This document shows, piece after piece, positions 1 to 64,000 of a stretch of 64,000 nucleotides of DNA. The notes under the pieces were generated by a model. It was given only the letters and a program-made list of their open reading frames with translations. It was not told where the DNA came from and made no database searches. The stretch is from Hyphomonas sp. Lineage in GTDB: Bacteria > Pseudomonadota > Alphaproteobacteria > Caulobacterales > Hyphomonadaceae. The stretch spans positions 710,827 through 774,826 of the forward strand of contig NZ_CP051230.1 of assembly GCF_017792385.1 (NCBI RefSeq), given 5' to 3'. The number at the start of each line of letters is the position of its first letter. The first letter of the stretch is position 1. The position numbers and the translations under genes were made by a program.

Positions 1-716
1 AGTGTCGTCGTGCCGGCATCGACCACAACGCCGGTGCCATTGTCGACGAACAGCTGGCGCTCGACCAGGGCGGCCAGATCACCAAAGCCGGGCGATCCGG
101 TCAGATTGATGCCCAGCTGCTTGACCGCATTGCGCTGCATCTCGACGATACGGACTTCCAGCAGGACCTGGTCCTTCGCCGCAATGTTCATCATGTTGAT
201 GACCTGCGTGTCGTCCCCTGCCCGGACATAGGCCGAAACAAGGCGCTCAACAGCGTCCGCCGCAGAGAGACTGTCCGCCGTTCCCGTCAGAACGACATTT
301 CCATTCACGCTTTCGATCCGGGCACGGGCATTCGGCACGTGGCGCGCAATCAGCTGCTGCAGCGCCGCCATGTCCATTTCGACATCGATTTCCAGGTTCA
401 GGATCTGGTTCCCGGCACGATCGAAGACAAACGCATTTGTCTGGCCGAAGCTGACCCCCCGGAAGATGATGCGCTTGGCCGTCTGGACCACCGCATCAGC
501 GATCTCGGGATTGGTGATCACCACGTCTGCCGCTGGCGTGTCGAGTTCGACCACCATCGACTTGTTGACGTTGATCGTGACCTGTTCGCTATAGGCTGAC
601 TCGCCGGGATGCGTGATCCGGGCCCCGATCGTGTCCGGCGCAGCCAGCGCGGCAGGCGCGGCGGACAGAGCTGTGGACAGGGCCAGAAGGCCCGGAAGAA
701 TGTGCGACGTCTTCAT
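1..716 (-). CDS. cpaC: Flp/Tad pilus secretin CpaC/RcpA, N-terminal part (runs off the left edge)
   Basis: Not in the ORF track. Manual minus-strand translation from ATG 716 gives MKTSHILPGLLALSTALSAAPAALA (signal peptide)...VTINVNKSMVVELDTPAADVVITNPEIADAVV...GVSFGQTNAFVFD...VVLTG...DQVLLEVRIVEMQRNAVKQLGIN, which is typical of CpaC. It lies directly downstream of cpaB. Confidence 0.9.
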   Translation of the reverse strand, partial: MKTSHILPGLLALSTALSAAPAALAAPDTIGARITHPGESAYSEQVTINVNKSMVVELDTPAADVVITNPEIADAVVQTAKRIIFRGVSFGQTNAFVFDRAGNQILNLEIDVEMDMAALQQLIARHVPNARARIESVNGNVVLTGTADSLSAADAVERLVSAYVRAGDDTQVINMMNIAAKDQVLLEVRIVEMQRNAVKQLGINLTGSPGFGDLAALVERQLFVDNGTGVVVDAGTTT

Positions 717-718
717 AC

Positions 719-1558
719 TCAACTTCCCCCCACACCGGCAGTCGATTGCTTGCCGCTGCGATAGACCTGGATGCCGCCATTGTTGCTGCCGCCATTCTCG
801 AGCAGATCGATCCGGGCGTCGCGATCAAACGTATCACCGACATCCGACCAGGGACGCAGCGCCAGCATCAGCTCGCCCTTGCGCTGGGCCATGGCGATCA
901 GTTCAGCTTCCTTGCTGTCAACTTCCAGCGTGGCGGTATTGCCCACTTGTGCGGCGCCATCGCCCTCCTCGGTGAGGTACACCTGGTCAATCGCCAGAAC
1001 GCGCACATTCTGCAGGATGGTGCTGGTGGCAGTCTTGTCGACCATCGCATCACCCGTCTGCACAGTGACTTCATAGGTCAGGATCACGTCGACACGGTCA
1101 TTCGGCAGGATGAAGCCACCGGAGGCTGACTCGGTTGAAATCTCTACCGATATGGCGCGCATGCCCGGCTCGATCAGCGCCGCCATCGTGCCGGTGTCGC
1201 CCTTCTTGACCAGCTTGCGCGGATGAATCGGTTCGTTCTGGAAGATCGGCACGCGCACGACGCTGCCGGCCACAAGTTCGATCGCATCCGGGGAGTCTTC
1301 ATCTGTGTGAAACCCCGGCACGATGCTGTTCTCGGGCCAGTTGGCCCATTTAAGGTCATCCACGGAAACATAGTCGCCGATTGACAGGTCGCGCTGCGCG
1401 ACGAGCACCTTGATCTCGGTGATCTCCATATGCTCGATCACCGTCGTCGGCTGCGCCGGTGCGGACGGACCCTGCTGGGCCAGGTTCCGGACCAGGAATG
1501 CCGCCGCGATGGCGGCAATGGCAGCTCCGATCAGGATGATTAGACGAATTGGCGACAT
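719..1558 (-). CDS. cpaB: Flp pilus assembly protein CpaB
   Basis: N-terminal TM, SAF-like segment (VLVAQRDLSIG), GMRAISVEIS...GFILPNDRVDVILT...LQNVRVLAIDQ motifs; Tad locus context. Confidence 0.95.
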   Translation of the reverse strand: MSPIRLIILIGAAIAAIAAAFLVRNLAQQGPSAPAQPTTVIEHMEITEIKVLVAQRDLSIGDYVSVDDLKWANWPENSIVPGFHTDEDSPDAIELVAGSVVRVPIFQNEPIHPRKLVKKGDTGTMAALIEPGMRAISVEISTESASGGFILPNDRVDVILTYEVTVQTGDAMVDKTATSTILQNVRVLAIDQVYLTEEGDGAAQVGNTATLEVDSKEAELIAMAQRKGELMLALRPWSDVGDTFDRDARIDLLENGGSNNGGIQVYRSGKQSTAGVGGS

Positions 1559-1647
1559 GAGGCCCCACTCCTCCGGAAATACGACACCTCGGAAAATCGT
1601 GTTCGACTCAGCGATGTCCGATCAGGGATGACAATTTCATATGCTGC

Positions 1648-1663
1648 CTAAAGCATCGTTAAC
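1648..1663. promoter_or_regulatory. CtrA-binding site upstream of cpaB
   Basis: CTAA-AGCATCG-TTAAC is TTAA-N7-TTAAC with one mismatch. It overlaps the cpaA stop codon about 90 nt upstream of cpaB; Caulobacter cpa genes are CtrA-regulated. Confidence 0.6.
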
Positions 1664-2174
1664 CGAAATTGCTGATCCGGCTTAATACTTCGGCAAGAAA
1701 CGGCGACTGGGCTCCGGCGGCAAACGCGCCCGCGGCGATGGCCACGCCATAGGGAACGCCGGCCTTCTCCTCGAACGGGGCCCGGATGGCACCCGGCACC
1801 GCCTCGGCGGGCATCGTCATGCGCACAAGGATGATGATCACGGCGCAGGCGCCACCGGCTACGGCCATTGTGAACAGGAAGGTGATGCTGGCTGACGGCC
1901 CGACCCACAACATCACCGCCGGGATCATCTTTGCGTCCCCTCCCCCGAAAATGTTGAAGGCGAACAGGCCGAACGCGATCAGCAGCGCACAGGCCGCCGC
2001 GATGACATGCCCCCCGATGATTTCCAGCGGAACACCGGACACGGCGGCTGCCGGCACAAAGAGCAGTGCCAGCGTCAGGTTCAGCCAGTTCGGAATGGTC
2101 AGCCGGTTCACATCGTGCAACGCAGCGAATACGCACAGGGCCAGGAACAGGCCGGCGAGCAGGGACAAGATCAT
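1659..2174 (-). CDS. cpaA: Prepilin peptidase CpaA/TadV (A24 family)
   Basis: AALHDVNRLTIPN and FGGGDAKM catalytic Asp motifs, C-terminal VPYGVAI; lies between pilin and cpaB. Confidence 0.95.
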   Translation of the reverse strand: MILSLLAGLFLALCVFAALHDVNRLTIPNWLNLTLALLFVPAAAVSGVPLEIIGGHVIAAACALLIAFGLFAFNIFGGGDAKMIPAVMLWVGPSASITFLFTMAVAGGACAVIIILVRMTMPAEAVPGAIRAPFEEKAGVPYGVAIAAGAFAAGAQSPFLAEVLSRISNFG

Positions 2175-2250
2175 GGATACGTCCTTCAGGTCGGTTTTCG
2201 CGGGCCAACCTGCCCCAAAAGACTGAAGGAAGTTTTTAAACGCGCCGCCC

Positions 2251-2290
2251 CAAACGAAAGAGGCCGCCTGGTTTGCCCAGGCGGCCTCAT
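2251..2290 (-). terminator. Rho-independent terminator after the pilin gene
   Basis: GAGGCCGCCTGG (2260-2271) / CCAGGCGGCCTC (2277-2288) 12-bp stem, followed on the minus strand by TTTCGTTT. Confidence 0.85.
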
Positions 2291-2318
2291 TGCTAAAGTC
2301 TAGGCTTGTAGCCTGAAC

Positions 2319-2480
2319 TTAGGCGCCGTTCATCGACGTAGCGACGTTCTGGAACTTGTCGTTCACAGACTTACCAAGGGCGGTAGCACCACCGATGATA
2401 GCAACAGCGATCAGAGCAGCGATCAGGCCGTATTCAATAGCCGTGGCGCCAGACTCGTCTTTCAGAAAACGTGCAAACAT
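2319..2480 (-). CDS. pilA: Flp family type IVb pilin (53 aa, below the ORF-track cutoff)
   Basis: Manual translation MFARFLKDESGATAIEYGLIAALIAVAIIGGATALGKSVNDKFQNVATSMNGA, with the G|ATAIEY Flp motif and an upstream GGAG RBS. Confidence 0.97.
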   Translation of the reverse strand: MFARFLKDESGATAIEYGLIAALIAVAIIGGATALGKSVNDKFQNVATSMNGA

Positions 2481-2785
2481 TGGAAACTCCCATCATGCAA
2501 TTGTTTTTGCCCCGGCAAAATCCTCTACCCGGAACATGATGGAACCTACCCAATCATTCTCAACATCACATGAAAGAAAAGAGAAAATCCATGAAGGCGG
2601 GTGAGGGATTTGTTTACCATCTGTATGCCCGCAAAATCAGGCGTTCAGGTGATTCGGTCCCATGGCCCCTTCCCTATTATAAAGACCAGTCTGTGTAAAA
2701 TGCCGTGCAGGGGTAACCCGGTTAGGAAACGCGCAACCTTCTTCAGGGAAAGTGCCGATGCTGATTGATCCTTGGAGCCAGCCTG

Positions 2786-3229
2786 ATGAACCTGTTCGCG
2801 AAGTTCTGCGCCCTGCCGGCGATTGCGGCAACCCTGTCCCAGGCAGCCCTTGCCGGACCGATTTCCGTCGAGCTCAACAAGACAATTCCGCTGCACCTGC
2901 GCAGCGAGGCGGCCAGCATCGTGCTCGGCAATCCGGCAATTGCGGACGTCTCCGTTCATGATGACCAGCTCCTTTTCCTGACCGGAAAGTCCTTCGGCAC
3001 GACCAATCTGCTGGTCTTTGACAAGTCCGGCCGTCAGATCTTCTCGTCCGACATTGTCGTGACAGCGGATGAAGCAAACCTGGTCACCGTCAACCGGTCT
3101 GGATCCAGCTTTACCTATGACTGTGCGCCGACCTGCCGCCCCACCCTGAATCCGGGTGACAATCCGGGCCATTTCGACCAGCAGCTCCAGCAGCAGCAGG
3201 GTGTGCGCGAAACAACCGACACACGCTAG
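2786..3229 (+). CDS. Pilus assembly protein, secretin N-terminal-domain family (T2SS/T3SS pil_N)
   Basis: Signal peptide, then SIVLGNPAIADVSV...LTGKSFGTTNLLVFD; C-terminal C-x-P-x-C. ATG 2786 has a GGAG RBS, whereas the track start at 2765 is TTG. Confidence 0.85.
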   Translation: MNLFAKFCALPAIAATLSQAALAGPISVELNKTIPLHLRSEAASIVLGNPAIADVSVHDDQLLFLTGKSFGTTNLLVFDKSGRQIFSSDIVVTADEANLVTVNRSGSSFTYDCAPTCRPTLNPGDNPGHFDQQLQQQQGVRETTDTR

Positions 3230-3337
3230 ACGCGCAGAAACCGCGCCCCGGCGCGGTCCAGACGCCGAAATCGATAAAATTCAACATATCGCTGCAACGG
3301 CATGACAACCCAGATCCGCTAGGGTGACCCTCTACTC

Positions 3338-3919
3338 ATGAGGGTGGTTTGGGTCATGATACTGACGACACAGAACGGAATTGTTGCGCCAAGGCTGCGC
3401 CGCAAGTTTGAACAATGGTGTGAAGACCGGCGCGGCATTGCCGCGGTCGAGTTCGCACTGGTGTCCGTGCCTTTCTTCTTCCTGATCTTTGGCCTGATGG
3501 AGGTCTGCCTGGTCTTCATCATGGCTTCGGTCCTGGAACACGCGCTGGCAGAAGCGTCCCGTAAGATCCGCACGGGCCAGGCGCAGGACAGCGGCTTCAC
3601 CAAGGTCGAATTCCGCACCGAAGTCTGCTCGAAATTCTACAATCTGCTGAATTGCGATGACCATCTCTATATTGACGTGCGTTCGCTCGACAATTTCAGT
3701 TCGGCCGACATCACCACGCCGCTGGACAAGGATGGCGAGATCGACGATTCCGATTTCCGCTACGATCCGGGGTCTGCAAACGATGTGGTCGCAATCCGTG
3801 TTCTGTATGAATGGAAACTGCTGACGCCGTGGATTTCCGCGCCGCTGTCCAATCTTCCGAACAACCGCCACCTGCTGCAATCGAACGCGGTGTTCCGCAA
3901 CGAACCTTTCGGAGACTGA
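3338..3919 (+). CDS. TadE/TadG family pseudopilin
   Basis: RRGIAAVEFALVSVPFFFLIFG prepilin-like motif; start may be ATG 3356. Confidence 0.9.
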   Translation: MRVVWVMILTTQNGIVAPRLRRKFEQWCEDRRGIAAVEFALVSVPFFFLIFGLMEVCLVFIMASVLEHALAEASRKIRTGQAQDSGFTKVEFRTEVCSKFYNLLNCDDHLYIDVRSLDNFSSADITTPLDKDGEIDDSDFRYDPGSANDVVAIRVLYEWKLLTPWISAPLSNLPNNRHLLQSNAVFRNEPFGD

Positions 3920-4527
3920 TGACCATGTCTGTGAAATCGATTCTTTCCCGGTTGAACCCCCGCCTGAAATGGCGTGGCGTGCGCGGCATCCGCTACAATG
4001 AGGAAGGTGTCTCGGCGGTCGAATTCGCCCTGATCGCCCCCGTCCTGATCCTGATCTATCTCGGCGCAGTCGAGCTCAGCCTGCTGATGCGCGTCGACCG
4101 CCGCGTGACCTCGACCACGGCCAGCCTCGGTGACCTGACGGCCCGTCTGGCCACGGTCACCGATGACGACATGAAGGAAATGTTCGCCGCAGCCGAAGTG
4201 ATGATGCAGCCCTATGACGCCAAGAGCGCCACGATGCGGCTGTCCAGCATCGTCGACAAGGGCGACGGCAAGCCGGTCGTCGACTGGTCGGATGCCTACA
4301 TGATGACAGCTTATGCCAAGGGCGCTTCGATCGATCTGCCGGACGGCATCGTGTCCACGCCCGGATCCATTATCATGGCGGAAGTCGTCTACGAGCATGA
4401 CAGCAAGTTGGGCGGCTTTCTGAAGTCCTCACGGACAATCAGCGACAAATTCTATCTCCGCCCGCGCCGGGTCGACGAGATCACCCGGGTCACCAAGGGT
4501 GGCAGCCCGTTCGGACCGACCAGCTAG
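3919..4527 (+). CDS. TadE/TadG family pseudopilin (second)
   Basis: EEGVSAVEFALIAPVLILIYLG motif; TGATG overlap with the previous gene (alternative start 3925). Confidence 0.9.
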   Translation: MTMSVKSILSRLNPRLKWRGVRGIRYNEEGVSAVEFALIAPVLILIYLGAVELSLLMRVDRRVTSTTASLGDLTARLATVTDDDMKEMFAAAEVMMQPYDAKSATMRLSSIVDKGDGKPVVDWSDAYMMTAYAKGASIDLPDGIVSTPGSIIMAEVVYEHDSKLGGFLKSSRTISDKFYLRPRRVDEITRVTKGGSPFGPTS

Positions 4528-4541
4528 GTCAGGGCCCTGCC

Positions 4542-6059
4542 CTATTCTGCCGGGGTGCGCCCGACCCGCACCGTGGTCAGCACCGCAAAGCCCAGGAAGA
4601 ACAACAGCGCGATGGCCGACATGCCGACGCGCTGGCTGTTCGACCAGGTCGTGAACAGCTCGATCAGTAGCGGGCCGATCCAGACGGTCACGGTTCCGGC
4701 AATCGCATACAGGCCGAAGAACTCGCCCCGCATATGGGTCGGCGCAATGTGCACCAGCATCGACCGGCTGGACGAGATATTGGCCGTCGCGAACACACCG
4801 ATCAGGGCGCCGTTGAGCAGATAGGTGACGTCCGACAGGCTCGAGAAGACCGGGGCCTCCCACAATTGCCGGTTCTCGAACAGGCCGAACAGGATCGAGT
4901 CCCGCGTCACCGACAGGCCGAAGAACAGGATGATCACAATGGCCATCAATTCCATCAGCAGGGCATTCTTCGGACCGAGCTTTGAGTCGAACCAGCCACC
5001 GGCCACCCCGCCCACAGCGGCCCAGATCGAGGCCCAGATGGCATAGACTGTCAGCTCGACAATGCCCCAGCCGAGAAACAGGCTGACATAGACCGCCGCC
5101 AGCGCCAGCAGCGCGAACATGCCGTCGGCATAGATTGTCCGGGCGATCAGGAATTTGAACGCTTCCCGATACTGCGCGGCCTTGCGCACGGTGCGGATGA
5201 CGCCCTCCGCCCCGGTCTTCACTGATGGCAGGAAGGGCGTGCCCTTTACCCCGGTATCCTTCGAATACAGGAAGAAGGGAATGATCATCACGGCCAGCCA
5301 GACCGCACAGATCGGGCCGGAAATCCGGAAATGCTCATACTTTGTCGTGTCGATCCCGAACAGCGGCTCGGCAAACGGCCAGCTCAGCATGTCCGGAAGG
5401 GCGAACATGAACACGATGGCCACGAACAACAGGGTTGCCGCCGCATTGCCCAGCGCCAGGCCCAGCCCGGACACGCCCGGCAGGGCCGACGGACGGGCCG
5501 CATCCGGCAACATGGAATTGTGCGTCACTTCGCTGAACGTATAGGTGACATAGGCGGCAATCAGGATGGCAATCACCGTGCCCGTGGAAAAGCCGGCTTC
5601 GCCCGGCACCGCCCACCAGAGCAGGAAGCTCAGGACCGACAGCACCCCCAGGAACAGCACCAGCAATGGCTTGCGCCTCAGGCCCCGGTCAAACGCCGCG
5701 CCCAGGAAGGGGGCCGTCAGCGCGGCAATCGCGCCGGCCCATTTCGACAGGGAGGCGACCACCGCCTGGCCCTTCGCACCGGCCACCTGACGGGCCGTTT
5801 CCGGGTCCATGCCCTCCAGTTCGCCACTGGCCAGGATGTCCGCGCCGATGATGTCACGCGCGAAATAGGGCGCAAAGACATAGATGATGATCAGGATGTA
5901 ATAGGGATTGCGGGCCCATTCGAACCAGGCCCAGGCCAGCCCTGTCTTGCCCAGCACGCCGCCTTCGCCCGCCGTCGGCGTGACCTGCGACTCCACAATC
6001 GCCGCCTCCTCGTCCTGCCCGGGCGAAATATAGGTCTCGGTCATGCGGTATCCTCCCAT
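4542..6059 (-). CDS. MFS transporter (UMF1/ATG22-like)
   Basis: AWAWFEWARNPY N-terminal motif, about 12 TM segments, C-terminal RGEFFGLYA; start may be 6044. Confidence 0.85.
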   Translation of the reverse strand: MGGYRMTETYISPGQDEEAAIVESQVTPTAGEGGVLGKTGLAWAWFEWARNPYYILIIIYVFAPYFARDIIGADILASGELEGMDPETARQVAGAKGQAVVASLSKWAGAIAALTAPFLGAAFDRGLRRKPLLVLFLGVLSVLSFLLWWAVPGEAGFSTGTVIAILIAAYVTYTFSEVTHNSMLPDAARPSALPGVSGLGLALGNAAATLLFVAIVFMFALPDMLSWPFAEPLFGIDTTKYEHFRISGPICAVWLAVMIIPFFLYSKDTGVKGTPFLPSVKTGAEGVIRTVRKAAQYREAFKFLIARTIYADGMFALLALAAVYVSLFLGWGIVELTVYAIWASIWAAVGGVAGGWFDSKLGPKNALLMELMAIVIILFFGLSVTRDSILFGLFENRQLWEAPVFSSLSDVTYLLNGALIGVFATANISSSRSMLVHIAPTHMRGEFFGLYAIAGTVTVWIGPLLIELFTTWSNSQRVGMSAIALLFFLGFAVLTTVRVGRTPAE

Positions 6060-6136
6060 GTGCCGCGTGCCGGCATCTGCCGCCTAGCCTGCACATTCGC
6101 GGAGAAAGGGAAAGCGGTTTTGCCCCTGTCCCGGCG

Positions 6137-7561
6137 TCAGGCCGAAAGCTTTCCGGCCAGCTCGGCGGCATATTTCGTGATGTCCCCCGCCCCCAGGCAA
6201 ACCACCATCGCGCCGGGCTCGGCCAGTGCCTTCAGGGCGTCCGGCAACGCCTCCAGCGAACCAATCGTCGCCGCCCCGCGATGCCCGTTGCGGGAGATGC
6301 TGGCCACCAGGCTCTCATGGCTGATTCCGTCGATCGGACTCTCCCCGGCCTCATAGACCGGCGCCACCAGAACATGGTCGGCCTGGTCGAAGCAGCGCGA
6401 GAAATCCTCGAACAGATCGCGCAGCCGGGTATAGCGGTGCGGCTGGCACACCGCGATCAGCTGCCCCTGCCCCTGCATCGCCCGCGCCGCTTTGAGCACA
6501 GCGGAAATCTCCACGGGATGGTGGCCGTAATCATCAATGATGCGCACCGGGGGCTGATCCGCTACGGGCAGCCATTCCCCCACCTGCGTGAAGCGGCGCT
6601 TCACCCCGCCGAACTGGCCCATGGAGCTGCGGATCTGGTCATCCGTCGCGCCCAGCTCCAGCGCCACGGCAACTGCGGCCAGCACGTTCTGCACATTGTG
6701 CTCGCCGGCCATGGGCAGGGTCAAATTCTCGATCATGCGCGGCTGCGCCGATCCCGGCCGGCGCAGCGCCACGTCGAAATGCGCCCCCGACAAATCGGTT
6801 GTCAGGTTCACGGCGCGGACATCGGCCTGGCGGTTGAAGCCATAGGTGATGCGTCGGCGGTCGGTGACGCGCGCGGCCAGTCCCTGCACTTCCGGATGGT
6901 CCGTGCACAGCACGGCAAAGCCGTAAAAAGGCAAATTCTCCACGAACGTGTCGAATGCCTCGCGCAATTTTTCCATCGAGCCGTAATGATCCATATGTTC
7001 GGGGTCGATATTGGTCACCACGGCGCAGGTCGGGTGCAGCTTGGCGAACGTGCCGTCGCTTTCATCACTCTCCACCACCATCCAGTCGCTCTCGCCCGCC
7101 TTGTAGTTCGAGCCATAGGCGTGGATGATGCCGCCATTGATGACCGTCGGGTCGATGTTTGCCCCGTCCAGCAGCGCCGCGACCATGCTGGTCGTCGTCG
7201 TCTTGCCATGCGTGCCGGCGATACAGACCGTGTATTTCAGGCGCGTGATCTCGGCCAGCATATTGGCCCGCCGCACAACCGGAATGCCCGCCGCCCGCGC
7301 CGCGTCCACTTCCGGATTTCCAGCCTTGATGGCGGAGGAAATGATGACCGTTCCGGCGCCTTTCACATTTTCGGCCTTGTGGCCGATAAAGATTTTCGCG
7401 CCCCGCTCGCGCAGGCGCTGGATATTGTCCGACTCGCGGATGTCGGAGCCCTGTACCTCATAGCCCATCGTGATCATCACATCCGCAATGCCGGACATGC
7501 CAATGCCGCCAATGCCGATAATATGCGCCGGCCCAAGGTCGAAAGGAGTGGGAGAAGTCAT
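6137..7561 (-). CDS. murC: UDP-N-acetylmuramate--L-alanine ligase
   Basis: [43 protein letters not shown] motifs. Confidence 0.98.
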
Positions 7562-7751
7562 TCAGGATCGTCCAGATAGGGAAACGGGAACGCCTAGCGA
7601 TACCGTGACGCGGGAGCGCGAAGCAAGCGCTGCTTCTGCATGACGCAATCATGAAACCTTTCGGCGAATGCTTGAACCCCGAACCTGACGTCCCAACATG
7701 ACTGGAATGAGGCGCAATTCTGGTGCTTCACGACATCCCGGAGCCGCCATC

Positions 7752-8240
7752 ATGACCAAGCATCTGGCCCAGTTGAATGTCGGCCGCCTTGTCGCCCCGA
7801 CCGATGACCCGCGCGTCAAGGACTTCATGGACAATCTCGATCTCGTCAACGGAATCGGAAAATCCATGCCGGGATTTGTCTGGATGATGGAAGGCTCGGG
7901 CGAGCCCGGACAGGGCAATACCGACGCAAAGATAGATGACGACCCGCAATTCGTGGCGAATCTGACGGTCTGGGAAGACGTCAAAAGCCTCGAAACCTTT
8001 GTCTGGGGTACCATCCACCGCAAATTCTACGAACGCCGGGCCGAATGGTTCGACCTGATGCAGGACATGCACTTCGTCATGTGGTGGGTGCCCGAAGGGC
8101 ATACGCCCACACTGGAGGAAGCCCTTGAACGCCTCGCCTTGCGCCAACGGGATGGCGATACCGCAGAGGCATTCGGATGGGAGTGGCTGCGGGACGCCAA
8201 AATGCACAAGACTCATGCCTGCGCGCCGCGGGTGGCCTAA
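7752..8240 (+). CDS. DUF3291 domain protein
   Basis: HLAQLNVG...PGFVW...[15 protein letters not shown]...[12 protein letters not shown] family pattern; likely start ATG 7752. Confidence 0.85.
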
Positions 8241-9334
8241 AGCTCCGCCACCCGTTCCGCCATGTCGGCCAGATCCTTCGCCGCATTGATCTTGGCCGAA
8301 GCCTTTGCCGTCGCAGCGCGCGCTTTCAACTCCTCCGCATCCTGCAGGCGGGCTGTGATCAGCCCGCCCAGCAATTGCGGATACAGATTGCTTTCCAGGA
8401 TCATGTCGGCCGCGCCGATCTCGGTCAGCGCTTCGGCATTGGCGGCCTGGTGGTCGTCCATGGCAATCGCCAGCGGGATCAGGATGGAAGGCCGGCCCAC
8501 CGCCGCAATTTCCGAGACCGTCCCGGCCCCGGACCGGGCGATCACCAGATGCGCCTGTGACAGCTTTTCCGGCATGTCAGCAAAGAATGGCGACAGTTCC
8601 GCCTCGATCTTCATGCGGCGATACATGTTGTCGACAAAGGCATATTGTTCCTTGCGTACCTGCTGGATGACGCGCAGCCGCGCCTGCAACGGCGGTGGCA
8701 CATGGTCCACGATCGCCGCCGGGATCGTCTCACCAATGATCTTGGATCCCTGGCTGCCGCCGGTGATCAGAATGGTCAGCTTGTCATCCGTCGCCGGAAA
8801 GGGATCGTCCCGCCGCGCCAGAATGGCTTCGCGCACCGGATTGCCAACCGCCAGATGCGCACTCCAGGAGGGCAGCCTGTCGAGGCGCTCGAACCCGCTG
8901 GCCACCAGCTTGGCCTGACGGGCAAAGCGCCGGTTCACCCGGCCCAGCACCGCGTTCTGCTCATGAATGATGATCGGCACATTCATACGCCGCGCGGCCG
9001 CCAGTGCCGGAAAGGCCGGATAGCCGCCAAAGCCCGCCATCAGGCTGGGACGTGTTTCGCGGATCAGGGTCTTGGCCCGGGAAATGCCGGCATTGATCTT
9101 CAGCGCCGCGGCCGGCAGCGTCCAGGGTTTGCGAAAGTTTGGCGAGGCCGCCTGCACCTGCTCCAGCCAGTCCGCCGGGAAATCCTTGGCATATTTCGCG
9201 CCGCGCTTGTCCGAAATCAGGCCGATCTTCCAGCCCCTCGCCCGCATCTCGTCAGCAAAGGCCCGGGCGGGAAACATGTGCCCGCCGGTACCGCCTGCTG
9301 CAATGATGACGAGCTTGTCTTTCGTGTCAGCCAT
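8237..9334 (-). CDS. murG: Undecaprenyl-PP-MurNAc-pentapeptide GlcNAc transferase
   Basis: [36 protein letters not shown] motifs; start trimmed to MADTK. Confidence 0.98.
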
Positions 9335-10478
9335 ACCGGCCCCTTGTGCGCGTGCCTTGTCCGCGCACAAGTGCCAGCGCAAGGCCCAGTGTCAATCCCG
9401 TCCCGATCATGGACGAGCCGCCATAGGACACAAATGGCAGTGTCATGCCCTTGGGCGGGATAAGGGCCAAGTTTACCGCAATGTTTATGGCAGCCTGAAG
9501 GCCAAACAGCGTGAAGAGTCCGGCACTGGCTGCGCGTGCATAACCATCATGCACGCGGGAACTGGCGCGGAACCCTCTCAGGATCAGAAGCACGAAGATT
9601 GCCATCAGGACGAGGGCGGCAATCAGGCCGAACTCCTCCACCATGACGGCAAAGATGAAATCGGTGTGCGCGTCCGGCAGATGGATCTTAACCTGCCCCT
9701 CCCCCGGGCCGACGCCGAACAGGCCGCCGCGCCCGATCGCCTCGGCCGCCCGGTCGATCTGGTAGGTGTCCGCCGATCCCGGATTGAGAAAACTGTTCAC
9801 GCGGAACCGCACATGCGGCAGCAGGGCATACAGGGACGCAGACAGGCCCACACCGCCCACGGCAAATCCGGCCGCCCATTTCCACGGCAGCCCGCTGACA
9901 AAGAAGGTCACCACAAAGGCCGCTGTCAGCAGCACTGACTGGCCGACATCGGGTTGCAACAGCAACAGGCCAAGCGTCACGGCGTAGAAGAGGAAAGCAG
10001 TCACGGCCCATGGGCCGTCCGGATACTGTTCACGCTGGGCCAGCAACCAGCCGCCCAGCACGATCAGCGCCGGCTTGACCATCTCGCTCGGCTGCAGGGA
10101 GAAACCGGCAATGCGCAGCCAGCGCTGCGCGCCCTTGGCTTCATGACCCCAGACAAGAATGAAGAACATCAGCGTCAGGCTGACCACGAAAACCAGCGTC
10201 GCAAACCGCCGGGCCCAGGTCCGGTCCAGCATGCTGACTGCCACCATGATGACGCCGCCCAGTCCGGCGAAACAGACCTGACGAAACACGAAGAAGTATT
10301 CATCGGCATAGCCGATGCGCGTCGCTGCTGTCGGTCCGGCCGCCAGCGACATCAACAGGCCAATCGCCATCAGGAAGAAAGCACCGCCGAGCAGGCCCCA
10401 ATCGAGCGTCCGCCGCCACTCGGTCAGCCAGGACATGTCCGAGCGTGCGAGCAATGGGGCGGACGATACGTAGGTCAA
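9327..10478 (-). CDS. ftsW: Cell division protein FtsW (SEDS)
   Basis: [42 protein letters not shown] motifs. Confidence 0.97.
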
Positions 10479-11890
10479 GCCAACTCCTTCATCTCCTGCG
10501 GCATCATGGACTGGACGATGCTCCGGAACACATCTCCGCGATGTTCAAAATCGCGGAACTGGTCGAAACTTGCACAGGCAGGTGAAAGAAGAATGACCGG
10601 ATGATCGTCTCCGGCGGCTTTTGCATCGCGAAATGCAGCTTCCACGGCTTTTTCGAGGGTCCCGCAGGTCTGCATCGCGACCTGCCCCTTCAGCGTGGTG
10701 GCAAAGGTCTCCTCCGCCTCTCCGATCAGATAGGCCTTGGTGATGTTCGGGAACAGGGGCGCCAGCGGCTGGATGCCTTCGGCCTTCGCAACCCCGCCGG
10801 CAATCCAGAACGCATTCTTGTAGGCTTTCAGCGCCTGTTCAGCCGCCTCGGCATTCGTGGCCTTGGAATCGTTGACGAAGCGCACGCCGTCGATCTCGCC
10901 CACCAGTTCCAGTCGATGTGCCAGACCCGGGAAGGTGCGCAGCCCTTCCATGATGGTCTGCGGGTCGAGGCCCAGTGACCGGCAGGCCGCATAGGCAGCC
11001 GACGCGTTCTGGTGATTGTGCCGACCGGGCAGCGCGATGCACTCGTCCAGCTTGCCGACATGGTTCGCCTGGCCGCCGCTGCTGTCATAAAGCCGTCCGT
11101 CTACGGCACTGACACCGCGGCCCAGCGCATAGGTCGAGGAGGCCTGCACCACCCGCGCCGGACCATTCGCCGACAGGCCGATGGCAATCGACTGGGTGAT
11201 CACGTCGTCAAAACCGATCACGGCCACATCGCGCTCGGTCTGGTTCTGGAAGATGCGCATCTTCGCGGCCTGATAGCCGTCCATGCCACCATGCCGATCG
11301 AGATGGTCCGGCGTGATGTTCAACAATACGGCAATGTCGCAATGCAGGCTCTTCACCAGGTCCAGCTGGTAGGACGACAGCTCCAGCACATAGATCGCAT
11401 TTGCGTGCAGCGGCGCCAGATCCAGCACGCCGGTGCCGATGTTTCCACCGATGCGGACGTCCCGCCCGGCCTGTTTCAGGATATGACCGATCAGCGCCGT
11501 CGTCGTCGACTTGCCGTTTGTGCCGGTAATCCCGACAATTTTCGGCCGGCCACGCTCCGGCAGCGCCTGCACGGCGCGGGCGAACAGTTCCATGTCGCCG
11601 ACAATCGGCACATTGGTCATTTCCGCCATCCGCACGATGCGGTGCGGCTGCGGGAATTTGTACGGCACGCCGGGTGACAGGACGAGCGCGGCAAAGGTCT
11701 GCCAGTCGCGCTTGTTGATGTCCGACAGGGTCAGGCCCGCCGCTTCCGCCTTGGCGCGGGTCTCCTCATTGTCGTCCCACGCGTGAACACGCGCGCCGCC
11801 GGCCTTCAGGGCCTTGGCAGCCGAGAGGCCTGTCCGGCCAAGGCCGAACACTGCAACATCCCTTCCTGCGTATTCAGTAATCGGAATCAT
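10475..11890 (-). CDS. murD: UDP-MurNAc-L-Ala--D-glutamate ligase
   Basis: VFGLGRTG, GITGTNGKSTTT, ELSSYQL, NDSKATN, LSPACASFDQF motifs. Confidence 0.98.
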   Translation of the reverse strand: MIPITEYAGRDVAVFGLGRTGLSAAKALKAGGARVHAWDDNEETRAKAEAAGLTLSDINKRDWQTFAALVLSPGVPYKFPQPHRIVRMAEMTNVPIVGDMELFARAVQALPERGRPKIVGITGTNGKSTTTALIGHILKQAGRDVRIGGNIGTGVLDLAPLHANAIYVLELSSYQLDLVKSLHCDIAVLLNITPDHLDRHGGMDGYQAAKMRIFQNQTERDVAVIGFDDVITQSIAIGLSANGPARVVQASSTYALGRGVSAVDGRLYDSSGGQANHVGKLDECIALPGRHNHQNASAAYAACRSLGLDPQTIMEGLRTFPGLAHRLELVGEIDGVRFVNDSKATNAEAAEQALKAYKNAFWIAGGVAKAEGIQPLAPLFPNITKAYLIGEAEETFATTLKGQVAMQTCGTLEKAVEAAFRDAKAAGDDHPVILLSPACASFDQFRDFEHRGDVFRSIVQSMMPQEMKELA

Positions 11891-11900
11891 CGGAGACGGC

Positions 11901-13097
11901 CTACCTCAGCTTCAGTGTGGCAAGGCCCGCAAGGGCGAACAGGACAGACAGGATCCAGAACCGCGCCACAACGCGCGTCTCCGGCCAGTTCTTCTTCTGG
12001 AAGTGGTGGTGCAGCGGCGCCATCAGGAAGATACGCTTGCCCTCCCCGGTCAGCTTCCGCGTGATCTTGAACCAGCCGACCTGCAGCATCACCGACAAGG
12101 CTTCCAGCACGAACAGGCCGCCGATGATGACCAGTGCGAATTCATGCTTCGCCGCCACGGCCACCACGCCCAGCATGCCGCCCAGGCCCAGCGATCCGGT
12201 GTCGCCCATGAACACCTTGGCCGGATAGGCATTGTACCAGAGAAAGCCCATGCCCGCCCCGATCATCGAGGCCAGCAGCACGGCCAGCTCGCCGGTGCCG
12301 GGCGTGAACTGGATGCCGAGATAGTCTGCGAACACGAAGTTGCCGGTCAGGTACGCGATCAGCGCATAGGAGGCGGCCGCGAAACTCATCGGCACGATCG
12401 CCAGGCCGTCCAGCCCGTCGGTGAAGTTCACCGCATTGGCGCTGCCGACCACGACGATCATGCCGAACAGGATGAAAAAGGCGCCCAGCGGCAGGAAGTA
12501 GTCATTCACGAAGGGCACGGCCACACCGCCGGCAAAGGCCGGATCGGCCGGCTCGACACTGGTTTGCGGGGCAAGGCCGGCAATGGTCTGGGCCAGCCCG
12601 TTCAGCGGGCCCCATTCGGCATGTCCGGCCGGCGTGTGCGCCCCGTGCAGGCCCATGATGAACGCACAGGCCAGCGCCGCGATGCCGAAGCCGACCAGCA
12701 GGCGCAGCCTGGCCGATACGCCTGCATCGGTCTGCTTCGCCACTTTGGCATAGTCGTCCATGAACCCCAGCACGGCATAGGACAGGGTCACGAACAGGGT
12801 GACCCAGATATATGGGTTCTTCAGATTGCCCCACAGCAGCACGCCCACGACCAGGCCAAGCCAGATCAGGAAGCCGCCCATGGTCGGCGTGCCCTGCTTG
12901 GACAGCTGCGCCTCCAGCGACAGGTCGCGGATCGGCTGTCCCTTGCCCTGCCGGGCACGGAGGAAATTGATGATCGCGTCGCCGAACAGGACGGTCACAA
13001 GGAACGCCGTCACCACAGCCGCACCGGACCGGAAGGTGATATAGTTCAGGACATTGAATACGCCGCTGTCTGCGGCCAGCCATTCGTACAGCATCAC
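11901..13097 (-). CDS. mraY: Phospho-N-acetylmuramoyl-pentapeptide transferase
   Basis: [43 protein letters not shown] motifs; carries an extra ~40-aa loop. Confidence 0.98.
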
Positions 13098-14527
13098 CCA
13101 ACCTTTGCAGGGCCTTCTGCCCCGCCTTCCATCTTACCCGTTGCCGAGTCGCTCCATTGGCGAATTCGGTCAGCTAGTTTCGCCATCCCGGACGCATTCG
13201 ACCCCTTGATCAAGAGGACATCTCCATCTCGCAGCGTATTTTGCAGAGGATTCCACAGCTCTTCCCAAGTCCGTGCCCAGGTCTGCTCCAACTGCGGCGG
13301 AAGTGAGTCCGACAGGTGAGTCATTTTGTCACCCGACAGGAAGATGGCAGCCGGCCCGGTATCGGCCACCGGCCCGGCCAGCCCGGCATGTTCCGCATCC
13401 GACGTTTCGCCGATTTCCAGCATTTCCCCCAGGGCGACCAGACGCCGTCCGCCGCCGCGCCGCACCAGCGCCGCCAGGGAGGCACGCATGCTCGCCGGGT
13501 TTGCATTATAGGCATCATCGATCAGCGTGATGGTCCCGCCCTGCGGCAGCGCGACCCGCTCTGCCGTCCCCCGTCCGGGGGGTGGCGCATAGCCGGTCAG
13601 CGCCTCGGCGCAATCCTCGACCGCCAGGCCCGACTGGCTCGCGGCCAGAACGGCGGCGGCCGCATTCATCGCCCAGTGCTCGCCCACGGCATTGATCGTG
13701 ACCAGGACCGGCTTGCCGACAATGTCGAGCTGGATGCGGCTTTCCATGCCGTCGGTCTCATAACCAACCACCCGCGCCGTCGCCCCGGCGCCCCGGCCGA
13801 AGCTTTCGAGGTTTCCGGTCGGGCAGAAGCGCCGGGCGCGCCCGGCCAGATAGTCGAAGAATTCATCATCGGCCGGCAGGATGAACGTGCCGCCCGCTTC
13901 CATGCCGCTGAAGATGTCGGCCTTCTCGTGCGCCACGGCGCTCAGCGAGCCCAGCCCTTCCAGATGCGCGCCGGCAATGCAGGTGATGATGCCGGTATGC
14001 GGCCGGACCATCTGGCTGCGCGGCGCAATCTCGCCCGGCGTCGACATGCCGATCTCGAACACGGCCCGGCTGGTCGCTTCCGGCATGCGCGCCAGTGTCA
14101 GCGGCACACCCCAGTGATTGTTGAAGCTTTTGACATTCCAGTGCGCCGGTCCGAATGCGCGGTAGATCTGCGCCAGCATTTCCTTGACGCTGGTCTTGCC
14201 GGCAGACCCGGTCACCGCCGTGCGGTGCGCGCCACACCGGACCCGGGCTGCGACGCCCATCTGCTCCAGCGCCGCCAGCACATCCTCCACCACGACCTGC
14301 GGGCCCTGCCCCACCTGCCGCGAAACCAGCGCACCGGCCGCGCCGGCCGCAAAGGCTGCCTCGACAAAGTCATGCCCGTCACGCTGATCCGTCAGCGCCA
14401 CGAACAGATCACCCGGTTTCAGGGTCCGCGTATCGATCGACACGCTGCCCGTCACCGCGAACGGGTCGGTCGCCACACCGCCGGTGACCAGCGCAATATC
14501 GGAAGAGGTCCACAGCGGCGCGCTCAT
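13094..14527 (-). CDS. murF: UDP-MurNAc-tripeptide--D-Ala-D-Ala ligase
   Basis: [35 protein letters not shown] motifs. Confidence 0.97.
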
Positions 14528-15963
14528 CCGGCACCGCCTTTCAGCGCGGCCAGCGCCGTGTCCTGGTCCGAGAACGGGATCACATCCGTGCCGATGATCT
14601 GACCGGTCTCGTGTCCCTTGCCGGCAATAACCAGCGTGTCACCCTTCCTGAGTTCGCCAATCACGGTCCGGATGGCTTCGGCACGATCGCCGATCTCCCG
14701 TGCGCCCGGGGCGCCCTCAAGGATGGCATGGCGAATCTTGTCGGCATCTTCCGTTCGCGGATTGTCATCCGTGACGATCACGTCGTCCGCCTGGCGCGCC
14801 GCGATCTCTCCCATCAGCGGGCGCTTCTTCGCATCGCGATCGCCGCCACAGCCGAAGATGACCTTCAGCCGCCCGGCTGTGTGCGGACGGACCGCCCGCA
14901 GCAATACATCCAGACCGTCCGGCGTGTGGGCATAATCCACGAACACGCCCGCCCCGGCCTCGGTCTTGCCGACCAGTTCCAGCCGCCCCTTTACGGGCCT
15001 CAGTTTCGTCAGGCCGTCGACCACCTGTTCCGGCTCCATGCCGAGCGACAGGCAGATCGCGGCCGCCGCCAGCGCATTCAGGGCCTGGAACTCGCCGATC
15101 AGTGGCAATTCCAGCGGCTTCCATTCCACATCCCGCCAGAACAGGTTCAGCATCTGACCCGTGGCGCGCGGCATGATCTCGTCGATCCAGAGGTCTTCCC
15201 CGCGCCAGCCGAACGACACAACCTGCAGGCCATGGTCCCGCGCGGCCGTCTCGAAGATGTCCCGATGGTCGCTGTCGGCATTCACGACGGCTGGCAGGCC
15301 CTGGCCGCCGAAATCGCGGAACAGGCGCAGTTTCGCATTCAGGTAGTCTTCCATCGTCGCATGGTAGTCGAGATGGTCCTGCGTGAAGTTGAGGAAGGCG
15401 ACCGCGGCCAGGTCCACCCCGTCCAGCCGGTGCTGTTCCAGGCCGTGACTGGACGCCTCCATCGCGCAATGTGTCACGCCCTGCCCGGCCAGTGTCGCCA
15501 GCGTCTCGTGAATGGTCACCGGATCCGGCGTCGTATGTCCGACATCGATCTTCCCGTTCGGGCCGATCGCGCCCAGCGTGCCCATCGAGGCGGCGGTCAA
15601 TCCGGCATTGGCCCAGATCTGGCGGCAGAAATCCACGGTGGATGATTTGCCGTTCGTGCCGGTCACGGCCGCAATCGTCTTCGGTTGCGCGGCATGGAAC
15701 CGTTTGGCGGCCAGCGCCAGGGCCCTGCGGGGCTCGTCCGCAATCACATGCACCGCGCCGGTCACCTCCACGCCGCCTTCGGACAGCACCGCCACGGCGC
15801 CTTTTTCCAGCGCTTGGGAAATGTAATCGCGCCCGTCAGACACGGTGCCTTTCAGGGCAGCGAACAGATAACCGGGCGCAACCCGGCGGCTGTCTGCCGT
15901 CATGCCGCTGATTTCGATGTCTCCCTGCTCGGCGAGCGGGAACAGGTCTTTCAAACTGGTCAC
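14524..15963 (-). CDS. murE: UDP-MurNAc-dipeptide--meso-DAP ligase
   Basis: VTGTNGKSST, EASSHGL, DYAHTPDG, GCGGDRD, DNPR motifs. Confidence 0.98.
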   Translation of the reverse strand: MTSLKDLFPLAEQGDIEISGMTADSRRVAPGYLFAALKGTVSDGRDYISQALEKGAVAVLSEGGVEVTGAVHVIADEPRRALALAAKRFHAAQPKTIAAVTGTNGKSSTVDFCRQIWANAGLTAASMGTLGAIGPNGKIDVGHTTPDPVTIHETLATLAGQGVTHCAMEASSHGLEQHRLDGVDLAAVAFLNFTQDHLDYHATMEDYLNAKLRLFRDFGGQGLPAVVNADSDHRDIFETAARDHGLQVVSFGWRGEDLWIDEIMPRATGQMLNLFWRDVEWKPLELPLIGEFQALNALAAAAICLSLGMEPEQVVDGLTKLRPVKGRLELVGKTEAGAGVFVDYAHTPDGLDVLLRAVRPHTAGRLKVIFGCGGDRDAKKRPLMGEIAARQADDVIVTDDNPRTEDADKIRHAILEGAPGAREIGDRAEAIRTVIGELRKGDTLVIAGKGHETGQIIGTDVIPFSDQDTALAALKGGAG

Positions 15964-17588
15964 AAGGAACTCCTCTTCTCCTCGCCGGAGCGGAGGGCTG
16001 CACCTGCGGGACGGATATCCTCGAACCGTGGCGCCAGTCCCATCAGCGGCGCGACCCGTTCGATGATCCGCCCGGCTGCCGGGGCTGCATTGAACGCTGC
16101 CGTTCCGCTGATATCCGATCCGGCCTTGGGATCATCGAGTGTCACGATCAGGGCATATTGGGGGCGATCATAGGGAAAGACAGCCGCAAAGCTCGTGACA
16201 TTGCGGTCATCATCATATCCGCCTGCGACCGGCTTTTCGGCCGTGCCGGTCTTGCCGGCCACGCGATACCCCGCCACTTCGGCATTGCGGCCCGTGCCGG
16301 TCCGCACGGCTTCGCGCATCATCACATTCACCATGTCCGCCGTCAGGGCAGACATCACCCGCACCGGATCGGGGCGTTTGGTGTGTCCCATCACCAGGGT
16401 TGGCTGAACCCGTTCGCCCTCATTCGCAAAGGCGGAGAAGGCCGCCAGGAACGCCATCGGCGACACGGCAATCCCGTGACCATAGGAAACGGTCGCGGAA
16501 GACAGGTCGTCGAACCGCTCCGGCAGGATCGGCGCGGCGCTACCGGACAATTCGATCCGCGCCCGCTCCATCAGGCCGGCCCGCTGGAGGAAATCCTGCT
16601 GCCGCCGGATGCCCAGCGCCTCATTGATCCGGACCGTCCCGATGTTCGAACTCTTCGAAATGATGTGCGTGACATCCGCATCGCCATACAGCGGATGATC
16701 GTCCTCAATCGTGTAGCCGCGAATTTCAAGCGGCTTGCGGACATCGAACAAATCCTTTGGATGCACGGCGCCTGCTTCCAGCGCGGCGGCCACGGTGAAG
16801 GGCTTGAACACGGAGCCCAGCTCATAGACCGCACCGGTCGCGCGGTTCAGGCGCGACGGATCTTTCATCGGAATGTCGACCGACCGGTTCGGGTCGAAAG
16901 GCGGCCAGCTGGCCAGCGCCCTCACCTCCCCGGTCTGGGCGTCCATCAGGATGGCCGCGCCGCCTTCGGCCTCATGCTCCACAGCCGCAATGGCAAGCTC
17001 GGCCTCGACTGCCGCCTGCACCCCATTGTCGATGGTCAGGCGCACCGGCTCCCCACCGGCGGCAAGCCGGTCATTCTGGCTGTATTCGATGCCGCCGGCA
17101 CCGACGCCATCAATATTCGTATAGCCCAGCACATGCCCGGCCAGCGTCCCGCGGGGATAGGCCCGGCGGCTCTCTTCCTCGAACCGCAGCCCTTCCAGTC
17201 CAAGATCGAACACGGCCTTGCGCTGGCGGGGGGTCAGGCCCCGCTCCACCCAGACAAATTCCCGGCTCTGATCCGACAGGCGGGCACTCATTTCCTCGAC
17301 ATCGAGATCGGGCAACACGCCGGCCAGAGCCTTCGCCACTTCGGCGCCATCCCAGATCAGTTTCGGGTTTGCGACCAGCGAATAGGCGCTGACTGACGTC
17401 GCCAGCAATTCGCCATTGCGGTCCACGATATCGGCGCGCACGACGCGCTCATCCGGCGCACCGTCGCCATGGGCCGGGGCGCCGCCCCCGGACAGGGACA
17501 GGTAGCCGGCCTTGCCAGCCAGAACGACAAACAGCGCGCCGATCGCAAGACCAGCAAGCCGTGTCCGGTTCCGGGAGGCTTCGCTCAC
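15960..17588 (-). CDS. ftsI: Class B penicillin-binding protein FtsI/PBP3
   Basis: RADIVDRNG, SxxK (GSVFK), SxN (SSN) and KTGT motifs intact. Confidence 0.95.
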   Translation of the reverse strand: MSEASRNRTRLAGLAIGALFVVLAGKAGYLSLSGGGAPAHGDGAPDERVVRADIVDRNGELLATSVSAYSLVANPKLIWDGAEVAKALAGVLPDLDVEEMSARLSDQSREFVWVERGLTPRQRKAVFDLGLEGLRFEEESRRAYPRGTLAGHVLGYTNIDGVGAGGIEYSQNDRLAAGGEPVRLTIDNGVQAAVEAELAIAAVEHEAEGGAAILMDAQTGEVRALASWPPFDPNRSVDIPMKDPSRLNRATGAVYELGSVFKPFTVAAALEAGAVHPKDLFDVRKPLEIRGYTIEDDHPLYGDADVTHIISKSSNIGTVRINEALGIRRQQDFLQRAGLMERARIELSGSAAPILPERFDDLSSATVSYGHGIAVSPMAFLAAFSAFANEGERVQPTLVMGHTKRPDPVRVMSALTADMVNVMMREAVRTGTGRNAEVAGYRVAGKTGTAEKPVAGGYDDDRNVTSFAAVFPYDRPQYALIVTLDDPKAGSDISGTAAFNAAPAAGRIIERVAPLMGLAPRFEDIRPAGAALRSGEEKRSSL

Positions 17589-17932
17589 TCTGGCGCCTCC
17601 CCGGACTCCACGTCCACCTCGTCCGGTGCGGACACAACGAGGCTGTTGGGTTCGCCCACCAGCGCATCAAGGTCGCCTTCAGATGCCATCTGCTCCGGCT
17701 TCGGCGGAGCCATGCCCAGCTCGGTGCGGGCATATTCCTCGATCCATTCGCGGCGGCTCATATGGGACAACTCGGTCTGGAGCAGCGCCTTTTCGTGACG
17801 CGCATCCTCGATCTGCGCTTCCACGGCCAGAAGCTCTGCCGCCGTGTCCTTGGCGCCGTATTTGGCGCGGTACAGGCTGACGATCAACAGGCCCACAACG
17901 ACCAGTCCGAACAGAAATGCGCGACGGCTCAT
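17585..17932 (-). CDS. ftsL: Cell division protein FtsL
   Basis: Short N-terminal TM plus coiled coil; canonical position between rsmH and ftsI. Confidence 0.85.
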   Translation of the reverse strand: MSRRAFLFGLVVVGLLIVSLYRAKYGAKDTAAELLAVEAQIEDARHEKALLQTELSHMSRREWIEEYARTELGMAPPKPEQMASEGDLDALVGEPNSLVVSAPDEVDVESGEAPE

Positions 17933-18957
17933 AGAGCATCCTCCAGGTCTGACAGCGGCGGCAGATTCATGCCGTCACTGGCCTTGTCCTCAATGGCAGG
18001 CGCGCTGGTACGGATCGCGGCCCGCAACTTTGCAGACCGTGCGCGCGGATTGCCTTCAACTTCGTTAGCGGACGGCAAAACCGCCTTGGAAACAGGGAGT
18101 TCGAACGTGTTGTCCGGTCCCTTTTCTGCCACCGGCATATGCCGGGACCCGCCCCCCATCTTGCCGGAACGGCCTTTCAGCCACTGCTTCACAAGACGGT
18201 CTTCGAGGGAATGGAACGTGACGATCACCAGCCGCCCACCCGGCTTCAGCAGGCGTTCGGCTGCGTGCAGTGCACGCGCCAGCTCACCCAATTCGTCATT
18301 CACATACATGCGGATGGCCTGAAAGGTCAGGGTTGCCGGGTGGATGCGTGCGCCCTTGCGCCCGCCCACGGCCGTCTCGACCGTTTCCGCAAGATCGGTG
18401 GTGGTCTCGAAGGGCGCCTCGCTGCGGCGCGCCGCAATCGCCCGCGCGATCCGGCGGGACTGCTTCTCCTCGCCAAGGCGAAAGATGACATTTGCCAGGT
18501 CCCGTTCAGCCATCCGGTTGACGACATCCGCGGCGCTCGGCCCGGCGGCGCCCATGCGCATGTCCAGCGGCCCGTGTTTCATGAAGGAAAAGCCGCGTTC
18601 GGCTTGGTCGATCTGGAAGCTGGACACGCCGATATCCAGCACCACGCCGTCGACTTGCTCATATCCGGCTGCACGGACGATTTCGTCCATGTCTCCAAAC
18701 CGTCCCAGCAACGGAACGAGCCGTTCCGTCTGCGCGGCCATGGCTTCGGCCCGTGCAATGGCGTCTAGATCGCGGTCAATGCCCAGCAGGGTGCACTCCG
18801 CCGCCGCCAGGATCGCGCGGCTGTAACCGCCCCCGCCAAATGTGCCATCCACAAGGATGTCGCCATCGCGGGGCGCCAGCCACTCCAGCACTTCATCCAG
18901 CATGACCGGCTTGTGTCCGGGATCGGCCTCCAGTGGCAGGGACGCGTTCTCAGGCAT
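17929..18957 (-). CDS. rsmH: 16S rRNA m4C1402 methyltransferase RsmH (MraW)
   Basis: HKPVML, DGTFGGGGYS, DIGVSSFQID, FQAIRMYVNDEL, TFHSLEDR, NPRARSAKLR motifs. Confidence 0.98.
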   Translation of the reverse strand: MPENASLPLEADPGHKPVMLDEVLEWLAPRDGDILVDGTFGGGGYSRAILAAAECTLLGIDRDLDAIARAEAMAAQTERLVPLLGRFGDMDEIVRAAGYEQVDGVVLDIGVSSFQIDQAERGFSFMKHGPLDMRMGAAGPSAADVVNRMAERDLANVIFRLGEEKQSRRIARAIAARRSEAPFETTTDLAETVETAVGGRKGARIHPATLTFQAIRMYVNDELGELARALHAAERLLKPGGRLVIVTFHSLEDRLVKQWLKGRSGKMGGGSRHMPVAEKGPDNTFELPVSKAVLPSANEVEGNPRARSAKLRAAIRTSAPAIEDKASDGMNLPPLSDLEDAL

Positions 18958-19469
18958 CAGCCCTCCCCTCCGTCCACCAGTTTCAGCGCGGCATTGCCGC
19001 CGGCCTGCTGCTGCAACACTTCGGAATAGGCCTGGCCCAGCGCTTCCAGCGTGTCTTCCTTCGCGGCTTCCGCCGCCATCGCGTCGAAGTGCTCGGCATG
19101 GCGATCCGGGTTCCAGATCTGGAAACTGTCCATATTGCCGGCAAACTTCACGCGGTCGGTCAGATTGGCGGCCTTCAGCAGCTCGTCGGTCAGCTTGATG
19201 CGGCCGGTATCATCCATTTTCAGGTCAGCAGATCCGGCGATGATACGGGTCACCAGGGCCTTGCGTGCAGGGGAGTGGGGCGCCAGCCGCGTCAGCGTTG
19301 CGCGGTACATGGCCATCAGGGCCTCGCCGCCGCCTTCCAGACAGCCCGATCCGTCGAGTGCCAGCCACAGGAAAATCCGGTTTCCGCCACCCAACGCCGC
19401 GCGAAAGGGTGCAGGAATGGATACCCGGCCCTTTGCATCAATAGCGCTTTCATAGGTGGAAACGAACAC
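18957..19469 (-). CDS. mraZ: Division/cell wall cluster transcriptional repressor MraZ
   Basis: Two AbrB-like repeats (IDAKGRVSIP; MDDTGRIKL); first gene of the dcw cluster (GTG start). Confidence 0.95.
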   Translation of the reverse strand: MFVSTYESAIDAKGRVSIPAPFRAALGGGNRIFLWLALDGSGCLEGGGEALMAMYRATLTRLAPHSPARKALVTRIIAGSADLKMDDTGRIKLTDELLKAANLTDRVKFAGNMDSFQIWNPDRHAEHFDAMAAEAAKEDTLEALGQAYSEVLQQQAGGNAALKLVDGGEG

Positions 19470-19508
19470 CCGCAGACCCTGACTTGAAATGCCTCAACCC
19501 CACATGGG

Positions 19509-19524
19509 TAAACCATGTCTTAAC
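19509..19524. promoter_or_regulatory. CtrA-binding site upstream of the dcw cluster
   Basis: TAAA-CCATGTC-TTAAC is TTAA-N7-TTAAC with one mismatch, 40-55 nt upstream of mraZ. Confidence 0.65.
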
Positions 19525-19525
19525 G

Positions 19526-19569
19526 TGGAGTATCATGGGACAGTATGGGCCTCAATGGGCGCTGTGGAT
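19526..19569. promoter_or_regulatory. MraZ operator (TGGGN repeats at 10-bp period)
   Basis: TGGAG(19526)-TGGGA(19536)-TGGGC(19546)-TGGGC(19556); matches the known MraZ box architecture of TGGGN units with 5-nt spacers. Confidence 0.8.
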
Positions 19570-19827
19570 GAATCCCAATATTCACACAGCGCGCCCCACG
19601 GAACATGTTGGAAATCTTTCGGGAACATTCCGGAACACCCGATTGGGATGGAATGGGCACGCGTCAATTTTCCGTTCTGAATCAGGCCGCTGCCCTGCCC
19701 TGCCCGGCGCCCCCTCGCGGCCAAGAGACCAGATGTCATTTTTTCACGATTTCCACAGATGCTTTCAAAAGCGCACCTGTTCTGCTCGTTTCGGCGGCGC
19801 ATCGATTTGCGAATGCTTGGACAGACA

Positions 19828-19857
19828 AGAAAAAGCCCCGAAGCAATGCTTCGGGGC
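19828..19857 (-). terminator. Rho-independent terminator after ahpC-ahpD
   Basis: GCCCCGAAGC / GCTTCGGGGC stem followed by TTTTTCTT on the minus strand. Confidence 0.85.
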
Positions 19858-19889
19858 CCTTGCAGAGGAATTGCAGTGGACGCGCCGGA

Positions 19890-20432
19890 TCAGGCCGGCT
19901 CCGACGCCGTGACCGCCTCGGCGGCCAACACGCGCGCCACGGCATTCACCACGGCGCCAATGCGGATGGCGGCCTGGATCTGCTCGGTGGACAGGCCATG
20001 CTTGCGCAGCTCGGCCTCATGCGCGTCCAGGCACATGCCACAGCCATTCACGGCCGACACGCCGAGGGAGAACAGCTCGAAATCTGCCTTGTCGATGCCC
20101 GGCGCGCCGATGACGTTCATGCGCAGCTTGGCCGGGATCGTCCGGTAGGTCTCATTGCTGACCAGGTGGATCGAGCGGTAATAGACATTGTTCATGCCCA
20201 TGATCGCGCTCGCCGCCTTTGCCGCGCGCACGGCTTCCGGGCTCAGCTTGCCGGCCGCTTCGGCGTCCAGCGCCTTCAGCGTCTGCGGCTCGCCGACGGC
20301 ATGGGCGCAGGCAAGGAAACAGCCATATTTCTGTTGGTCGCTCAGCAGCGTCTCGTTCATCAGGGAGCCGAGATTGAGCTTCAGATCCTTCGCATAGTCA
20401 GGCAGCGAAGATTTCAGGGATTCGATGGACAT
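19890..20432 (-). CDS. ahpD: Alkyl hydroperoxide reductase AhpD
   Basis: [35 protein letters not shown] (CxxC) motifs. Confidence 0.95.
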
Positions 20433-20654
20433 GAATCCTCATCCTTCCGGGTTCATTGAGTGAATGTGCGGGGATGCAAATGGTCCGGCAGGCCCTGAGG
20501 CTAGAGGGGGGGGAGTGCCAACGTCCGCGGAACTGGGTGGACGAAAGGCCTGCCGGACTGGTTTGCCGCGCTGATGGAAAGACGCCCTTTTGGGTGGGGG
20601 AGGGAGAAGGACATCTTCCCAGGAGTATCAGCGTGCGCAGGGTATATGCGCGAA

Positions 20655-21215
20655 CTAGGCTGCGGGTTCCAAAGTTTCTCCACCCACCGGACGATTGCAC
20701 GGGCACAGCTCGTCGGTTTGCAGGGCATCGAGCACGCGCAGCGTGTCGGCCGGGCTGCGGCCCACATTCAGATTGGTGACATAAACGTGCTGGATCACAT
20801 TGTGCGGGTCGACCACGAAAGTGGCGCGATAGGCCACGCCTTCGGACGGCTCGCGCACGCCCAGACCGTCAACCAGCTCGCCGCGCGTATCGGCGAATTG
20901 CCAGATCGGCAGCTCGGCTAGGTCGGCATGGTCGCGGCGCCAGGCCAGCTTCACGAACTCATTGTCGGTGGAGCCCCCGAGCACAACCGCGTCGCGATCT
21001 TCAAAATCGCCGGCCAGACGAGCAAATTCGGCAATCTCGGTCGGGCAGACGAAGGTGAAATCCTTCGGATAGAAGAAGATGATTTTCCACTTACCCTCGA
21101 AGGAATCCTGGGTGATGGGCTCAAACGCGCTTTCGCCGTTCTGCTCATGCTGCATGAATTTCGGCTTCACGCCGGTAACGGTGAAATCGGGAAGCTTTTC
21201 GCCAATGCCAAGCAT
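20655..21215 (-). CDS. ahpC: Peroxiredoxin AhpC
   Basis: FFYPKDFTFVCPTE and DELCPC motifs; start trimmed to MLGIG. Confidence 0.97.
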   Translation of the reverse strand: MLGIGEKLPDFTVTGVKPKFMQHEQNGESAFEPITQDSFEGKWKIIFFYPKDFTFVCPTEIAEFARLAGDFEDRDAVVLGGSTDNEFVKLAWRRDHADLAELPIWQFADTRGELVDGLGVREPSEGVAYRATFVVDPHNVIQHVYVTNLNVGRSPADTLRVLDALQTDELCPCNRPVGGETLEPAA

Positions 21216-21302
21216 AGTGAATCTCCTGGGTAGGGGGTTTGGTTGCTGCCGGGACGGTGGGCCCGGATGGCGTGCCTTTACGCAGTTGCGGCAAAAAGGA
21301 AA

Positions 21303-21339
21303 ATTGATAATTTCCATTCCCGTTATAGATGCAGTCTAT
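21303..21339. promoter_or_regulatory. OxyR-binding site between ahpC and oxyR
   Basis: ATTG-N7-CCAT-N7-ATAG-N7-CTAT is the OxyR consensus ATAG-N7-CTAT-N7-ATAG-N7-CTAT with 2 mismatches; it overlaps the oxyR start. Confidence 0.85.
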
Positions 21340-22237
21340 GATTATCCCCACCCTTCGCCAACTGCAGTATCTGGTAGCACTTGGAGAGACCGGATCCTTC
21401 TCCCGGGCCGCCGAGTCATGCTGTGTCACCCAGCCCACCCTGTCGGCCGGAATCAAGGAGCTGGAAGAGCTTCTCGGCGTCAAACTGGCCGAACGCGAAC
21501 CGCGCGGCGCCAAGCTGACACATGCCGGTGAACTCGCCGTGTCACGCGCCAATGCGCTGATCAATGACGCCCATTCGCTCGTCCAGGCGGTGCAGAGCGC
21601 CGGCGCGCTGCTGACCGGCCCGTTCCATCTCGGCGCAATCCCCACCATCGCCCCGTTCGTGCTGCCGGCCACCGTCCGCGCCCTCAGCGAGCAATACCCC
21701 CAGCTCAAACTGTACCTGCACGAGGAAAAAACCCCCCGCCTGATCGACCAGCTGCGCTCGCGCACCCTGGATGCCGCCCTCATCGCCCTGCCCTGGGATG
21801 TGCCCGGCATCGAGATGCTGCCCCTGTTCGACGACGAATTCCTGTTCGCCGCCCCGGCCGCCCATCCGCTGGCGAAGAAGAACGGCCTCGCCCCGGAAGA
21901 CCTGGCCGGCGAAAACCTGCTCCTGCTGGAAGATGGCCACTGCCTGCGTGATCATGCCCTGTCCATCTGCCGGATGAGCACCGGCAAATCCACCGACCAG
22001 GTCGCCGCCACCTCGCTCGGCACGCTGGTCAACATGATTGCCGGCGGCCTCGGCGTGTCGCTCCTGCCCAAGCTGGCCACCGACAATGGCCTCAATATCG
22101 GGCCGGATGTGGCCGTGCGGGAATTCGTCCGGCCCGTTGTCGGCCGACAGATCGGCATCGCCTGGCGCACCGGCAGCCCCCGCGAGGCCGACGCCCGCAA
22201 GATCGGCGAAATCGTCAAGGCCGCCACCCGCCACTAG
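21338..22237 (+). CDS. oxyR: Hydrogen peroxide-inducible activator OxyR (LysR family)
   Basis: PTLRQLQY...TQPTLSAGIKELE HTH; LLEDGHCLRDHALSIC with both redox cysteines; divergent from ahpC. Confidence 0.96.
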   Translation: MIIPTLRQLQYLVALGETGSFSRAAESCCVTQPTLSAGIKELEELLGVKLAEREPRGAKLTHAGELAVSRANALINDAHSLVQAVQSAGALLTGPFHLGAIPTIAPFVLPATVRALSEQYPQLKLYLHEEKTPRLIDQLRSRTLDAALIALPWDVPGIEMLPLFDDEFLFAAPAAHPLAKKNGLAPEDLAGENLLLLEDGHCLRDHALSICRMSTGKSTDQVAATSLGTLVNMIAGGLGVSLLPKLATDNGLNIGPDVAVREFVRPVVGRQIGIAWRTGSPREADARKIGEIVKAATRH

Positions 22238-22269
22238 CCCCTTACCCGCCGGGCCGGTCCGTTTCCGCC

Positions 22270-22310
22270 TTGACGGGACGAATGCGCTTATACATAACGC
22301 GTTATATAAC
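22270..22310 (+). promoter_or_regulatory. Sigma70-like promoter with overlapping palindromic operator
   Basis: TTGACG (22270-22275)-N17-CATAAC; the perfect palindrome ATAACGCGTTAT (22294-22305) overlaps the -10 element directly upstream of the MarR-GNAT gene. Confidence 0.6.
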
Positions 22311-22315
22311 AAATT

Positions 22316-23302
22316 ATGGATATGCCCATGCCCCCGGACATTCTCGCCGATGTCGGCTATCTCGGCCTCGCCAGCCGCCTCAAACGCCTCGCCGACCGGC
22401 TGCAGGCCGAAGCCGTCAGCGTGTTCGATGCGCGCGCCTACCCCATCCAAACGACCCATTTTCCCCTGATCGCCGCGCTGGAGGCGCATGGCCCGCTCAG
22501 CGTGTCCGCCGCCGTCGAGGCCACCGGCGTCAGCCAGCCTGCCATCACCCGCATCCACAATGCGCTGCAGGAGATGGGGCTGACCGCCACCCGGCCGGTT
22601 GAGGGGGACAATCGCCGCAAGGAGATCTGCCTGACCCCTTCTGGCGAAGCCCTTATCGCCGAGATGCGCGCCAGTTTCTGGCCCGCCGTGCGCAAGGCCG
22701 CCGAGCAGCTCTGCCTCTATCCGGATCATGACCTTCTGGCCGAGATACAGCTTGTGGAGTCCCGTCTGGCAGACCAGCCGCTTTCGGCGCGGATCGAACA
22801 GGTGGCCAATCCCGCAGGGCTCGAGATTGTGGAGTTCACCGACGCCCTCGCCCCGCATTTCGACCGCATCTCCCGCGAATGGGTGGAAGAGATGTTCCGG
22901 CTGGAAGCCGAAGACATTGCGATGATCGAGAATCCACGCGCCAGGGTCATCGACAAGGGCGGGACGATCCTCTTCGTGCGCGATCCGGAGCTTGGCATCA
23001 TCGGCACCTGCGCCCTGATGCCGATGGCCGATGGCGGCGTGGAACTTACCAAGATGGGCGTGCTGAAATCGGCCCGCGGCCGCCGGGCCGGCGATTTCCT
23101 GATGCGCCAGATCCTGAAGCGTGCCCGCCAGATGCAGGTGCAGGACCTCTTCCTGCTGACCAATTCCAAATGCGCCGCCGCCATCCGCCTCTATGAGAAA
23201 TACGGGTTCCGGCACGATGATGACAGCATGCGCCGCTACGGCCACCGCTATGAACGCTGCGACGTGACGATGTCGTATGCGATGCCGGCCTCCCCGCAAT
23301 AA
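22316..23302 (+). CDS. MarR-family HTH / GNAT acetyltransferase fusion
   Basis: N-terminal LASRLKRLADRL...GVSQPAITR wHTH; C-terminal ELTKMGV...RGRRAG...AIRLYEKYGF GNAT. Confidence 0.9.
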   Translation: MDMPMPPDILADVGYLGLASRLKRLADRLQAEAVSVFDARAYPIQTTHFPLIAALEAHGPLSVSAAVEATGVSQPAITRIHNALQEMGLTATRPVEGDNRRKEICLTPSGEALIAEMRASFWPAVRKAAEQLCLYPDHDLLAEIQLVESRLADQPLSARIEQVANPAGLEIVEFTDALAPHFDRISREWVEEMFRLEAEDIAMIENPRARVIDKGGTILFVRDPELGIIGTCALMPMADGGVELTKMGVLKSARGRRAGDFLMRQILKRARQMQVQDLFLLTNSKCAAAIRLYEKYGFRHDDDSMRRYGHRYERCDVTMSYAMPASPQ

Positions 23303-23330
23303 AAAAACCCCGCCATCCGGCGGGGTTTTC
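23301..23330. terminator. Bidirectional terminator between MarR-GNAT and tacA
   Basis: AAAACCCCGCC-ATCC-GGCGGGGTTTT between convergent genes. Confidence 0.85.
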
Positions 23331-23368
23331 CTGCCGGTCTTTGCCGGCGTCTCCCTTTCGACCTTGGC

Positions 23369-24826
23369 CTAGCTCGCCTCGCGCTCGTGGCGCACGTCGA
23401 GATCGTATTCGCGGACCTTGCGGTACAGCGTCGAGCGGCCGATCCCCAGCCGGCGCGACACTTCACTCATATGGCCCTCGTAGAAATCAATCGCATACTG
23501 AAGGATATCGCGTTCGATATCGCTCAGCGTACGCAGCTCGCCGGCCTCGTCCTGGATGGCCACCGGGCCGCTGCCTGTCACCTCGGCCGTCTCGGCGGCC
23601 GTCGCCACCGCGGCCAGCGGCGAGGCCGGCAGGCTGGCAACATCCGGCATCTGACCGGAAATCTGCGGAAAATCCTGCGGGCGCAGCTGGTCGCCATCGC
23701 ACAGCACAACGGCGCGGAAGACGGCATTCTCCAGCTGGCGCACATTGCCCGGCCAGTCATAGGCATACAGCATCTTCATCGTGTCGTCGGCCACGCCGGC
23801 CACTTTCGCGCCTTCGCTGGCATTGAACCGGCTGACGAAATGCTCGACCAGGGCCGGAATGTCATCCCGGCGCTCGCGCAGGCTCGGCATGTCGATCGGA
23901 TACACGTTCAGGCGATAGAACAGGTCTTCCCGGAACGTGCCCTCGGTCACTTGTTGCGACAGGTCCCGATTGGTCGCGGAAATGATGCGCACATCCACCT
24001 TGGTCGGACGGCGGGAGCCGACAGCGTCCACCTCCCCTTCCTGCAGGGCCCGGAGCAGTTTGACCTGTGCGTCCAGCGGCAATTCGCCGACTTCGTCCAG
24101 GAACAGCGTGCCGCCATCGGCCTCGACAAACTTGCCGAGCGCCTTCGACACGGCACCGGTGAACGCGCCCTTCTCGTGACCGAACAGGATGGATTCGACC
24201 AGGTTCTCCGGGATCGCGCCGCAATTGACGGTCACGAACGGCTTTCCGGCCCGGCCGGAGGCGCCCTGGATGCAACGCGCGACCACTTCCTTGCCGACGC
24301 CGCTTTCGCCCAGGATCAGAACCGGAATGTCGGAACTCGCGGCCCGTTCGGCCAGACGCACCACCTGGCGCATCGGCGCGGCGCTGGCGATCATGTCGTC
24401 AAAGCTCATGCCGCCTTCCGCCTTGCGGGACAGGCGCTTCACCTCACCCGACAGGGTTTGCAGCTTCAGGGCATTCTGGATCGACACAACCACGCGTTCC
24501 GGATTGGCGGGCTTCACGATGAAATCCACCGCGCCGCGGCGCATGGACTGGACAATCGTGTCGATGCCGCTGGTTGCGGTCAGCATAATCACCGGCAGGT
24601 CTGCGCGTTTCGCGGCCAGCCGCTCCAGCGTGTCCATGCCGGACAGGCCGGGCATGGTCAGGTCAAGCAATACGACATCAATGCCGTCTTTCGGGTCGGA
24701 TGCCAGCGCCAGGCCAGCCTCGCCATCCGGCGCCGTCCGGCAGGCAAAGCCGGCCTTCTCGACCGCCGCCTGCAGCAGGCGGCGCTGCGTCGGATCATCA
24801 TCAATCACCAGAACCGTCTTGGCCAT
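23369..24826 (-). CDS. tacA: Sigma54-dependent response regulator, NtrC family (TacA-like)
   Basis: REC (VLVIDDD, LLDL), AAA+ ([29 protein letters not shown]) and Fis HTH ([11 protein letters not shown]). Orthology to Caulobacter TacA is inferred. Confidence 0.75.
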
Positions 24827-25435
24827 GTCTACCACTACCCTTCCATGCCCCGGGCCGCCCTGACGGGTCGCCCCCTTGAATGCCGCACCTGACACAAACC
24901 GGAACAGGTTCGTGCCGTATCGTTACGCCCCGTTCTGACACATCAGGGTGGAAGTCCCGTTGAAGCGAAGCGTGAAATTTGACGCAAATCCGATCCATTC
25001 CAGCGCCGGTTTTGCGCACCGATCCGGCAATTGCACACAAATGACAGCGGTCATTCCCGGCCCGGACATCACGGATCGCGACAGAATGTGACACGGCCCG
25101 CCCGATCGGCGCCGCGCTGGCCGGGACGTACTGTCCCGCCCCCAGGCGCGCGCGCTCCCTTCGCCCTCCACACCCGGATCTGTTGCATTTGCAACAGGTT
25201 TGGAGCCTGCCAGCCGGGCTTCCTGAGATCCGGGTCCGTTTCGGCAGTCTCCTGTGGCCCGCCCCGGACCGCCCCTCAACTGGCGGCGCACCCATCAATT
25301 CCCGGTGAGAATGCTCGCCATCCCCCCGTATGGGCATCGACAAGCCCCGTAAATATACGTAGTCACCGGGGCTTGGGTCGGGCCCTATGGTGCGATTCCG
25401 GCACAGACAGGCTGCGCGGTCAGGGGACGCAACGC

Positions 25436-25633
25436 ATGCAGGATAATCAGGGGCCGGGCAAACCGCCCGGAACGAAGCGAGTGGAGACTACCGGCGACAT
25501 GTTGCGTGACGCGCTTCGGCAATCCTTCGAAGATTCCCTGAAGGCGCCGCCATCGGCACGTCTTGAAAAACTGATGTCGGAATTGCGCGACAAGGAAAAG
25601 CGCAAGCGCACTGAAACCGGCAAGGCCGACTAG
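25436..25633 (+). CDS. Small NepR-like anti-sigma-domain protein (65 aa)
   Basis: The C-terminal part of track ORF 25031-25633 from ATG 25436 (GGGG RBS) reads MQDNQ...GDMLRDALRQSFEDSLKAPPSARLEKLMSELRDKE, which fits the NepR core LRxx(Y/F)D...P.P.R(F/L)xxLLxxL. Confidence 0.6.
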   Translation: MQDNQGPGKPPGTKRVETTGDMLRDALRQSFEDSLKAPPSARLEKLMSELRDKEKRKRTETGKAD

Positions 25634-25681
25634 ACCCCGCTCCGTCAGGCCCAGGCCGGACGACGGATCCGCACGACAGGT

Positions 25682-26041
25682 CTAGACGACGGACCGGTGG
25701 CCCACGAGATCGTCGAGCACATGGCTGGCCAGCGCGTGGCGGAATTCCACGCCGACCTGGTCTCCCGCGCGCCAGCGGATGGCGCAATCGATCTGGAAAT
25801 TCGGTTCGGCAGGCGAGGTCTGCAGCAACAGGTGAAACGTGTCTGGCAGGAACATCCAGTTGCCCACCGACAGCCGGGCGCCATCGGGCGAAATGTCCTT
25901 CACGCTCACGCTGCGGGCTTCGCTGTAATCCATCAGCACGATCCAGGCCATGCCCCTCACCTTGAGGCGGGGGGACCGGCGCAATTCCTGCGGCGCAAGG
26001 GCCGGGTCGGGACGGAAGGCTGAGAGATCGGTCATGCGCAA
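25682..26041 (-). CDS. Stand-alone PilZ domain protein
   Basis: RRSPR (RxxxR) and DISPDG (DxSxxG) c-di-GMP-binding motifs; start uncertain. Confidence 0.9.
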   Translation of the reverse strand: MRMTDLSAFRPDPALAPQELRRSPRLKVRGMAWIVLMDYSEARSVSVKDISPDGARLSVGNWMFLPDTFHLLLQTSPAEPNFQIDCAIRWRAGDQVGVEFRHALASHVLDDLVGHRSVV

Positions 26042-26110
26042 CCTATGCGCGACACGTCAAAATCGTTCCGTCGCGCCAGGTATTTTTTTGCAAGCCCCCC
26101 CCCTGACGGG

Positions 26111-26548
26111 TCAGGCGAGGTCCAGCGCCCGCAACACGGCACCCTGATCGAAATAGGGCCGTTCGCAGATAATCTTGTCACTGCCGGGCGCAAACTCGAA
26201 CGTGGCCGCCATCCGCACCCGAAAGCGCCGCCCGGTCGGCTCGACAGTCGTGTTGCCCACGCGCAGCGGCCCGGTATGCGTGCCCGTCAGCCAGAACTCG
26301 ACCAGAACCGTATCCGCCGCCTCATCGGCCGCGATCGAGATGATCTCATTGTCCTGGTCCGGAAAGGGCGTGCGCGACAGCTCGAAATACCGCCGCACCG
26401 CCGCCGCCCCGTCAAACACCTGCCCGCCGCCATGCATCTCATAGCGCGGATGCTCAAACGTCGCCAAAACCGCATCCCAATCATGCGTGACTTCCAGCGC
26501 CATATGATGACGGACATTGGCGATACGGGATTGGGATAGGGGGGTCAT
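26111..26548 (-). CDS. SnoaL-like ester cyclase family protein
   Basis: HMALEVTHDWDAVLATF...VEFWLTGTHTG...PTGRRFRV...ERPYFD pattern; start trimmed to MTPL. Confidence 0.85.
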   Translation of the reverse strand: MTPLSQSRIANVRHHMALEVTHDWDAVLATFEHPRYEMHGGGQVFDGAAAVRRYFELSRTPFPDQDNEIISIAADEAADTVLVEFWLTGTHTGPLRVGNTTVEPTGRRFRVRMAATFEFAPGSDKIICERPYFDQGAVLRALDLA

Positions 26549-26549
26549 G

Positions 26550-27299
26550 TCAGGCGGCCTCGAACACTTCGTCTCTATGGTACTCCAAATACTCTGGAAG
26601 CGGATGAAACTTCTCAGGTGCGGTGGCGATCCGTCCTTCAAACAGACCACGAATATCGTTTGGCACCACAAGTTTCGGTGAGCATCTCACCGTCAGATCG
26701 TTGTTGAGGGTGATGAGTCCTTTGTCGAAAGCTCGATCATGCAGTGAGTTGAGACATATTCCATTTCTGGGGTCCAGTCGAAGCTTCTCATTCTTACTCC
26801 AGGGAATGATGTGACTCGCAATCAGAACTTCCGGCAACTCAATCCCTGTCAATGCACAACGGGAGTTGTAGGCCGACAAAACCATGGCGCGAAATGCCGA
26901 CTGGTTCTTGCGGACCCTCACTGTTCGTAAAGTATCCTCACCTTCGCGAAACTCCAAAGGCTCAGAGTCCTCATCCCTCGTGGGCCATTCACCCTCAGAC
27001 ATGAGGATAGATTGTGCCGATTCTAGAAACCTTTCGGGGTCAGCAAAAAATTCGTCCCATATCTCCCGGTCAGCCTTCGAGGCCCCTTGCAGCCCCGTAC
27101 GGTTTAAAGTCTCATCGAGTGAAGCAAAGTTGGCGAGTTTCATCGCCACTGAACTCGGAGTACGACCGAGCCGTTCGGCGAGTTTGATCACGTCGGGGTT
27201 GCCACGATGCATTCTGCCAAATGGCGTGCGTACATACAGCTCCAAGGCGAGCACTTGGTCGCGCCGCTCCCACGGTTTGCGCTCAGCCAAAGTTACCAC
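26550..27299 (-). CDS. HNH endonuclease, putative restriction/defence type
   Basis: CALTG...ASHIIPW...RNGICLNSLHDRAFDKG...YLEYHR HNH_2-type domain plus an N-terminal helical domain (LAERLGRTPSSVAMKLANF). Lower GC than the neighbours; start uncertain (GTG 27299). Confidence 0.88.
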   Translation of the reverse strand: MVTLAERKPWERRDQVLALELYVRTPFGRMHRGNPDVIKLAERLGRTPSSVAMKLANFASLDETLNRTGLQGASKADREIWDEFFADPERFLESAQSILMSEGEWPTRDEDSEPLEFREGEDTLRTVRVRKNQSAFRAMVLSAYNSRCALTGIELPEVLIASHIIPWSKNEKLRLDPRNGICLNSLHDRAFDKGLITLNNDLTVRCSPKLVVPNDIRGLFEGRIATAPEKFHPLPEYLEYHRDEVFEAA

Positions 27300-27595
27300 C
27301 CAACGCTTGGTGCTCCCTGCTGGTCGCATTCATCCAGATCATATTTAAGCCCGATCCGCTCCACCCATTCGGTCGGTAACTCTCCAGATTGCCAATCACG
27401 CATCATCTCGGCGCGGGCAAAGCCTCCCATGACATGGTCAATTCCGAAACGCCGCACGAAAACGCGGTCGGTCTCTTTCAGCCAGTTCGCAAATTCCATG
27501 ATGGCACACTCATCCTCTGCGGAAACGGAACTCAACCTGAATGAGGTTGCACCGTCAACACCCACCACCGCACAAAACAAGAACACCCTAGACAC
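27293..27595 (-). CDS. Hypothetical protein, translationally coupled to the HNH gene
   Basis: 100-aa ORF whose stop overlaps the putative HNH start; the real start may be the internal MEFANW. No family recognised. Confidence 0.5.
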
Positions 27596-27624
27596 CTGCG
27601 CTCCCTCGCCCCATATCTCGCGGC

Positions 27625-29823
27625 ATGGCTCCTCCCCCTCCCCCGAAAGGCGTTTCCGAAGCGCCCAGCGTGTTTTCGCTTGATGGGTTCGCGCGCGATG
27701 CTGCGGGCGCCCTGCCCTCTGACAACTGGACGCCCCACCGGCCGGACCGCGACTGGGTCAAGCTGGAAGGCGGCAAGCGGTTCAAGGTGCATTCCGAATA
27801 CGAGCCCGCCGGCGACCAGCGCACCGCCATCCCGGAACTGGTCGAGGGCATCCAGGCCGGCGAGCGCGACCAGGTCCTGCTCGGCGCCACCGGCACGGGC
27901 AAGACCTTCACCATGGCCAAGATCATCGAGGCGACCCAGCGCCCGGCCCTGATCCTGGCGCCCAACAAGACACTCGCCGCGCAACTCTATGGCGAGTTCA
28001 AATCCTTCTTCCCGGAAAACTCGGTCGAGTATTTCGTCTCCTATTACGACTATTACCAGCCCGAGGCCTACGTCCCCCGCTCGGATCTCTATATCGAGAA
28101 GGAATCCTCCATCAACGAGGCCATCGACCGGATGCGCCACTCGGCCACCCGCGCCATCCTGGAGCGCGACGACGTCATCATCGTCGCCTCGGTCTCCTGC
28201 ATCTACGGCATCGGCTCGGTCGAGACCTACACCTCGATGACCTTCAAGCTGGAAGAGGGCCAGCGCATCGACCCGCGCGCCGTGGCCGAACAGCTGGTCG
28301 CCAATCAGTATACGCGCAATGACATGAATTTCGTGCGCGGCACCTTCCGCGTGAAGGGCGATGTCGTCGACATCTACCCCGCCCACTTCGAGGACCGCGC
28401 CTGGAAGCTTTCCTTCTTCGGCGACGAGCTGGAAAGCATCACCGAATTCGACCCGCTCACCGGCCGCACCATGCAGAAGCTGCCGGCGATCAAGATCTAC
28501 GCCAACAGCCATTATGTCACGCCGCGCCCGACGCTCAACCAGGCCATCGAGAAGATCAAGGCGGAGCTGAAGCTGACCATCGACCATTTCGAGAAACACG
28601 GCAAATTGCTGGAGGCCCAGCGCATCCAGCAGCGCACACAATATGATCTCGAAATGCTCGCCGCCACGGGCTCGTGCAATGGCATCGAGAACTATTCCCG
28701 CTACCTCACCGGCCGCAAGCCCGGCGATCCGCCGCCCACCATGTTCGAATATTTGCCGGACAATGCCCTCGTCTTCACCGATGAGAGCCACCAGACCGTG
28801 CCGCAGATCGGCGCCATGTATCGCGGCGACTTCTCGCGCAAGTCGACGCTGGCCGAATATGGCTTCCGCCTGCCCTCCTGCATGGACAACCGCCCCCTCA
28901 AATTCGAGGAATGGGACGCGATGCGCCCGCAGACCGTGCACGTCTCGGCCACCCCCGGCCCGTGGGAGCTCGACCGCACCGGCGGCGTGTTCACCGAACA
29001 GGTCATCCGCCCGACCGGCCTGCTCGACCCGCCGGTCGAGGTCCGCCCCGTCTCGAAGGATGGCGCCAACCAGGTCGATGATGTCATGGCAGAGGTCAAG
29101 GCCGTCGCCGCCAAGGGCTATCGATCGCTCATCACGACCCTGACGAAAAAGATGGCGGAAGACCTGACCGACTTCCTCAATGAGCATGGCGTGAAAGTGC
29201 GCTACATGCATTCCGACATCGACACGATCGAGCGGATCGAGATCATCCGCGATTTGCGCCTCGGCGTGTTCGATGTCCTGGTCGGCATCAACCTCCTGCG
29301 CGAGGGGCTCGACATTCCGGAATGCGGCTTTGTCGGCATTCTCGATGCGGACAAGGAAGGCTTCCTCCGGTCAGAGACGAGCCTGGTGCAGACCATCGGC
29401 CGCGCCGCGCGCAATGCCGAGGCCCGCGTCGTGCTCTATGCCGACAAGGTCACCGGCTCCATGCAACGCGCCATGGACGAGACAGACCGCCGCCGCGCCA
29501 AACAGATCGCCTATAATGAGGAACACGGCATCACGCCGACCACGATCAAGCGCGCCGTCGCCGACATCCTCGGCGACCTCGGCGAAAAATCCGACACCCC
29601 CCGCGCCCGCGGCCGCGGCAAGGACAAGGCAAAGGGCAAGACGCGCGGCGTCGCCGAAACAAAAGCCTTGCCACTTGCGGGCGAAAGCGGCCACAATCTC
29701 AAAGCCGTCCTCGCGGACCTCGAAAAACAAATGCGCGAAGCCGCCGCGAACCTGGAATTCGAGGAGGCTGCAAGGCTGAGGGACGAGGTAAAGCGGCTGA
29801 GGGAAGAAGAGCTGGGGCTTTAG
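27625..29823 (+). CDS. uvrB: Excinuclease ABC subunit B
   Basis: [53 protein letters not shown] and C-terminal UVR domain. Confidence 0.99.
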
Positions 29824-30746
29824 GCAGCTTCTAATTGGAGCAAGTGCTCCCCGATTTGCTCGACTGAGGTCATACCACGAATACGAATCTCCTCTTGATC
29901 AGCTTGCTCCTCAAGCGTTTCAAGCGCATCCGCAACATTCCTCATTTGTTTGGCGGAAAATTGAGGGTCATTTTTAGGTGGGATCTGAATAAGCATCTCG
30001 TGATATCTATCCTGCCCCCGATCCCAGTCTGCGTCCCTATTTACTTTTAGTTCCCATAATCTGGATTTTATTCGTCCTGATGAAGCGGAAACACCGTTTG
30101 CTTGCAGCGTTCCAAAATTTGCAACTAGTTTTGAACCTGCAAAATCAATATTCACTTCAGCCCCACGGCGAGCGGAGCGTCGCTTTCTTTCCAACCGAAC
30201 ATCTTCGCTAAAGAATGGCACTAAGCCGACCCGTTTTTCTTTGATATAGTCCTTGATCAAAATCGGCAGTCTATCACCTCCGCCGGTTCTTGGTCTCGCC
30301 TCTTCGACGAGCGTCTCTACTATATCTAGTTCAAATTCTTCTGAATATTCATCAGCATAAAGAGATGACAGGCTGACCATCCACGAGCAGGCAATTTGTT
30401 TCAGACTTTCACCTTCCCCGTTCCGGAGTTCACCAACCTTCACACCAGAAAACGGGACGCTGGGCTCCAGCAGCGCCTCAATTGAGCGCATGGCCAAATC
30501 AGACCGTAAACTCTCTGCAGTCCACTCAATCACCGATATCACAATCTTGGATTGATCTGCATAGAGGCATTTTAGTCGATCCAAGCGGTTAGCAATCTCC
30601 AGATGGAAGCCGTCGCTGGAAACCACAGCCACACCGAACACTAGGCGCTCATACGAGCCCTCAATGGGCTGAATCAAAAGGGGAGCCCACTTCGCATCCA
30701 CCTTAGATCGAAAACTTGGAAACATATCTGAGATCAGAGATGACAT
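29820..30746 (-). CDS. Hypothetical partner of the HipA-like kinase (DUF3037-like N-terminus)
   Basis: [22 protein letters not shown] resembles the DUF3037 N-terminal pattern; low GC; 2 nt downstream of the kinase. Confidence 0.6.
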
Positions 30747-30748
30747 GG

Positions 30749-31564
30749 CTATACCAGATAATTCAATGCTTTAGCCGATTTCGCAGGTGTCTCGGACTTT
30801 CGCTTTTCAAGGAAGTTGTTCAACGCCTTTCGGTCGCCTTCTGTCAAGTATGGCTCAACGCCACTATCTGCGAGCATCGCGGCAATATCTAGAGCGTTAA
30901 TGTCTCGGCAAAGTGCAGAAGAAACTCCGGCATGGTTCGCCTTCTCGTCTTCACTCATGTGAACAGTCAACCATTCAGACAGCCTGTTGATATAGTCTGC
31001 AGAAGGATCAAGATTTTCTGCCGACCACTTCGGACCCGTAAAAGAGTGACCATGATCGATTAGCCAGATAGCATCCTTTCCACCAAAAATCAGGTTTCCT
31101 GCATGCCGGTCGATATTTGCGACCCACGTGTCAAAAGCATATAACTTACCCAAATCTGCCCAAGCGATTAGTTCTTTTAGCAGACCAAGAATTTGGCCGT
31201 GGTCTACGGCCTGCAGTCTAAATCTCAGGCTTGGCGTGCTAACATCCGCACTGGCAAGAACAAGAGGAAGACCATCAACGGTTTTGGGACCTTTTTTTGC
31301 AGGCAGGCTATTATCTCTCACGACTGCCAGATAAGTGATGGGGATGGGCAGCCCTAGAGCAGTGGCGCATGCTGAAGCTAGCAATTCATTACAAAGCTCC
31401 TTCGGCTCAAGGTCCTTCAAGATTGCAGAACAAGTTGTCAAACCCGCCGTAAGTATCTGTCCGCGGTAAGTATCGTTCACATTGCCTTCTTTGAAGGGCT
31501 GAGCGCCAGCCAGAACCGAAGCCAACCGTATGGATTGGTGTTTTGGTATTTCTGTGGTCAACAC
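30749..31564 (-). CDS. HipA-family Ser/Thr kinase
   Basis: Lys (AILK), alphaC Glu (CNELL), catalytic DRHAGN and Mg-binding IDHG motifs intact; low GC; GTG start. Confidence 0.85.
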   Translation of the reverse strand: MLTTEIPKHQSIRLASVLAGAQPFKEGNVNDTYRGQILTAGLTTCSAILKDLEPKELCNELLASACATALGLPIPITYLAVVRDNSLPAKKGPKTVDGLPLVLASADVSTPSLRFRLQAVDHGQILGLLKELIAWADLGKLYAFDTWVANIDRHAGNLIFGGKDAIWLIDHGHSFTGPKWSAENLDPSADYINRLSEWLTVHMSEDEKANHAGVSSALCRDINALDIAAMLADSGVEPYLTEGDRKALNNFLEKRKSETPAKSAKALNYLV

Positions 31565-31712
31565 TCCCCCCCTATTTGAACCTACATCTATCTTTCATGG
31601 CTCGATCTGTCTATCATAGATTGCTATGCGGACGGGGTTCATACACCCTTAATTTCTGAAAGATATCTGCCCACATATGGGACCGCCCAGCACCGCACCA
31701 CTTCGCCGTGCC

Positions 31713-31995
31713 GTAGCAGGCGGGTTAGCGAAGCGTAACCCGCCTGCCGCCCCTTCGTCCTTCGACCCCGGCTTTCACCGGGGCAAGCCCCGCTCAGGAT
31801 GAGTCCGCTTCTTGCGGCTGGCTCCGCGCTCCAACGGCGGGAGACCCCGGCATGCGCCGGGGATGCGGACTTTGCGGGGATAGAGGTTTGCACTCTCCCC
31901 CCGCAGGCCCCTGCGGCGGCAGGGGCCCATCTCCAGCTCCCTCCTCAAGCGCTTCAGGCGATGGCGGGAGATGGATACCTGCCTTCGCAGGTATC
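31713..31995. repeat. Cluster of REP-like palindromic elements (left block)
   Basis: GTAG-GCAGGCGGGTTA/TAACCCGCCTGC hairpin (31713-31747); GTCCTTCGA...CTCAGGATGAG type; CCCCGGCATGCGCCGGGG; GATACCTGC-CTTC-GCAGGTATC. Confidence 0.8.
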
Positions 31996-32009
31996 TCCGG
32001 GCTTGAATT

Positions 32010-32600
32010 ATCGCCCTCACCATCCCCCCACCACACTCGCCGCACCGGCCCGAGATGGGCCCCCAGATGGCCTGTGGCCATCGGGGGTGACGACCTTTTG
32101 GGAGGAGAGATCGGCCTTTCCCAATCCGACGCACAGCCCCTCATGCGATGATGGTGACCTGCCCTTCCGGGAGCCGGATCAGGTACCGTTCTGGTCGGAG
32201 AGGCAGGGACAGGATGGGCCTTGCGGGAGACAGACGGTCCCGCATGGCCCTAGGCAGGTCAGGCCAGGGTGAGCCTGCGAAAGCAGGTAGGGAACCCGCC
32301 TCGTCCGGCAGCCCGGGAGACATCCCCGGATGGACTTCCCGTGTGAAAAGCACGGAAGACCCGTTCGTGCGGCGCCGGTAACGAAGACCCGGGACCATGG
32401 GCCCCCATGAGGGTGTCCCGCCGAAGCCCCTGTCCGGCGCGGCGGGCGGTAACGCTCCATTCCGTAGCCTTGTTCAGTTCCAGGCGGAGCGCCACGGCGC
32501 CCGCCGCGCCATGGCTCTGTTGGGGCCGGTTGTTGGATCCCCGGATGGCGCGCGCCAGTCCGGCCAAACGCGTTGGAGGAAACCTCGCAGACCCCCACCT
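32010..32600. other. ~590-nt highly structured non-coding element (ncRNA or foldback element)
   Basis: Many perfect stems, e.g. TGACCTGCC/GGCAGGTCA, CCTGC-GAAA-GCAGG, and a 13-bp GGCGCGGCGGGCG/CGCCCGCCGCGCC; no credible CDS. Confidence 0.6.
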
Positions 32601-33015
32601 GTCCTCCCCCTTGCAGGGGGAGGAACGCAGACAGCAGCCGCCTTGCTTGAGGGGCCGTTCTCCCCCTTGCAAAGGGGGAGTTAGAGGGGGATCGCGATGG
32701 CATGGCCATCGCCCTTCGCCAGCTCAGGCGGAGGGGGGTGAGGCAGGACAGGCCCGGCGCAGCGATACCCGCCAACCCCGTCCCGCCTTCAACCCTGTCA
32801 TCCCGGAAAATCCGTCAGGATTTATCCGGGACCCAGACACTGGGTGCGGGATGACAGGAACGGGACGATACAATCCGTCCTTCTGCTCCCCCGCCTGCGG
32901 AGGAGGTGGCAGGCGGCGCAGCCGGCTGACGGAGGGGGGATTCCGGACCCGCGGCACCAGCCCCCTCCGCCTCGCGGGGCTCGGCACCTCCCCCGCATGC
33001 GGGGGAGGATTTCCC
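32590..33015. repeat. Cluster of REP-like palindromic elements (right block)
   Basis: CCTCCCCCTTGCAGGGGGAGG, CTCCCCCTTGCAAAGGGGGAG, TGTCATCCCGG...GGGATGACA, CTCCCCCGCCTGCGGAGGAG, CCTCCCCCGCATGCGGGGGAGG. Confidence 0.8.
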
Positions 33016-33016
33016 C

Positions 33017-34375
33017 CTATGCCATCAGGGCGCCGGCGATCAGGTAGAGCGCCACGGCCAGCCCGCCGGTGACCAGCGCATAGGGCATCTGGGTGCGGAC
33101 ATGGTCGATATGGTCACAGCCCGCCGCCAGCGAGGCGATGATCGTCGTGTCGGAGATCGGCGAGCAATGGTCGCCGAAGACACCGCCGCCCAGCACCGCT
33201 GCCAGCACCAGCGAGGGCGGCAGGCCGAGCGCGGCGGCGAGCGGCATGGCGATGGGGATCATGATGCCATAGGTGCCCCAGCTGGTGCCGGTCATGAAGG
33301 CGGTCACGCCCGCCACGACAAACAGCACGGCCGGCACGATGACCGGCAAGACGAACTGGGCCGCAACGCCCGACAGGAAGGCCCCCGTGCCGAGCACGCG
33401 CAGACTGTCGCCGAGCGCGATGGAGAGGAAGAGAATGGTCACCACAGGCACCATTTCGGCAATCCCGGCAAAGCCGCGTGCCTGCAGGCCGCCCTTCGGA
33501 AAGGCCTTGCCCAGCGCCAGCAGCCCGGCCGCCACGGCCATGGCCAGGCACACCGCCCAGAGGATCGACTGGCTGCCGCTGCCGGCCAATATGTTGCCGC
33601 CGCCGGTCCAAGCCATGAAGCCGAGCGCGCCGGCAATCATCACGGCCAGCGGCAGCCACATATATATCGCGCGCGTCGGCGCGACGGGCGCGTCTGCTTC
33701 GGCCTGCACGCCGGCGCCCTGCCCCGCCGTTTTCATCGGGCCGAAGACCCGGCCGGTGAACACGGTGGCATATACGCCGGCCAGCGTCAGGAGGGCATAG
33801 AAATTCCACGGGATCGTGCCCGCCACCACGCCGATCGGACTGTCAAAGCCATAGGGCTCGACCAGGCCGAGCGCATAGGCGCCCCAGCCATTCAGCAGGA
33901 TCAGCGCGCTGATCGGGGCCGAGGTGGAATCGATGATATAGGCGAGCCGCTCGCGCGACAGGCCATGCGCATCGAACAGGCGCTGGCCCAGCACGCCGCT
34001 GCTCAGCAGGCTGACATTTGTCTCGACGAAGATGGCTGTGCCCGCCAGCGCCGGGGCCAGGGCAGCGCGGCGCGGCGTCGATGCCAGGCCCCGCCGCATC
34101 AGGCCGCGCACCAGCGCCTCGACGCCGCCGGAATCGCGCATCCAGGCGATCAGCGCACCGATCAGCAGGCAGAACAACAGGACGCGTGTATTGCCGGGGC
34201 TCTCGAACACGCCGACCGCACGGTCAATCGCGCCCAGCGCGCCGAGGCCCGGATGAAAGCCGGCAATCAGTGTTTCCGAGGCCAGCAATGCCAGGCCCAG
34301 CGCGGCATAGACATTGCGCGTCGCCAGCGCGACCAGGATCGCCAGCACGGGCGGCAGTATCGTCAGAATGTCCAG
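33017..34375 (-). CDS. Na+/H+ antiporter NhaC family protein
   Basis: RERLAYIIDSTSAP, FMTGTSWGTYGI, GGVFGDHCSPISDTTIIAS...HIDHVRTQMPYA. The start is extended to CTG 34375 behind a perfect AAGGAGG; the track start is GTG 34348. Confidence 0.9.
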   Translation of the reverse strand: MDILTILPPVLAILVALATRNVYAALGLALLASETLIAGFHPGLGALGAIDRAVGVFESPGNTRVLLFCLLIGALIAWMRDSGGVEALVRGLMRRGLASTPRRAALAPALAGTAIFVETNVSLLSSGVLGQRLFDAHGLSRERLAYIIDSTSAPISALILLNGWGAYALGLVEPYGFDSPIGVVAGTIPWNFYALLTLAGVYATVFTGRVFGPMKTAGQGAGVQAEADAPVAPTRAIYMWLPLAVMIAGALGFMAWTGGGNILAGSGSQSILWAVCLAMAVAAGLLALGKAFPKGGLQARGFAGIAEMVPVVTILFLSIALGDSLRVLGTGAFLSGVAAQFVLPVIVPAVLFVVAGVTAFMTGTSWGTYGIMIPIAMPLAAALGLPPSLVLAAVLGGGVFGDHCSPISDTTIIASLAAGCDHIDHVRTQMPYALVTGGLAVALYLIAGALMA

Positions 34376-34469
34376 GGCCCGGCCTCCTTGCGTGCACGCG
34401 GCTCACCTAAGCGCATTCGCCGCCCGATGCCCAGCGCCCTGTATGACGGGCGGGGGCGCGGCCGGGATT

Positions 34470-34498
34470 TTGACCCAGGATTCGGGCCCGGTCACAAA
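34470..34498 (+). promoter_or_regulatory. Candidate sigma70 promoter of the large ncRNA
   Basis: TTGACC (34470-34475)-N17-CACAAA with a GANTC (34479-34483) in the spacer; the -10 element is weak. Confidence 0.35.
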
Positions 34499-34519
34499 AC
34501 TGTGAAATTCTCGTCGGAA

Positions 34520-35075
34520 GGGACTCGACTCAAGGGCAGTTTTGGGGAATCATTTCGGTTAGCCAACGAAATCCGGGCGGGCGCCAACCCGCTTCAGGAG
34601 CGGCGGCAAGTACATCGCCCTCGACGGAAGGGCCGGGCCAGAAGCAAGGCTGCGAGAGCAGCGGCGCAAAGGGCCAGGCGGGACCGCGAGACAAGGCAGG
34701 CGATGTCTTCGATGAGGGGAGCTAGACCCCGAGCGAAGGGCTGTAGGACGTGACCGGAGCGCGATCCGAAACACGTCACCAAAGGAAAATCCGAAAGGAT
34801 TTCCGGCGGTTAGGTCAGGCTGACGCGAACTCGCCCGTGCGAATGAGGGAAAGTCTGATCCGGGAGACGGCCTTGGGCGCAAGCCCGCTCGCAAGATGTG
34901 TGGCGGCGACCAGACCGGATCCTGACAAAGGGCAAAAGAAAAGGCCCGCTTTCGCGAGCCCGATCCTTGCCCGGTGTCAATCGAGGACCGACAACGAGTG
35001 CATGCACAATGTCTCGATAGTCTGATTCGAAGCACCAGAGAAGGTGTGATCGTCCGCGATCACACCTTCTTTTTT
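34520..35075 (+). ncRNA. Large ornate non-coding RNA, ROOL-like candidate
   Basis: About 540 nt with no credible CDS. Nested helices: GAATCA/TGATTC, ATCCGG/CCGGAT, ACATCGCC/GGCGATGT, GACGTG/CACGTC, TCAGGCT/AGTCTGA, GGGCAA/TTGCCC. GNRA tetraloops on the + strand and its own terminator. The 5' end is approximate. Confidence 0.75.
35039..35075 (+). terminator. Rho-independent terminator closing the ncRNA
   Basis: AGAAGGTGTGATCG-TCCG-CGATCACACCTTCT 14-bp perfect stem plus a T-run; no + strand CDS upstream needs it. Confidence 0.92.
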
Positions 35076-35210
35076 GCGCGCGGCGGTTTTCCGGAATTCG
35101 CCTCTTGCGCGAGTCCGGCCGCAGACGCCGCCGCAACCCCTGCCCCGTCTCGCGCGTAGTCTCTGCGAACCCGATCCCTGACACGCCCCATCCCGAAAGG
35201 CCCCGCCCCC

Positions 35211-36188
35211 ATGCTCGCCCTGCTCGAACCCGTCTTCGTGTTGATCGGCGTGTGGGGCCTGTTCGCCGCCCTCGCGCCAAAGCTGCGCACGGAAATCTGG
35301 TGGATGCGCATCTGGGTCTATGGCCGGCTGCAGACCTGCCTCATCCTGTTCGCGGCCCTCGGCCTGTATCTCGCGCTCTATCCCGTCGGCGACATCGGCA
35401 CGGCCACCCTGCTGATGGCCTATGCGGTCGGCCTGTCGATCTGCGCGCTGGACATCTGGCCCTATTTGCCCGGCCGGAAGCGCGAATTGCGCCGTGCCCG
35501 GCCCGGCAGTCCCGGCACCCCGCTGTCCGTGCTGCTGCTGAACGTGCTGCAGGAGAATGAGGACCATGCTGCCGTGCTCGCCCGCATCCGTGACAGCGAT
35601 GCCGACATTGTCTTCCTGTCGGAAACCAATGCCCGCTGGCGCGCCGCCCTTGCCCCGCTGGAGGCCGATTATCTCCACACCTTCCTGCTCGACAAGGAAG
35701 ACCATAACGGCCTCCTCTTCTATTCGCGCCATCCCGTCACACGCACCCAGGAACGTTATCTCTGCCAGGATCATGTGCCGTCCCTGACCATGGACATCGA
35801 TCTGGCCGGCCGCGAGGTGCGCCTCTACTGCATCCATCCGCGCCCCCCCCGCCCGCGCGATGACACGCAACATCTCGATGACGAATTGATGATCGTGGCC
35901 GATGAATTGCGCGAACAGCACCGCCCTGCCCTCGTGATCGGCGATTTCAACGAGGTCGGCTGGTCGTGGATGGTGAAGGAGTTCAAGCAGCATGGTGGCC
36001 TGTGCGATCCGAAACGGGGCCGTGGCCTGTACAATTCCTATGGCGCGAAGTCGCCCTTCCTGGCCTGGCCGCTGGACCATGCCTTTGCCACGCCGCACTT
36101 CGATCTGACGCGCATCTGCCGCCTGCGTCCGTGCGGATCGGACCATTATCCCATCCTGTACGGCTTCCACCTCCGCCCCGGCCCTTGA
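35211..36188 (+). CDS. Endonuclease/exonuclease/phosphatase family protein with N-terminal TMs (YafD-like)
   Basis: LLNVLQEN, FLSETN, IGDFN, PLDH and GSDHYPI motifs. Confidence 0.9.
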   Translation: MLALLEPVFVLIGVWGLFAALAPKLRTEIWWMRIWVYGRLQTCLILFAALGLYLALYPVGDIGTATLLMAYAVGLSICALDIWPYLPGRKRELRRARPGSPGTPLSVLLLNVLQENEDHAAVLARIRDSDADIVFLSETNARWRAALAPLEADYLHTFLLDKEDHNGLLFYSRHPVTRTQERYLCQDHVPSLTMDIDLAGREVRLYCIHPRPPRPRDDTQHLDDELMIVADELREQHRPALVIGDFNEVGWSWMVKEFKQHGGLCDPKRGRGLYNSYGAKSPFLAWPLDHAFATPHFDLTRICRLRPCGSDHYPILYGFHLRPGP

Positions 36189-36221
36189 TCCCTGTCAGAT
36201 TGGCATGCCCGGAAATCGCGT

Positions 36222-36237
36222 GTAACCTCTGCTTAAC
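36222..36237. promoter_or_regulatory. CtrA-binding site upstream of the caspase-domain lipoprotein
   Basis: GTAA-CCTCTGC-TTAAC, one mismatch to TTAA-N7-TTAAC, 20 nt before the ATG. Confidence 0.55.
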
Positions 36238-36256
36238 CAATACCGAGGGGACGGTG

Positions 36257-38362
36257 ATGCGGCGAATAAACTTGGTTTCCAATCTGTGCGCCCTGGCGCT
36301 CGCCGCCCTGCTCGCGGCCTGCAGTGCGCAGCAGGACGCGGGTCAGGCCTATGATCCGGAGCCAGAGCCGGACCCGCAATTCGAAGTGCCTCCTCCTCCG
36401 CCGCCGCCTCCGCCTCCGCCCATGATCGACTCCCCAACGGAGCCGGAGCCGCCCCGCGCATCGGCGCCCGGCAGCAGCCCCAACCCTGGCCGCGACAGGC
36501 CGGGCGTGTCTCCGGAACTGCCTGGGGACATCGCGGATGAAGACGAGAACGACGAGCCCGGCAGCCCGAGCCTTGGCTTCGGCGAAGCGTCCGATCTGGA
36601 AGAGTTGCGGGAACTCCATGCCGATAATCCGGCATTTCTCGAGTGGCTCGACAGCTTTGCCGACGGTGCAGAGGACCTTGCCGCCCTCGAACCTGCGGCC
36701 GGCGCATCCGACACAGAATTCTGCCAGGCTGAAATCTCGGCCCCCCGCACCCTGCTGATCACCTGCGACGGCGCCGGATCCGGCACCTACTCCCAGGCCA
36801 CGCATCGCATCGAAGGGGACCTGACCGAAACCCTCGACCTGCTCGCACGCGATCTTGCCGGCGAAGGTCTGGAGGTAGGCCTGTTCGACCGCCAGCTCTG
36901 TTTCTGGAGCGAGACCATCTCGATCGACGGGTCAGACCTCGTCATGAATTGTCCCGATTGGGACTTCCGCTACTCGGAGCTGGCCGCCGAAGCCGCTGCT
37001 GCATTCGACAGCGGCCGGATCGCACACCATGCGCCGGAACAGATGGTGCTCGGGCAGCCCTATTTTCTCGAAATCGCGATTCAGCCAATCCAGAGCAACA
37101 CGACAGAAGCTGAAGTTGACGACTCCCTGCGCGCCGTGATGGGAACGGGCTTGGCTGCTGACAGTTCGGAGCAGGCCTTTTCGCTGGAATTCGACACGGT
37201 CCGCGCAAGTCAGGTCATGATGGCCAATGCCACGGCCGACGCGTTTGACCTGACCCTGATGACCCCCGAAACCCAGCCCGTCGTGCCGGGAGAGCCGACC
37301 TTGTGGCAATGGAAAGTCGTTCCGCGCTCGGTCGGCACACCAAATCTGACGTTCACCGTGTCCCAGCGCGTCTCGGTCGAGGGTCAGAACCTTGCAAAAG
37401 TGGTCAAGACCATTCCCGTTTCGGTGAATGTGGTGTCACTGGACGTGCTGCTCGCCGATCCCGGCCCGGCAGCAGATGAAGCCGCGGATGCGCGCCGGTC
37501 AGCTGGATCGGACGAAGACACGGTGATGCCGCTGACCGGGTCCCTCACCGCGCCGCCCTCCGGCGTAAGCGATACCACGGAAATGAGTGTTGCCAACATT
37601 GCGAACGCCGCGTCCGGCCTGCTGCCGGATACGGAAATTGCCGGATGCACCTGGGTCAGTGGTCCCAATCCGGACCGGCAGGCCATGGTGCTCAGCAATC
37701 TGGCTTACGCCCCGCCGGTCAGCCGGCTTTCCGTGACGCATGAAGACGGCGACCGGATCACCGACGCACTGTCTGCGGTCGGGTTTTCGGTGCTGAAATG
37801 TCAGGACCTTGGCCAGCGCCAGACGGTTCGCGCGCTCAGCCTGCTTGGCCGCATGTCGAAAGCCCGCAAGGATGCCGGTGCCTATCCGGTCACCTTCTTC
37901 TATTATTCCGGCCATGGCGTGAATGTCGGCGGCACCAATTTCATCCTGCCCACGGACATTCCCGGCGCGTCTCCCGAAGAAATCCGGGATTTCGGTGTCA
38001 GTTTCGAACAGATATTCAATCGCGTGTCGACAACTGTCGCGCCCACCTCGTTTATCGTGTTCGATGCCTGCCGGACTGTCATGGATGATGAAAGCCGGGG
38101 CCTGATGCGGGCCTATAGCCCTGTAGGCTGGGCGTCCGGCGTGTTCCAGGCCTTCGCGACCGAGCCCGGCAAGACCGCTGCCGATGATGGCGTCTATTCC
38201 GAGGAGTTGTCCGTCCTGATCCGCACGCTCGATGACCCGGCCAATGTCGTGTTCAAACGTGTCCAGGATGCGGTCGCAGCGCGCACGGGACAAAAGCAGA
38301 GACCGGTCTACACCGACGGCACGACGGGCGGTGATTTCTACTTCATCCAGGACGCGGACTAG
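36257..38362 (+). CDS. Lipoprotein with Pro-rich linker and C-terminal caspase-like (peptidase C14) domain
   Basis: Lipobox LLAA|C, poly-Pro tract, FFYYSGHG and IVFDACR dyad; start trimmed from 35966 to ATG 36257. Confidence 0.85.
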   Translation: MRRINLVSNLCALALAALLAACSAQQDAGQAYDPEPEPDPQFEVPPPPPPPPPPPMIDSPTEPEPPRASAPGSSPNPGRDRPGVSPELPGDIADEDENDEPGSPSLGFGEASDLEELRELHADNPAFLEWLDSFADGAEDLAALEPAAGASDTEFCQAEISAPRTLLITCDGAGSGTYSQATHRIEGDLTETLDLLARDLAGEGLEVGLFDRQLCFWSETISIDGSDLVMNCPDWDFRYSELAAEAAAAFDSGRIAHHAPEQMVLGQPYFLEIAIQPIQSNTTEAEVDDSLRAVMGTGLAADSSEQAFSLEFDTVRASQVMMANATADAFDLTLMTPETQPVVPGEPTLWQWKVVPRSVGTPNLTFTVSQRVSVEGQNLAKVVKTIPVSVNVVSLDVLLADPGPAADEAADARRSAGSDEDTVMPLTGSLTAPPSGVSDTTEMSVANIANAASGLLPDTEIAGCTWVSGPNPDRQAMVLSNLAYAPPVSRLSVTHEDGDRITDALSAVGFSVLKCQDLGQRQTVRALSLLGRMSKARKDAGAYPVTFFYYSGHGVNVGGTNFILPTDIPGASPEEIRDFGVSFEQIFNRVSTTVAPTSFIVFDACRTVMDDESRGLMRAYSPVGWASGVFQAFATEPGKTAADDGVYSEELSVLIRTLDDPANVVFKRVQDAVAARTGQKQRPVYTDGTTGGDFYFIQDAD

Positions 38363-38433
38363 CCCCACCCCGGAATCAAAACACCGCCGAACCCCGTTCG
38401 GCGGTGTTGAAGTCCGGGTCTGGTCCTGCCGGC

Positions 38434-39048
38434 CTACGGGCTGACGGGAACCGGCTCCTTCGGCGCTTCGGGCTGAGGTGGCGGCGGGGGAACATCATGC
38501 TCCACCAGCGTGTCTTCCGGCGCCGGCGCAGAGCCGGACACGGCGCAACAACGCACCTGCATCTCGAGCACACGGCTGTTGAAGCGACATTTCTCGTCAT
38601 TGATCTCGCGCAGTATGGACATGCCGCCCGCCCGGTAAGTGTAGCGGGTCTGGGTGCAACTGGTCAGAGCATAGCCCGGCCGACAGGTTCCGGTGTCGGA
38701 ATTCTGGATGGTGCGGGTTTCGCACTGGACTTCCTTGCTGTTGGCCGCCTCCGCCAGAGCGAGGGCGGCGTCAGCCTGTGCCTGCGCCGCGTCTGCGCTG
38801 GCCTGTGCCCGCGCAGCCGCCTCCGTGGCGTTGTCGGCCATCGAGCGGGCCTGAGACAGGCGCATGTCCGTGTCTGCGAGCGCCGTCGTGTTGCCATCGA
38901 TTTCCAGCTTGAGCTTGCACACCGCCTCGCCGGCCTTGTCCGGATTGGCGCAATATTCTGCCACTGACTGTTCAGCAGGTATCATCTGACAGCCTGCCAG
39001 AAGCGCGGTCGACAGGACCGCCCCTGCAAGGAATTTCCCACTACCCAT
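38434..39048 (-). CDS. Lipoprotein with alanine-zipper coiled coil and Cys-rich C-terminal domain
   Basis: Lipobox LLAG|C, AAARAQASADAAQAQADAALALAE, six C-terminal cysteines ending in RCC. Confidence 0.75.
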   Translation of the reverse strand: MGSGKFLAGAVLSTALLAGCQMIPAEQSVAEYCANPDKAGEAVCKLKLEIDGNTTALADTDMRLSQARSMADNATEAAARAQASADAAQAQADAALALAEAANSKEVQCETRTIQNSDTGTCRPGYALTSCTQTRYTYRAGGMSILREINDEKCRFNSRVLEMQVRCCAVSGSAPAPEDTLVEHDVPPPPPQPEAPKEPVPVSP

Positions 39049-39140
39049 ATTGTTCTCCATTTCTGGCCCCAGCCATTTTGGCCGATATTCAAGGGGCACA
39101 GACCCGGAGCGTCAATGCCGCTCCCGCCTGAGGGGAGTCC

Positions 39141-39977
39141 TCAGGCTTTCAGTTTGTAACCCGACCGGAACATGAGCCAGACAGCAAAGATACCGGCCAC
39201 AGCCAACAATCCGGTTACCCAGACCCCGACAATCACGGAGCTGTTGGCGACCCCGAGGAAACCATACCGAAACCCGTCAATCATGTAGAAGAATGGATCA
39301 AGCAGGGCCATTGTGTAGAAGGGCTCGGACATCACCTTGATGTCGTAGAAGGTGCCGGACAGGAAAGTGAGCGGCACGATCACGAAATTGGTGACCGCGG
39401 ACAAATGGTCGAACTTGTCCGCCCAGATCCCGCCAATGGCGCCAAGTGCGCCGAGTGCAATCGCAGATGTAACGCTGAACCAGAGTATCGGCCAGAGATG
39501 GACGATGGTGAGGTCCGCCAGACCGCTGATCTGGATCCCGATGGCAGAAATCAGCGCAACGAGCAGCCCGCGCACAACCGATCCGCCAATGAAGCCGATG
39601 GTCAGCTCCATGGGCGACAGCGGCGGCATCAGGAAATCGACATAGGTGGAATTGAACTTGGCCTGCACGAGGCTGGAACTGGTATTCTGGAAGGCATTCT
39701 GAAGGATGGCCATCACGATCAGGCCCGGCGCCAGGAACTCGATATAGTTCAGCCCCTCGAAATCACCCATCAGCCGGCCACGGTCGCCGAAAGCAAGCTT
39801 GAACACCGTCATGAACAACAGGGTTGTCACCACGGGCGCAAACACGGTCTGCATCCACACCTTCATGAACCGGCCGATTTCCCGCTTGAATAGGGTCCAA
39901 AGCCCCAATCCATTGATACTGCCATACTGGCGGACGTTTCGCTGGGCGGAGCTCTGGGCGGCGGCTGTATCGGTCAT
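39141..39977 (-). CDS. ABC-2 type transporter permease (YadH-like)
   Basis: GLWTLFKREIGRF...FLAPGLIVM...PLTFLSGTFY...YMIDGFRYGF; divergent from gcrA. Confidence 0.92.
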   Translation of the reverse strand: MTDTAAAQSSAQRNVRQYGSINGLGLWTLFKREIGRFMKVWMQTVFAPVVTTLLFMTVFKLAFGDRGRLMGDFEGLNYIEFLAPGLIVMAILQNAFQNTSSSLVQAKFNSTYVDFLMPPLSPMELTIGFIGGSVVRGLLVALISAIGIQISGLADLTIVHLWPILWFSVTSAIALGALGAIGGIWADKFDHLSAVTNFVIVPLTFLSGTFYDIKVMSEPFYTMALLDPFFYMIDGFRYGFLGVANSSVIVGVWVTGLLAVAGIFAVWLMFRSGYKLKA

Positions 39978-40056
39978 CCGCGCTATCTAGGCATGATTGG
40001 ACGAGTCTGCGAGGGGCAATGGACGGAAAAGTCACGGAAATTCGCGTGCCTGTTTT

Positions 40057-40108
40057 TTGTCCACAGGTCAGCACAGTTAACCACAAGATGTAGAAAGCCT
40101 GTGGAAAG
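40057..40108. promoter_or_regulatory. gcrA promoter region: DnaA-box-like sites and a CtrA half-site
   Basis: TTGTCCACA (40057-40065), TTAACCA (40077-40083), TGTGGAAAG (40100-40108); Caulobacter gcrA is DnaA-activated and CtrA-repressed. Confidence 0.6.
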
Positions 40109-40252
40109 CGTGCGCTGCATGTTGTGTTTCGTTTCGCTGCTGATACGATATCTAGGTGCTGAGCGGATGGCGCGTAGCGAGCCATCTCAATATATAGGGG
40201 CTGAAAGATCGTTGGTGTTAACGATCTTCATCCGAGCTGGGAGACATTGACC

Positions 40253-40780
40253 ATGTCCTGGACCGAAGAACGGGTAAGCGTGCTGAAAAAACTCTGGGCG
40301 GAGGGCCATTCCGCTTCCCAGATCGCCAAACAGCTGGGCGGCGTGACCCGCAATGCCGTGATTGGGAAAGTGCATCGTCTTGGCCTGTCCGGTCGTGCGA
40401 CGCCGTCCCGTCCGGTCAAGCGCCCGCCGCGTCTGGCGCGTCCGAAGCCACGGGTGATGCCGGACGGCAGCGTCAAGGTGGCCGCCCCCGCGGTGCCGGA
40501 AAAGACCGAGACCCGTCCGATCGAGCGCAGCACCGAAGTGATGGCGCCGCTGCCTCCGCTGCAGCAGGCCGATGGTGAGCCTGCTTCGATCCTCACGTTG
40601 CGGGACTCCATGTGCAAATGGCCGATTGGCGATCCGGCCGATCCGAAATTTGCCTTCTGCGGCCGGAAGGCTGATTGCGGTCCCTATTGTTCCGAACATG
40701 CCAAGGTGGCGTTCCAGCCTGCGCGCAAGCGCGACAGCCGGAAAGGCGCCTATGATTATGTCCGTCGCATCGCCGGCTAG
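40253..40780 (+). CDS. gcrA: Cell cycle regulator GcrA
   Basis: MSWTEERV...SASQIAKQLGGVTRNAVIGKVHRLGL; CKWPIGDP...FCG...YCSEH. Confidence 0.97.
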   Translation: MSWTEERVSVLKKLWAEGHSASQIAKQLGGVTRNAVIGKVHRLGLSGRATPSRPVKRPPRLARPKPRVMPDGSVKVAAPAVPEKTETRPIERSTEVMAPLPPLQQADGEPASILTLRDSMCKWPIGDPADPKFAFCGRKADCGPYCSEHAKVAFQPARKRDSRKGAYDYVRRIAG

Positions 40781-40808
40781 ACCCGGCACGCACCCTTGCG
40801 TCTGACAG

Positions 40809-40845
40809 GAAGCCCCCGAAGTCATTCTTCGGGGGCTTTTCCTTT
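40809..40845 (+). terminator. Terminator after gcrA
   Basis: AAGCCCCCGAAG-TCATT-CTTCGGGGGCTT followed by T-rich sequence. Confidence 0.85.
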
Positions 40846-40897
40846 CCTGGCAGACCCGCTCTCGCCTTCCTGACGAAACGCCTTTAAGCCGGTTTCC

Positions 40898-42238
40898 GTG
40901 ACTGCTCCGACAACCCCCGACACGATCTACGCCGCCCCGGCCGAATGGGTCGCCACCGGGACCGGCGCGCAGGGAAACCTGTTCCTGACCGGGCGGGCGG
41001 GAACCGGCAAGACAACCATGCTGCGGAAATTCCTGGCTGGCGCGGGCGACAAGGCGATTGTCCTGGCCCCGACCGGCGTGGCGGCCATGAATGCCGGCGG
41101 CCAGACAATCCATTCCTTCTTCAAGTTTCCGCCGCGCCTGATTGAACCGACCGACATCAAGCGCCTGCGCTCGACGCGTCTCGTGAAAGCCATCGACACG
41201 ATGATCATTGACGAGATCTCCATGGTTCGGGCCGACATGCTGGACGCCATCGACAAGAGCCTGAAGCTGAACCGCGCATCCAAGAGGCCCTTTGGCGGGG
41301 TACGCATGATCCTGTCGGGTGACCTGCACCAGTTGCCGCCGGTGGTATCCGGTCAGGAAGCGCCGATCCTGCAGGAACGTTATGGCGGCAGCTATTTCTT
41401 CAATGCGCCGGCCTTTCGCGAGGCGGAATTCTCGCTGCTGGCCCTGAAACATGTGTTCCGTCAGGCCGAGCCGCGCTTCCTGGCCCTGCTGGGAGCCTTG
41501 AGGACCGGCCGTGTCACGCCAAATGACGAGGCCGTTCTGCGCGGTCTGGTCAGTTCGAAATCGGCGGTCGAAGCGTCCGAAAGCCATGTCGTTTTGACTC
41601 CAAACAATGCCAATGCGTTTCGGATCAACCAGGCGCGGCTGGACGGGCTGACCACACGGTCCCAGACCTTCGAGGCGGATGTGCAGGGCCAGTTCGAGGA
41701 AAAGGCCTTCCCGACGGAAGCCGACCTGGAGCTGAAGGAAGGCGCCCGGGTCATGCTGATCAAGAATGATCCGGAAGGGCGCTGGGTGAACGGCACGCTG
41801 GCAACGGTAGCCGGCTTTTCGGGCAGCCGGGTGATCGTCGAGATTGACGATCATGTGTACGAGATCGAGCAGACGGCCTGGGAAAAGTATCGCTACGAAC
41901 TGGATCCCGAGACCAAGAAAGTGAAACGCGAAGTTGTCGGCACATTCAAACAGGTGCCGTTGCGGCTGGCCTATGCCGTCACCATCCACAAGGCGCAGGG
42001 GCTAACCCTGGACAAGGTGTTCATCGATTTCGATTCCGGCATGTTCGCCCACGGACAGGCCTATGTCGCGTTTTCGCGGGCGCGTTCGCTGGACGGATTG
42101 TCAATCAGCCGGCCCTTGCGGCCCCGCGACCTGGTCCTGGACCGGGATGCCTTTGCGTTCGGCAAGCTGGAAACCATCGAGGACACTGACGCCTATCTGC
42201 TGGCGCGGTTTGCCAAGTCAGACGATACGCTGATTTAG
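40898..42238 (+). CDS. Pif1/RecD-like SF1B DNA helicase
   Basis: GRAGTGKT, IIDEISMV, GDLHQLPPV, VFRQ, YAVTIHKAQGLTLD, GQAYVAFSR motifs. Confidence 0.92.
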   Translation: MTAPTTPDTIYAAPAEWVATGTGAQGNLFLTGRAGTGKTTMLRKFLAGAGDKAIVLAPTGVAAMNAGGQTIHSFFKFPPRLIEPTDIKRLRSTRLVKAIDTMIIDEISMVRADMLDAIDKSLKLNRASKRPFGGVRMILSGDLHQLPPVVSGQEAPILQERYGGSYFFNAPAFREAEFSLLALKHVFRQAEPRFLALLGALRTGRVTPNDEAVLRGLVSSKSAVEASESHVVLTPNNANAFRINQARLDGLTTRSQTFEADVQGQFEEKAFPTEADLELKEGARVMLIKNDPEGRWVNGTLATVAGFSGSRVIVEIDDHVYEIEQTAWEKYRYELDPETKKVKREVVGTFKQVPLRLAYAVTIHKAQGLTLDKVFIDFDSGMFAHGQAYVAFSRARSLDGLSISRPLRPRDLVLDRDAFAFGKLETIEDTDAYLLARFAKSDDTLI

Positions 42239-42323
42239 GCCATTTCGGGGCATTAACCTTTCGCTCACAATCCGGCCGCATTCTGACGATCTCGTGTACG
42301 CCGCCAGCAGAGAAAGGCACGTC

Positions 42324-42461
42324 ATGAACGCAGTCCTTGAACGCCGTCAGCGCCGCTGTCTCCTGAGACAGGGCATGGGCACAGCCAGCGAGCGCAAGTC
42401 ATTGTCGCAGGTGGCCGCTCATCGCCGCCGCATGCGCATTCCCGGCAGCGGCGGAAACTAG
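42324..42461 (+). CDS. Possible 45-aa basic small protein
   Basis: AAAGG RBS, ATG 42324, MNAVLERRQRRCLLRQGMGTASERKSLSQVAAHRRRMRIPGSGGN; stop overlaps (CTAG) the stop of the convergent gene. Confidence 0.3.
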   Translation: MNAVLERRQRRCLLRQGMGTASERKSLSQVAAHRRRMRIPGSGGN

Positions 42462-42688
42462 GCCAGTTTCCGGATTTCCTCCGAGAGCTGGCGCTCCCGG
42501 TCGGTGACGATCTCTTCCAGAACGCGCACGCGCTGTTTCAGATGCGCCACTTCGTCGAGCACCCGCTTCATTTCCTGATCGGAGGCCTTATCGTGTTCGC
42601 GATCTGCCTTCATCTTCAGATAATTGTTCAGCACACCCGCGCCGACGCTTATCATCACGATGATGACGACCATTTCAAAAACGCCCAT
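42458..42688 (-). CDS. Small TM + coiled-coil protein (PspB-like)
   Basis: N-terminal TM then LKQRVRVLEEIVTDRERQLSEEI. Confidence 0.7.
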   Translation of the reverse strand: MGVFEMVVIIVMISVGAGVLNNYLKMKADREHDKASDQEMKRVLDEVAHLKQRVRVLEEIVTDRERQLSEEIRKLA

Positions 42689-42774
42689 GTGGCAACTCCC
42701 ATTTATATCGTTTTTCGATATATCGCGCTCGCGATCAGATTACAAGCCAAAATGGCGCGTGTCGCGCGCTGCGC

Positions 42775-42966
42775 TTAGCCGAGGCGATCAATCTCGCGGC
42801 GCAAACGGCGGTCACGATCCAGGATGATTGATTCCAGCGTACGGACACGCTCCGACAATTGAGCGATCCGGTCATCCTCGCGCGGCGCAGTCTGCACTGG
42901 TCGACGTCCAGAACGGGTCATCATGATGATCACGACGACGAACAGGATGAAAGCGAAGAACGACAT
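42775..42966 (-). CDS. Small TM + coiled-coil protein (PspB-like), paralog of the next gene
   Basis: MSFFAFILFVVVIIMM...LSERVRTLESIILDRDRRLRREI; start trimmed to ATG 42966. Confidence 0.7.
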   Translation of the reverse strand: MSFFAFILFVVVIIMMTRSGRRPVQTAPREDDRIAQLSERVRTLESIILDRDRRLRREIDRLG

Positions 42967-43130
42967 GGCGGGGCTCCTTTTCTGACAAGACCATCTTTCC
43001 GAAAGCCAGTCGTTTGGAGCTCCCCCGTTTCTTGGATGGATCCGCAATTCGCCGGATGCACCGCTCTCCTGAACTTATCGATAATCAATATGTAGGAAGC
43101 GATGAATACCTGTTCAAGAAGAAAACCGGA

Positions 43131-43586
43131 TTATCTTCCGGTAGAACCGAACCCGCCTGCACCGCGTGCGGTCTCGTCGAGTTCGGACACTTCCTCCCAG
43201 GCCAGCTGGGTGACCGGTGCCAATACCAGTTGGGCGATGCGCTCGCCGCGATTGATGGTGAAGGCGTCCTGGCCGAGATTGACCAGGATCACCTTAATCT
43301 CGCCGCGATAGTCGCTGTCGATCGTGCCGGGCGTGTTGAGACAGGTCAGGCCATGCTTGGCAGCGAGGCCGGAACGTGGGCGCACTTGAATCTCATAGCC
43401 CTGCGGAATGGCGACCGACAGGCCCGTCGGGATCATCGCCCGCTCCCCTGCCTGCAGCAGGACCGGATCGTCCTCCGGCACGGCGGCGCGGACATCCATT
43501 CCGGCCGAACCGGCGGTTTCATAGGCAGGCAAATCAAGCCCCTCAAAATGGGGCAGCGGGCGGACGGAGACGTTAACCTTGGTCAT
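43131..43586 (-). CDS. dut: dUTP diphosphatase
   Basis: [45 protein letters not shown] motifs. Confidence 0.98.
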
Positions 43587-43642
43587 GCCCCAAGCCGTTG
43601 GCGGAGTCGCATGACCAAGTCAAGCAGTCAGGGCGGCCCGGA

Positions 43643-45163
<1,521 letters not shown>

Positions 45164-45231
45164 GGGCGAAAGCCCTAGCAGCCAGCCCTTAACGGCCTCA
45201 GTTACTTTTCGTACAGCTTGCGCTGGCGCCC

Positions 45232-46110
45232 TTATAGCGCCAGCTCCAGACGGCCATTCACCAAGGCCGTATAGTCATTGACCAGAGCTTCGGAAATCTG
45301 GCCCGGCTTGAAGGTGTGTTCGCCGATCTCGGCAACCGGTGTGATTTCCGCAGCGCTGCCCGTGATGAAGCATTCGGAGAAGGTGGACAGCTCATCCGGG
45401 AAGATGGCCCGCTCGATGACTTCAATGCCGCGTTCCTTCGCCAGCCGGATCGCCGTCTGGCGGGTCAGCCCGTTCAGGAAGCAGTCCGGCGTCGGCGTAT
45501 GCAGCGCCCCGTCGCGAACGAAGAAGATGTTGGCGCCGGTCGCTTCGGCAATCTGTCCGCGATAATCCAGCATCAGGGCATCGGCATAGCCGTCACGTTC
45601 GGCCGCGTGCTTGGACAGGGTGCAGATCATGTAGAGGCCGGCCGCCTTGGCATGGCAGGGCGCCGTGTCCGGCGCGGGGCGGCGCCACTGGGCATGCGTC
45701 ATGCGGATGCCCTTCATCTTGTCGGCAAAATAATCGCCCCAATGCCAGACGGCGACCGCCAGGTGGATCGTGTTGTTCTGGGCCGAGACGCCCATCATTT
45801 CGGACCCGCGCCAGGCGACGGCCCGGACATAGGCGCTTTCAAGGCCGGATTTCGCCAGCGCCTCGGTCTTGGCCTGCTCGACCTGTTCAACCGAGAAAGG
45901 GATTTCGAAGCCCATGATCCCGGCGGATTTGTGCAGCCGCCGTGAATGGTCGAGGGAGCGGAAGATCTTGCCGCCATAGGCGCGCTCGCCTTCGAACACG
46001 GACGACGCATAGTGCAAGGCATGGGTCAGGACGTGAACTTTCGTGTCCCGCCACGGCACGAATTCGCCATCCATCCAGATATAACCGTCGCGGTCGTCAT
46101 ATGCAGACAT
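45232..46110 (-). CDS. ilvE: Branched-chain amino acid aminotransferase
   Basis: [50 protein letters not shown]. Confidence 0.95.
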
Positions 46111-46166
46111 AATAGTTCAGCGCTCCTCGCTTGCACTTATAGCATTTTTTGCGTTCATTTCAGAAC

Positions 46167-46634
46167 ATGGCCCCTGACGTCAACCTGAATAGACCGTTCG
46201 ATCCGCGCCTTTTCCTTATGGATCAGGAGCTTGACCGGGGCGTGGGACTCTTGCTGGCCGGCAGTGCGGAATTGATGAGAGCCGCAGAAGAGGCCCGGCA
46301 CAAGGCGGGGCTGAGCAAGCCAGAGCTGCAAATTCTCATGGCTGTGCGCTATTCGCCCGGCCAGACCGTGGGCGATCTGCGCGATGCGCTGAGCATGACG
46401 GTGCCGACCTTTGCCCGGATCATTGGCGAACTGGACAAGCGCGGCCTGATCGAACGAGAGCGCGAACAGGTCAGCGACAAGCGCCGCCGCACCCTGACCC
46501 TGTCGGAGGCCGGCACGACCTTGACGACCCAGATCACCATTGTCCTGCGCGAGCGCCTGCGCCTCGCTTACCGGAGCGCCGGCCCGGATGCGGTCGAAGG
46601 GGCCCGCAAGGTCATGGACGCACTTGTCAGATGA
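46167..46634 (+). CDS. MarR-family transcriptional regulator (PetP-like)
   Basis: wHTH (TVGDLRDALSMTVPTFARII...DKRRRTLTL); divergent from ilvE and upstream of an OmpR-type regulator, as in the alphaproteobacterial petP-petR arrangement; start uncertain. Confidence 0.8.
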   Translation: MAPDVNLNRPFDPRLFLMDQELDRGVGLLLAGSAELMRAAEEARHKAGLSKPELQILMAVRYSPGQTVGDLRDALSMTVPTFARIIGELDKRGLIEREREQVSDKRRRTLTLSEAGTTLTTQITIVLRERLRLAYRSAGPDAVEGARKVMDALVR

Positions 46635-47314
46635 CCCGCGACACAGCCCATATTCTCGTGGTCGATGATGACGACCGGATCCGTGACCTGTTGAAACGTT
46701 ACCTGTCGCGCGAGGGTTTCCGCGTGACTTCGGCGCCTGACGCAGCGGCGGCCCGCAAGCTGATGACGGGCATGGAGTTCGACCTTGCCATTCTGGACAT
46801 CATGATGCCGGGCGAGGATGGCCTGTCCCTGCTGAGATCCATGCGGGAAGGCCGCAACCGGGAAACCCCGGTCATCCTGCTGACGGCCCGGGGCGAAGCA
46901 ACCAGCCGGATCGAAGGCCTGAGACACGGCGCGGACGACTATCTGGCCAAACCGTTCGAACCGGAGGAATTGTCCCTGCGCTGCGCCGCCATCCTGAGAC
47001 GGTCCCACAAGGCCCCGCCTCCGGCCGAAGTGGAAATGTCCGGCATGGTGTTCAATGCGGAACGGGGCGAGTTGAAAGCCGGCGAGGACCGAATTCGGCT
47101 GACCGAGGCTGAGCTGCAACTGCTGACTGCCCTGGCAGCGACGCCGGGTGAGCCGGTGAGCCGCGAGGATCTGGCCGCCCTGACCTCGGCCGGCATGGAA
47201 CGCTCGGTGGATGTGCAGGTCACGCGCCTGCGCCGCAAGATCGAACCCAATCCGAAGGAACCGATCCACATCCAGACCGTGCGGGGCATCGGCTACCGCC
47301 TGATGCCGGACTGA
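46631..47314 (+). CDS. OmpR-family response regulator (PetR/OmpR-like)
   Basis: LVVDDD, LDIMMPGEDG, GADDYLAKPF, RSVDVQVTRLRRKIE, IQTVRGIGY. Confidence 0.93.
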   Translation: MTRDTAHILVVDDDDRIRDLLKRYLSREGFRVTSAPDAAAARKLMTGMEFDLAILDIMMPGEDGLSLLRSMREGRNRETPVILLTARGEATSRIEGLRHGADDYLAKPFEPEELSLRCAAILRRSHKAPPPAEVEMSGMVFNAERGELKAGEDRIRLTEAELQLLTALAATPGEPVSREDLAALTSAGMERSVDVQVTRLRRKIEPNPKEPIHIQTVRGIGYRLMPD

Positions 47315-47319
47315 GCCGC

Positions 47320-48615
47320 ATGTTCCGGTTGAGGGATATCACACCGCGCGGGCTGTATGCCCGCAGCATGCTGATGGTGATCGCGCCCGTCGTGCTGATC
47401 CTGTCGCTCATGTCCTGGTATTATTATGACAGCCATATCGCCGAGGTGAACCGCAAGCTGGCCCAGTCCATCGCGAGGGATGCGAGCCTGGTGCAGGCCT
47501 ATTGCGACCGCCGGGAACAGTCCGCACTGGCCCATCGCACGATTGATGAACGCCTTGACCTGACATTCACCTGCGACAGCCCTGCCGGCCCGCTGGAACA
47601 GGCGAAATATGCGCATGTCTTCGCCTACAGCCGAACCCTGGACAATGAGCTCGAAACCCGACTGGGCGTGCCGGTGGAAACCGCGCTGGACCCGAAGGAT
47701 TCCATGCTGCACCTGCGCTTCCCGTCCGGGCCGCGCACCGTGGAAATCATTGTGGAGCGCAAACGCGTTCTGGCGGCCAACACGCACATCTTCATTGTCT
47801 GGGTGATCCTGTTCTCATTGTTCATGGTGGCGCTGGCCATCGGATTCCTGAACCAGCAGGTGCGGTCGATCCTGCGCCTGTCCAAGGCGGCGCGGGCCTT
47901 CGGGCGCGGCCGGGACGTGCCGGACTTCCGCCCGTCAGGCGCCAATGAAGTGCGCGAAGCCGCCCGCGCCGTCATCGACATGAAAAACCGGCTGACCGCC
48001 TTTGCCGAACAACGCACCGCCATGCTGGCCGGGGTGAGCCACGATCTACGCACCCCGCTCACCCGCCTGAAACTGGCGCTGGCGATGATGGACGAGACCG
48101 ATGACATCAAGGCGGCTCGCGCAGACCTTGATGACATGTCGATGATGCTGGACGAATACCTGACCTTTGCACGGGGAGAGGAAGGCGACGAGCCGAGCAC
48201 GTTCGACCTGGCCGACCTGGTCCGGGACGCCGCGGCAGGGTTTGGCCCGCATATCGAAGTGACCGGTCCTGCCTCCATTCCGGTCAATGGGCGGCCGCTG
48301 GCCATCAAGCGGGCGGTGACCAATCTTGTGTCCAATGCGGCGAAGTTTGCCACCCATGTGCAAATCTCGCTTGTGGACGGTCCGCATGCGGTGGATATAC
48401 ATGTCGATGACGACGGACCGGGCATTCCCCCGGAGCGTCATGAGGACGCATTCCGGCCTTTCATGCGACTTGACGAAGCCCGCACCCAGAACACGCCCGG
48501 CACCGGGCTGGGCCTGACGCTTGCCCGTGATACGGCCCGCGCGCATGGCGGGGACCTTCGCCTCGGCGAAAGCCCGCTGGGCGGCCTGAGGGCCAGCCTG
48601 CGCCTGCCCCATTGA
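47320..48615 (+). CDS. EnvZ-like sensor histidine kinase
   Basis: Two TMs, HAMP, GVSHDLRTPLTR H-box, NLVSNA, DDGPGI, GTGLGL. Confidence 0.93.
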   Translation: MFRLRDITPRGLYARSMLMVIAPVVLILSLMSWYYYDSHIAEVNRKLAQSIARDASLVQAYCDRREQSALAHRTIDERLDLTFTCDSPAGPLEQAKYAHVFAYSRTLDNELETRLGVPVETALDPKDSMLHLRFPSGPRTVEIIVERKRVLAANTHIFIVWVILFSLFMVALAIGFLNQQVRSILRLSKAARAFGRGRDVPDFRPSGANEVREAARAVIDMKNRLTAFAEQRTAMLAGVSHDLRTPLTRLKLALAMMDETDDIKAARADLDDMSMMLDEYLTFARGEEGDEPSTFDLADLVRDAAAGFGPHIEVTGPASIPVNGRPLAIKRAVTNLVSNAAKFATHVQISLVDGPHAVDIHVDDDGPGIPPERHEDAFRPFMRLDEARTQNTPGTGLGLTLARDTARAHGGDLRLGESPLGGLRASLRLPH

Positions 48616-48645
48616 ACCATCTCCTTTCAGAGGCATTTCTCCGCC

Positions 48646-50193
48646 ATGAGCAATAGCAAAGCCAAGCTGATCATCCGCAACGCGACGCCGGATGACATTC
48701 CGGGCCTGCAGGCCCTGTCCGCAAAGGTCTATGGCGAGGGAGAAGAGTATTCCCGCGACCATTTGATGGCCCAGATCAACCGGTTCCCCGATGGCCAGTT
48801 CGTCGCCGAATATGAGGGCACGATTGTCGGCCACTGCGCCACCTTCATGATCGCCTCGGAACATGCCTTTGGCCCGCACACCTGGATGCAGATTACCGGC
48901 GGGGGCTATGCCGCCCGGCACGATCCTGAAGGTGATGTGCTGTATGGCATGGATGTTGCCGTCGATCCCGACTATCGCCGCCTGCGCATCGGCCAACGCT
49001 TCTACAAGGCGCGCCGCGAATTGTGCCAGTGGCTGGAGCTGAAAGGCATCGTGTTTGCCGGCCGCATGCCCGGCTATGCCCGTCGCGCCAGGCAGTACCC
49101 GAACCCGGAAGACTATGTGAAGGCCGTGCGCGAATCCAAACTTCGCGATCCGGTCATCACCTTCCAGCTGAACCAGGGCTATGAGCCGCTGGGCGTGCTG
49201 CGCCACTACCTTCCGGAGGATACGGACTCGATGGGGCATGCCACGCACATGTTCTGGGAAAACCCGCTGGCGCAGGAGAAGATCCAGACCAATACGAGCT
49301 TTGGCGACACGTCCCTGCCGGAGAGCGTGCGCATTGCGACCGTGCAATGGCAGATGCGGCGGATCACGTCGATTGATGAGTTCGAGGGACAGCTTGAATA
49401 CTGGGTCGATATCGCTTCCGATTACAAGAGCGACTTCGTTGTCTTCCCGGAAATGCTGACCCTGCAATTGCTCTCGCTGGCCGAACGTCCGCTTGGTCCG
49501 GTCGATGCAATCGCACAGATCTCCGAATACACACCGCGCTTTGTCGAGTTCATGGAAAAGCTCGCCGTGTCGTACAATATCAACATCATCGGCGGCACGC
49601 ATCCAAGCCAGATGCCGGACGGGGAAATCCTGAACGTCGCCCATGTCTTCCTGCGTGACGGGTCTGTGCACACGCAGCAGAAACTCCACCCGACCCCGTC
49701 GGAACGTCATTGGTGGAACATTCAGGGCGGCCGGGGCAATTCGGTGATCCAGACCGATTGCGGCCCCATCGGCGTAATGATCTGCTATGACAGCGAATTC
49801 CCGGAAATTGCCCGCCATCTGGTCGACCAGGGCGCGCTGATGCTGTTTGTCCCATTCTGTACGGACGAGCGGCGTGGATATCTGCGTGTGCGCTATTGCT
49901 GCCAGGCGCGGGCCGTCGAAAACCAGTGCTATGTCACCCTGTCCGGCGTCGTCGGCAATCTGCCCAATGTCGAGAACATGGACATTCATTATGCGGAAAG
50001 CTGTATCCTGACCCCGTCCGACTTCCCCTTCTCGCGCGATGGTGTTGCCGCAGATACGGCGCCGAATACGGAGACGATCGCCCTGGCTGACCTGTCCATT
50101 TCAGACCTTCTGACCGCTCGCCAGTCCGGCGCGGTGCAGAACCTGAAGGACCGACGTCTCGACCTCTATCAGGTGGCCTGGAAGAAGAACTAG
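48646..50193 (+). CDS. GNAT acetyltransferase / carbon-nitrogen hydrolase fusion
   Basis: N-terminal GNAT (VDPDYRRLRIG); C-terminal nitrilase triad FPEM, QQKLH, ICYDSEF. Confidence 0.92.
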   Translation: MSNSKAKLIIRNATPDDIPGLQALSAKVYGEGEEYSRDHLMAQINRFPDGQFVAEYEGTIVGHCATFMIASEHAFGPHTWMQITGGGYAARHDPEGDVLYGMDVAVDPDYRRLRIGQRFYKARRELCQWLELKGIVFAGRMPGYARRARQYPNPEDYVKAVRESKLRDPVITFQLNQGYEPLGVLRHYLPEDTDSMGHATHMFWENPLAQEKIQTNTSFGDTSLPESVRIATVQWQMRRITSIDEFEGQLEYWVDIASDYKSDFVVFPEMLTLQLLSLAERPLGPVDAIAQISEYTPRFVEFMEKLAVSYNINIIGGTHPSQMPDGEILNVAHVFLRDGSVHTQQKLHPTPSERHWWNIQGGRGNSVIQTDCGPIGVMICYDSEFPEIARHLVDQGALMLFVPFCTDERRGYLRVRYCCQARAVENQCYVTLSGVVGNLPNVENMDIHYAESCILTPSDFPFSRDGVAADTAPNTETIALADLSISDLLTARQSGAVQNLKDRRLDLYQVAWKKN

Positions 50194-50879
50194 GCTTCCG
50201 CGATCAGCTGCGGCCCCTGATTGCGGACATTGCCAACAGCCGGATCAACCGGCCAGGCATGCATGTCCTCTGTCGGGAAGGGCTCGTACAAATGCCCGAC
50301 CTTGCGATTGTCGGCGTCCAGCCAGGTCCGGTAGTCGGACGGGTGCAGAATGACCGGCATACGTGTGTGGAGCCCGGCCATGAGATCGTTGGGCTTTGTG
50401 GTCAGGATGGTGAAACTGTCGATCTCCGACCCGTCGATCATGGCGCGATCCCAGAGTCCCGCAAAGCAGAACCAGCGACGATTGCGCAGGCCGATCGCAT
50501 AGGGCTGCTTCTTGCCCTTCGGCCCGGTCCATTCATAAAATCCGCTGACCGGCACGAGACAGCGATGATGCCGGAACGGACCGCGGAACGTATTCGACGC
50601 CTCAAGTCCTTCGCTGCGGGCGTTGAAGGTGGAGAATTTCTTCTCGCTGAGCGGCTTCTTCCACCAGCTTGGCACCAAGCCCCACATGGCCGGGGCCATC
50701 TGGACGGCGCCGCGCGGCACATCCTCCCCTTCCGGGGCCATGCGGATTATCGGGGCATATTGCGTCGGCGCGATGTTGTAGGCGGGTGCCGGCGGCTGGA
50801 CACCCTCGGGATGAATCAGGTTGAGCGCGTTGTGGTACTCTTCCCAAGAGACCCCATGCCGGAAGAAACGTCCGCACAT
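50190..50879 (-). CDS. SOS response-associated peptidase (SRAP, YedK/HMCES family)
   Basis: MCGRF N-terminus, YNIAPT, WGLVP, FNARSE, GFYEW, HTRMPVIL. Confidence 0.95.
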   Translation of the reverse strand: MCGRFFRHGVSWEEYHNALNLIHPEGVQPPAPAYNIAPTQYAPIIRMAPEGEDVPRGAVQMAPAMWGLVPSWWKKPLSEKKFSTFNARSEGLEASNTFRGPFRHHRCLVPVSGFYEWTGPKGKKQPYAIGLRNRRWFCFAGLWDRAMIDGSEIDSFTILTTKPNDLMAGLHTRMPVILHPSDYRTWLDADNRKVGHLYEPFPTEDMHAWPVDPAVGNVRNQGPQLIAEA

Positions 50880-50882
50880 CGG

Positions 50883-51785
50883 CTAGGGCTCGAACACGGC
50901 AGATGCGTCGCGACCGAGATCATAGGCGACATGATGTTTCAGCTTCTCGGTCAATTCGTTGACGTCTCCCTGCAACCGATCCGGCGGGATCAACTGGCCG
51001 AAGGTCATCCGGACATTCGCGCCCCGCTTGTTGAGGAGTTCATGGAACAGGGTGATGTCCCGCAGCTCCCCGTTCAGCTCACTGAAGAAGTAGAACAGCC
51101 ACGAATTCCACGCATCGAGATTGAGCGGCAGGATGGGCGCGCCCTGTTTCCGGGCGAGGCCGACAACGGTGGAGAACCAGTCCTTCTCGACCAGCCGACC
51201 GTCTTCCTTTTTCGCAAGGCGCCCGGACGGGAAGATGACCACGCACTTCTCTTCGGCAAAGGCCTGACCGGCGCGTTTCAGTGTTTCGCGCGTCTTGGCG
51301 GGCGTGCGCTTCTCGGCCACCCATTCGACGGGGATGATGACATCCTGAAAGCGCGGATTGACCCGCACGGCATCGGCATTGGCAAAGAAGATGATGTCCT
51401 GGCGCACCTGCTTCAGCAGGTCCCAGACTGCGATTCCATCGGCCAGCCCGGTGGGATGGTTGGCAGCGATGATGACCCGGCCAGAGCCTGGCAGGCGGTC
51501 CAGACCTTCGATGTCGAGGGAGAAATCGAGTTGGCGGGACAGATGATCGAAGGAGTCGCGGCCATTCATCTGCATGATCGTGTCGGCCATTTCACGGGCG
51601 CGGCGATAACCGAGCGTCTTGTAGAGCACCGGACGCACGAGAGGCCAGGTCCAGCTTTCGCGGAGTTTCGGGCAGCGCTCCTCGATCAGCGTATCGACGA
51701 TATGCTGGTCGGAATTTTTTTCTGCATCGAGAAATGCAGAGGCCCGCAAGGCGGGCGGATTCACGCTGAGGCTCTCATCGCTCAT
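50883..51785 (-). CDS. Lysophospholipid/glycerol acyltransferase family protein
   Basis: ANHPTGLADG (NHxxxxD) and IFPSG motifs; start trimmed to MSDE. Confidence 0.88.
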   Translation of the reverse strand: MSDESLSVNPPALRASAFLDAEKNSDQHIVDTLIEERCPKLRESWTWPLVRPVLYKTLGYRRAREMADTIMQMNGRDSFDHLSRQLDFSLDIEGLDRLPGSGRVIIAANHPTGLADGIAVWDLLKQVRQDIIFFANADAVRVNPRFQDVIIPVEWVAEKRTPAKTRETLKRAGQAFAEEKCVVIFPSGRLAKKEDGRLVEKDWFSTVVGLARKQGAPILPLNLDAWNSWLFYFFSELNGELRDITLFHELLNKRGANVRMTFGQLIPPDRLQGDVNELTEKLKHHVAYDLGRDASAVFEP

Positions 51786-52027
51786 TGTGTACTGGCCACT
51801 CCGTTCTCCCCCCATATACATAGGGGGTCCGGCGGGTTGCCGAAAGCGGGAAGTACAGGATCATAGCCTGTCCCCGATGCGCTGCGAACCGCGCATTCTG
51901 TTGAAATATAAACACTTCGGAAAGTTTCGCTTTACCAAGACGTAAGAGCCGCGTGGCAAGGTAAATCCAGAACGGGGGGCCGTTTAAGCCTTTCCACCAC
52001 AGGTCACACAAATCGGGATGAGCGTAG

Positions 52028-52462
52028 ATGAAAGTTCTTTGGGTTGAAGATCACGAGCCGGTCAGGGACATGCTGGCGATTGCCGCGGACAAGGCAGCCC
52101 GCTCCCGCGTGCAGATCGACCTGGTCATGGCGCCGACCCTGATGGCTGCGGAATCCCGCCTGCGGCTGGAGCGCTTCGACCTTGTTGTCCTGGACCTCGG
52201 CCTGCCCGACTCCTTCGACCCGGACATGACGATTGCGCGGGTGGCAAACATGGGCAAATACCGCATCGCGGTTGTCTCCTCGATGGATGTGCGCGACCAG
52301 GCTGTCGAGTCGGCCCTGCGCTGCGGTGCGAACATCCACCCGCAAGCCATCTTCAAGGCGAACCTGCCGTTCAACCGCTTCATCCAGCGCCCGGACGCCT
52401 TCGAGGATTTCCTCATGGACCTGATGCCGGCGGCCGAGACCCCGGCGGTCTGCGCGGCCTGA
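52028..52462 (+). CDS. Single-domain response regulator
   Basis: LWVEDH, VLDLGLPD phospho-acceptor, conserved Ser and Lys; no output domain. Confidence 0.85.
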   Translation: MKVLWVEDHEPVRDMLAIAADKAARSRVQIDLVMAPTLMAAESRLRLERFDLVVLDLGLPDSFDPDMTIARVANMGKYRIAVVSSMDVRDQAVESALRCGANIHPQAIFKANLPFNRFIQRPDAFEDFLMDLMPAAETPAVCAA

Positions 52463-52561
52463 CCCAAACCGGCGCTTGCGAAGCGCCCCCTCCCCTTGCT
52501 AAGCCGCCCGGGACAGGTCCGGGCGGCTTTTTGCTGGGCATCAACAAGGAGCTGTAGTGAC

Positions 52562-53176
52562 ATGGAAACTCTAATCGCTTCCCCGGCTACATTTGGCATA
52601 CTGGCTGCAAACGTAATCGCGAGCTTCATAGCATTTAGCTCACACGAGTTTCGCGAAGCGAACAGCTTTTGGATTCGGCCTATTCGTGAAAGCGGCCAGT
52701 GGCATCGATCAATCACGTCAAGCTTTCTGCACGTGAACACAGGGCACTTGCTAGTCAATATGCTGACGCTCTATTTCTTTGGCCCCCCCCTCGAGCGAAT
52801 TTTTGGAACTACCAATTTCCTCCTATTGTACTTTGCGTCTCTCTTAGGTGGGTCCATATGGATGTACTTCGCTAAAAGGGACTCTCTGGACTACCGGGCA
52901 GTGGGAGCATCCGGCGCAATATCCGGCCTAATGCTGGCAGTCGCCGTTCTCTTCCCATTTGCTACGATCTACTTGATGTTCGCAATTCCAATTTGGGCAG
53001 GCGCTTTCGGTGCACTTTTTATCATCGTCAGTTTGGTCTTATCTCGGCGTGACAATGCCGTTATTGCTCACGGTGGCCACTTGGGCGGCGCGATTGCTGG
53101 CCTTATTTTGACCCTAGTGCTGCAACCGAATGCCCTCAGTCGGCTTCTGGCCCAGATCGCCGAACGGCTAGGCTGA
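52562..53176 (+). CDS. Rhomboid family intramembrane serine protease
   Basis: FLHVNTGHLLVNM, GASGA, AHGGHLGG; AT-richer codon usage than the neighbours. Confidence 0.93.
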   Translation: METLIASPATFGILAANVIASFIAFSSHEFREANSFWIRPIRESGQWHRSITSSFLHVNTGHLLVNMLTLYFFGPPLERIFGTTNFLLLYFASLLGGSIWMYFAKRDSLDYRAVGASGAISGLMLAVAVLFPFATIYLMFAIPIWAGAFGALFIIVSLVLSRRDNAVIAHGGHLGGAIAGLILTLVLQPNALSRLLAQIAERLG

Positions 53177-54316
53177 ATGGGATATGTGATCGACCGCTAT
53201 GAGGCCCGCATCGGAAGCGGCCAGCTGACGCCGGACCCGGTCCAGGCCGAGGCCGCTTCGGCGCTGGACGATCTGGCTCACCGGCTGGCCAATCGCAAGA
53301 CGGGCGGCTGGTTCTCGAAAGCCGAGACCGTGACCGGCCTCTACATGTGGGGCGGCGTCGGTCGGGGCAAATCCATGCTGATGGACCTGTTCTTCGAACA
53401 TGCGCCGGTCGCGGCGCGCAGACGGGTGCACTTTCATGAATTCATGGCCGAAGTGCATGATCGGCTGGATGCATGGCGCCGGCTGACCCCGGACGAGCGC
53501 AAGCGGTCCGAATGGCGCGTCAAGGGTGCCGGCGACGACCCGATCGCGCCAGTGGCGAAACAGATCGCGTCCGAGGCGAACCTGCTCTGTTTCGACGAAT
53601 TCCAGGTGACCCAGATTGCCGATGCGATGGTTCTGGCCCGCCTGTTCGATGCCTTGTTCGAGCGCGCCGTGACGGTGGTGGCCACATCGAACCGTCATCC
53701 TGACGACCTCTACAAGGACGGCATCAACCGCCCCCTCTTCCTGCCTTTCATCGATCATCTCAAGACCCATTGCCGGATCCTGGAACTGGCGTCGGACCGG
53801 GACTATCGCCTGGACCGCCTGATCGAGGCGCCGGTCTGGTATGCGCCGCTGGGGCCGGAGGCCGAGACAGCGCTGGAGGCGGCCTGGGACCGGCTGACCC
53901 TCGGCGCGGAACCGCAGCATTGCGTGCTGACCGTGAAGGGCCGGAAACTGGACGTGCCGCGCGAAGCCGCTGGTGTCGCCTGGTTCAGTTTCGAGGAATT
54001 GTGCGCCCGGCCGCTCGGCTCGCGTGACTATCTGGCGATCGCGGCCAATTTCAACACGGTCATCCTGTCCGGCATTCCGAAACTGGGCCCGGAAAACCGC
54101 AATGAGGCCGCCCGGTTCGTGGCGCTGATCGATGCATTCTACGAAGCGCGGATCAAGCTGGTTGCAAGCGCGGCAGCCGAGCCGGAACATCTCTATCCGG
54201 AAGGCGATGGCAGTTTCGAATTCGAACGCACCGCCAGCCGCCTGCATGAAATGCGCTCTACGGACTATCTGGCCGAAGCGCGCGTCGAGATCGATGTGGA
54301 CGCGCCGCGCGACTAG
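53177..54316 (+). CDS. zapE: Cell division ATPase ZapE (AFG1 family)
   Basis: GLYMWGGVGRGKSMLMDLF, LCFDEFQVT, TSNRHP, RFVALID, FERTASRL. Confidence 0.95.
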   Translation: MGYVIDRYEARIGSGQLTPDPVQAEAASALDDLAHRLANRKTGGWFSKAETVTGLYMWGGVGRGKSMLMDLFFEHAPVAARRRVHFHEFMAEVHDRLDAWRRLTPDERKRSEWRVKGAGDDPIAPVAKQIASEANLLCFDEFQVTQIADAMVLARLFDALFERAVTVVATSNRHPDDLYKDGINRPLFLPFIDHLKTHCRILELASDRDYRLDRLIEAPVWYAPLGPEAETALEAAWDRLTLGAEPQHCVLTVKGRKLDVPREAAGVAWFSFEELCARPLGSRDYLAIAANFNTVILSGIPKLGPENRNEAARFVALIDAFYEARIKLVASAAAEPEHLYPEGDGSFEFERTASRLHEMRSTDYLAEARVEIDVDAPRD

Positions 54317-54388
54317 CCGGCTGCTGCACATGCGACGCCTGTGAGGGCGCTTCGGGGACAGTCTGTATTTTCATCAGGGCTGCGCGGG

Positions 54389-54796
54389 TCAGGTGTCCGG
54401 CAGAGGCAGCGCGCGCGCCGCGATCCGGCGCGGGCGGCGTGGCTTGGGGGCAATGGCGAGCGGCGCGCTGTCCCGCTGTTCGCCGGGATGCACCGGGCAG
54501 GTGCCCGTGAGCGCCCGTTGCCAGGCTTTTGAAGGGGTGAAGCTGAAGGGATCGGGCGTCAGGTCTTCCGCGCGCCGTCCGATGCGGACCAGACGGACCT
54601 GGCCCTGCACGTCGATCGAGACCTGGAACGGGATGCGCCGACCATACCGCGTGCGCACATGAAAACGCAGTGCCACGACCTGCAGCCAGATCCAGAACCG
54701 GACGGGTTCGAGATGCGGCGGCAGGTCAAAAGTGAGCGGGGCAAACAGCCGGTCCATGCGCGCCAGTATACGCCAGGCCGCAAGGGGGTTGGACAA
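54389..54796 (-). CDS. Hypothetical protein
   Basis: 135-aa ORF filling the gap between zapE and the GGDEF-EAL gene; no family recognised. Confidence 0.5.
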   Translation of the reverse strand: MSNPLAAWRILARMDRLFAPLTFDLPPHLEPVRFWIWLQVVALRFHVRTRYGRRIPFQVSIDVQGQVRLVRIGRRAEDLTPDPFSFTPSKAWQRALTGTCPVHPGEQRDSAPLAIAPKPRRPRRIAARALPLPDT

Positions 54797-54858
54797 GAAA
54801 CCTGCCCTGCCCCGTCACCGCAATGGATCTGGCCGGGGAAGGTGTGGGACAGAAGCGG

Positions 54859-56601
54859 TCAGGAAGCCTGCGTGATCATCGAGGGGGATGTCATTTCCCG
54901 GCACAGCACGGCGCGGCCAATCAGGTATCCCTGCACCAGGTCGCAATTGCGCCGGGCGAGCTGTTCCAGCTGCGAACTGGTCTCGACGCCTTCCGCGCAA
55001 CTGACCAGATTCATCTCCCGGCACATTTTGAGACTGCCGGTCAGGACTTTCGGCAGAATGCCGGAATCGCTCTTGCCCAGAAGACTCTTGTCGAGCTTGA
55101 CCTTTTTGAAGGGCAGTTCCTCAAGCAGGGACAGGGACGAATATCCCGTTCCGAAATCATCCAGTGCCAGAGACACGCCGGTCTCAACGATCCGGTTGAG
55201 GATCTGCTTGCTCGTGTCGATGTTCCGGAAGAGCACATTTTCGGTGATTTCCAGTTCAATTCGTTCCGGCTGAATGCCATGGCGTCTCAGCGCGTTCAAA
55301 AACTGGTCAGCAAATTCCAGCGAGGTCAGCTGGGATGGCGACACGTTGAAGGACAGGAAGCTGTTGCCGTCCGGCATCCATCGCAGCGCCTGATTGAGCA
55401 TGGACCAGAAGAAGCTGTCGATCAGGCCGAGGCGTTCGACCGCCGGCATGAATTGCTGGGGCGTCGGCTGCCGGCGGAGCCCGCTTTGCGGCCAACGGGC
55501 GAGAACTTCATAGCCGGCAATGGAATGTGTCCGCAGGTCCAGAATGGGCTGAACGGCCGGCTGGAACCGGTTGTCACGGACGGCGCCGATGATCGTCCTG
55601 TCGAATTCCTCGGCGTCCATGTCGGACAGGTCCTCACGGCGGTCGAATGCCGCGATGCCGCCGCTCGCCGATTTGACCCGCATCATCGCCTTGTCGGCCG
55701 CGTGCATGAGATTTACTTCGTCGGCGGCATCCTCCGGATAGGCGGCAAGGCCGATCGAGGCCCCGACTGCAACCAGGCCGAGATCGGTATCGACCGGCGA
55801 CACGATGGCGCTCTGTGCCCGGGCAGCAATCTCCAGTGCCGGATCGCCCGTATCCGGAACAAGAAAGGCGAACTCGTCCCCACCAAGACGGCAGGCAAAA
55901 ATACCCCCTTCCAGCACGCTCAATCTTTGCGCCAACACCTTCAGGACATGATCCCCGACAGCATGACCATAACGGTCGTTCAACGGCTTGAACCGATCCA
56001 GGTCGATCAGGGCGCAGGTGAATGGCCGCCCCTGCCCGATCAAGCCTTTCATTTCCCGGATGAAGGCCCGCCGGTTCAGGATGCGGGTCAGCGGATCGGT
56101 ATCGGCCAGCTGGCGAATTTTCCGCTCGGCCCGTTCCCGTTCCTGAATTTCGCCCTGAAGATCCGCAAGCATGTTCGCATGGATTTCCGTCAGCGCGTGA
56201 AACACGCCGAGCGCATTGAGACAGCCGGCATAGACACCGTCTTCGTGCACCAGGATGACGCCATTGGTGAGCAATTCCGATTTGTCCCGGATGTTGCCGA
56301 ACACGCTGGCCGCGTCCTCATTCATTTCCAGAACGAGCGGATTGTAATCCAGCACGCCGCGCAATCCCTTCTTCTGATTGAGGGCGTAGCCATAGGGATT
56401 CGAGATCAGCCGCTGGAAGGCCTGAAGCGAGACAAAGGCAACGGGACGCCCCCACCGGTCAACGACCGGGCACAGGGTGGCCTCCGGATTGTTGACGAAA
56501 AATGCCGAGAGCGCATCGAAACTGTCATCTACCGACAGCGGCGGAAAATGCATCCAGGACGTGGAGCGAAACTTCATGACAAACCCATCTGCCCCACCCA
56601 A
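54859..56601 (-). CDS. Diguanylate cyclase/phosphodiesterase (CBS-like + GGDEF + EAL)
   Basis: DPLTRILNRR, RLGGDEF, YEVLARW, DDFGTGYSS, AEGVET; N-terminal CBS-like region with YGYAL; start may be 56577. Confidence 0.93.
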   Translation of the reverse strand: MGGADGFVMKFRSTSWMHFPPLSVDDSFDALSAFFVNNPEATLCPVVDRWGRPVAFVSLQAFQRLISNPYGYALNQKKGLRGVLDYNPLVLEMNEDAASVFGNIRDKSELLTNGVILVHEDGVYAGCLNALGVFHALTEIHANMLADLQGEIQERERAERKIRQLADTDPLTRILNRRAFIREMKGLIGQGRPFTCALIDLDRFKPLNDRYGHAVGDHVLKVLAQRLSVLEGGIFACRLGGDEFAFLVPDTGDPALEIAARAQSAIVSPVDTDLGLVAVGASIGLAAYPEDAADEVNLMHAADKAMMRVKSASGGIAAFDRREDLSDMDAEEFDRTIIGAVRDNRFQPAVQPILDLRTHSIAGYEVLARWPQSGLRRQPTPQQFMPAVERLGLIDSFFWSMLNQALRWMPDGNSFLSFNVSPSQLTSLEFADQFLNALRRHGIQPERIELEITENVLFRNIDTSKQILNRIVETGVSLALDDFGTGYSSLSLLEELPFKKVKLDKSLLGKSDSGILPKVLTGSLKMCREMNLVSCAEGVETSSQLEQLARRNCDLVQGYLIGRAVLCREMTSPSMITQAS

Positions 56602-56747
56602 GGCAATCTGAGCGTTTCGCTATCAGTACATTCTGAAAACTTGGTAACCAGTAATGGCCATTACAGGACGTAAAGCCCGAAAAAACATGAAGTTATTGTG
56701 ACACTCGACCTGTCCCAATGATGAGACGCACAGTCAACAAGGGCTCA

Positions 56748-57287
56748 TCAGGAGCGGGGCACACCCACAATCGCGCCGGCCAGATGGTCTGCGGACACGT
56801 CCGCATCCGGCTTCGCGATCACGCTGAAGGAGGCATCGGTTTCCAGCACCACAGCCTCGGCATCCGAGACCTGTGTGATCCCCTGTTCGCGCAGGGCCGA
56901 GCGGACCTCCGACCGGGTAAGCCGTTCGGCCAGGATCGCATCATCGAGATACTCGCCCCTGAAGACCAGAAGACGCGGACTGGACTTCACCGCCTGTTCG
57001 GCCCGCTCGCTGCGCGCCATCAGCCAGGTCAGCGCCCACTGGATGGCGAGCAGGATGCCGATGGCAAACAGGGCTTCGAGCGCGGTGACGGAGTTCGACG
57101 TGATCCCGGCGCCCGCAATCGAGCCGAGCGCCACCGTCACCACCCAGTCGAAATTGTTCATCTGGGAGGTCGAGCGCTTTCCAGCCAGGCGGATGAAGGC
57201 GATGATTGTCAGATAGATGACGGGTGCGGCGAGCCCGATGCGGACATAATCCTTCCAGCCATCATGGAATATTGCCGAAATATCCAT
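56748..57287 (-). CDS. DUF421 (YetF) family membrane protein
   Basis: RLAGKRSTSQMNNFDWVVTVALGS...LRE.G...VVLETDASFSVI; TGATG-coupled to the upstream gene. Confidence 0.9.
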   Translation of the reverse strand: MDISAIFHDGWKDYVRIGLAAPVIYLTIIAFIRLAGKRSTSQMNNFDWVVTVALGSIAGAGITSNSVTALEALFAIGILLAIQWALTWLMARSERAEQAVKSSPRLLVFRGEYLDDAILAERLTRSEVRSALREQGITQVSDAEAVVLETDASFSVIAKPDADVSADHLAGAIVGVPRS

Positions 57288-57880
57288 CAGGCCGGCTCCG
57301 GCGCGATGTCGTAGTCGATGGGCTTGTAGGCGAAATTGTTCGACTCGCCGGCCGAGCAACTGGTCATGCCGATCAGCAGGTCCATGCAGGCCTCGAAGGT
57401 GATGGACTGCCCCGCCTTGCTGAGCGGAGGCAGGACCTGGATCTCGCCGGTCTCGGGATCGGAGGCGACATGCATGAAGATGTTGAACGCGATCGGGATG
57501 TCATCCGGCCCGATTCCGTATTCTGACAGGGCCGCCTCGAGGTTTTCCTGGCAGCCCCCTTCCGGATCGGCCTGATCGTACAGTTTGCGGAACGTGTCCT
57601 TCGAACAGGGCGTCAGCGTGAAATCATGCCGGCCGACCTCGTCCGAGATGATCTTCAGCATGTCGCGGCTGCGATTGGAGTAGAGAATGTCCCCCGTGGA
57701 GAGAAACATGCGTCCGGCATAGTCGAGTGAACGGCCGGACGAGATCACTTCCTTCCGGTCGTCGAGATTGTAGGCAACCATGTCGCTGACCTGTTCGCCT
57801 TCGGGGTCGGTCACGGTCAGGCGCTGGCCCTTGCGGAGAATAAAGGCCGTGCCGGATTTCGGGGGGATGCGATGGGTCAT
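57287..57880 (-). CDS. DUF1989 / urea carboxylase-associated family protein
   Basis: DPEGEQVSD, YSNRSR, GRHDFTLTPC, GCQENL, FNIFMHV, TSCSA motifs. Confidence 0.92.
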   Translation of the reverse strand: MTHRIPPKSGTAFILRKGQRLTVTDPEGEQVSDMVAYNLDDRKEVISSGRSLDYAGRMFLSTGDILYSNRSRDMLKIISDEVGRHDFTLTPCSKDTFRKLYDQADPEGGCQENLEAALSEYGIGPDDIPIAFNIFMHVASDPETGEIQVLPPLSKAGQSITFEACMDLLIGMTSCSAGESNNFAYKPIDYDIAPEPA

Positions 57881-58572
57881 TTGATCGGTTCCTGTGGGGT
57901 GAACGGACATTTCCAGTCCGGGCCGACCTCGCGGCCGGAATATTGGGCGGCCTCCGATCCGGCACCGAAATCGGCGAGCATCGGATTGACGGACCCGGCC
58001 AGCGCCTTGTCCCGCTCACGGATGATCTGCTTCATCTTGTCGAACCGGCCGTCGGCACGCAGGCGTTCGAACTGTTCGTGGGAATTGAAGACAAGCGCCG
58101 GATAGCGGAAGCGGCGGGCCGGTCGGGATGCATTCGGGTGAAGGCCGATGACGAAGAAAGCCTCGCCCAGAAGCCCCATGGAGAAATGGGCCGACTGCGG
58201 ATCGCGCGCAGCATTCTCGGCCCATCCCCTGCCCTCGACGACATCGAGATTGTGCAGCGACTGGAGCCGGTTCCACAGGGCACGTTCGAACGCGGTTTCG
58301 GTAAGGCCGTCCGGGCCGGAGAAGATCGCCACGAAGGATTGCACGACCGGCGAGTCGAATTCGAGCTGGTCGATGAAGCCTTCCAGCGCCTGGCGCAACT
58401 TGATGTCTCCGGCGGCGGAATCGATGTCGCCGAATTCCGCAATCACCAATTGGTCCCGGACCATGGCCGACTTCGCCCCGATGCAGGGAAAGGAGTCGGA
58501 TTTCACGAAGGCGCGGAACGCCTCTGTGGGGGTCTGGGTCGCGGGGGGCCTTTGTCGTGTGATCGTTTCCAT
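57877..58572 (-). CDS. YqcI/YcgG-family heme-dependent N-hydroxylase (GntA/DcsA-like)
   Basis: FPCIGAK, FERALWNRLQ, FFVIGLHP.ASR.ARRF, LVFNSHEQFE, NPML, YSGR motifs. Confidence 0.88.
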   Translation of the reverse strand: METITRQRPPATQTPTEAFRAFVKSDSFPCIGAKSAMVRDQLVIAEFGDIDSAAGDIKLRQALEGFIDQLEFDSPVVQSFVAIFSGPDGLTETAFERALWNRLQSLHNLDVVEGRGWAENAARDPQSAHFSMGLLGEAFFVIGLHPNASRPARRFRYPALVFNSHEQFERLRADGRFDKMKQIIRERDKALAGSVNPMLADFGAGSEAAQYSGREVGPDWKCPFTPQEPIK

Positions 58573-58840
58573 GGGGGCGAGGTCCTGAACTGTTATCGCC
58601 CAACCAACCTCGCGACGGGCCAACAGGTTCCCCAATTTCAGGTGGAAGACAGCAGAGCCGGCTCAAGCGCCGGAAATGGCAGGATTACCGGCCTCTCATG
58701 ACGCGGATTTCATGTGCAGGGAGGCTTCAAATGCGGGGGCCGACTCCTTATTTATGTTAATCCGCGATGACAATCATGCGGACAGTACGGGGCGACGCCG
58801 CCGCAAAGCGGGGCTAGACGTCTTTCAACATCTGAAGGCT

Positions 58841-58865
58841 GGAACGATCGCCGCATCGCGGGGTT
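58841..58865 (+). promoter_or_regulatory. EcfG (sigmaT/RpoE2)-type promoter upstream of rpoH
   Basis: GGAAC (58841-58845)-N17-GTT (58863-58865), 25 nt before the ATG with a GGAGG RBS in between. Confidence 0.65.
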
Positions 58866-58889
58866 GGTCAGCAAAGGAGGAGACAGATC

Positions 58890-59801
58890 ATGGCGAACAA
58901 GATCAGCGCCAGCACGAGCATGACTCTCAGCCCGGAACAGGGTCTGAGCCGCTATCTGACGGAAATCCGCAAATTTCCGATGCTCGAGAAGAATGAGGAA
59001 TTCATGCTCGCCCGCCGCTGGCGCGAGCAGGAAGATACCGAAGCCGCAGAAAAGATGGTGACCTCCCACCTGCGTCTCGTCGCGAAGATCGCGATGGGCT
59101 ATCGCGGCTATGGCCTGCCCATGGCGGAAGTCATTTCCGAGGGCAATGTGGGCCTGATGCAGGCCGTCAAGAAATTCGATCCGGACAAGGGATTCCGTCT
59201 GGCGACCTATGCCATGTGGTGGATCCGGGCCGCGATCCAGGAATACATCCTGCGCAGCTGGAGCCTGGTGAAACTGGGCACCACCGCCGCGCAGAAGAAA
59301 CTGTTCTTCAATTTGCGCCGACTGAAAGGCGAAATGCAGGCGCTGGACGAAGGCGATCTGAAGCCGGAACAGGCCAAGCTGATCGCGGAAAAGCTGAACG
59401 TCACCGAAAGCGAAGTCTATTCCATGAATGGCCGGATGTCCGGCTCTGACGCCTCCCTGAACGTGCCGATGGGCACCGATGGCGACATGGAGTGGCAGGA
59501 CTGGCTGGCCGATGACGAACAGGGCCAGGCCGAGGAATTCGCCGACAAGCAGGAATTCAATGCGCGGATGGAACTGCTGACCTCTGCCATGGAAGATTTG
59601 AATGAGCGCGAGCGGCATATCCTGACCGAGCGCCGCCTGTCCGAGGAGCCGAAGACGCTGGAGGAATTGTCGGAAGTCTACAATGTCTCCCGTGAGCGGA
59701 TCCGCCAGATCGAAGTGCGCGCCTTCGAGAAACTGCAGAAGGCGATGAAGCGGATGGCAAAGGAACAGGGCCTGCCGGCCGGGGCCGCGGGCGCAGCCTA
59801 G
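58890..59801 (+). CDS. rpoH: RNA polymerase sigma factor RpoH (sigma32)
   Basis: SHLRLVAKIAMGYRGYGLP, EGNVGLM, RLATYAMWWI, RpoH box QKKLFFNLR, SRERIRQIE. Confidence 0.97.
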   Translation: MANKISASTSMTLSPEQGLSRYLTEIRKFPMLEKNEEFMLARRWREQEDTEAAEKMVTSHLRLVAKIAMGYRGYGLPMAEVISEGNVGLMQAVKKFDPDKGFRLATYAMWWIRAAIQEYILRSWSLVKLGTTAAQKKLFFNLRRLKGEMQALDEGDLKPEQAKLIAEKLNVTESEVYSMNGRMSGSDASLNVPMGTDGDMEWQDWLADDEQGQAEEFADKQEFNARMELLTSAMEDLNERERHILTERRLSEEPKTLEELSEVYNVSRERIRQIEVRAFEKLQKAMKRMAKEQGLPAGAAGAA

Positions 59802-60394
59802 CGCCGGACCACCTCGCCGCCCCCTGCCGCCGCATCCAGATCCTGCCCCGGCCCGTCGGGTCGGGCCGATACCGTATCCCATTCCAGGCTGGCCGTGACC
59901 ATGGACCAGGTCTCCTGCTGCCGGGCCCAGGTCGTTACCAGACAGGCCGGACCATCCCGGCCTGCCTGTGACAGGGTGTCGGCCGGCATGAGCGTGATCG
60001 CGGTTTCGCAGGCGATACCGCTGCGCGCAGCCGGCACCGGCGCGGCCGAGCAGGTGGCGAGCCTGGGCGGTGGACCGAGTATGGAGCGCTGGCGCACATA
60101 ACGGCAGGCGGGCGCGGACGGGACAAGCGCGCCGCCGGACAGGGCCCAGTTGGCGAGGCGCCGCGTGGCAGCCTCATCCGCGCCCTGCAGGGTGGCTGGC
60201 GCGATTTCCTTGCCGCTCCACACACCCAATTCACGGTTGAGTCCGGCCTGCAAATGGCTGACATCCCGCACCATGGCCGCCCGGTACATGCCGGCTCCGG
60301 CTGATAGCGCCAACAGGCTGATTCCCACAGCGAGCAGGATCAGCGCCAACCGGTGTTCCCACAACACGGCCAAAGTTTTCTTGATGTCGCGCAT
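59798..60394 (-). CDS. Hypothetical membrane-anchored protein
   Basis: N-terminal TM and Cys-containing periplasmic part; no family recognised. Confidence 0.55.
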   Translation of the reverse strand: MRDIKKTLAVLWEHRLALILLAVGISLLALSAGAGMYRAAMVRDVSHLQAGLNRELGVWSGKEIAPATLQGADEAATRRLANWALSGGALVPSAPACRYVRQRSILGPPPRLATCSAAPVPAARSGIACETAITLMPADTLSQAGRDGPACLVTTWARQQETWSMVTASLEWDTVSARPDGPGQDLDAAAGGGEVVRR

Positions 60395-60647
60395 CTGGAC
60401 CCCCGGAGTCAGCCTGCGATTCGTTTTGGGACGGGACCTCCCTATCTATTTATGATTGCAATCACAATAGGCGTGATTGAATTTTTCGCGTGATTGGGGA
60501 AGAAACTCCGGCGCACATGACACCGGTAGCAGTCCTGCTACGTCGTCTCTCCGGCTCCTGCAGGGGGCGAGGCTCAGGCTGTGTCGTCGTGGCCGGAAGC
60601 GGCCTCGGGCGCATAGAAGCAGGGCGCCGGCCTTGCGACAGGGCCGT

Positions 60648-61211
60648 CTACTCAGGGTCTGCGTCCGTCGCCTCAGACTGTCGGTCCGCCTGATCGGCCT
60701 TGTCGAGCAATACGCTCTGGTCGAGATAATTGACGTGGAATCCGAGCACTTTCCAGGCTTCCTCGTCCCGTTTCCAGTTGATGGAGATCCTGCCGGGAGA
60801 GTGCTCGGTCTCGATGCCGATGACACAATCCGCAAAGGTGCCGGAGCGGGACTTGTCCAGATTGGCGGACGAGCGCAGCGAGCATGTCGGCGTGCCATAC
60901 TCCGTCACCTGACCGAAATGCTCGATGATCCGCTGAACCTTGTCGATCTGAGGCTGCGTGGCCTCAAAATCCTGCGCATAGATCTCGTCGCCCATCGGGG
61001 GCGGCCCATCCTCCATGACGCGCTTGGCAAATTCCAGACTTGCGTCCGAACGCTCCCCCAACGCCGCGAACATCTTCACGCCCCCGCGCACGCAGGTTCC
61101 CAGCAGCCCCACGGCCAGCACGATGCCGCCGATGATCCACCAGATCGCACGTGACTTGCGCTTTGGTGGCGTAATTTGGTAATCGGCTGCGCCGTGTTCA
61201 TTCTGTGTCAT
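60648..61211 (-). CDS. Hypothetical membrane-anchored protein
   Basis: KRKSRAIWWIIGGIVL TM, then a small alpha/beta domain ending WKVLGFHVN. Confidence 0.7.
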   Translation of the reverse strand: MTQNEHGAADYQITPPKRKSRAIWWIIGGIVLAVGLLGTCVRGGVKMFAALGERSDASLEFAKRVMEDGPPPMGDEIYAQDFEATQPQIDKVQRIIEHFGQVTEYGTPTCSLRSSANLDKSRSGTFADCVIGIETEHSPGRISINWKRDEEAWKVLGFHVNYLDQSVLLDKADQADRQSEATDADPE

Positions 61212-61264
61212 GAGACCCCATTCGAATTATCTCGTTCAATACATGTCATGATAGAGACCCGGCC

Positions 61265-62085
61265 ATGCATCTGACAATACAGGTTGATCGGAAAGATGAC
61301 CCGAGGTTGACGCCTTATCTGTCGATCCGCGAGAAGGATCTGACATCCGGACATGGCGCGCGCTTCATCATTGAGGGCAAGGTGACGCTGGAGACCGCGC
61401 TGCGGCGGGGGCGATTCAAGCTGGAAAGCGTGTTCCTGGCTGAAAGCCGGGTGGCGCCGCTGGCGGAATTGCTGGATCTGGTGCCGGAGGATGTGCCGGT
61501 TCTGGTTGCGCCGCAGGCGGTGATGGACGCCGTCGCCGGTTTCCCGATGCATCGCGGCGTGCTGGCCTGCGGACTGAAGGGGGAGATTCCGGCGCCGAGG
61601 GAGTTTCTTGGTCCTCCCCCGCCTGCGGGGGAGGACAGCCCCCTCCTTCTCCTCTCCGACCTCTCGAACCATGACAATGTCGGCGCATGTTTCCGCAACG
61701 CCGCCGCCTTCGGAGCAGGCGCCGTGCTGATGGACGGGCAGTGCTGCGACCGCTCTATCGCAAGGCCATCCGCGTCTCGTCCGGCAGCACGCTCTGGCTG
61801 CCCTATGCCCATGGCGGGACAGGCATCGACATGGTGAACGCGGCGAAGGCGGCCGGCTATGAGGTCTGGGCGATGACGCCCCGCATGGACGCTGCGCCAC
61901 TCACCTCCCTGCCCCGTCCGGACAAGGTCGCCATCCTGCTGGGCGCGGAAGGGCCCGGCCTGCCGGAAGACCTGATCGCCGCCTGTACGCCGGTGCGCAT
62001 TCCGATGTCAGAAGGGTTCGACAGTGTGAACGTGGCAACGGCGGGCGCAGTTGCGCTGGCGCACCTGTTTGCTGCGACGGCCTAG
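61265..62085 (+). pseudogene. TrmH/SpoU-family RNA methyltransferase split by a frameshift (or sequencing error)
   Basis: The 5' ORF (FIIEG, NHDNVGACFRNAAAFG) and 3' ORF (LYRKAIRVS, LGAEGPGL, DSVNVATAG) join if one C is added at 61750-61751 (GACCG to GACCCG gives CCDPLYRKAIRVS). Confidence 0.85.
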
Positions 62086-62825
62086 AATACCCGCGGGCGT
62101 TCCGTCTTTTCGACGTGGAGGCCGCATTCGGTCTTCTGCTGGCCGGCCCAGCGGCCTGCGCGCGGATCGTCCGGATTGTCGGATGGCTGGGTGCAGGGCC
62201 AGCATCCGATGGACGGATAGCCCTGGGCCACCAGCGGGTGGCGCGGCAGGTTGCGCTGCTTGATCAGCAGGTCAACATCTTCCGGCGTCCAGTTGGCCAG
62301 CGGATTGACCTTGTAGCGGCCACTGGCGAATTCGAAGACCGGCAGGCTCATCCGGGCCCCGCCATGGAAGCGCTTGCGGCCGGTGATCCAGGCATCAAAC
62401 CCTTCCAGAGCCGGCTCCAGCGGACGCACCTTGCGCAGGGCGCAGCAGGCGTCCGGATCGGTCTTCCAGAGATTGTTCTTCGGGTCGAGCACCTTGCGCT
62501 CTGTCTCGCTCGGCGGGATGTCCCGCACGCCGGTCAGGCCAAGCTTCTCGATCAGCTCGTCCTTGTAGTCCAGCGTCTGCGGGAAATGCATGCCGGTTTC
62601 GAGGAAGATGATCGGCAGGTCCGGTTTCACATCGGCGATCAGGGCCAGCATGGCCACGCTTTCCGCGCCGAAGCTGGACACATAGGTCAGGCTGTCACGC
62701 CATTCCCGCACCATGGCGACACGCAGCACCGTCTGCGCCGACGCATCGCGCAGCTCGGTATTCAAGCGCGCGAGGCGGGCTTCCGGCGCTTCGGCCTTGC
62801 GAATGGAAATATCGCCATAGGGCAT
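62082..62825 (-). CDS. cysH: Phosphoadenylyl-sulfate reductase
   Basis: SSFGAES, ETGMHF, CCALRKVRPL, WITGRK, YPSIGCWPCT, ECGLH. Confidence 0.95.
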   Translation of the reverse strand: MPYGDISIRKAEAPEARLARLNTELRDASAQTVLRVAMVREWRDSLTYVSSFGAESVAMLALIADVKPDLPIIFLETGMHFPQTLDYKDELIEKLGLTGVRDIPPSETERKVLDPKNNLWKTDPDACCALRKVRPLEPALEGFDAWITGRKRFHGGARMSLPVFEFASGRYKVNPLANWTPEDVDLLIKQRNLPRHPLVAQGYPSIGCWPCTQPSDNPDDPRAGRWAGQQKTECGLHVEKTERPRVF

Positions 62826-62830
62826 GTGGA

Positions 62831-63319
62831 TCAGCCTTCGTGTCTCTTTCGGTACACCGGCGTCCGTTCACCCGCTGCGGGCTGGTAGACCTCGGAATAC
62901 TCATTCAGTGCGTTCAGCACTTCATGTAGGTCAGCCCGGTCGGTCTCGTAAGCATCAAAGCCTGAACGGTTCATATAGAATATCTGATCCCGCAGGACGT
63001 GTCCGACGGCCCGCAACTCTCCGGTATAGCCGAAACGGCGGCGGAGCAGCTGAGCCTGGGAGTATCCGCGCCCGTCAGTGTATTTGGGAAAACTGATCTC
63101 GATCAGCTGGAGACGGTCCAGATGTTCCACCAGTTCATGCGGATCATCGCCCGGCTCCAGCCGCACGCCGATATCGGTGTTGCGGGCCAGGAGCAGGTCC
63201 TGCTCGCTGCGGAAGCGCGCCAGCGAAACTGTAATACAGCCACCAGGGGACAGCTCGCCCTCATCCGGCACATGGGCCCAGACATTGTCGATCTCCGTGC
63301 CGTTCTTAACCAGCGGCAT
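62831..63319 (-). CDS. DUF934 domain protein (sulfate-assimilation associated)
   Basis: IEISFPKYTDGRGYSQAQLLR.R.GY.GELRAVG.VL.DQ...GFD; start trimmed to MPLVK. Confidence 0.92.
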   Translation of the reverse strand: MPLVKNGTEIDNVWAHVPDEGELSPGGCITVSLARFRSEQDLLLARNTDIGVRLEPGDDPHELVEHLDRLQLIEISFPKYTDGRGYSQAQLLRRRFGYTGELRAVGHVLRDQIFYMNRSGFDAYETDRADLHEVLNALNEYSEVYQPAAGERTPVYRKRHEG

Positions 63320-64000
63320 ACAGCGCCTCCTTGAAGGGATCGTGACCCAGCCGGGCCAGAGTCTCGATAAACAATTCGCTCTTGTCGGCGCGCAGGTCGC
63401 GATAGGTGTCGACAACTCGTTTCAGGGCGCCCGGCACGTCGTCTGCCTTCAGGCCCGGCCCGGCAATCGCACCGATTGCCGCCTTCTCGTCGGCCCGGCC
63501 CCCAAAGGTGATCTGATAGAATTCCTCACCCTTCTTGTCGACGCCGAGAATGCCGATATGGCCGACATGATGGTGGCCGCAGGCATTGATGCAGCCGGAA
63601 ATATTGATGTGCAGGCGGCCAATGTCTTCCTGATAATCCGGATCGGCAAAGACCTGTTGCACGGCCTGCCCCACCGGAATCGAGCGGGCATTGGCGAGGT
63701 TGCAATAGTCCAGGCCCGGGCAGACGATCATGTCCGTGATCAGGCTTTCATTCGCGATGTGCAGACCGGCGGCCTTCAGTTCGCGATAGACATCCGGCAG
63801 ATCGTCCAGCGCCACATGTGGCAGGACCAGGTTCTGGGCATGGCTGACGCGGATGTCGTCATGGGCATAGGTTTCCGCGAGGTGCGCCACAGTCATCATC
63901 TGCGCATCGGTGGCATCCCCGGCAAGGCCGCCCACCGGCTTGAGGCTGATCGTGACGGAGGCATATCCGTCCACCTTGTGGGGATGCAGGTTTACCCGCG
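63306..64000 (-). CDS. cysI: Sulfite/nitrite reductase hemoprotein, C-terminal part (runs off the right edge)
   Basis: CPGLDYCNLAN and ISGCINACGHHH siroheme/[4Fe-4S] ligands; upstream of DUF934 and cysH. Confidence 0.92.
   Translation of the reverse strand, partial: RVNLHPHKVDGYASVTISLKPVGGLAGDATDAQMMTVAHLAETYAHDDIRVSHAQNLVLPHVALDDLPDVYRELKAAGLHIANESLITDMIVCPGLDYCNLANARSIPVGQAVQQVFADPDYQEDIGRLHINISGCINACGHHHVGHIGILGVDKKGEEFYQITFGGRADEKAAIGAIAGPGLKADDVPGALKRVVDTYRDLRADKSELFIETLARLGHDPFKEALYAAG

Follow-up and report, generated by a model that had tools for sequence, protein, structure and literature searches.

A two-gene operon of a Hyphomonas chromosome, in which the gene for a small HipA_2-type kinase is followed by that for a 308-residue partner protein, can be assigned with moderate confidence to an alphaproteobacterial branch of the HipA_2-kinase/DUF3037 family (DS-6 = HipAD, PDC-M66 and the Retron-Sda1 cassette), and would by analogy encode an anti-phage toxin together with its neutraliser. 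The name HipAD reportedly comes from Brenes & Laub (Cell Host Microbe, 2025). An earlier note on this DNA had proposed a HipA-family kinase with a non-HipB partner as a candidate defence or toxin-antitoxin module, and this proposal is supported by analogy with the relatives. It had also called kinase-first pairs of this kind poorly characterised, which no longer holds: they are known as the candidate system PDC-M66, and validation has come from DS-6/HipAD (PMC13092281) and from Retron-Sda1 (PMC12548924).

The window analysed is the whole stretch of 64,000 nucleotides. In it, the HipA_2-type Ser/Thr kinase ORF lies at 30749..31564 on the minus strand (271 aa; by analogy the presumed toxin and effector), and the ORF of the partner, which is diverged DUF3037/PDC-M66B-like ('HipD-like'), at 29820..30746 on the same strand (308 aa; by analogy the presumed kinase neutraliser). 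The TAG stop codon of the kinase is separated by 2 nt (cc) from the ATG of the partner, and the two genes are predicted to be translationally coupled. As uvrB is on the plus strand (27625-29823), the pair and uvrB converge, and the TAA stop codon of the partner (29820-29822, minus strand) overlaps the TAG of uvrB (29821-29823). GC content is 0.48-0.50 across 29750-31500, compared to 0.60-0.70 in the flanks, and climbs above 0.6 from about 31600. The two ORFs with their spacing, the low GC of both genes and the convergent overlap with the uvrB stop codon are all as the earlier note had described them.

The pair occupies a low-GC accessory island of ~1.8 kb (29820..31670), defined by composition and by a breakpoint in congener similarity, and flush with the uvrB stop codon; in five congeners, similarity stops at 29819-29823. 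The right edge of the island is an AT-rich leader (31565..31670, minus strand), where the operon promoter is presumed rather than recognised, since the minus strand carries no sigma-70 consensus; a promoter and terminator scan of the operon strand found nothing above chance. Similarity to the orthologous locus of another genome (L001) extends to 31670 and is not traceable past that point, since the contig of L001 stops within ~290 bases. The pair is missing from 24/24 congeners and from 16/16 genomes representing other families of its order, and the slot downstream of uvrB holds different, low-GC cargo in congeners. A search for integration signatures found no tRNA gene, no Rfam family and no convincing flanking direct or inverted repeats. 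The pair, in a variable accessory slot, is probably a horizontally acquired, self-contained operon, and the position directly after uvrB appears to be a hotspot for accessory genes in the genus.

The kinase matches Pfam HipA_2 (PF20613) over residues 52-176 (33.2 bits, cut-off 27), as do 117/120 kinase homologues among the matches listed, and is not matched by the HipA_C and HipA_N Pfam models. Its catalytic motifs had been reported as retained, and they are in fact invariant across 42 homologous sequences: the ATP-binding Lys K50 (31415-31417, minus strand), the D-x-H-x-x-N type catalytic loop D152-R-H-A-G-N157 (31094-31111, minus strand; invariant as D152-R-H-x-G-N157) and the Mg-binding, DFG-like D170-H-G172 (31049-31057, minus strand). 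These motifs align with the DRHNGN and IDFG motifs of PI4-kinase (PI4KB), and the top Foldseek matches of the AlphaFold model (AF2; pLDDT 91.9, pTM 0.90) are CtkA, VPS34/PI3K and protein kinases. Motifs and model together predict a catalytically intact, small protein kinase of the HipA/PI3-4-kinase fold. Against the L001 orthologues, dN/dS is 0.10 for the kinase and 0.08 for the partner, and both genes are under purifying selection.

HipBA and HipBST have a similar HipA/PI3-4-kinase-like catalytic core with a DxHxxN-type loop and Mg-binding Asp, and the same toxin-kinase logic would apply. However, the kinase comes first here and there is no upstream HTH antitoxin (HipB), in agreement with the earlier reading of the sequence: the 1.4 kb upstream of the kinase contains no credible ORF, and among 39 related loci no small ORF in this position is conserved. 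Canonical HipBA also differs in carrying a long HipA of ~440 aa with an N-terminal subdomain, compared to the 271 aa, HipA_2 protein found here. A role for the partner as a HipS-like HipA N-terminal subdomain was considered and rejected, as no HipA, HipS or HipT is among its top 50 PDB Foldseek matches.

The partner has no match among Pfam (DUF3037 included), PADLOC or NCBIfam models. At 50% identity its family falls into 610 clusters, whose members carry no annotation beyond 'hypothetical protein' and come mostly from Alphaproteobacteria, and also from Gammaproteobacteria, one phage and one phage-like plasmid. AF2 secondary structure and conservation delimit an N-terminal, DUF3037-like domain (residues 16-126; 30369..30701, minus strand) with the order strand-strand-strand-helix-strand-strand-helix and the hallmarks W20-x-P22, P27, G30-S31-x-E33-R34 and C60-L-Y (244 sequences). 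Just past it, at the domain boundary, is a further hallmark, S127-S128-L, of which S127-S128 is near-invariant in the same 244 sequences. A disordered, poorly conserved linker follows (residues 137-155; 30282..30338, minus strand; pLDDT < 50), where the family alignment is gapped and variable, and then a C-terminal alpha/beta domain supported by the AF2 model and conservation (residues 160-307; 29826..30269, minus strand), with conserved D201, N210 (VANF), K227, D/E232 (LWDL), R237, E250 and E306.

Profile-profile comparison, a bridging sequence and the kinase tree suggest that the partner is a remote, full-length, diverged homologue of long DUF3037 proteins (PDC-M66B). In hhalign, the partner family aligns with long DUF3037 proteins over 246 co-linear columns (80.6% probability, E 1.3e-5), and true pairs score 35-45 in four alignment combinations versus 12-19 for reversed or unrelated controls. 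All profile comparisons share one N-terminal register, into which weak reciprocal HMM matches also fall, and the hallmark P-x(3-5)-G-E-x-x-x-x-G, on a strand-loop-strand, is common to the partner and DUF3037. The C-terminal domain and the corresponding half of PDC-M66B-type proteins form a co-linear alignment; larger alignments give an hhalign probability of only 38-49%, so that homology of this half is carried by modest scores. One bridging protein (L084) connects to both sides, with the partner family at full length (98.3%, E 1.6e-14) and with DUF3037 (89.6%, E 1.9e-6), and has hallmarks of both, TGERMNLGV as well as W-x-P with CLY. A second (L085) is matched by both family profiles. Long DUF3037 forms of Pseudomonadota match PDC-M66B over their full length (11/11), and 0/41 partner-family members match Pfam DUF3037 (PF11236) or PDC-M66B. 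Thus, the DUF3037-like N-terminus suggested earlier stands as a remote relationship seen by profile-profile comparison and bridging sequence, and not as a match to the Pfam model. A PDB sequence-profile search with the partner family and DUF3037 yielded nothing useful.

In the kinase tree, which is incongruent with taxonomy, the kinases paired with this type of partner cluster together (support 89/93, or 97/94 including the phage and plasmid pair) among DUF3037-paired kinases. Canonical DUF3037 genes have a kinase-profile match directly upstream in 15/17 loci (14 at E < 0.001), and the two families are alike in length, gene order and overlap. Natural DUF3037 partners of the short form, at 131-194 aa, contain little beyond the N-terminal DUF3037 domain.

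The two genes always occur together in the complete loci examined. Upstream sequence is present at 41/44 genome loci of the partner family, and in all 41 a kinase-profile match is found directly upstream of the partner, ending a few bases from the partner start or overlapping it in nearly all cases; a few of the kinase and partner genes at these loci are decayed. The kinase is also directly upstream in three distant metagenomic members, phage P24 and a Marinobacter plasmid. All-against-all clustering of neighbours gave no third conserved gene, and integrases, an E1-JAB/DUF6527 cassette and HTH-M78 genes are seen near other copies. At two loci the partner is disrupted and the kinase ORF intact, by a nonsense codon at residue 116 (L019) and by an IS element inserted past residue ~128, shortly before the linker (L043). 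This would be unexpected of an antitoxin that is needed at full length; an N-terminal fragment may be enough, or the kinases of those loci may be silent.

Three known systems bear on the function of the pair. DS-6/HipAD, an E. coli prophage system (DefensePredictor, Science 2026), protects E. coli and requires the catalytic residue of its kinase, and DS-6B is reported with DUF3037 + DUF1829 (PMC13092281). It has the same two-gene order, with a small HipA-related kinase first, a DUF3037-type partner second and no HipB, and its location on mobile or prophage DNA resembles the mobile or accessory context of the family described here. However, the partner here lacks Pfam DUF3037 and DUF1829 matches and ends in a C-terminal alpha/beta domain of its own; the pair is carried by an alphaproteobacterium (Hyphomonadaceae), at a chromosomal site adjoining uvrB, and only profile methods detect the similarity. 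DUF1829 was found neither in the partner, nor in its family, nor in long DUF3037 proteins of Pseudomonadota.

In Retron-Sda1 (PLoS Biol 2025), a HipA-like kinase/DUF3037 cassette is contained in the retron operon; deletion of the kinase abolishes defence, deletion of the DUF3037 gene is toxic, and the C-terminus of the DUF3037 protein is similar to a retron DNA-binding protein (PMC12548924). The pair here is like this cassette as a stand-alone kinase + DUF3037 pair, and the polarity of the cassette is assumed for it by analogy, although no retron, RT or ncRNA is found near it. PADLOC PDC-M66 (PDLC04766 M66A, PDLC04767 M66B) agrees with the pair in the order and overlap of its genes and in the sizes of its proteins. 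The PADLOC check proposed in the earlier note gave a mixed outcome: the kinase has a partial match to PDC-M66A (residues 53-176, E 3.1e-5, 21.3 bits), whereas M66B matches neither the partner nor 40 diverse family members, even with E-values up to 1 allowed, so PADLOC would not call the locus. As identity to the validated systems is very low, function is transferred from them by inference.

Following these relatives, the kinase would be a growth-arresting toxin that the partner binds and silences, mainly via its N-terminal DUF3037-like domain, to which silencing is assigned because the natural short forms have only this part. Infection by phage would release or activate the kinase, and the active kinase would abort the infection by phosphorylating an essential target in host or phage. 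The C-terminal domain of the partner is probably a sensor or a DNA-binding/regulatory module. The logic of a kinase-neutralised toxin put forward earlier finds no support in the relatives, where the kinase is both toxin and effector of defence and is neutralised by the partner.

In a less likely reading, this architecture, which is that of HipA-type toxin-antitoxin systems, would be no more than a chromosomal toxin-antitoxin or addiction module, with the kinase as toxin and the partner as antitoxin, contributing to island stability or dormancy and not to phage defence. The pair is alone beside a housekeeping gene, outside any large defence island, and since its lineage parted from the L001 genome it has diverged together with uvrB (dS 0.37-0.42 for the pair, 0.49 for uvrB), as such a module might. 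However, the closest characterised relatives defend against phage (PMC13092281, PMC12548924), distant copies come directly after a repressor gene in a temperate phage and a phage-like plasmid, and some copies are beside other defence-type genes.

The fold of the partner has a bearing on two further readings. Foldseek gives one ~110-residue domain of the partner, which may be the N-terminal or the C-terminal one, low-significance matches to XPF/Hef/Mus81/ERCC4 nuclease domains (E 0.015-0.09) from the PDB and BFVD libraries. Neither a GDxnERKx3D nor a PD-(D/E)xK signature is present among the residues at least 70% conserved in 244 partner-family sequences, the only conserved part of the ERCC4 signature being the E33-R34 pair at a strand start. 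Thus, of the restriction-endonuclease-like fold proposed earlier for the C-terminus, a weak structural likeness of one domain persists, the catalytic signature is absent, and a nuclease role of the partner is not supported. It is rather improbable that the pair goes beyond a drifted HipAD, with the partner either a nucleic-acid sensor of ERCC4/restriction-endonuclease fold that frees the kinase, or a switch phosphorylated by the kinase at S127-S128. As a sensor, the partner could detect phage DNA or a replication structure and then free the kinase; the N-terminal domain alone could hold the kinase, which would explain the loci with a truncated partner and an intact kinase.

Reversed roles, in which the partner is a nuclease-like toxin and the effector, with the kinase as a sensor or regulator that phosphorylates it, perhaps at S127-S128, are doubtful. 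They would fit the ERCC4-type matches from two libraries, the conserved Ser-Ser motif at the domain boundary, and the disruption of the partner and not the kinase at two loci, but those matches are not significant (E >= 0.015), no nuclease signature is conserved across the family, the polarity in Retron-Sda1 is the opposite (PMC12548924), and the short DUF3037 partners are hardly more than the N-terminal domain. Least probable is that the partner is unrelated to DUF3037 and a non-homologous replacement behind a HipA_2 kinase, the pair then having another function, perhaps as regulatory kinase and substrate: the missing direct HMM matches to DUF3037 and PDC-M66B and the hhalign values below 50% with larger alignments would allow this, and are set against a consistent register and full-length co-linearity in every true pair, with controls far lower, the two bridging proteins matched by both family profiles, and the shared length, gene order and overlap.

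With the kinase as presumed toxin and the partner as its presumed, DUF3037-related neutraliser, the locus appears, at the level of sequence, to be a divergent and currently unannotated branch of a known, recently validated anti-phage system. The large partner family is missed by Pfam, NCBIfam and PADLOC, a gap in detection for which its own sequences can supply improved models. The link to HipAD/DS-6/PDC-M66 would broaden the known range of kinase-based anti-phage modules, and the comparison suggests how roles may be divided between the domains of the partner, with the N-terminal DUF3037-like domain universal and the C-terminal domain exchangeable. By analogy, the biology of the pair is probably that of the known HipAD-type family.

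Two open reading frames in the same orientation lie next to uvrB (27625-29823, plus strand), encoding a 271-aa HipA_2-type kinase (30749-31564, minus strand) and a 308-aa partner (29820-30746, minus strand). A check of reading frames and GC content bears out the sequence description in the earlier note: the TAG stop of the kinase is followed after 2 nt (cc) by the partner ATG, the partner's stop codon, TAA at 29820-29822 (minus strand), shares bases with the TAG of uvrB, which converges on the pair, and GC content is 0.48-0.50 over 29750-31500 compared with 0.60-0.70 in the flanks. Upstream of the kinase, 31700-33000 is a GC-rich stretch of 1.3 kb without ORFs, a mosaic of the genome's own dispersed repeats. 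It holds a unit of ~615 bp (about 32123-32738) with five other copies in the genome at 92-94% identity, as well as shorter units of 185, 120 and 40 bp with many copies each; no Rfam match was found in these repeats.

Judged by its motifs and predicted fold, the kinase is an intact small member of the HipA / PI3-4-kinase lineage. It passes Pfam HipA_2 (PF20613; 33.2 bits, cut-off 27), with sub-threshold matches to PI3_PI4_kinase and ABC1, and is the sole HipA_2 gene of the genome. Across 42 homologues there is no variation in K50, in the catalytic loop D152-R-H-x-G-N157 or in the Mg-binding D170-H-G172, and these motifs align to DRHNGN...IDFG of PI4-kinase beta. AlphaFold models the kinase with confidence (pLDDT 91.9, pTM 0.90), and the closest structures in the PDB are CtkA (a HipA-like kinase), VPS34/PI3K, mTOR and ordinary protein kinases. 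The classical HipA N-terminal subdomain is missing.

No Pfam, PADLOC or NCBIfam model matches the partner. A word-seeded search returned 241 relatives, many full-length and mostly labelled "hypothetical protein", and an exhaustive profile search returned 610 representative clusters at 50% identity. The AlphaFold model (pLDDT 88) has two domains, an N-terminal one (residues 16-126, strand-strand-strand-helix-strand-strand-helix) and a C-terminal alpha/beta domain (160-307), joined by a disordered linker (137-155). Residues conserved in 244 members include W20, P22, P27, G30-S31-x-E33-R34, C60, G105 and S127-S128 in the N-terminal part, and F179, D201, N210, K227, D/E232, R237, E250 and E306 in the C-terminal part; no nuclease or other catalytic signature is recognisable among them. 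The earlier note had proposed a degenerate restriction-endonuclease-like fold for the C-terminus. Foldseek returns weak, partial matches (~110 columns) to XPF/Hef/Mus81/FANCM ERCC4-type nuclease domains in the PDB (E 0.016-0.45) and to viral ERCC4 proteins in BFVD (E 0.015-0.09). The output does not specify which partner domain is matched, so the fold is a weak lead. The strongest BFVD match is to a full-length viral protein of 287 aa (E 1.1e-16).

Pairing of the two genes is consistent across genomes. With each species represented by one genome, 44 partner loci were recovered, all from Alphaproteobacteria (Rhodobacterales, Hyphomicrobiales, Sphingomonadales and Rhodospirillales-like groups). 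In all 41 loci that have upstream sequence, a kinase-profile match is found immediately before the partner in the same orientation, usually with a 4-nt overlap, the kinase being truncated or spaced in a few; the three loci where no kinase was detected are all at contig ends. Three distant metagenomic homologues (24-29% identity) each have an overlapping HipA_2 gene upstream. Clustering of all neighbouring ORFs revealed no third conserved gene, and no small HipB-like ORF is conserved upstream of the pair. Some copies are decaying. In L038 the kinase is apparently truncated, with a profile match of just 160 aa, and L044 retains remnants only. The partner is disrupted, with the kinase ORF intact, in Oceanicella (L019:5989-6915), where a TTA-to-TAA change creates a stop at residue 116 (L039 is the intact sister), and in a Roseovarius MAG (L043:4182-6465), by a 339-aa transposase-like gene, IS110-like as judged by its sequence, inserted after residue ~128.

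Several lines of sequence comparison lead us to assign the partner to the DUF3037 superfamily as a divergent member. Canonical DUF3037 (PF11236) genes were sampled from 17 Pseudomonadota genomes; 15 of the 17 have a kinase-profile match directly upstream (14 at E <0.001) in the same overlapping layout. Eleven encode long forms of 263-292 aa, all matched end to end by PDC-M66B, the DUF3037 model of the PADLOC candidate PDC-M66, whereas neither PDC-M66B nor Pfam DUF3037 matches any of 41 diverse partner-family members. Profile-profile comparison nevertheless aligns the diverse partner family with the long forms (80.6% probability, E 1.3e-5, 246 co-linear columns). Pairing small and large alignments in four ways gives scores of 35-45 in one shared N-terminal register, compared with 12-19 for controls (column-reversed profiles and the kinase profile, which is unrelated), and reciprocal HMM searches give weak matches in the same register. 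A bridging protein of 286 aa encoded behind a HipA_2 kinase (L084:585-1445) matches the partner family over its full length (98.3%, E 1.6e-14) and the long forms in the N-terminal domain (89.6%, E 1.9e-6); it carries TGERMNLGV, a hallmark of DUF3037, together with W-x-P and CLY, which mark the partner family. In the kinase tree, kinases encoded beside this type of partner cluster together (support 89/93; 97/94 for the group including a phage and a plasmid pair), placed among kinases paired with canonical DUF3037. We take kinase and partner to have diverged together into a separate branch of this two-gene system, with homology to the long forms less certain for the C-terminal half of the partner than for its N-terminal domain.

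The kinase itself partially matches PDC-M66A (E 3.1e-5), and PDC-M66 comprises a HipA-like kinase and DUF3037. DS-6 has been validated as an anti-phage system by the DefensePredictor study (PMC13092281); the system, found independently in E. coli prophages, now bears the name HipAD (Brenes & Laub 2025, via PMC13092281). Its defence is lost on mutating the predicted catalytic residue of the kinase, and AlphaFold3 predicts a kinase-partner complex and, more weakly, DNA binding (PMC13092281). In the Retron-Sda1 operon, deletion of the HipA-like kinase abolishes defence against phage Bas51, deletion of the DUF3037 gene is toxic, and the retron parts are dispensable (PMC12548924). In these relatives the evidence therefore supports the kinase as toxin and effector and the DUF3037 protein as its neutraliser. 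For the Hyphomonas pair, function is carried over by analogy across very low sequence identity, and the loci in which a broken partner accompanies an intact kinase ORF (L019, L043) are a further caveat on the mechanism. The defence/toxin-antitoxin reading put forward earlier is right in kind, but kinase-first operons of this sort are no longer, as had been stated, poorly characterised; the pair belongs to a class already described and validated (PMC13092281, PMC12548924). As natural short DUF3037 partners have 131-194 aa, the N-terminal domain alone may plausibly neutralise the kinase, and the C-terminal domain could be an exchangeable sensor or DNA-binding module.

The pair occurs in 0/24 congeners, 0/16 of the genomes searched from other families of the order, and only 2/300 other Pseudomonadota genomes, compared with 17/300 for canonical DUF3037. 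Similarity to five congeners (L073-L077) ends exactly at the uvrB stop codon, and directly downstream each carries a different low-GC (0.43-0.49) cargo: a KAP/AAA-type NTPase that weakly matches PDC-M28C, a HerA-like ATPase, an IS1595 transposase along with uncharacterised genes, a pentapeptide-repeat protein next to an uncharacterised gene, and an uncharacterised 509-aa protein. The site looks like a hotspot for accessory genes, of the integration or defence kind, and no att site is obvious there. Just upstream of uvrB is a low-GC (~0.52) HNH endonuclease gene (26550-27329, minus strand; Pfam HNH_2; PADLOC "HNH" model PDLC04132, E 1.1e-85). As congener similarity starts only at ~27561, accessory insertions of defence type lie on either side of uvrB. 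An orthologous pair occupies the same site in the MAG Hyphomonadaceae bacterium BRH_c29 (L001; 92-93% protein identity). Low dN/dS (kinase 0.10, partner 0.08) and a dS for the pair (0.37-0.42) close to that of uvrB (0.49) indicate an island kept by selection and older than the split from BRH_c29.

Elsewhere, phage-type integrases lie close to copies at six loci. A near-identical block in five Rhodobacterales genera (L010, L017, L019, L039, L042; about 750-6900 in each) carries DUF6527, an E1(ThiF)-JAB fusion, a 407-aa unknown protein, an HTH_3 gene and an M78 peptidase, followed by the pair. Kinase branch lengths of about 0-0.015 among these genera point to a composite defence-like island that spread horizontally very recently. 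Alteromonas phage P24 (L078, MK241539.2) and a phage-like 46.9-kb plasmid of Marinobacter sp. M3C (L079, NZ_CP092286.1) share the order HTH repressor-like gene, HipA kinase, distant partner homologue, the pair coming immediately behind the HTH gene; another distant homologue lies in a prophage-like region. The Marinobacter replicon, probably a phage-plasmid or unintegrated prophage, is nearly equal in size to P24 (46,935 and 46,945 bp, 74 features each) and also encodes RusA, a KilAC antirepressor and HicAB.

The genus slot, the orthologue and the integrase, phage and plasmid settings together fit a mobile defence or exclusion cassette. The novelty is modest: a large unannotated, mainly alphaproteobacterial branch of the system, with a partner beyond every current family model, and its placement in a uvrB-adjacent hotspot.

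Follow-up and report, generated by a model that had tools for sequence, protein, structure and literature searches.

Unit B of Hyphomonas, a multi-copy intergenic element that may form a family of genes for a large structured non-coding RNA

The 64,000-nt stretch of the Hyphomonas sp. genome analyzed here (the window) contains, at positions 32123-32575, one copy of a discrete repeat unit that we named B. The best reading of our results is that B represents an undescribed, independently transcribed family of structured non-coding RNA genes whose function is unknown. We assign a probability of roughly 0.55 to the interpretation that B is a family of paralogous genes, each standing alone and encoding on its + strand a structured RNA of about 415 nt. 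An initial annotation had placed a large structured non-coding element, nested in a REP mosaic, at 32010-32600. The element itself was confirmed by covariation across 43 copies and the nesting is correct for the genome of the window. Its limits had to be revised, as the first ~113 bases of that interval (32010-32122), about its first fifth, are a separate REP-type insertion.

The borders of B are sharp. Similarity between copies begins abruptly at AATCCG, and the DNA 5′ of this onset is unrelated between copies. On the other side, homology ends within about 12 nt 3′ of the terminal hairpin, and the flanks are again unrelated. A 20-mer scan of metagenomes yielded 90 B loci, and 95 related loci were recovered in total. 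At least eight copies are present on a single 2.1-Mb contig and four on a 372-kb contig, and in four metagenomes the depth of B contigs was 5-15 times that of the flanking genes or nhaC. No second copy was detected in the window by nhmmer, blastn or the covariance model. B is intergenic: none of the 42 copies checked overlapped a predicted gene, and no copy overlaps a real ORF. It is also independent of its neighbors, with all four relative orientations observed and with adjacent genes that are functionally unrelated to each other. The gene 3′ of B was co-directional in 10 of the 20 resolved cases, and B sometimes ended 5-30 nt ahead of the ribosome-binding site of such a gene. Clustering of neighboring ORFs over the 90 loci, together with gene calls on six contigs, revealed no recurrent partner gene; neither a RuvC/HNH-type protein nor any other large protein recurred beside B. 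Genes for transposase, IscB, TnpB or reverse transcriptase did not adjoin any of the ~95 loci. A GIY-YIG neighbor was seen in a single case (L175). Small ORFs directly 3′ of B look spurious, and metagenome gene callers place spurious ORFs on B stretches.

We rejected the possibility that B is a protein-coding sequence or a pseudogene. The overlapping ORFs, rightly treated as artefacts from the outset, are Arg/Pro/Gly-rich, the indels are not multiples of three, and the variation is compensatory rather than codon-periodic. The position of B downstream of nhaC was likewise rejected as conserved synteny, as the variable uvrB-nhaC gap of relatives holds unrelated sequence; B is absent from this gap in all other sampled Hyphomonas. 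Metagenome assemblies may join different copies inside a repeat, which carries a risk of chimeras. Hypervariation within B between identically flanked strains was left out as evidence because assemblers may switch copies in invariant blocks.

In the window, B is surrounded by REP-type modules. The A module (31810-32000, + strand) is a mosaic of ~190 nt with four REP-like hairpins, delimited by blastn coverage by 50-60 loci and by the upstream alignment. It lies directly 5′ of B in about two thirds of copies, and in DNA metagenomes it is repeated to the same extent as B; the module does not belong to the RNA. In the window's copy only, A and B are parted by a 122-nt REP-type insertion (32001-32122) with the hairpin GGGCCCCCAGATGGCC...GGCCATCGGGGG. 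This insertion is missing from most loci; contigs in four metagenomes join 32000 straight to 32123, and its core (32052-32094) is found by itself at other places such as L038. Two stems that had been assigned to the element, TCACCATC/GATGGTGA and TTGGGA/TCCCAA, are located in this insertion or bridge it. On the 3′ side, a 298-nt cluster of REP hairpins (32582-32879) is not part of B either. It is missing at the same locus in sister strains, where 32581 is joined to 32880 (run X2), and at L090 and L109 B runs directly into 32879-33015. A mobilised element would likewise be expected to be multi-copy, sharply bounded and associated with REPs.

Single-sequence folding gave only marginal support for a structure in the interval 32010-32600, with MFE z-scores of -2.2 (+ strand) and -2.1 (- strand). 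The comparative fold test used an alignment of 43 non-redundant copies of B with 111 predicted pairs, corresponding to 4765 pair cells. Standard pairs were found in 99.2% of these cells, compared with 36-47% when the partners were slid by 1-3 columns. Compensatory changes affected 24 of the 111 pairs (223 cells), whereas the slid controls did not exceed 8 pairs and 46 cells, and none of 500 shuffles matched the observed values of pairing and compensation. The evidence for structure is thus confirmed well beyond chance, with the reservation that the covariation events stem from few genome lineages, so that their independence is limited. Pairing was 99.2% on the + strand versus 89.9% on the mirror strand, and G-U cells far outnumbered A-C cells (452 vs 9). 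Therefore, the fold was assigned to the + strand. With a conserved fold and compensatory changes specific to one strand, B satisfies the generic definition of a structured non-coding RNA. In total, B spans ~450 nt and folds into three domains that together comprise 18 helices; its unpaired junctions are invariant.

Read along the + strand, B starts at its 5′ edge with a promoter-like leader (32123-32158), for which promoter function is inferred. It carries two nearly invariant boxes, ATCCG (32124-32128) and a -10-like box (32146-32151) that reads GATGAT in the window, CATACT in most copies and TATACT in the distant homologue L012. The spacer between them is constant in length and variable in sequence. 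A scan for the sigma-70 consensus found no promoter at B, and the -35-like box ATCCG is unlike any sigma-70 consensus. Domain 1 (32159-32206) is a 5′ hairpin in which three helices are stacked, namely CTG/CAG, CTTCCG/CGGAGA and GCCGGATC/GTTCTGGT; the second has four covarying pairs and the third is invariant, with two G-U pairs. The central multi-branch domain (32207-32435) is closed by GGACAGG/CCTGTCC. It comprises hairpins at 32216-32250, 32273-32288 (GAAA loop), 32315-32326 (GACA loop), 32335-32358 and 32399-32419, long-range helices that pair 32253-32270 with 32387-32422 and are invariant in close copies, and the invariant junction strands CTAGGCAGGTCAGGCCAGGGTGAGC and GGTAACGAAGACCCGGGACC. 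Each of helices 5, 9, 11, 12 and 15 of this domain contains three to four compensatory pairs. In three to four copies a different middle module replaces 32293-32373. The 3′ domain (32436-32510) is a long, near-invariant hairpin consisting of the 13-bp helix GGCGCGGCGGGCG/CGCCCGCCGCGCC, internal loops and CGCTCC/GGAGCG, with CATTCCGTAGCC in its apical loop; 18 of its 21 pairs are invariant across the 43 copies. It is followed by a short variable hairpin (GGCTC-TGTTG-GGGCC, 32513-32527), in which pairing is kept by the alternatives GGCTC/GAGCC, GGTTCC/GGGGCC and GGCTTCG/CGGAGCC. The 3′ edge of B (32541-32575) is formed by a terminal hairpin with a bulged base, CCGGATGG-loop-CCAG(T)CCGG (32541-32563), and a short tail, CTTTGGGTGCTG in most copies and CCAAACGCGTTG in the window's copy. 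The terminal hairpin is possibly a weak terminator; it failed the T-run criterion in a terminator scan.

Many of the stems drawn in the initial annotation recur in this fold. Covariation supports GGGCC.TGCGGGA/TCCCGCA.GGCCC (32216-32250), CCTGC-GAAA-GCAGG (32273-32288), the core CCGGG/CCCGG of the hairpin at 32315-32326 and CTTCC.CGTG/CACG.GAAG (32335-32358), and the hairpin of the 3′ domain had also been recognized. Only the portion CTGCC/GGCAG of the proposed helix TGACCTGCC/GGCAGGTCA is conserved, and the remainder is not. Two covariation-backed helices take the place of TCCGG-GAG-CCGGA, and GGCCGG/CCGGCC gives way to the terminal hairpin CCGGATGG/CCAGTCCGG.

A distant homologue, L012, was found by a covariance model covering only the 3′ domain of B (45.8 bits, E about 1e-6). 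It sits right after a terminator, without REP modules, and the next gene is convergent. The two upstream boxes are present at a spacing identical to that in B. In the model-fitted alignment, nine pairs of the 3′-domain hairpin, which is invariant in close copies, are compensated in L012. The bulged terminal hairpin is retained with three compensated pairs, and a plain sequence alignment adds four compensated pairs in the central long-range helices. These pair counts come from one sequence aligned to the model.

Words of B were found in at least 18 RNA runs of marine metatranscriptomes. The RNA depth of B is low, at about the level of mRNA. In metatranscriptomes where B reached a depth of 8-65, that of the A module was only ~0-2 (0-1.7 in run X29). 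RNA contigs of 868 and 973 nt (runs X32 and X34) matched the 3′ domain only, at ~82% identity. The runs are kept as undirected contigs, which contain no information on the direction or the ends of B RNA. The start, end and strand of the ~415-nt transcript are therefore inferred. Another structured RNA of the window, located at 34574-35075, is extremely abundant. B was unseen in four runs in which the depth of this RNA was 186 to 140,000, and nhmmer, blastn and the covariance model revealed no homology between the two. No tRNA or tmRNA was found near the abundant RNA. In another genome it lies 50 nt 3′ of a B copy, and a functional link between them is not excluded.

B is retained at the same sites beside orthologous genes. 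Identity at these sites is 73-85% for B, compared with only 53-80% for the proteins encoded by the adjoining orthologs and 46-72% for the third codon positions of these genes. Overall, two copies of B share 91% identity if they come from one genome, 78% if they come from different genomes and 79% if they are orthologously placed. Copies at orthologous sites are thus homogenised within each genome, and because B is more alike within a genome than between genomes, sequence comparison indicates concerted evolution. Most within-genome pairs are 85-95% identical and the only near-identical pair is at 98%, which argues against a recent burst of copying.

No known RNA family accounts for B, as had been supposed. 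Among the 4227 covariance models of Rfam 15, none matched any part of the window at or above its gathering threshold. In E-value mode, 31000-36500 and 32100-32600 gave only noise (at most 17 bits, versus thresholds of at least 36). Models of known ribozymes did not match B, with drz-agam-1 at 16.7 bits versus a threshold of 37. We found no blastn match in phage and plasmid collections, which did not include a dedicated collection of IS ends, and no description of B in full-text literature searches. Exact-word scans of viral contigs returned one 19-nt match in an HNH-nuclease gene of an AT-rich phage, which we judged to be chance because about one is expected. A lack of covariation and of any transcript, or a match to a described IS end, would have refuted the element; instead, homologues covary, RNA libraries contain B and no Rfam, phage or plasmid match was obtained.

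It is possible, although we consider it unlikely, that B is a non-autonomous mobile element, which might be SINE- or MITE-like, an IS200/605-type scaffold comparable to the omega-RNA of IscB or TnpB, or a sequence mobilised by a REP/RAYT system. An enzyme encoded elsewhere would then depend on the fold of B, as RNA or single-stranded DNA, to mobilise it, and the structure would reflect selection on source copies. The copy number, the sharp ends between unrelated flanks, the lack of B in the uvrB-nhaC gap of other Hyphomonas, the swapping or insertion of modules between copies and between near-identical strains, and the greater similarity of copies within a genome than at orthologous sites all agree with such an element. 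B is also always beside REP-type hairpins, some with GTAG, a motif typical of RAYT substrates; however, L012 is a lone unit without REPs. The hairpins are set back from the 5′ and 3′ ends by ~36 and ~12 nt, respectively, without inverted repeats or target duplications, a geometry that resembles the ends of IS200/605 elements. For a MITE, the ends AATCCGTCTGAG... and ...TTTGGGTGCTG should be complementary, and they are not; inspection of the flanks of ~40 copies revealed no duplicated bases. The HEARO RNA (Rfam RF02033) is the omega-RNA of IscB, and the omega-RNAs of TnpB are the IS605-orfB motifs. Like them, B would be a large RNA of many hairpins, with several to many copies per genome, sharp element-like boundaries and neither inverted repeats nor target duplications. 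Unlike them, it matches no HEARO or IS605-orfB model even at E<=10, has no iscB or tnpB next to any copy and shows no variable guide-like segment that we could identify at either end; its copies are old and have kept their places. ORF-less group II introns, among them those of class C, which insert after hairpins, are also multi-domain RNAs of several hundred nucleotides, sometimes multi-copy and intergenic and often beside hairpins. However, B lacks the 5′ GUGYG, the 34-nt bulged domain V and the 3′ domain VI, its sole AGC-containing hairpin has 7 bp and lies mid-molecule, and the Rfam models Intron_gpII and group-II-D1D4 do not match it, even at E<=10. The absence of any mobilising enzyme or recurrent protein at ~95 loci, the absence of a recent burst, the retention of sites between species that are close to saturation at third codon positions, and covariation over the whole unit rather than its ends alone further weaken the earlier proposal of a mobile-element core, without excluding it.

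It is improbable, in our judgment, that B acts in cis as a very large 5′ leader of the riboswitch or attenuator type with the terminal hairpin as its expression platform. Several orthologous loci have a co-directional gene (144, 237 and 396 aa) whose ribosome-binding site follows the end of B by 5-60 nt, this position is kept across species, and CUUUG follows the terminal hairpin. A leader should hold a constant position 5′ of co-directional genes of related function, and B fails this criterion: the downstream gene is co-directional for only about half of the copies, the copy in the window is convergent with nhaC and faces its 3′ end, other copies lie between convergent genes, the gene after L012 is convergent, and the downstream functions are unshared (an HI0933-like flavoprotein, a PLP decarboxylase, a fasciclin and unknowns). 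A role in cis remains possible at some loci, as about half lie directly 5′ of a co-directional gene. The idea that we find hardest to accept is that B is an intergenic repeat at the DNA level, an unusually long relative of the REP/BIME family whose action would be on DNA or on the 3′ ends of mRNAs (by termination, stabilisation or binding sites for proteins), without a separate function as RNA. REP units are imperfect palindromes of 20-40 nt, clustered and often with a 5′ GTAG, and RIMEs are ~100 nt long. B resembles the REPs and BIMEs of enterobacteria and the RIMEs of rhizobia in being extragenic and multi-copy, in its modular mosaics with modules gained or lost between strains, in its genome-specific consensus versions and in its adjoining GTAG-type REPs. 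The description of short, clustered palindromes fits the A module, 32001-32122 and 32582-32879; B itself, at 415-450 nt, fails it. Its architecture is non-palindromic and multi-domain, only one strand keeps the fold through G-U pairs, the unpaired junctions are invariant, RNA libraries show B and not the flanking REP modules, and L012 occurs outside any REP context.

A family of stand-alone RNA genes remains our preferred interpretation. The earlier suggestion of an undescribed large non-coding RNA is upheld by the covariation, the strand-specific G-U pairs, the RNA libraries, the lack of an Rfam family and the distant homologue that keeps the fold. Transcription is inferred to begin near 32159, 3′ of ATCCG and the -10-like hexamer, and may end at or just past the terminal hairpin. 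The RNA would fold into the 5′ hairpin, the central multi-branch domain with its GNRA-type loops and invariant junctions, and the long conserved 3′ hairpin. We infer that it acts in trans, as an RNA or an RNA-protein particle. As all copies in a genome stay alike, they may serve one common cellular partner, whose existence is itself inferred, with copy number setting the dose. In this Hyphomonas lineage, the gene would have multiplied to at least eight copies within REP-type mosaics and would be kept alike by gene conversion.

Few bacterial RNAs combine a length above 400 nt with a complex conserved fold, and to our knowledge those that have been studied proved to be ribozymes, scaffolds or giant RNA assemblies. 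B shares with OLE, GOLLD, ROOL and raiA a size above 400 nt, a covariation-backed multi-branch fold, conserved unpaired nucleotides and GNRA-type loops, and, like them, it is non-coding and without a known biochemical role. These RNAs are usually single-copy and often tied to prophages or tRNAs. In contrast, B is present in at least eight copies under concerted evolution, reaches only a modest RNA level and shows no similarity to their Rfam models. A more far-reaching idea, which we hold to be doubtful, is that the many copies of B, all co-evolving with one partner, represent a large functional RNA of a new class. It could then be a catalytic or self-assembling 'ornate' RNA like ROOL or GOLLD, or the RNA subunit of an unknown system that also drives the rearrangement of REP mosaics.

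B combines features in an unusual way: it is a multi-gene family, fixed in its sites and yet homogenised within genomes, surrounded by REP mosaics in some genomes and solitary in a distant relative. In the annotation of Hyphomonas, B stretches should not be listed as hypothetical proteins. The family offers a natural system for studying how structured RNA genes multiply, evolve in concert and gather REP-type repeats, and it adds a new candidate functional large RNA in abundant marine surface-colonising bacteria.

The uvrB and nhaC genes are adjacent throughout Hyphomonas, and the gap of 1.5-5.4 kb between them differs wholly between species. In this window, uvrB (27625-29823, + strand) is separated from the repeat mosaic by a low-GC island of two genes (29820-31564, - strand; about 48% GC vs about 68%). 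A GC-rich intergenic region of 1.45 kb (31565-33016) holds the structured element and is followed by nhaC (33017-34348, - strand), beyond which lies a second non-coding stretch. The NhaC-type antiporter is 93% identical to the NhaC of Hyphomonas MAGs. The island encodes a 308-aa protein without a Pfam match and a 271-aa HipA_2-like kinase (PF20613), and no homologue of its genes was found in the uvrB-nhaC gap of any related Hyphomonas. Its appearance is that of a toxin-antitoxin or defence-type module gained by horizontal transfer. Elsewhere in the window, units of 6 to 12 nt (GGCTCTGGC...) are imperfectly repeated in tandem over a long stretch (44271-44993) inside a region that looks coding; translated, the array would be a low-complexity repeat.

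The intergenic region is repeated. Metagenome contig depth over 31800-33020 was 5-15 times that of the flanking genes, and the contigs there were short and broken, with alternative joints. One scan of metagenome contigs with a 20-mer taken where coverage was highest (32255-32274) gave 90 loci; at least eight copies lay on a 2.1-Mb contig and four on a 372-kb contig. We set the limits of the repeat unit, B, by blastn, alignments and flank inspection. It starts at AATCCG (32123) and stops about 12 nt past its terminal hairpin (about 32575), and the DNA flanking it on either side is unrelated from copy to copy. The initial annotation had flagged 32010-32600. A discrete element does lie inside that interval, but the first fifth is a 122-nt REP-type insertion (32001-32122) outside B. 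In this window the insertion separates B from module A (31810-32000), in which four REP-like hairpins form a mosaic of 190 nt and which lies just upstream of B in about two thirds of copies. A 298-nt REP cluster (32582-32879) is absent from the same locus in sister strains. REP units composed of CGTAG and CAGGCGGGTTAGCGAAGCGTAACCCGCCTG (5′ GTAG, then hairpin) occur at 31718-31755 and also upstream of B at L116, L121, L124 and L139; RAYT (TnpA-REP) transposases bind REPs of this form. A small hairpin module (…GAGGAACAGAAATCGTGCCAGTGGCACGATTTCCCGAG…) was seen inside module A in L080, L103 and L146, and inside B in L097, L162, L166 and L141, in place of the equivalent of 32293-32373. Its distribution resembles that of a very small insertion element or of an RNA domain that can be exchanged.

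We aligned 43 copies of B with less than 97% mutual identity (mean identity 78%). RNAalifold predicted 111 pairs in 18 helices, with compensatory changes in 24 of the pairs, so the covariation proposed in the initial annotation as a check was present. Standard pairs made up 99.2% of 4765 pair cells, compared with 36-47% when the partners were slid by 1-3 columns, and both sides had changed in 223 cells, against at most 46 in the slid controls. None of 500 shuffles reached the observed values. Because 452 cells were G-U and 9 were A-C, the fold was assigned to the + strand (99.2% paired) and not to its mirror (89.9%). Another proposed check, folding of the single sequence against shuffles, was only marginally favorable (z = -2.2, + strand; z = -2.1, - strand). 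Single-sequence folding energy alone is unconvincing; the comparative evidence is decisive. From 5′ to 3′, the + strand fold opens with a hairpin (32159-32206), followed by a multi-branch central domain (32207-32435) that has GAAA and GACA loops and whose junction strands are invariant. A long hairpin that hardly varies (32436-32510) comes next, then a short one that does vary (32513-32527), and last a terminal hairpin (32541-32563) carrying a bulged base. Most of the stems drawn earlier were recovered, but four are not conserved, two of them owing to the 122-nt insertion. The overlapping ORFs, previously regarded as artefacts, are Arg/Pro/Gly-rich, and in 42 of 42 non-redundant copies B overlaps no ORF with coding-type GC3. 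The earlier failure to match any RNA family also held: a cmscan-type check of the whole window against Rfam 15 gave no hit at gathering thresholds, and E-value mode on 31000-36500 and on 32100-32600 gave only noise. Full-text searching of the literature found no description of B. One viral match was rejected. In viral contigs (IMG/VR), the 19-mer GGCGGGCGGTAACGCTCCA from the invariant hairpin was found once, at L170:2341-2359, where it falls within the HNH motif (…KAGGNAPNN…) encoded by an IscB-like gene in an AT-rich phage. Since chance predicts about one match of this kind, we took it as chance; nothing further was similar.

Across species, B stands at the same site beside orthologous genes, for example those for 144-, 237- and 396-aa proteins. 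At such sites the neighboring proteins are 53-80% identical and third codon positions 46-72%, while B is 73-85% identical. Therefore, the copies are old and constrained. Within one genome, B copies share 85-98% identity (mean 91%), compared with 78-79% between genomes, orthologously placed copies included. Such a pattern is characteristic of paralogues that evolve in concert through gene conversion. At one locus shared by near-identical strains (L100, L102 and L166), the flanks are about 100% identical, yet many differences lie inside B and part of A, mostly in covarying stems. This fits gene conversion, but an assembler switching between copies could give the same result.

Using a covariance model built from the 3′ domain of B, we found a distant homologue (45.8 bits, E about 1e-6) in L012, a MAG with an NhaC that shares 72% identity with the one in the window. 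L012 carries a whole B-like unit at roughly 50-55% identity, placed immediately 3′ of the upstream gene's terminator and without REP or A modules around it. Compensated pairs number nine in the long hairpin and three in the bulged terminal hairpin in the model-fitted alignment, and four in the central long-range helices in a plain sequence alignment. Two upstream boxes, ATCCG and TATACT, have exactly the spacing of all Hyphomonas copies, although the spacer sequence differs; the second box is CATACT in most Hyphomonas copies and GATGAT in the window copy. We read the boxes as a promoter-like signal that would place the RNA start near 32159. A consensus scan did not call a sigma-70 promoter there.

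Words of B were present in at least 18 RNA-seq runs. In the metatranscriptome X29, contig depth was 8-65 over B and 0-1.7 over module A; as A is equally repeated in DNA, this argues against DNA carry-over. In three transcriptomes of one organism, RNA contigs were confined to the interior of B, and their depth was close to that of same-species mRNAs. Expression of B is modest. The RNA runs were available as undirected contigs without raw reads, and thus the transcribed strand and the ends are inferred. Two RNA contigs, one of 868 nt in run X32 (depth 34) and one of 973 nt in run X34 (depth 21), have in common with B only its long 3′ hairpin domain (32435-32528, about 82% identity) and run into unrelated sequence on either side. 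They probably derive from further distant relatives of the family, or from a wider use of this domain.

On the other side of nhaC lies a separate, single-copy structured RNA (about 34574-35075, + strand), which the initial annotation called ROOL-like. Of its 50 predicted pairs, 14 covary. No Rfam family matched it, and it is not a tmRNA. Its contig depth was 14,000-28,000 in three transcriptomes, compared with 3-6 for same-species mRNAs, and peaked at 140,000 in one metatranscriptome; it is present in at least 20 RNA runs, and in four runs where it was very abundant B was not seen. Its RNA contigs run from 34574/34580 to 35001-35036, a sequencing adapter abuts 34580, and a strong terminator (35036-35075, + strand) lies 3′. 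It is a discrete, extremely abundant RNA. In all Hyphomonas examined it adjoins nhaC on one side or the other; in L003-type genomes it lies between uvrB and nhaC, where the window has B. In another genome, on a 2.1-Mb metagenome contig (L141:6711-7740), a B copy lies about 50 nt upstream of its homologue on the same strand, with no nhaC between. No sequence homology between the two RNAs was detected. Directly 3′ of the abundant RNA, here and in L141, is an Exo_endo_phos family gene (35211-36188, + strand), followed here by a gene (35966-38362, + strand) whose 798-aa product carries a caspase-like Peptidase_C14 domain at its C terminus. Another Peptidase_C14 gene adjoins a B copy at L171.

That B is a real, conserved RNA-type structure of one strand is much more certain than the full reading given below. 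B might instead be mobile but non-autonomous, with a fold that is there for its mobilisation; we regard this as possible but rather doubtful. Like HEARO and omega-RNAs, B is a structured RNA that is multi-copy and has sharply defined ends. Neighbor-ORF clustering, Pfam scans and gene calls on contigs revealed no transposase, IscB, TnpB or reverse transcriptase beside B, nor did its copies show terminal inverted repeats or target duplications. It is unlikely to be a giant cis-leader at some loci. Some copies are in tandem with their neighbor genes (six and three in the two arrangements), and others are convergent (seven) or divergent (four); the genes 3′ of the copies have no common function, and the same surveys found no recurrent partner gene. 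Least plausible is a repeat acting purely at the DNA level, even though B is like BIME and RIME in its mosaic, extragenic and genome-specific nature. B fails the defining tests of HEARO/omega-RNAs and BIME/RIME, as well as those of group II introns and MITEs.

It fails those of OLE, GOLLD and ROOL too, which it resembles in large size, ornate fold and unknown function, and we classed it with the large bacterial structured RNAs of unknown function. The best-supported reading, with a probability of roughly 0.55 for all its parts jointly, is that B belongs to a family, so far undescribed, of structured ncRNA genes that are about 415 nt long and independently transcribed. The family would be older than the surrounding REP mosaic, with at least eight concertedly evolving copies in some Hyphomonas, most likely acting in trans with a common partner.

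Follow-up and report, generated by a model that had tools for sequence, protein, structure and literature searches.

A stretch of 64,000 nucleotides of a Hyphomonas chromosome (hereafter the window) carries, between nhaC and a gene of the EEP family, a region that almost certainly encodes a real stand-alone structured non-coding RNA (positions 34558-35076, + strand). The best explanation of the evidence as a whole, which we hold to be fairly probable, is an uncatalogued and very abundant structured ncRNA gene of ~520 nt that belongs to a Hyphomonas lineage and has diverged marine relatives. An earlier note, made from the sequence alone, had described a large structured ncRNA on the + strand that stands alone, ends in a terminator and contains no coding sequence; expression, the bounds of conservation and the folding energy (z = -4.9) bear this out. 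The sequence strings it quoted are all present where it placed them, and Pfam upholds the identities of the upstream neighbour nhaC and the downstream EEP gene. The elements of the locus are as follows.

34493-34511, + strand: invariant upstream block CACAAAACTGTGAAATTCT, the same in 16 of 17 homologs, with a single A-to-G change in L024
34525-34553, + strand: candidate promoter, TCGACT (34525-34530), a 17-nt spacer and AATCAT (34548-34553), from the conservation pattern
~34558-35076, + strand: gene of the structured RNA, ~520 nt, with its 5' end at ~34556-34560 and its 3' end in the terminator U-tract
35037-35076, + strand: intrinsic terminator with a 15-bp stem, a 6-nt loop and a U-tract, from covariation, sequence and folding
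35133-35158, + strand: ECF-type promoter-like element of the EEP gene, GCAAC-N16-GCGTA, outside the RNA and conserved in all clades
35211-36188, + strand: EEP-family gene, four N-terminal helices followed by the EEP fold (Pfam PF03372)

The transcript and its boundaries

Public RNA-seq contains the expected transcript. Contigs of 12 public RNA runs cover 34560-35046 and leave the flanks bare. The word depth is 2,600-14,000 on the RNA against 2-9 for any mRNA piece in 25001-45000, which puts the RNA about 1,000x above neighbouring mRNAs. In a second clade (L016) the RNA is expressed in the same way, and a template-switch-oligo junction at L016:10411 corresponds to window positions 34556-34560. 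Because the 5' end maps there, the RNA is probably ~520 nt long instead of the ~540 nt first proposed. The 5' ends of the contigs vary between 34560 and 34588, a heterogeneity that is explained by assembly. As the contigs are not strand-specific, the + strand was assigned from the terminator, from ~10 positions at which G-U pairs predominate and from the purine skew. A single metatranscriptome contig (X67) reaches 72 nt beyond the conserved promoter block on its upstream side, which may reflect a longer transcript or carried-over DNA.

Conservation begins at the promoter region and ceases right after the T-run of the terminator. The TCGACT-N17-AATCAT element is tentatively assigned as a sigma-70-like promoter. 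Its spacing predicts a start at ~34560, in agreement with the observed RNA ends, and positions 34532-34541 of the spacer are variable. A consensus promoter scan missed it because only 8 of 12 positions match. An ECF-like alternative (GAAAT-N17-CGAC, start ~34537) was judged less likely because the RNA ends map to 34556-34560. The CACAAAACTGTGAAATTCT block includes an inverted repeat, CACA-N4-TGTG, whose centre is ~61.5 bp upstream of the mapped 5' end, and may be a regulator-binding site or an UP-like element; the sequence further upstream is unalignable among homologs. At the other end of the gene, the terminator stem covaries (U-A to G-C). It is rewritten in the L006 clade and, largely, in L034, and the whole upstream 3' domain is unchanged. 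The locus thus combines what is generally found in a stand-alone ncRNA gene, namely a candidate promoter and a terminator of its own, bounded conservation, a discrete abundant transcript and no conserved ORF.

Homologs and distribution

Homologs were found at 25 loci (18 distinct full-length sequences and 1 partial, 74-100% identical) in Hyphomonas pacifica, H. beringensis, one MAG and marine metagenomes, a set that amounts to only ~6 clades. Mean column identity is ~89% across species, whereas flanking intergenic DNA is unalignable, and there is an invariant 125-nt core with conserved junction nucleotides. Each locus holds one copy; an nhmmer profile detected no second copy in the window or at any locus. 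The pattern used on the genome collection, GATGARRRRAGCTAGAYYYYGA, proved too strict and misses clades with GA-CAGGGG, so the number of species is given as at least 3. A broader universal pattern, GTGACCGGAGCGCGATCCGAA, had no match among IMG/VR viral contigs, the IMG/VR pattern scans as a whole had none, and blastn in distant mode matched neither plasmids nor phages. A search of the antisense 166-aa translation against 5.8 billion proteins returned one useful match (P0057, which led to L034) and no distant relatives. The distant EEP loci L007-L012, whose EEP proteins are 42-49% identical, contain no RNA homolog by nhmmer --max. Diverged relatives occur in seawater metatranscriptomes at word depths up to ~3x10^5; in runs X31 and X32 they reach 10^4-10^5. 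No reading frame stays open across clades and the indels among homologs are not multiples of 3; on these sequence grounds the RNA is taken to be untranslated.

Fold and covariation

The + strand has a minimum free energy of -243.9 kcal/mol (z = -4.9), and none of 100 shuffles folds as well. The curated structure has 120 pairs, with 98% of cells paired. Seven pairs covary against 0-2 in slid controls, and the covariation score of 0.096 (0.018-0.032 in the slid controls) was reached by none of 500 shuffles. Compensatory substitutions thus go beyond the controls, as is generally found in structured RNAs, within ~6 clades in which 71% of pairs are invariant. Because 85 of the 120 pairs do not vary, much of the structure is thermodynamic prediction combined with conservation. 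The domain folds are alike in all clades; for the variable domains 4a and 4b, each clade was folded on its own. The RNA folds into six or seven hairpin domains, several of them backed by compensatory changes.

34562-34607, + strand: Domain 1, helices GCC/GGC, CG/CG and UCC/GGA around the hairpin GGGCGG/CCGCUU
34612-34706, + strand: Domain 2, long irregular arm with ACAUCGCC/GGCGAUGU, CUCG/CGAG, GGCC/GGCC, GC/GC and GCUGC-GAGA-GCAGC
34707-34738, + strand: hairpin CUUCG...GGGG-AGCUAGA-CCCC...CGAAG, invariant in 18 sequences
34747-34777, + strand: hairpin GACGUG/CACGUC with inner CGGA-GCGCGA-UCCG
34784-34804, + strand: hairpin GGAAAAUCC-GAAA-GGAUUUCC
34813-34860, + strand: Domain 4a, variable hairpin with base GGUCAGGCU/AGUCUGAUC and tip YGC-CNNGU-GCR
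34861-34923, + strand: Domain 4b, irregular hairpin closed by GGG/CCU
34930-34972, + strand: Domain 5, GGGC/GCCC around the A-rich strand AAAAGAAAAGG and the hairpin GGC-CGC-UUUC-GCG-GCC
34973-35036, + strand: Domain 6 (3' domain), GGUGU/GCACC, UCGAG/UUCGA, GAC/GUC, CGAG/CUCG and GCAU/AUGU

In Domain 1, pair 34578/34591 covaries (C-G to U-A in 4 sequences; columns 43-56) and pair 34575/34594 changes from G-U to A-U (columns 40-59). Domain 2 contains four covarying pairs (columns 100-143, 102-140, 103-139 and 116-125), and its basal helix is ACGUCGCC/GGCGACGU in diverged metatranscriptome relatives. In the next hairpin, the 7-nt AGCUAGA loop (34720-34726) never varies and includes two self-complementary tetramers, AGCU and CUAG; diverged relatives keep the loop and change the 3' stem strand from CCCC to CCUG. 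The GCGCGA loop (34759-34764), likewise invariant in 18 sequences, holds GCGC and CGCG. The outer stem of its hairpin varies at pair 34748/34776 (A-U, G-U, U-G, U-A, and G-C in L034), and GUGACCGGAGCGCGAUCCGAA is identical in diverged relatives. The tetraloop of the hairpin at 34784-34804 switches among clades between GAAA, GCAA, CUCG and CUUG. Domain 4a differs by clade in its middle and is conserved at its tip. It takes the same shape in every clade from different sequence (GCAA/UUGC versus GUAA/UUAC), and its ninth pair is U-A in some clades and C-G in others. The interior of Domain 4b has two competing folds, one with a local GGGC-GCNN-GCCC hairpin, and no covariation there favours either; the closing pair changes from G-U to G-C in 2 sequences. 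The A-rich strand of Domain 5 is invariant. Domain 6 contains an invariant 10-nt palindrome, GUGCAUGCAC, at 34998-35007. All four of its variable positions stay paired (columns 457-512, 465-506, 471-501 and 483-489), and its core is kept in diverged relatives.

This structure retains many of the local helices proposed earlier and departs from the nested architecture that was to enclose them. The helices ACATCGCC/GGCGATGT, GACGTG/CACGTC and TCAGGCT/AGTCTGA are kept across 17-18 homologs, as are the GAGA hairpin and the terminator. Within the proposed TGACA..GGGCAA/TTGCCC..TGTCA helix, GGGC/GCCC (34930/34969) is kept in the same 17-18 homologs but the TGACA/TGTCA end pair breaks uncompensated. 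The long-range closing helices show no covariation. TTTTGG/CCAGAG and ATCCGG/CCGGAT break wherever they vary, without compensation, and GAATCA/TGATTC is invariant among homologs. The 5' arms of the two supposed closing helices (34540-34552) precede the mapped 5' end of the RNA (~34556-34560) and are probably promoter DNA. The TCGAGGAC/GTCTCGA helix breaks at one position (A x C, 3 sequences), which a competing nested fold keeps paired. Three GNRA-capped hairpins had also been described. The GGAAAATCC-GAAA hairpin and the GAGA hairpin stand, but two of the three loops are not kept as GNRA: in homologs GAAA becomes GCAA or CUYG, and GCAA becomes GCAG, GCAU, GCUU or GCGU.

The EEP gene and its surroundings

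The EEP gene lies ~130-135 nt downstream of the RNA end. It is found downstream in the window and at every homolog locus long enough to show it (23 of 24) and is the sole constant neighbour of the RNA; the upstream gene varies. EEP orthologs also occur without the RNA, so the adjacency could be inherited synteny. The GCAAC-N16-GCGTA element likewise precedes EEP in Hyphomonas loci without the RNA. The AF2 model of the EEP protein has a pLDDT of 93, and its fold matches are generic: TDP2, sphingomyelinases, CNOT6L and nocturnin score alike and do not narrow the substrate.

Several further observations concern the surroundings. The DNA just upstream of the RNA is a variable hotspot with differing cargo between uvrB and the RNA, and in L003 an IS lies beside the RNA locus. 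PADLOC and NCBIfam identified no known defence system among the neighbouring genes. RNA positions 34685-34705 are 81% complementary over 21 nt to 35134-35154 in the EEP promoter region. This match was dismissed because the likely EEP start is further downstream than that DNA and because, by eye, the complementarity looked poorly kept in one other clade (L022).

Mode of action

We lean slightly towards a trans-acting structural or RNP RNA. The RNA would act in trans as a stable structural RNA, not as a leader or a base-pairing sRNA, and would be either the core of an RNP or an RNA-only homo-oligomer. In the RNP case, the adjoining membrane-anchored EEP protein would be the sole contextual candidate for a partner.

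A trans-acting regulator that works by titration (a protein sponge, an RNA-polymerase-binding RNA of the CsrB, 6S or Ms1 type, a base-pairing sRNA or an RNA sponge) is the alternative that survives best, and we consider it unlikely. The very high abundance of the RNA would suit it, as would the Rho-independent terminator with its U-tail and the long single-stranded stretches that never vary, AAAAGAAAAGG for example. However, the RNA has no repeated loop motif of the sponge kind. It lacks a 6S-like rod and central bubble and is not matched by Rfam 6S models, and base-pairing sRNAs are seldom 520 nt long or folded into several domains.

A giant cis-acting leader or riboswitch through which termination and read-through would control EEP is a good deal less probable. 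The RNA invariably precedes EEP directly, on the same strand, with its terminator ~135 nt before the start codon. Yet the conserved promoter-like element of EEP follows the terminator and is present also in genomes without the RNA, the RNA-seq depth of the RNA exceeds that of the EEP mRNA at least 1,000x, and the terminator stem is rewritten in two clades without compensation in any upstream anti-terminator candidate. Neither the promoter-less downstream gene nor the conserved anti-terminator pairing of a riboswitch is found. The aptamer would have to be ~480 nt long, for which we know of no precedent.

A new large ribozyme that processes itself or acts on some other substrate is improbable to about the same degree, if not slightly more so. 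The invariant 125-nt core with its conserved junction nucleotides, a size comparable with RNase P and group I introns, and the contig 5' ends scattered over 34560-34588 could be read in this way, but no ribozyme family matches, there are no exon-like flanks and no joints in the RNA contigs, and assembly accounts for the scatter of the ends.

Relation to known large RNAs

Sequence and structure profiles place the RNA outside the catalogued families. A cmscan of the 64-kb window with Rfam 15 at gathering score gave no match to ROOL, GOLLD or OLE, nor did searches at E<=10 with permissive filters, either of 34350-35250 or of four homolog loci (L034, L030, L017 and L031). The covariance models of HEARO, raiA and IMES-1 to IMES-4 matched neither the window RNA nor the homolog loci. 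No covariance-model or ARAGORN match was obtained for RNase P, tmRNA, 6S, SRP, group I or II introns or rRNA, and the comparison with Rfam that had been proposed as a check returned no other known family. Matches below the gathering score are terminator-like fragments and chance hits only. In open-access full text we found no description of this RNA. It quite probably represents a new family, and the fallback offered in the earlier note, an undescribed large ncRNA class, is the reading that the evidence favours.

The first choice of that note had been ROOL. A GC-rich divergent ROOL homolog that forms ROOL-type RNA nanocages would account for the similar size, the many hairpins, the GNRA loops and the A-rich linkers, and the order of motifs had served as a lead only. 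ROOL is typically found in Bacillota, Fusobacteria or rumen metagenomes, and its loci often adjoin tRNAs or form part of prophages. The present RNA lies in the chromosome of Hyphomonas, an alphaproteobacterium, the tRNA search of the 64-kb window found none, and phage, plasmid and IMG/VR viral collections are unmatched, as the same note had anticipated in remarking on the missing tRNA and phage context. As, in addition, neither the window RNA nor the four homolog loci match even at E<=10, ROOL is effectively refuted at the level of sequence and structure profile, and we give a ROOL homolog a very small probability. Smaller still is that of a non-functional origin (a decaying mobile-element end, a pseudogene or a GC-rich foldable small-protein mRNA), for which the variable upstream hotspot, the differing cargo after uvrB and the IS adjoining in L003 might speak, and against which stand ~89% mean column identity beside unalignable flanking intergenic DNA, compensatory changes, extreme expression, no conserved ORF and a single copy per locus with no second copy by nhmmer profile.

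Several large RNAs nevertheless resemble the Hyphomonas RNA in part. Like OLE RNA (RF01071, ~610 nt, Bacillota), it is large, multi-domain, very abundant and stand-alone and has long invariant stretches. The OLE gene adjoins those of its partner proteins, which include the membrane-bound OapA. The Hyphomonas RNA has, in parallel, a membrane-anchored EEP gene as its constant neighbour and two invariant loops with palindromic tetramers. It differs from OLE in phylum, shows no similarity to it in sequence or structure profile, and has no oap genes nearby; its EEP neighbour is found also without the RNA and is only a candidate for the role of partner. With ROOL (RF03087) it has the size class in common, and with ROOL and GOLLD (RF01998) an ornate multi-hairpin architecture, GNRA loops and A-rich strands. 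Unlike these two, it is chromosomal, without a link to prophages or tRNAs, has an alphaproteobacterial host and a narrow known distribution, and matches neither covariance model even at E<=10. The raiA motif (ModT) and other orphan large ncRNAs (e.g. the smtA motif) are abundant structured intergenic RNAs (PMC11109978). The Hyphomonas RNA resembles raiA in being independently transcribed, abundant, structured and found by intergenic conservation, but it is more than twice the size of raiA, has no homology to it and occurs in other taxa and in another gene neighbourhood. IMES RNAs, as Weinberg et al. reportedly described in 2009, are abundant in marine metatranscriptomes, and the Hyphomonas RNA family likewise reaches very high depth in those from seawater. 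IMES RNAs are much shorter, however, the Rfam models of IMES-1 to IMES-4 are unmatched, and the Hyphomonas RNA has a cultured host genus.

Possible assembly and implications

OLE forms a homodimer via a palindromic kissing loop, and palindromic tetranucleotide kissing loops bridge the homo-oligomers of OLE and GOLLD (PMC12286853). If the Hyphomonas RNA were an oligomer, its invariant self-complementary loops AGCUAGA and GCGCGA, and perhaps GUGCAUGCAC, would make symmetric kissing contacts between copies. The AGCUAGA loop and the GCGCGA hairpin persist in diverged relatives. By analogy with ROOL and GOLLD, quaternary assembly by kissing loops and A-minor contacts is plausible; as a specific proposal, the kissing-loop oligomer is possible but doubtful. 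The argument from palindromic loops is post hoc, and the loops could serve protein binding or contacts within one molecule instead. More speculative, and somewhat less likely again, is the idea that the RNA is the founding member of a new large RNA class that self-assembles into symmetric RNA-only or RNA-scaffolded membrane-associated complexes via AGCUAGA, GCGCGA and GUGCAUGCAC.

To our knowledge, bacteria have very few large, ornate RNAs whose function is unknown (OLE, ROOL, GOLLD, raiA and HEARO), and each one discovered to date has opened up new biology, with RNA nanocages, membrane RNPs and guide RNAs among the results. The Hyphomonas RNA is absent from Rfam 15 and present in many public transcriptomes and metatranscriptomes. 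Its hosts H. pacifica and H. beringensis are cultured, and genetics, pull-downs and cryo-EM are therefore feasible. If the self-assembling class were real, natural RNA quaternary structure of the OLE, ROOL and GOLLD kind would extend to Proteobacteria, and in some marine Alphaproteobacteria few non-ribosomal transcripts would be more abundant than this RNA. The RNA marks a block of highly abundant marine metatranscriptome reads that current annotation leaves unexplained.

Transcription of the RNA

The flanks of the RNA are as the earlier note had described them, and all the sequence strings that it quoted lie where it placed them. The features are as follows.

33017-34348 (-), nhaC-type antiporter gene
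34493-34511, upstream conserved block 1, CACAAAACTGTGAAATTCT, 19 nt, the same in 16 of 17 sequences and followed by 7 variable nt
Upstream conserved block 2, GACTCGACTC, followed by 10 variable nt
Upstream conserved block 3, TTGGGGAATCATTTCGG, the third conserved part and the nearest to the RNA
34558-35076 (+), RNA (approximate limits), with its terminator at 35037-35076
35133-35158, GCAAC-N16-GCGTA element of the ECF-promoter type
35211-36188 (+), EEP-family gene (EEP)
36200-38362 (+), Peptidase_C14 (caspase-like) gene

The RNA forms a transcription unit of its own and is extremely abundant. Twelve RNA-seq or metatranscriptome runs supplied Logan contigs for mapping to the window. These contigs are confined to 34560-35046, with zero coverage of nhaC and EEP. 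Within 25001-45000, the word depth of the RNA is 13,946 in run X29, about 7,000-12,000 in X33, 2,625 in X36, and 186 in X26, against 2-9 for each mRNA piece of the same organism. Contig depth is a rough measure and contigs are unstranded, but the roughly thousandfold difference between RNA and mRNA is robust. The RNA of a second clade, that of locus L016, shows the same expression behavior in other transcriptomes.

The 5′ end was mapped in run X65, where an L016-clade contig ends at L016:10411 and runs straight into the reverse complement of the SMART template-switch oligo, which places the end of the RNA there. This corresponds to window 34556-34560 through the alignment (L016:10430 is window 34537), and the CGG at the junction may derive from the oligo. 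The window contig that reaches furthest upstream begins at 34560. Contigs extend in the 3′ direction to 35046, within the 5′ arm of the terminator, and conservation stops directly past the T-run at 35076. Hence, the RNA spans about 34558-35076, roughly 520 nt. A single 615-nt metatranscriptome contig in X67 extends from the RNA across the promoter block and for another 72 nt upstream (L016:10472-10544) at the depth of the RNA; either DNA was carried over into the run or a longer transcript exists that is rare. In X29, the contig of depth 13,946 passes at window 35031 into CCATGGCGCTGTGGAACCACTCCGATCCAT, which is 5S rRNA-like; assembly has most likely fused two very abundant RNAs into a chimera.

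Judged by sequence, TCGACT-N17-AATCAT is a candidate promoter, and its predicted start (about 34560) agrees with the mapped 5′ end. It matches the consensus at only 8 of 12 positions and was not called in a promoter consensus scan; the −10 elements of Alphaproteobacteria are atypical (PMC8407463). A CACA-N4-TGTG inverted repeat would be centered at about −61.5 under this promoter reading. Given the mapped 5′ end and this reading, the 5′ arms at 34540-52 of the closing helices proposed in the earlier note are probably promoter DNA and not RNA.

Coding Potential and Structure

The RNA is untranslated. No reading frame remains open across clades, and 1- and 2-nt indels are dispersed over the alignment. 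The plus strand of 34520-35080 has a minimum free energy of −243.9 kcal/mol (z = −4.9 vs. dinucleotide shuffles), compared with z = −3.5 for the minus strand. The plus strand of the RNA stretch is purine-rich, about ten positions are mainly G-U pairs that are workable on this strand only, and sub-domain folds are common to all clades.

The structure is partly backed by covariation. A curated structure of 120 pairs was scored on an unbiased MAFFT alignment (A4) that excludes the poorly aligned interior of domain 4, and its covariation score was attained by 0 of 500 shuffles.

Covariation of the curated structure and slid controls
Measure; structure; slid controls
Cells paired; 98.0%; 36-45%
Pairs changed on both sides; 7; 0-2
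Covariation score; 0.096; 0.018-0.032

The RNA holds long invariant stretches. Of the 120 pairs, 85 show no variation at all, and most helices are therefore neither backed nor contradicted by covariation. The variable hairpin at 34813-34860 keeps its shape while its sequence differs by clade. The local hairpins of the earlier note are upheld. The same does not hold for its long-range helices: in TTTTGG/CCAGAG, ATCCGG/CCGGAT, and the end pair of TGACA/TGTCA every variation breaks pairing without compensation. GAATCA/TGATTC is invariant across homologs. One position of TCGAGGAC/GTCTCGA is broken (A x C, three sequences), whereas a rival nested fold of the 3′ domain keeps 4 of 4 variable positions paired.

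Homologs and Diverged Relatives

A strict motif scan of 185,579 species genomes found the RNA in three, namely Hyphomonas pacifica T16B2, H. beringensis 25B14_1, and an alphaproteobacterial MAG. This first motif shuts out several clades, so the count of three is a minimum. A second motif returned 18 JGI/TARA metagenome contigs, all confirmed homologs (17 full-length, one cut by the contig end), and one more TARA contig was found via a spurious ORF. The distinct full-length sequences total 18; they fall into about six clades and are 74-100% identical. The RNA was not found in plasmids, phages, or IMG/VR. Relative to the near-identical loci L020 and L032 and to all spanning near-identical (99%+) RNA-seq contigs, the window has an extra T at 34897 (AAGATGTGTGG), also seen in L024 and L034. 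Either this T is a genuine polymorphism, located in a predicted bulge, or the window was misassembled at this position.

Short unitigs in three seawater metatranscriptomes (X31, X32, and X33), with word depths from 10^4 to 3x10^5, match only parts of the RNA (34633-34683, 34714-34787, and 34975-35030) at 80-90% and then enter related, different sequence. By these partial matches, the unitigs are assigned to diverged, extremely abundant relatives, which are known from short unitigs and lie beyond the reach of both motif scans. In the relatives, the basal helix of domain 2 changes from ACAUCGCC/GGCGAUGU to ACGUCGCC/GGCGACGU, and the AGCUAGA loop is kept on a stem with the 3′ strand CCUG instead of CCCC. 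GUGACCGGAGCGCGAUCCGAA is identical and the core of the 3′ domain is kept; one relative has 172 unlike nucleotides in place of domains 4-5.

Genomic Neighborhood

EEP lies about 130 nt downstream of the RNA on the same strand in the window and every homolog locus long enough (23 of 24), including H. pacifica (L003) and metagenome contig L006. EEP homologs assign the window to Hyphomonas. The Peptidase_C14 gene follows EEP wherever the locus reaches far enough. Its product (about 720 aa) ends in a caspase domain, and the long N-terminal part before it is unassigned; matches to PADLOC "caspase" and NCBIfam "caspase, EACC1-associated type" are weak and below cut-off, and PADLOC and NCBIfam assigned no system to the neighbors. 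The upstream side varies by locus: the RNA may directly adjoin uvrB or be preceded by nhaC, a 304-aa gene, or IS/DUF8370 cargo. The DNA from uvrB to the RNA (window 29823-34500; L003, L014, L024, and L025) is a variable hotspot of zero to about four genes, among them nhaC, the 304-aa gene, a 487-aa gene, and IS with DUF8370/8371, unlike the constant RNA-EEP-Peptidase_C14-ABC2 side. Further downstream, within a long ORF, the hexamer GGCTCT is repeated 12.5 times in perfect tandem at 44913-44987; over this repeat, RNA contig depth is locally raised (117 in X33) and some contigs fit two places.

Two sets of Hyphomonas loci (L001/2 and L004/5) have EEP with no RNA nearby. The GCAAC-N16-GCGTA element is conserved between terminator and EEP in all clades, and also precedes EEP in the RNA-less loci L001 and L004/L005, about 68 nt from its start. 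This suggests that EEP is controlled by an alternative sigma factor. Because the element is shared with RNA-less loci, transcription of EEP appears to be independent of the RNA, whose gene forms a distinct module of some 590 bp. In the model of the EEP protein, four N-terminal helices precede the EEP fold, which is predicted confidently (pLDDT 93). The fold is about equally like TDP2, sphingomyelinases, CNOT6L, and nocturnin and so does not single out a substrate.

Family Assignment and Possible Function

The earlier note was right that a large structured non-coding RNA, real and interesting, lies here; its global fold was partly wrong. The likeness to ROOL that it proposed is unsupported, with no Rfam match to ROOL at the gathering score or at E<=10. 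Rfam 15 (4,227 models) gave zero matches at the gathering score over the entire 64-kb window, and at E<=10 the RNA and four homolog loci gave terminator-like or chance fragments only. ARAGORN found no tRNA or tmRNA in the window. Together, these scans leave the RNA as the sole detectable structured-RNA gene there. No description of it was found in open-access full text.

A cis-leader role for EEP is opposed by the promoter-like element of EEP itself, by the abundance ratio of the two, and by a terminator that is rewritten in two clades without correlated upstream change. A trans-acting structural RNA is the best inference; catalysis and sponge-type or 6S-type titration would be less likely alternatives. 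Self-complementary sequence occurs in three elements: the 7-nt loop AGCUAGA (AGCU, CUAG), the 6-nt loop GCGCGA (GCGC, CGCG), and GUGCAUGCAC. None of them varies among the 18 sequences, and the diverged relatives also have most of them. OLE and GOLLD homo-oligomers are bridged by symmetric kissing contacts between palindromic tetranucleotides in loops (PMC12286853). By this precedent the RNA might self-associate through such loops, although we consider this rather unlikely. An RNP with a protein partner is at least as likely, and the membrane EEP protein is the sole contextual candidate for that partner. The highly expressed RNA probably represents a new family of large structured RNAs, and it has cultured hosts.
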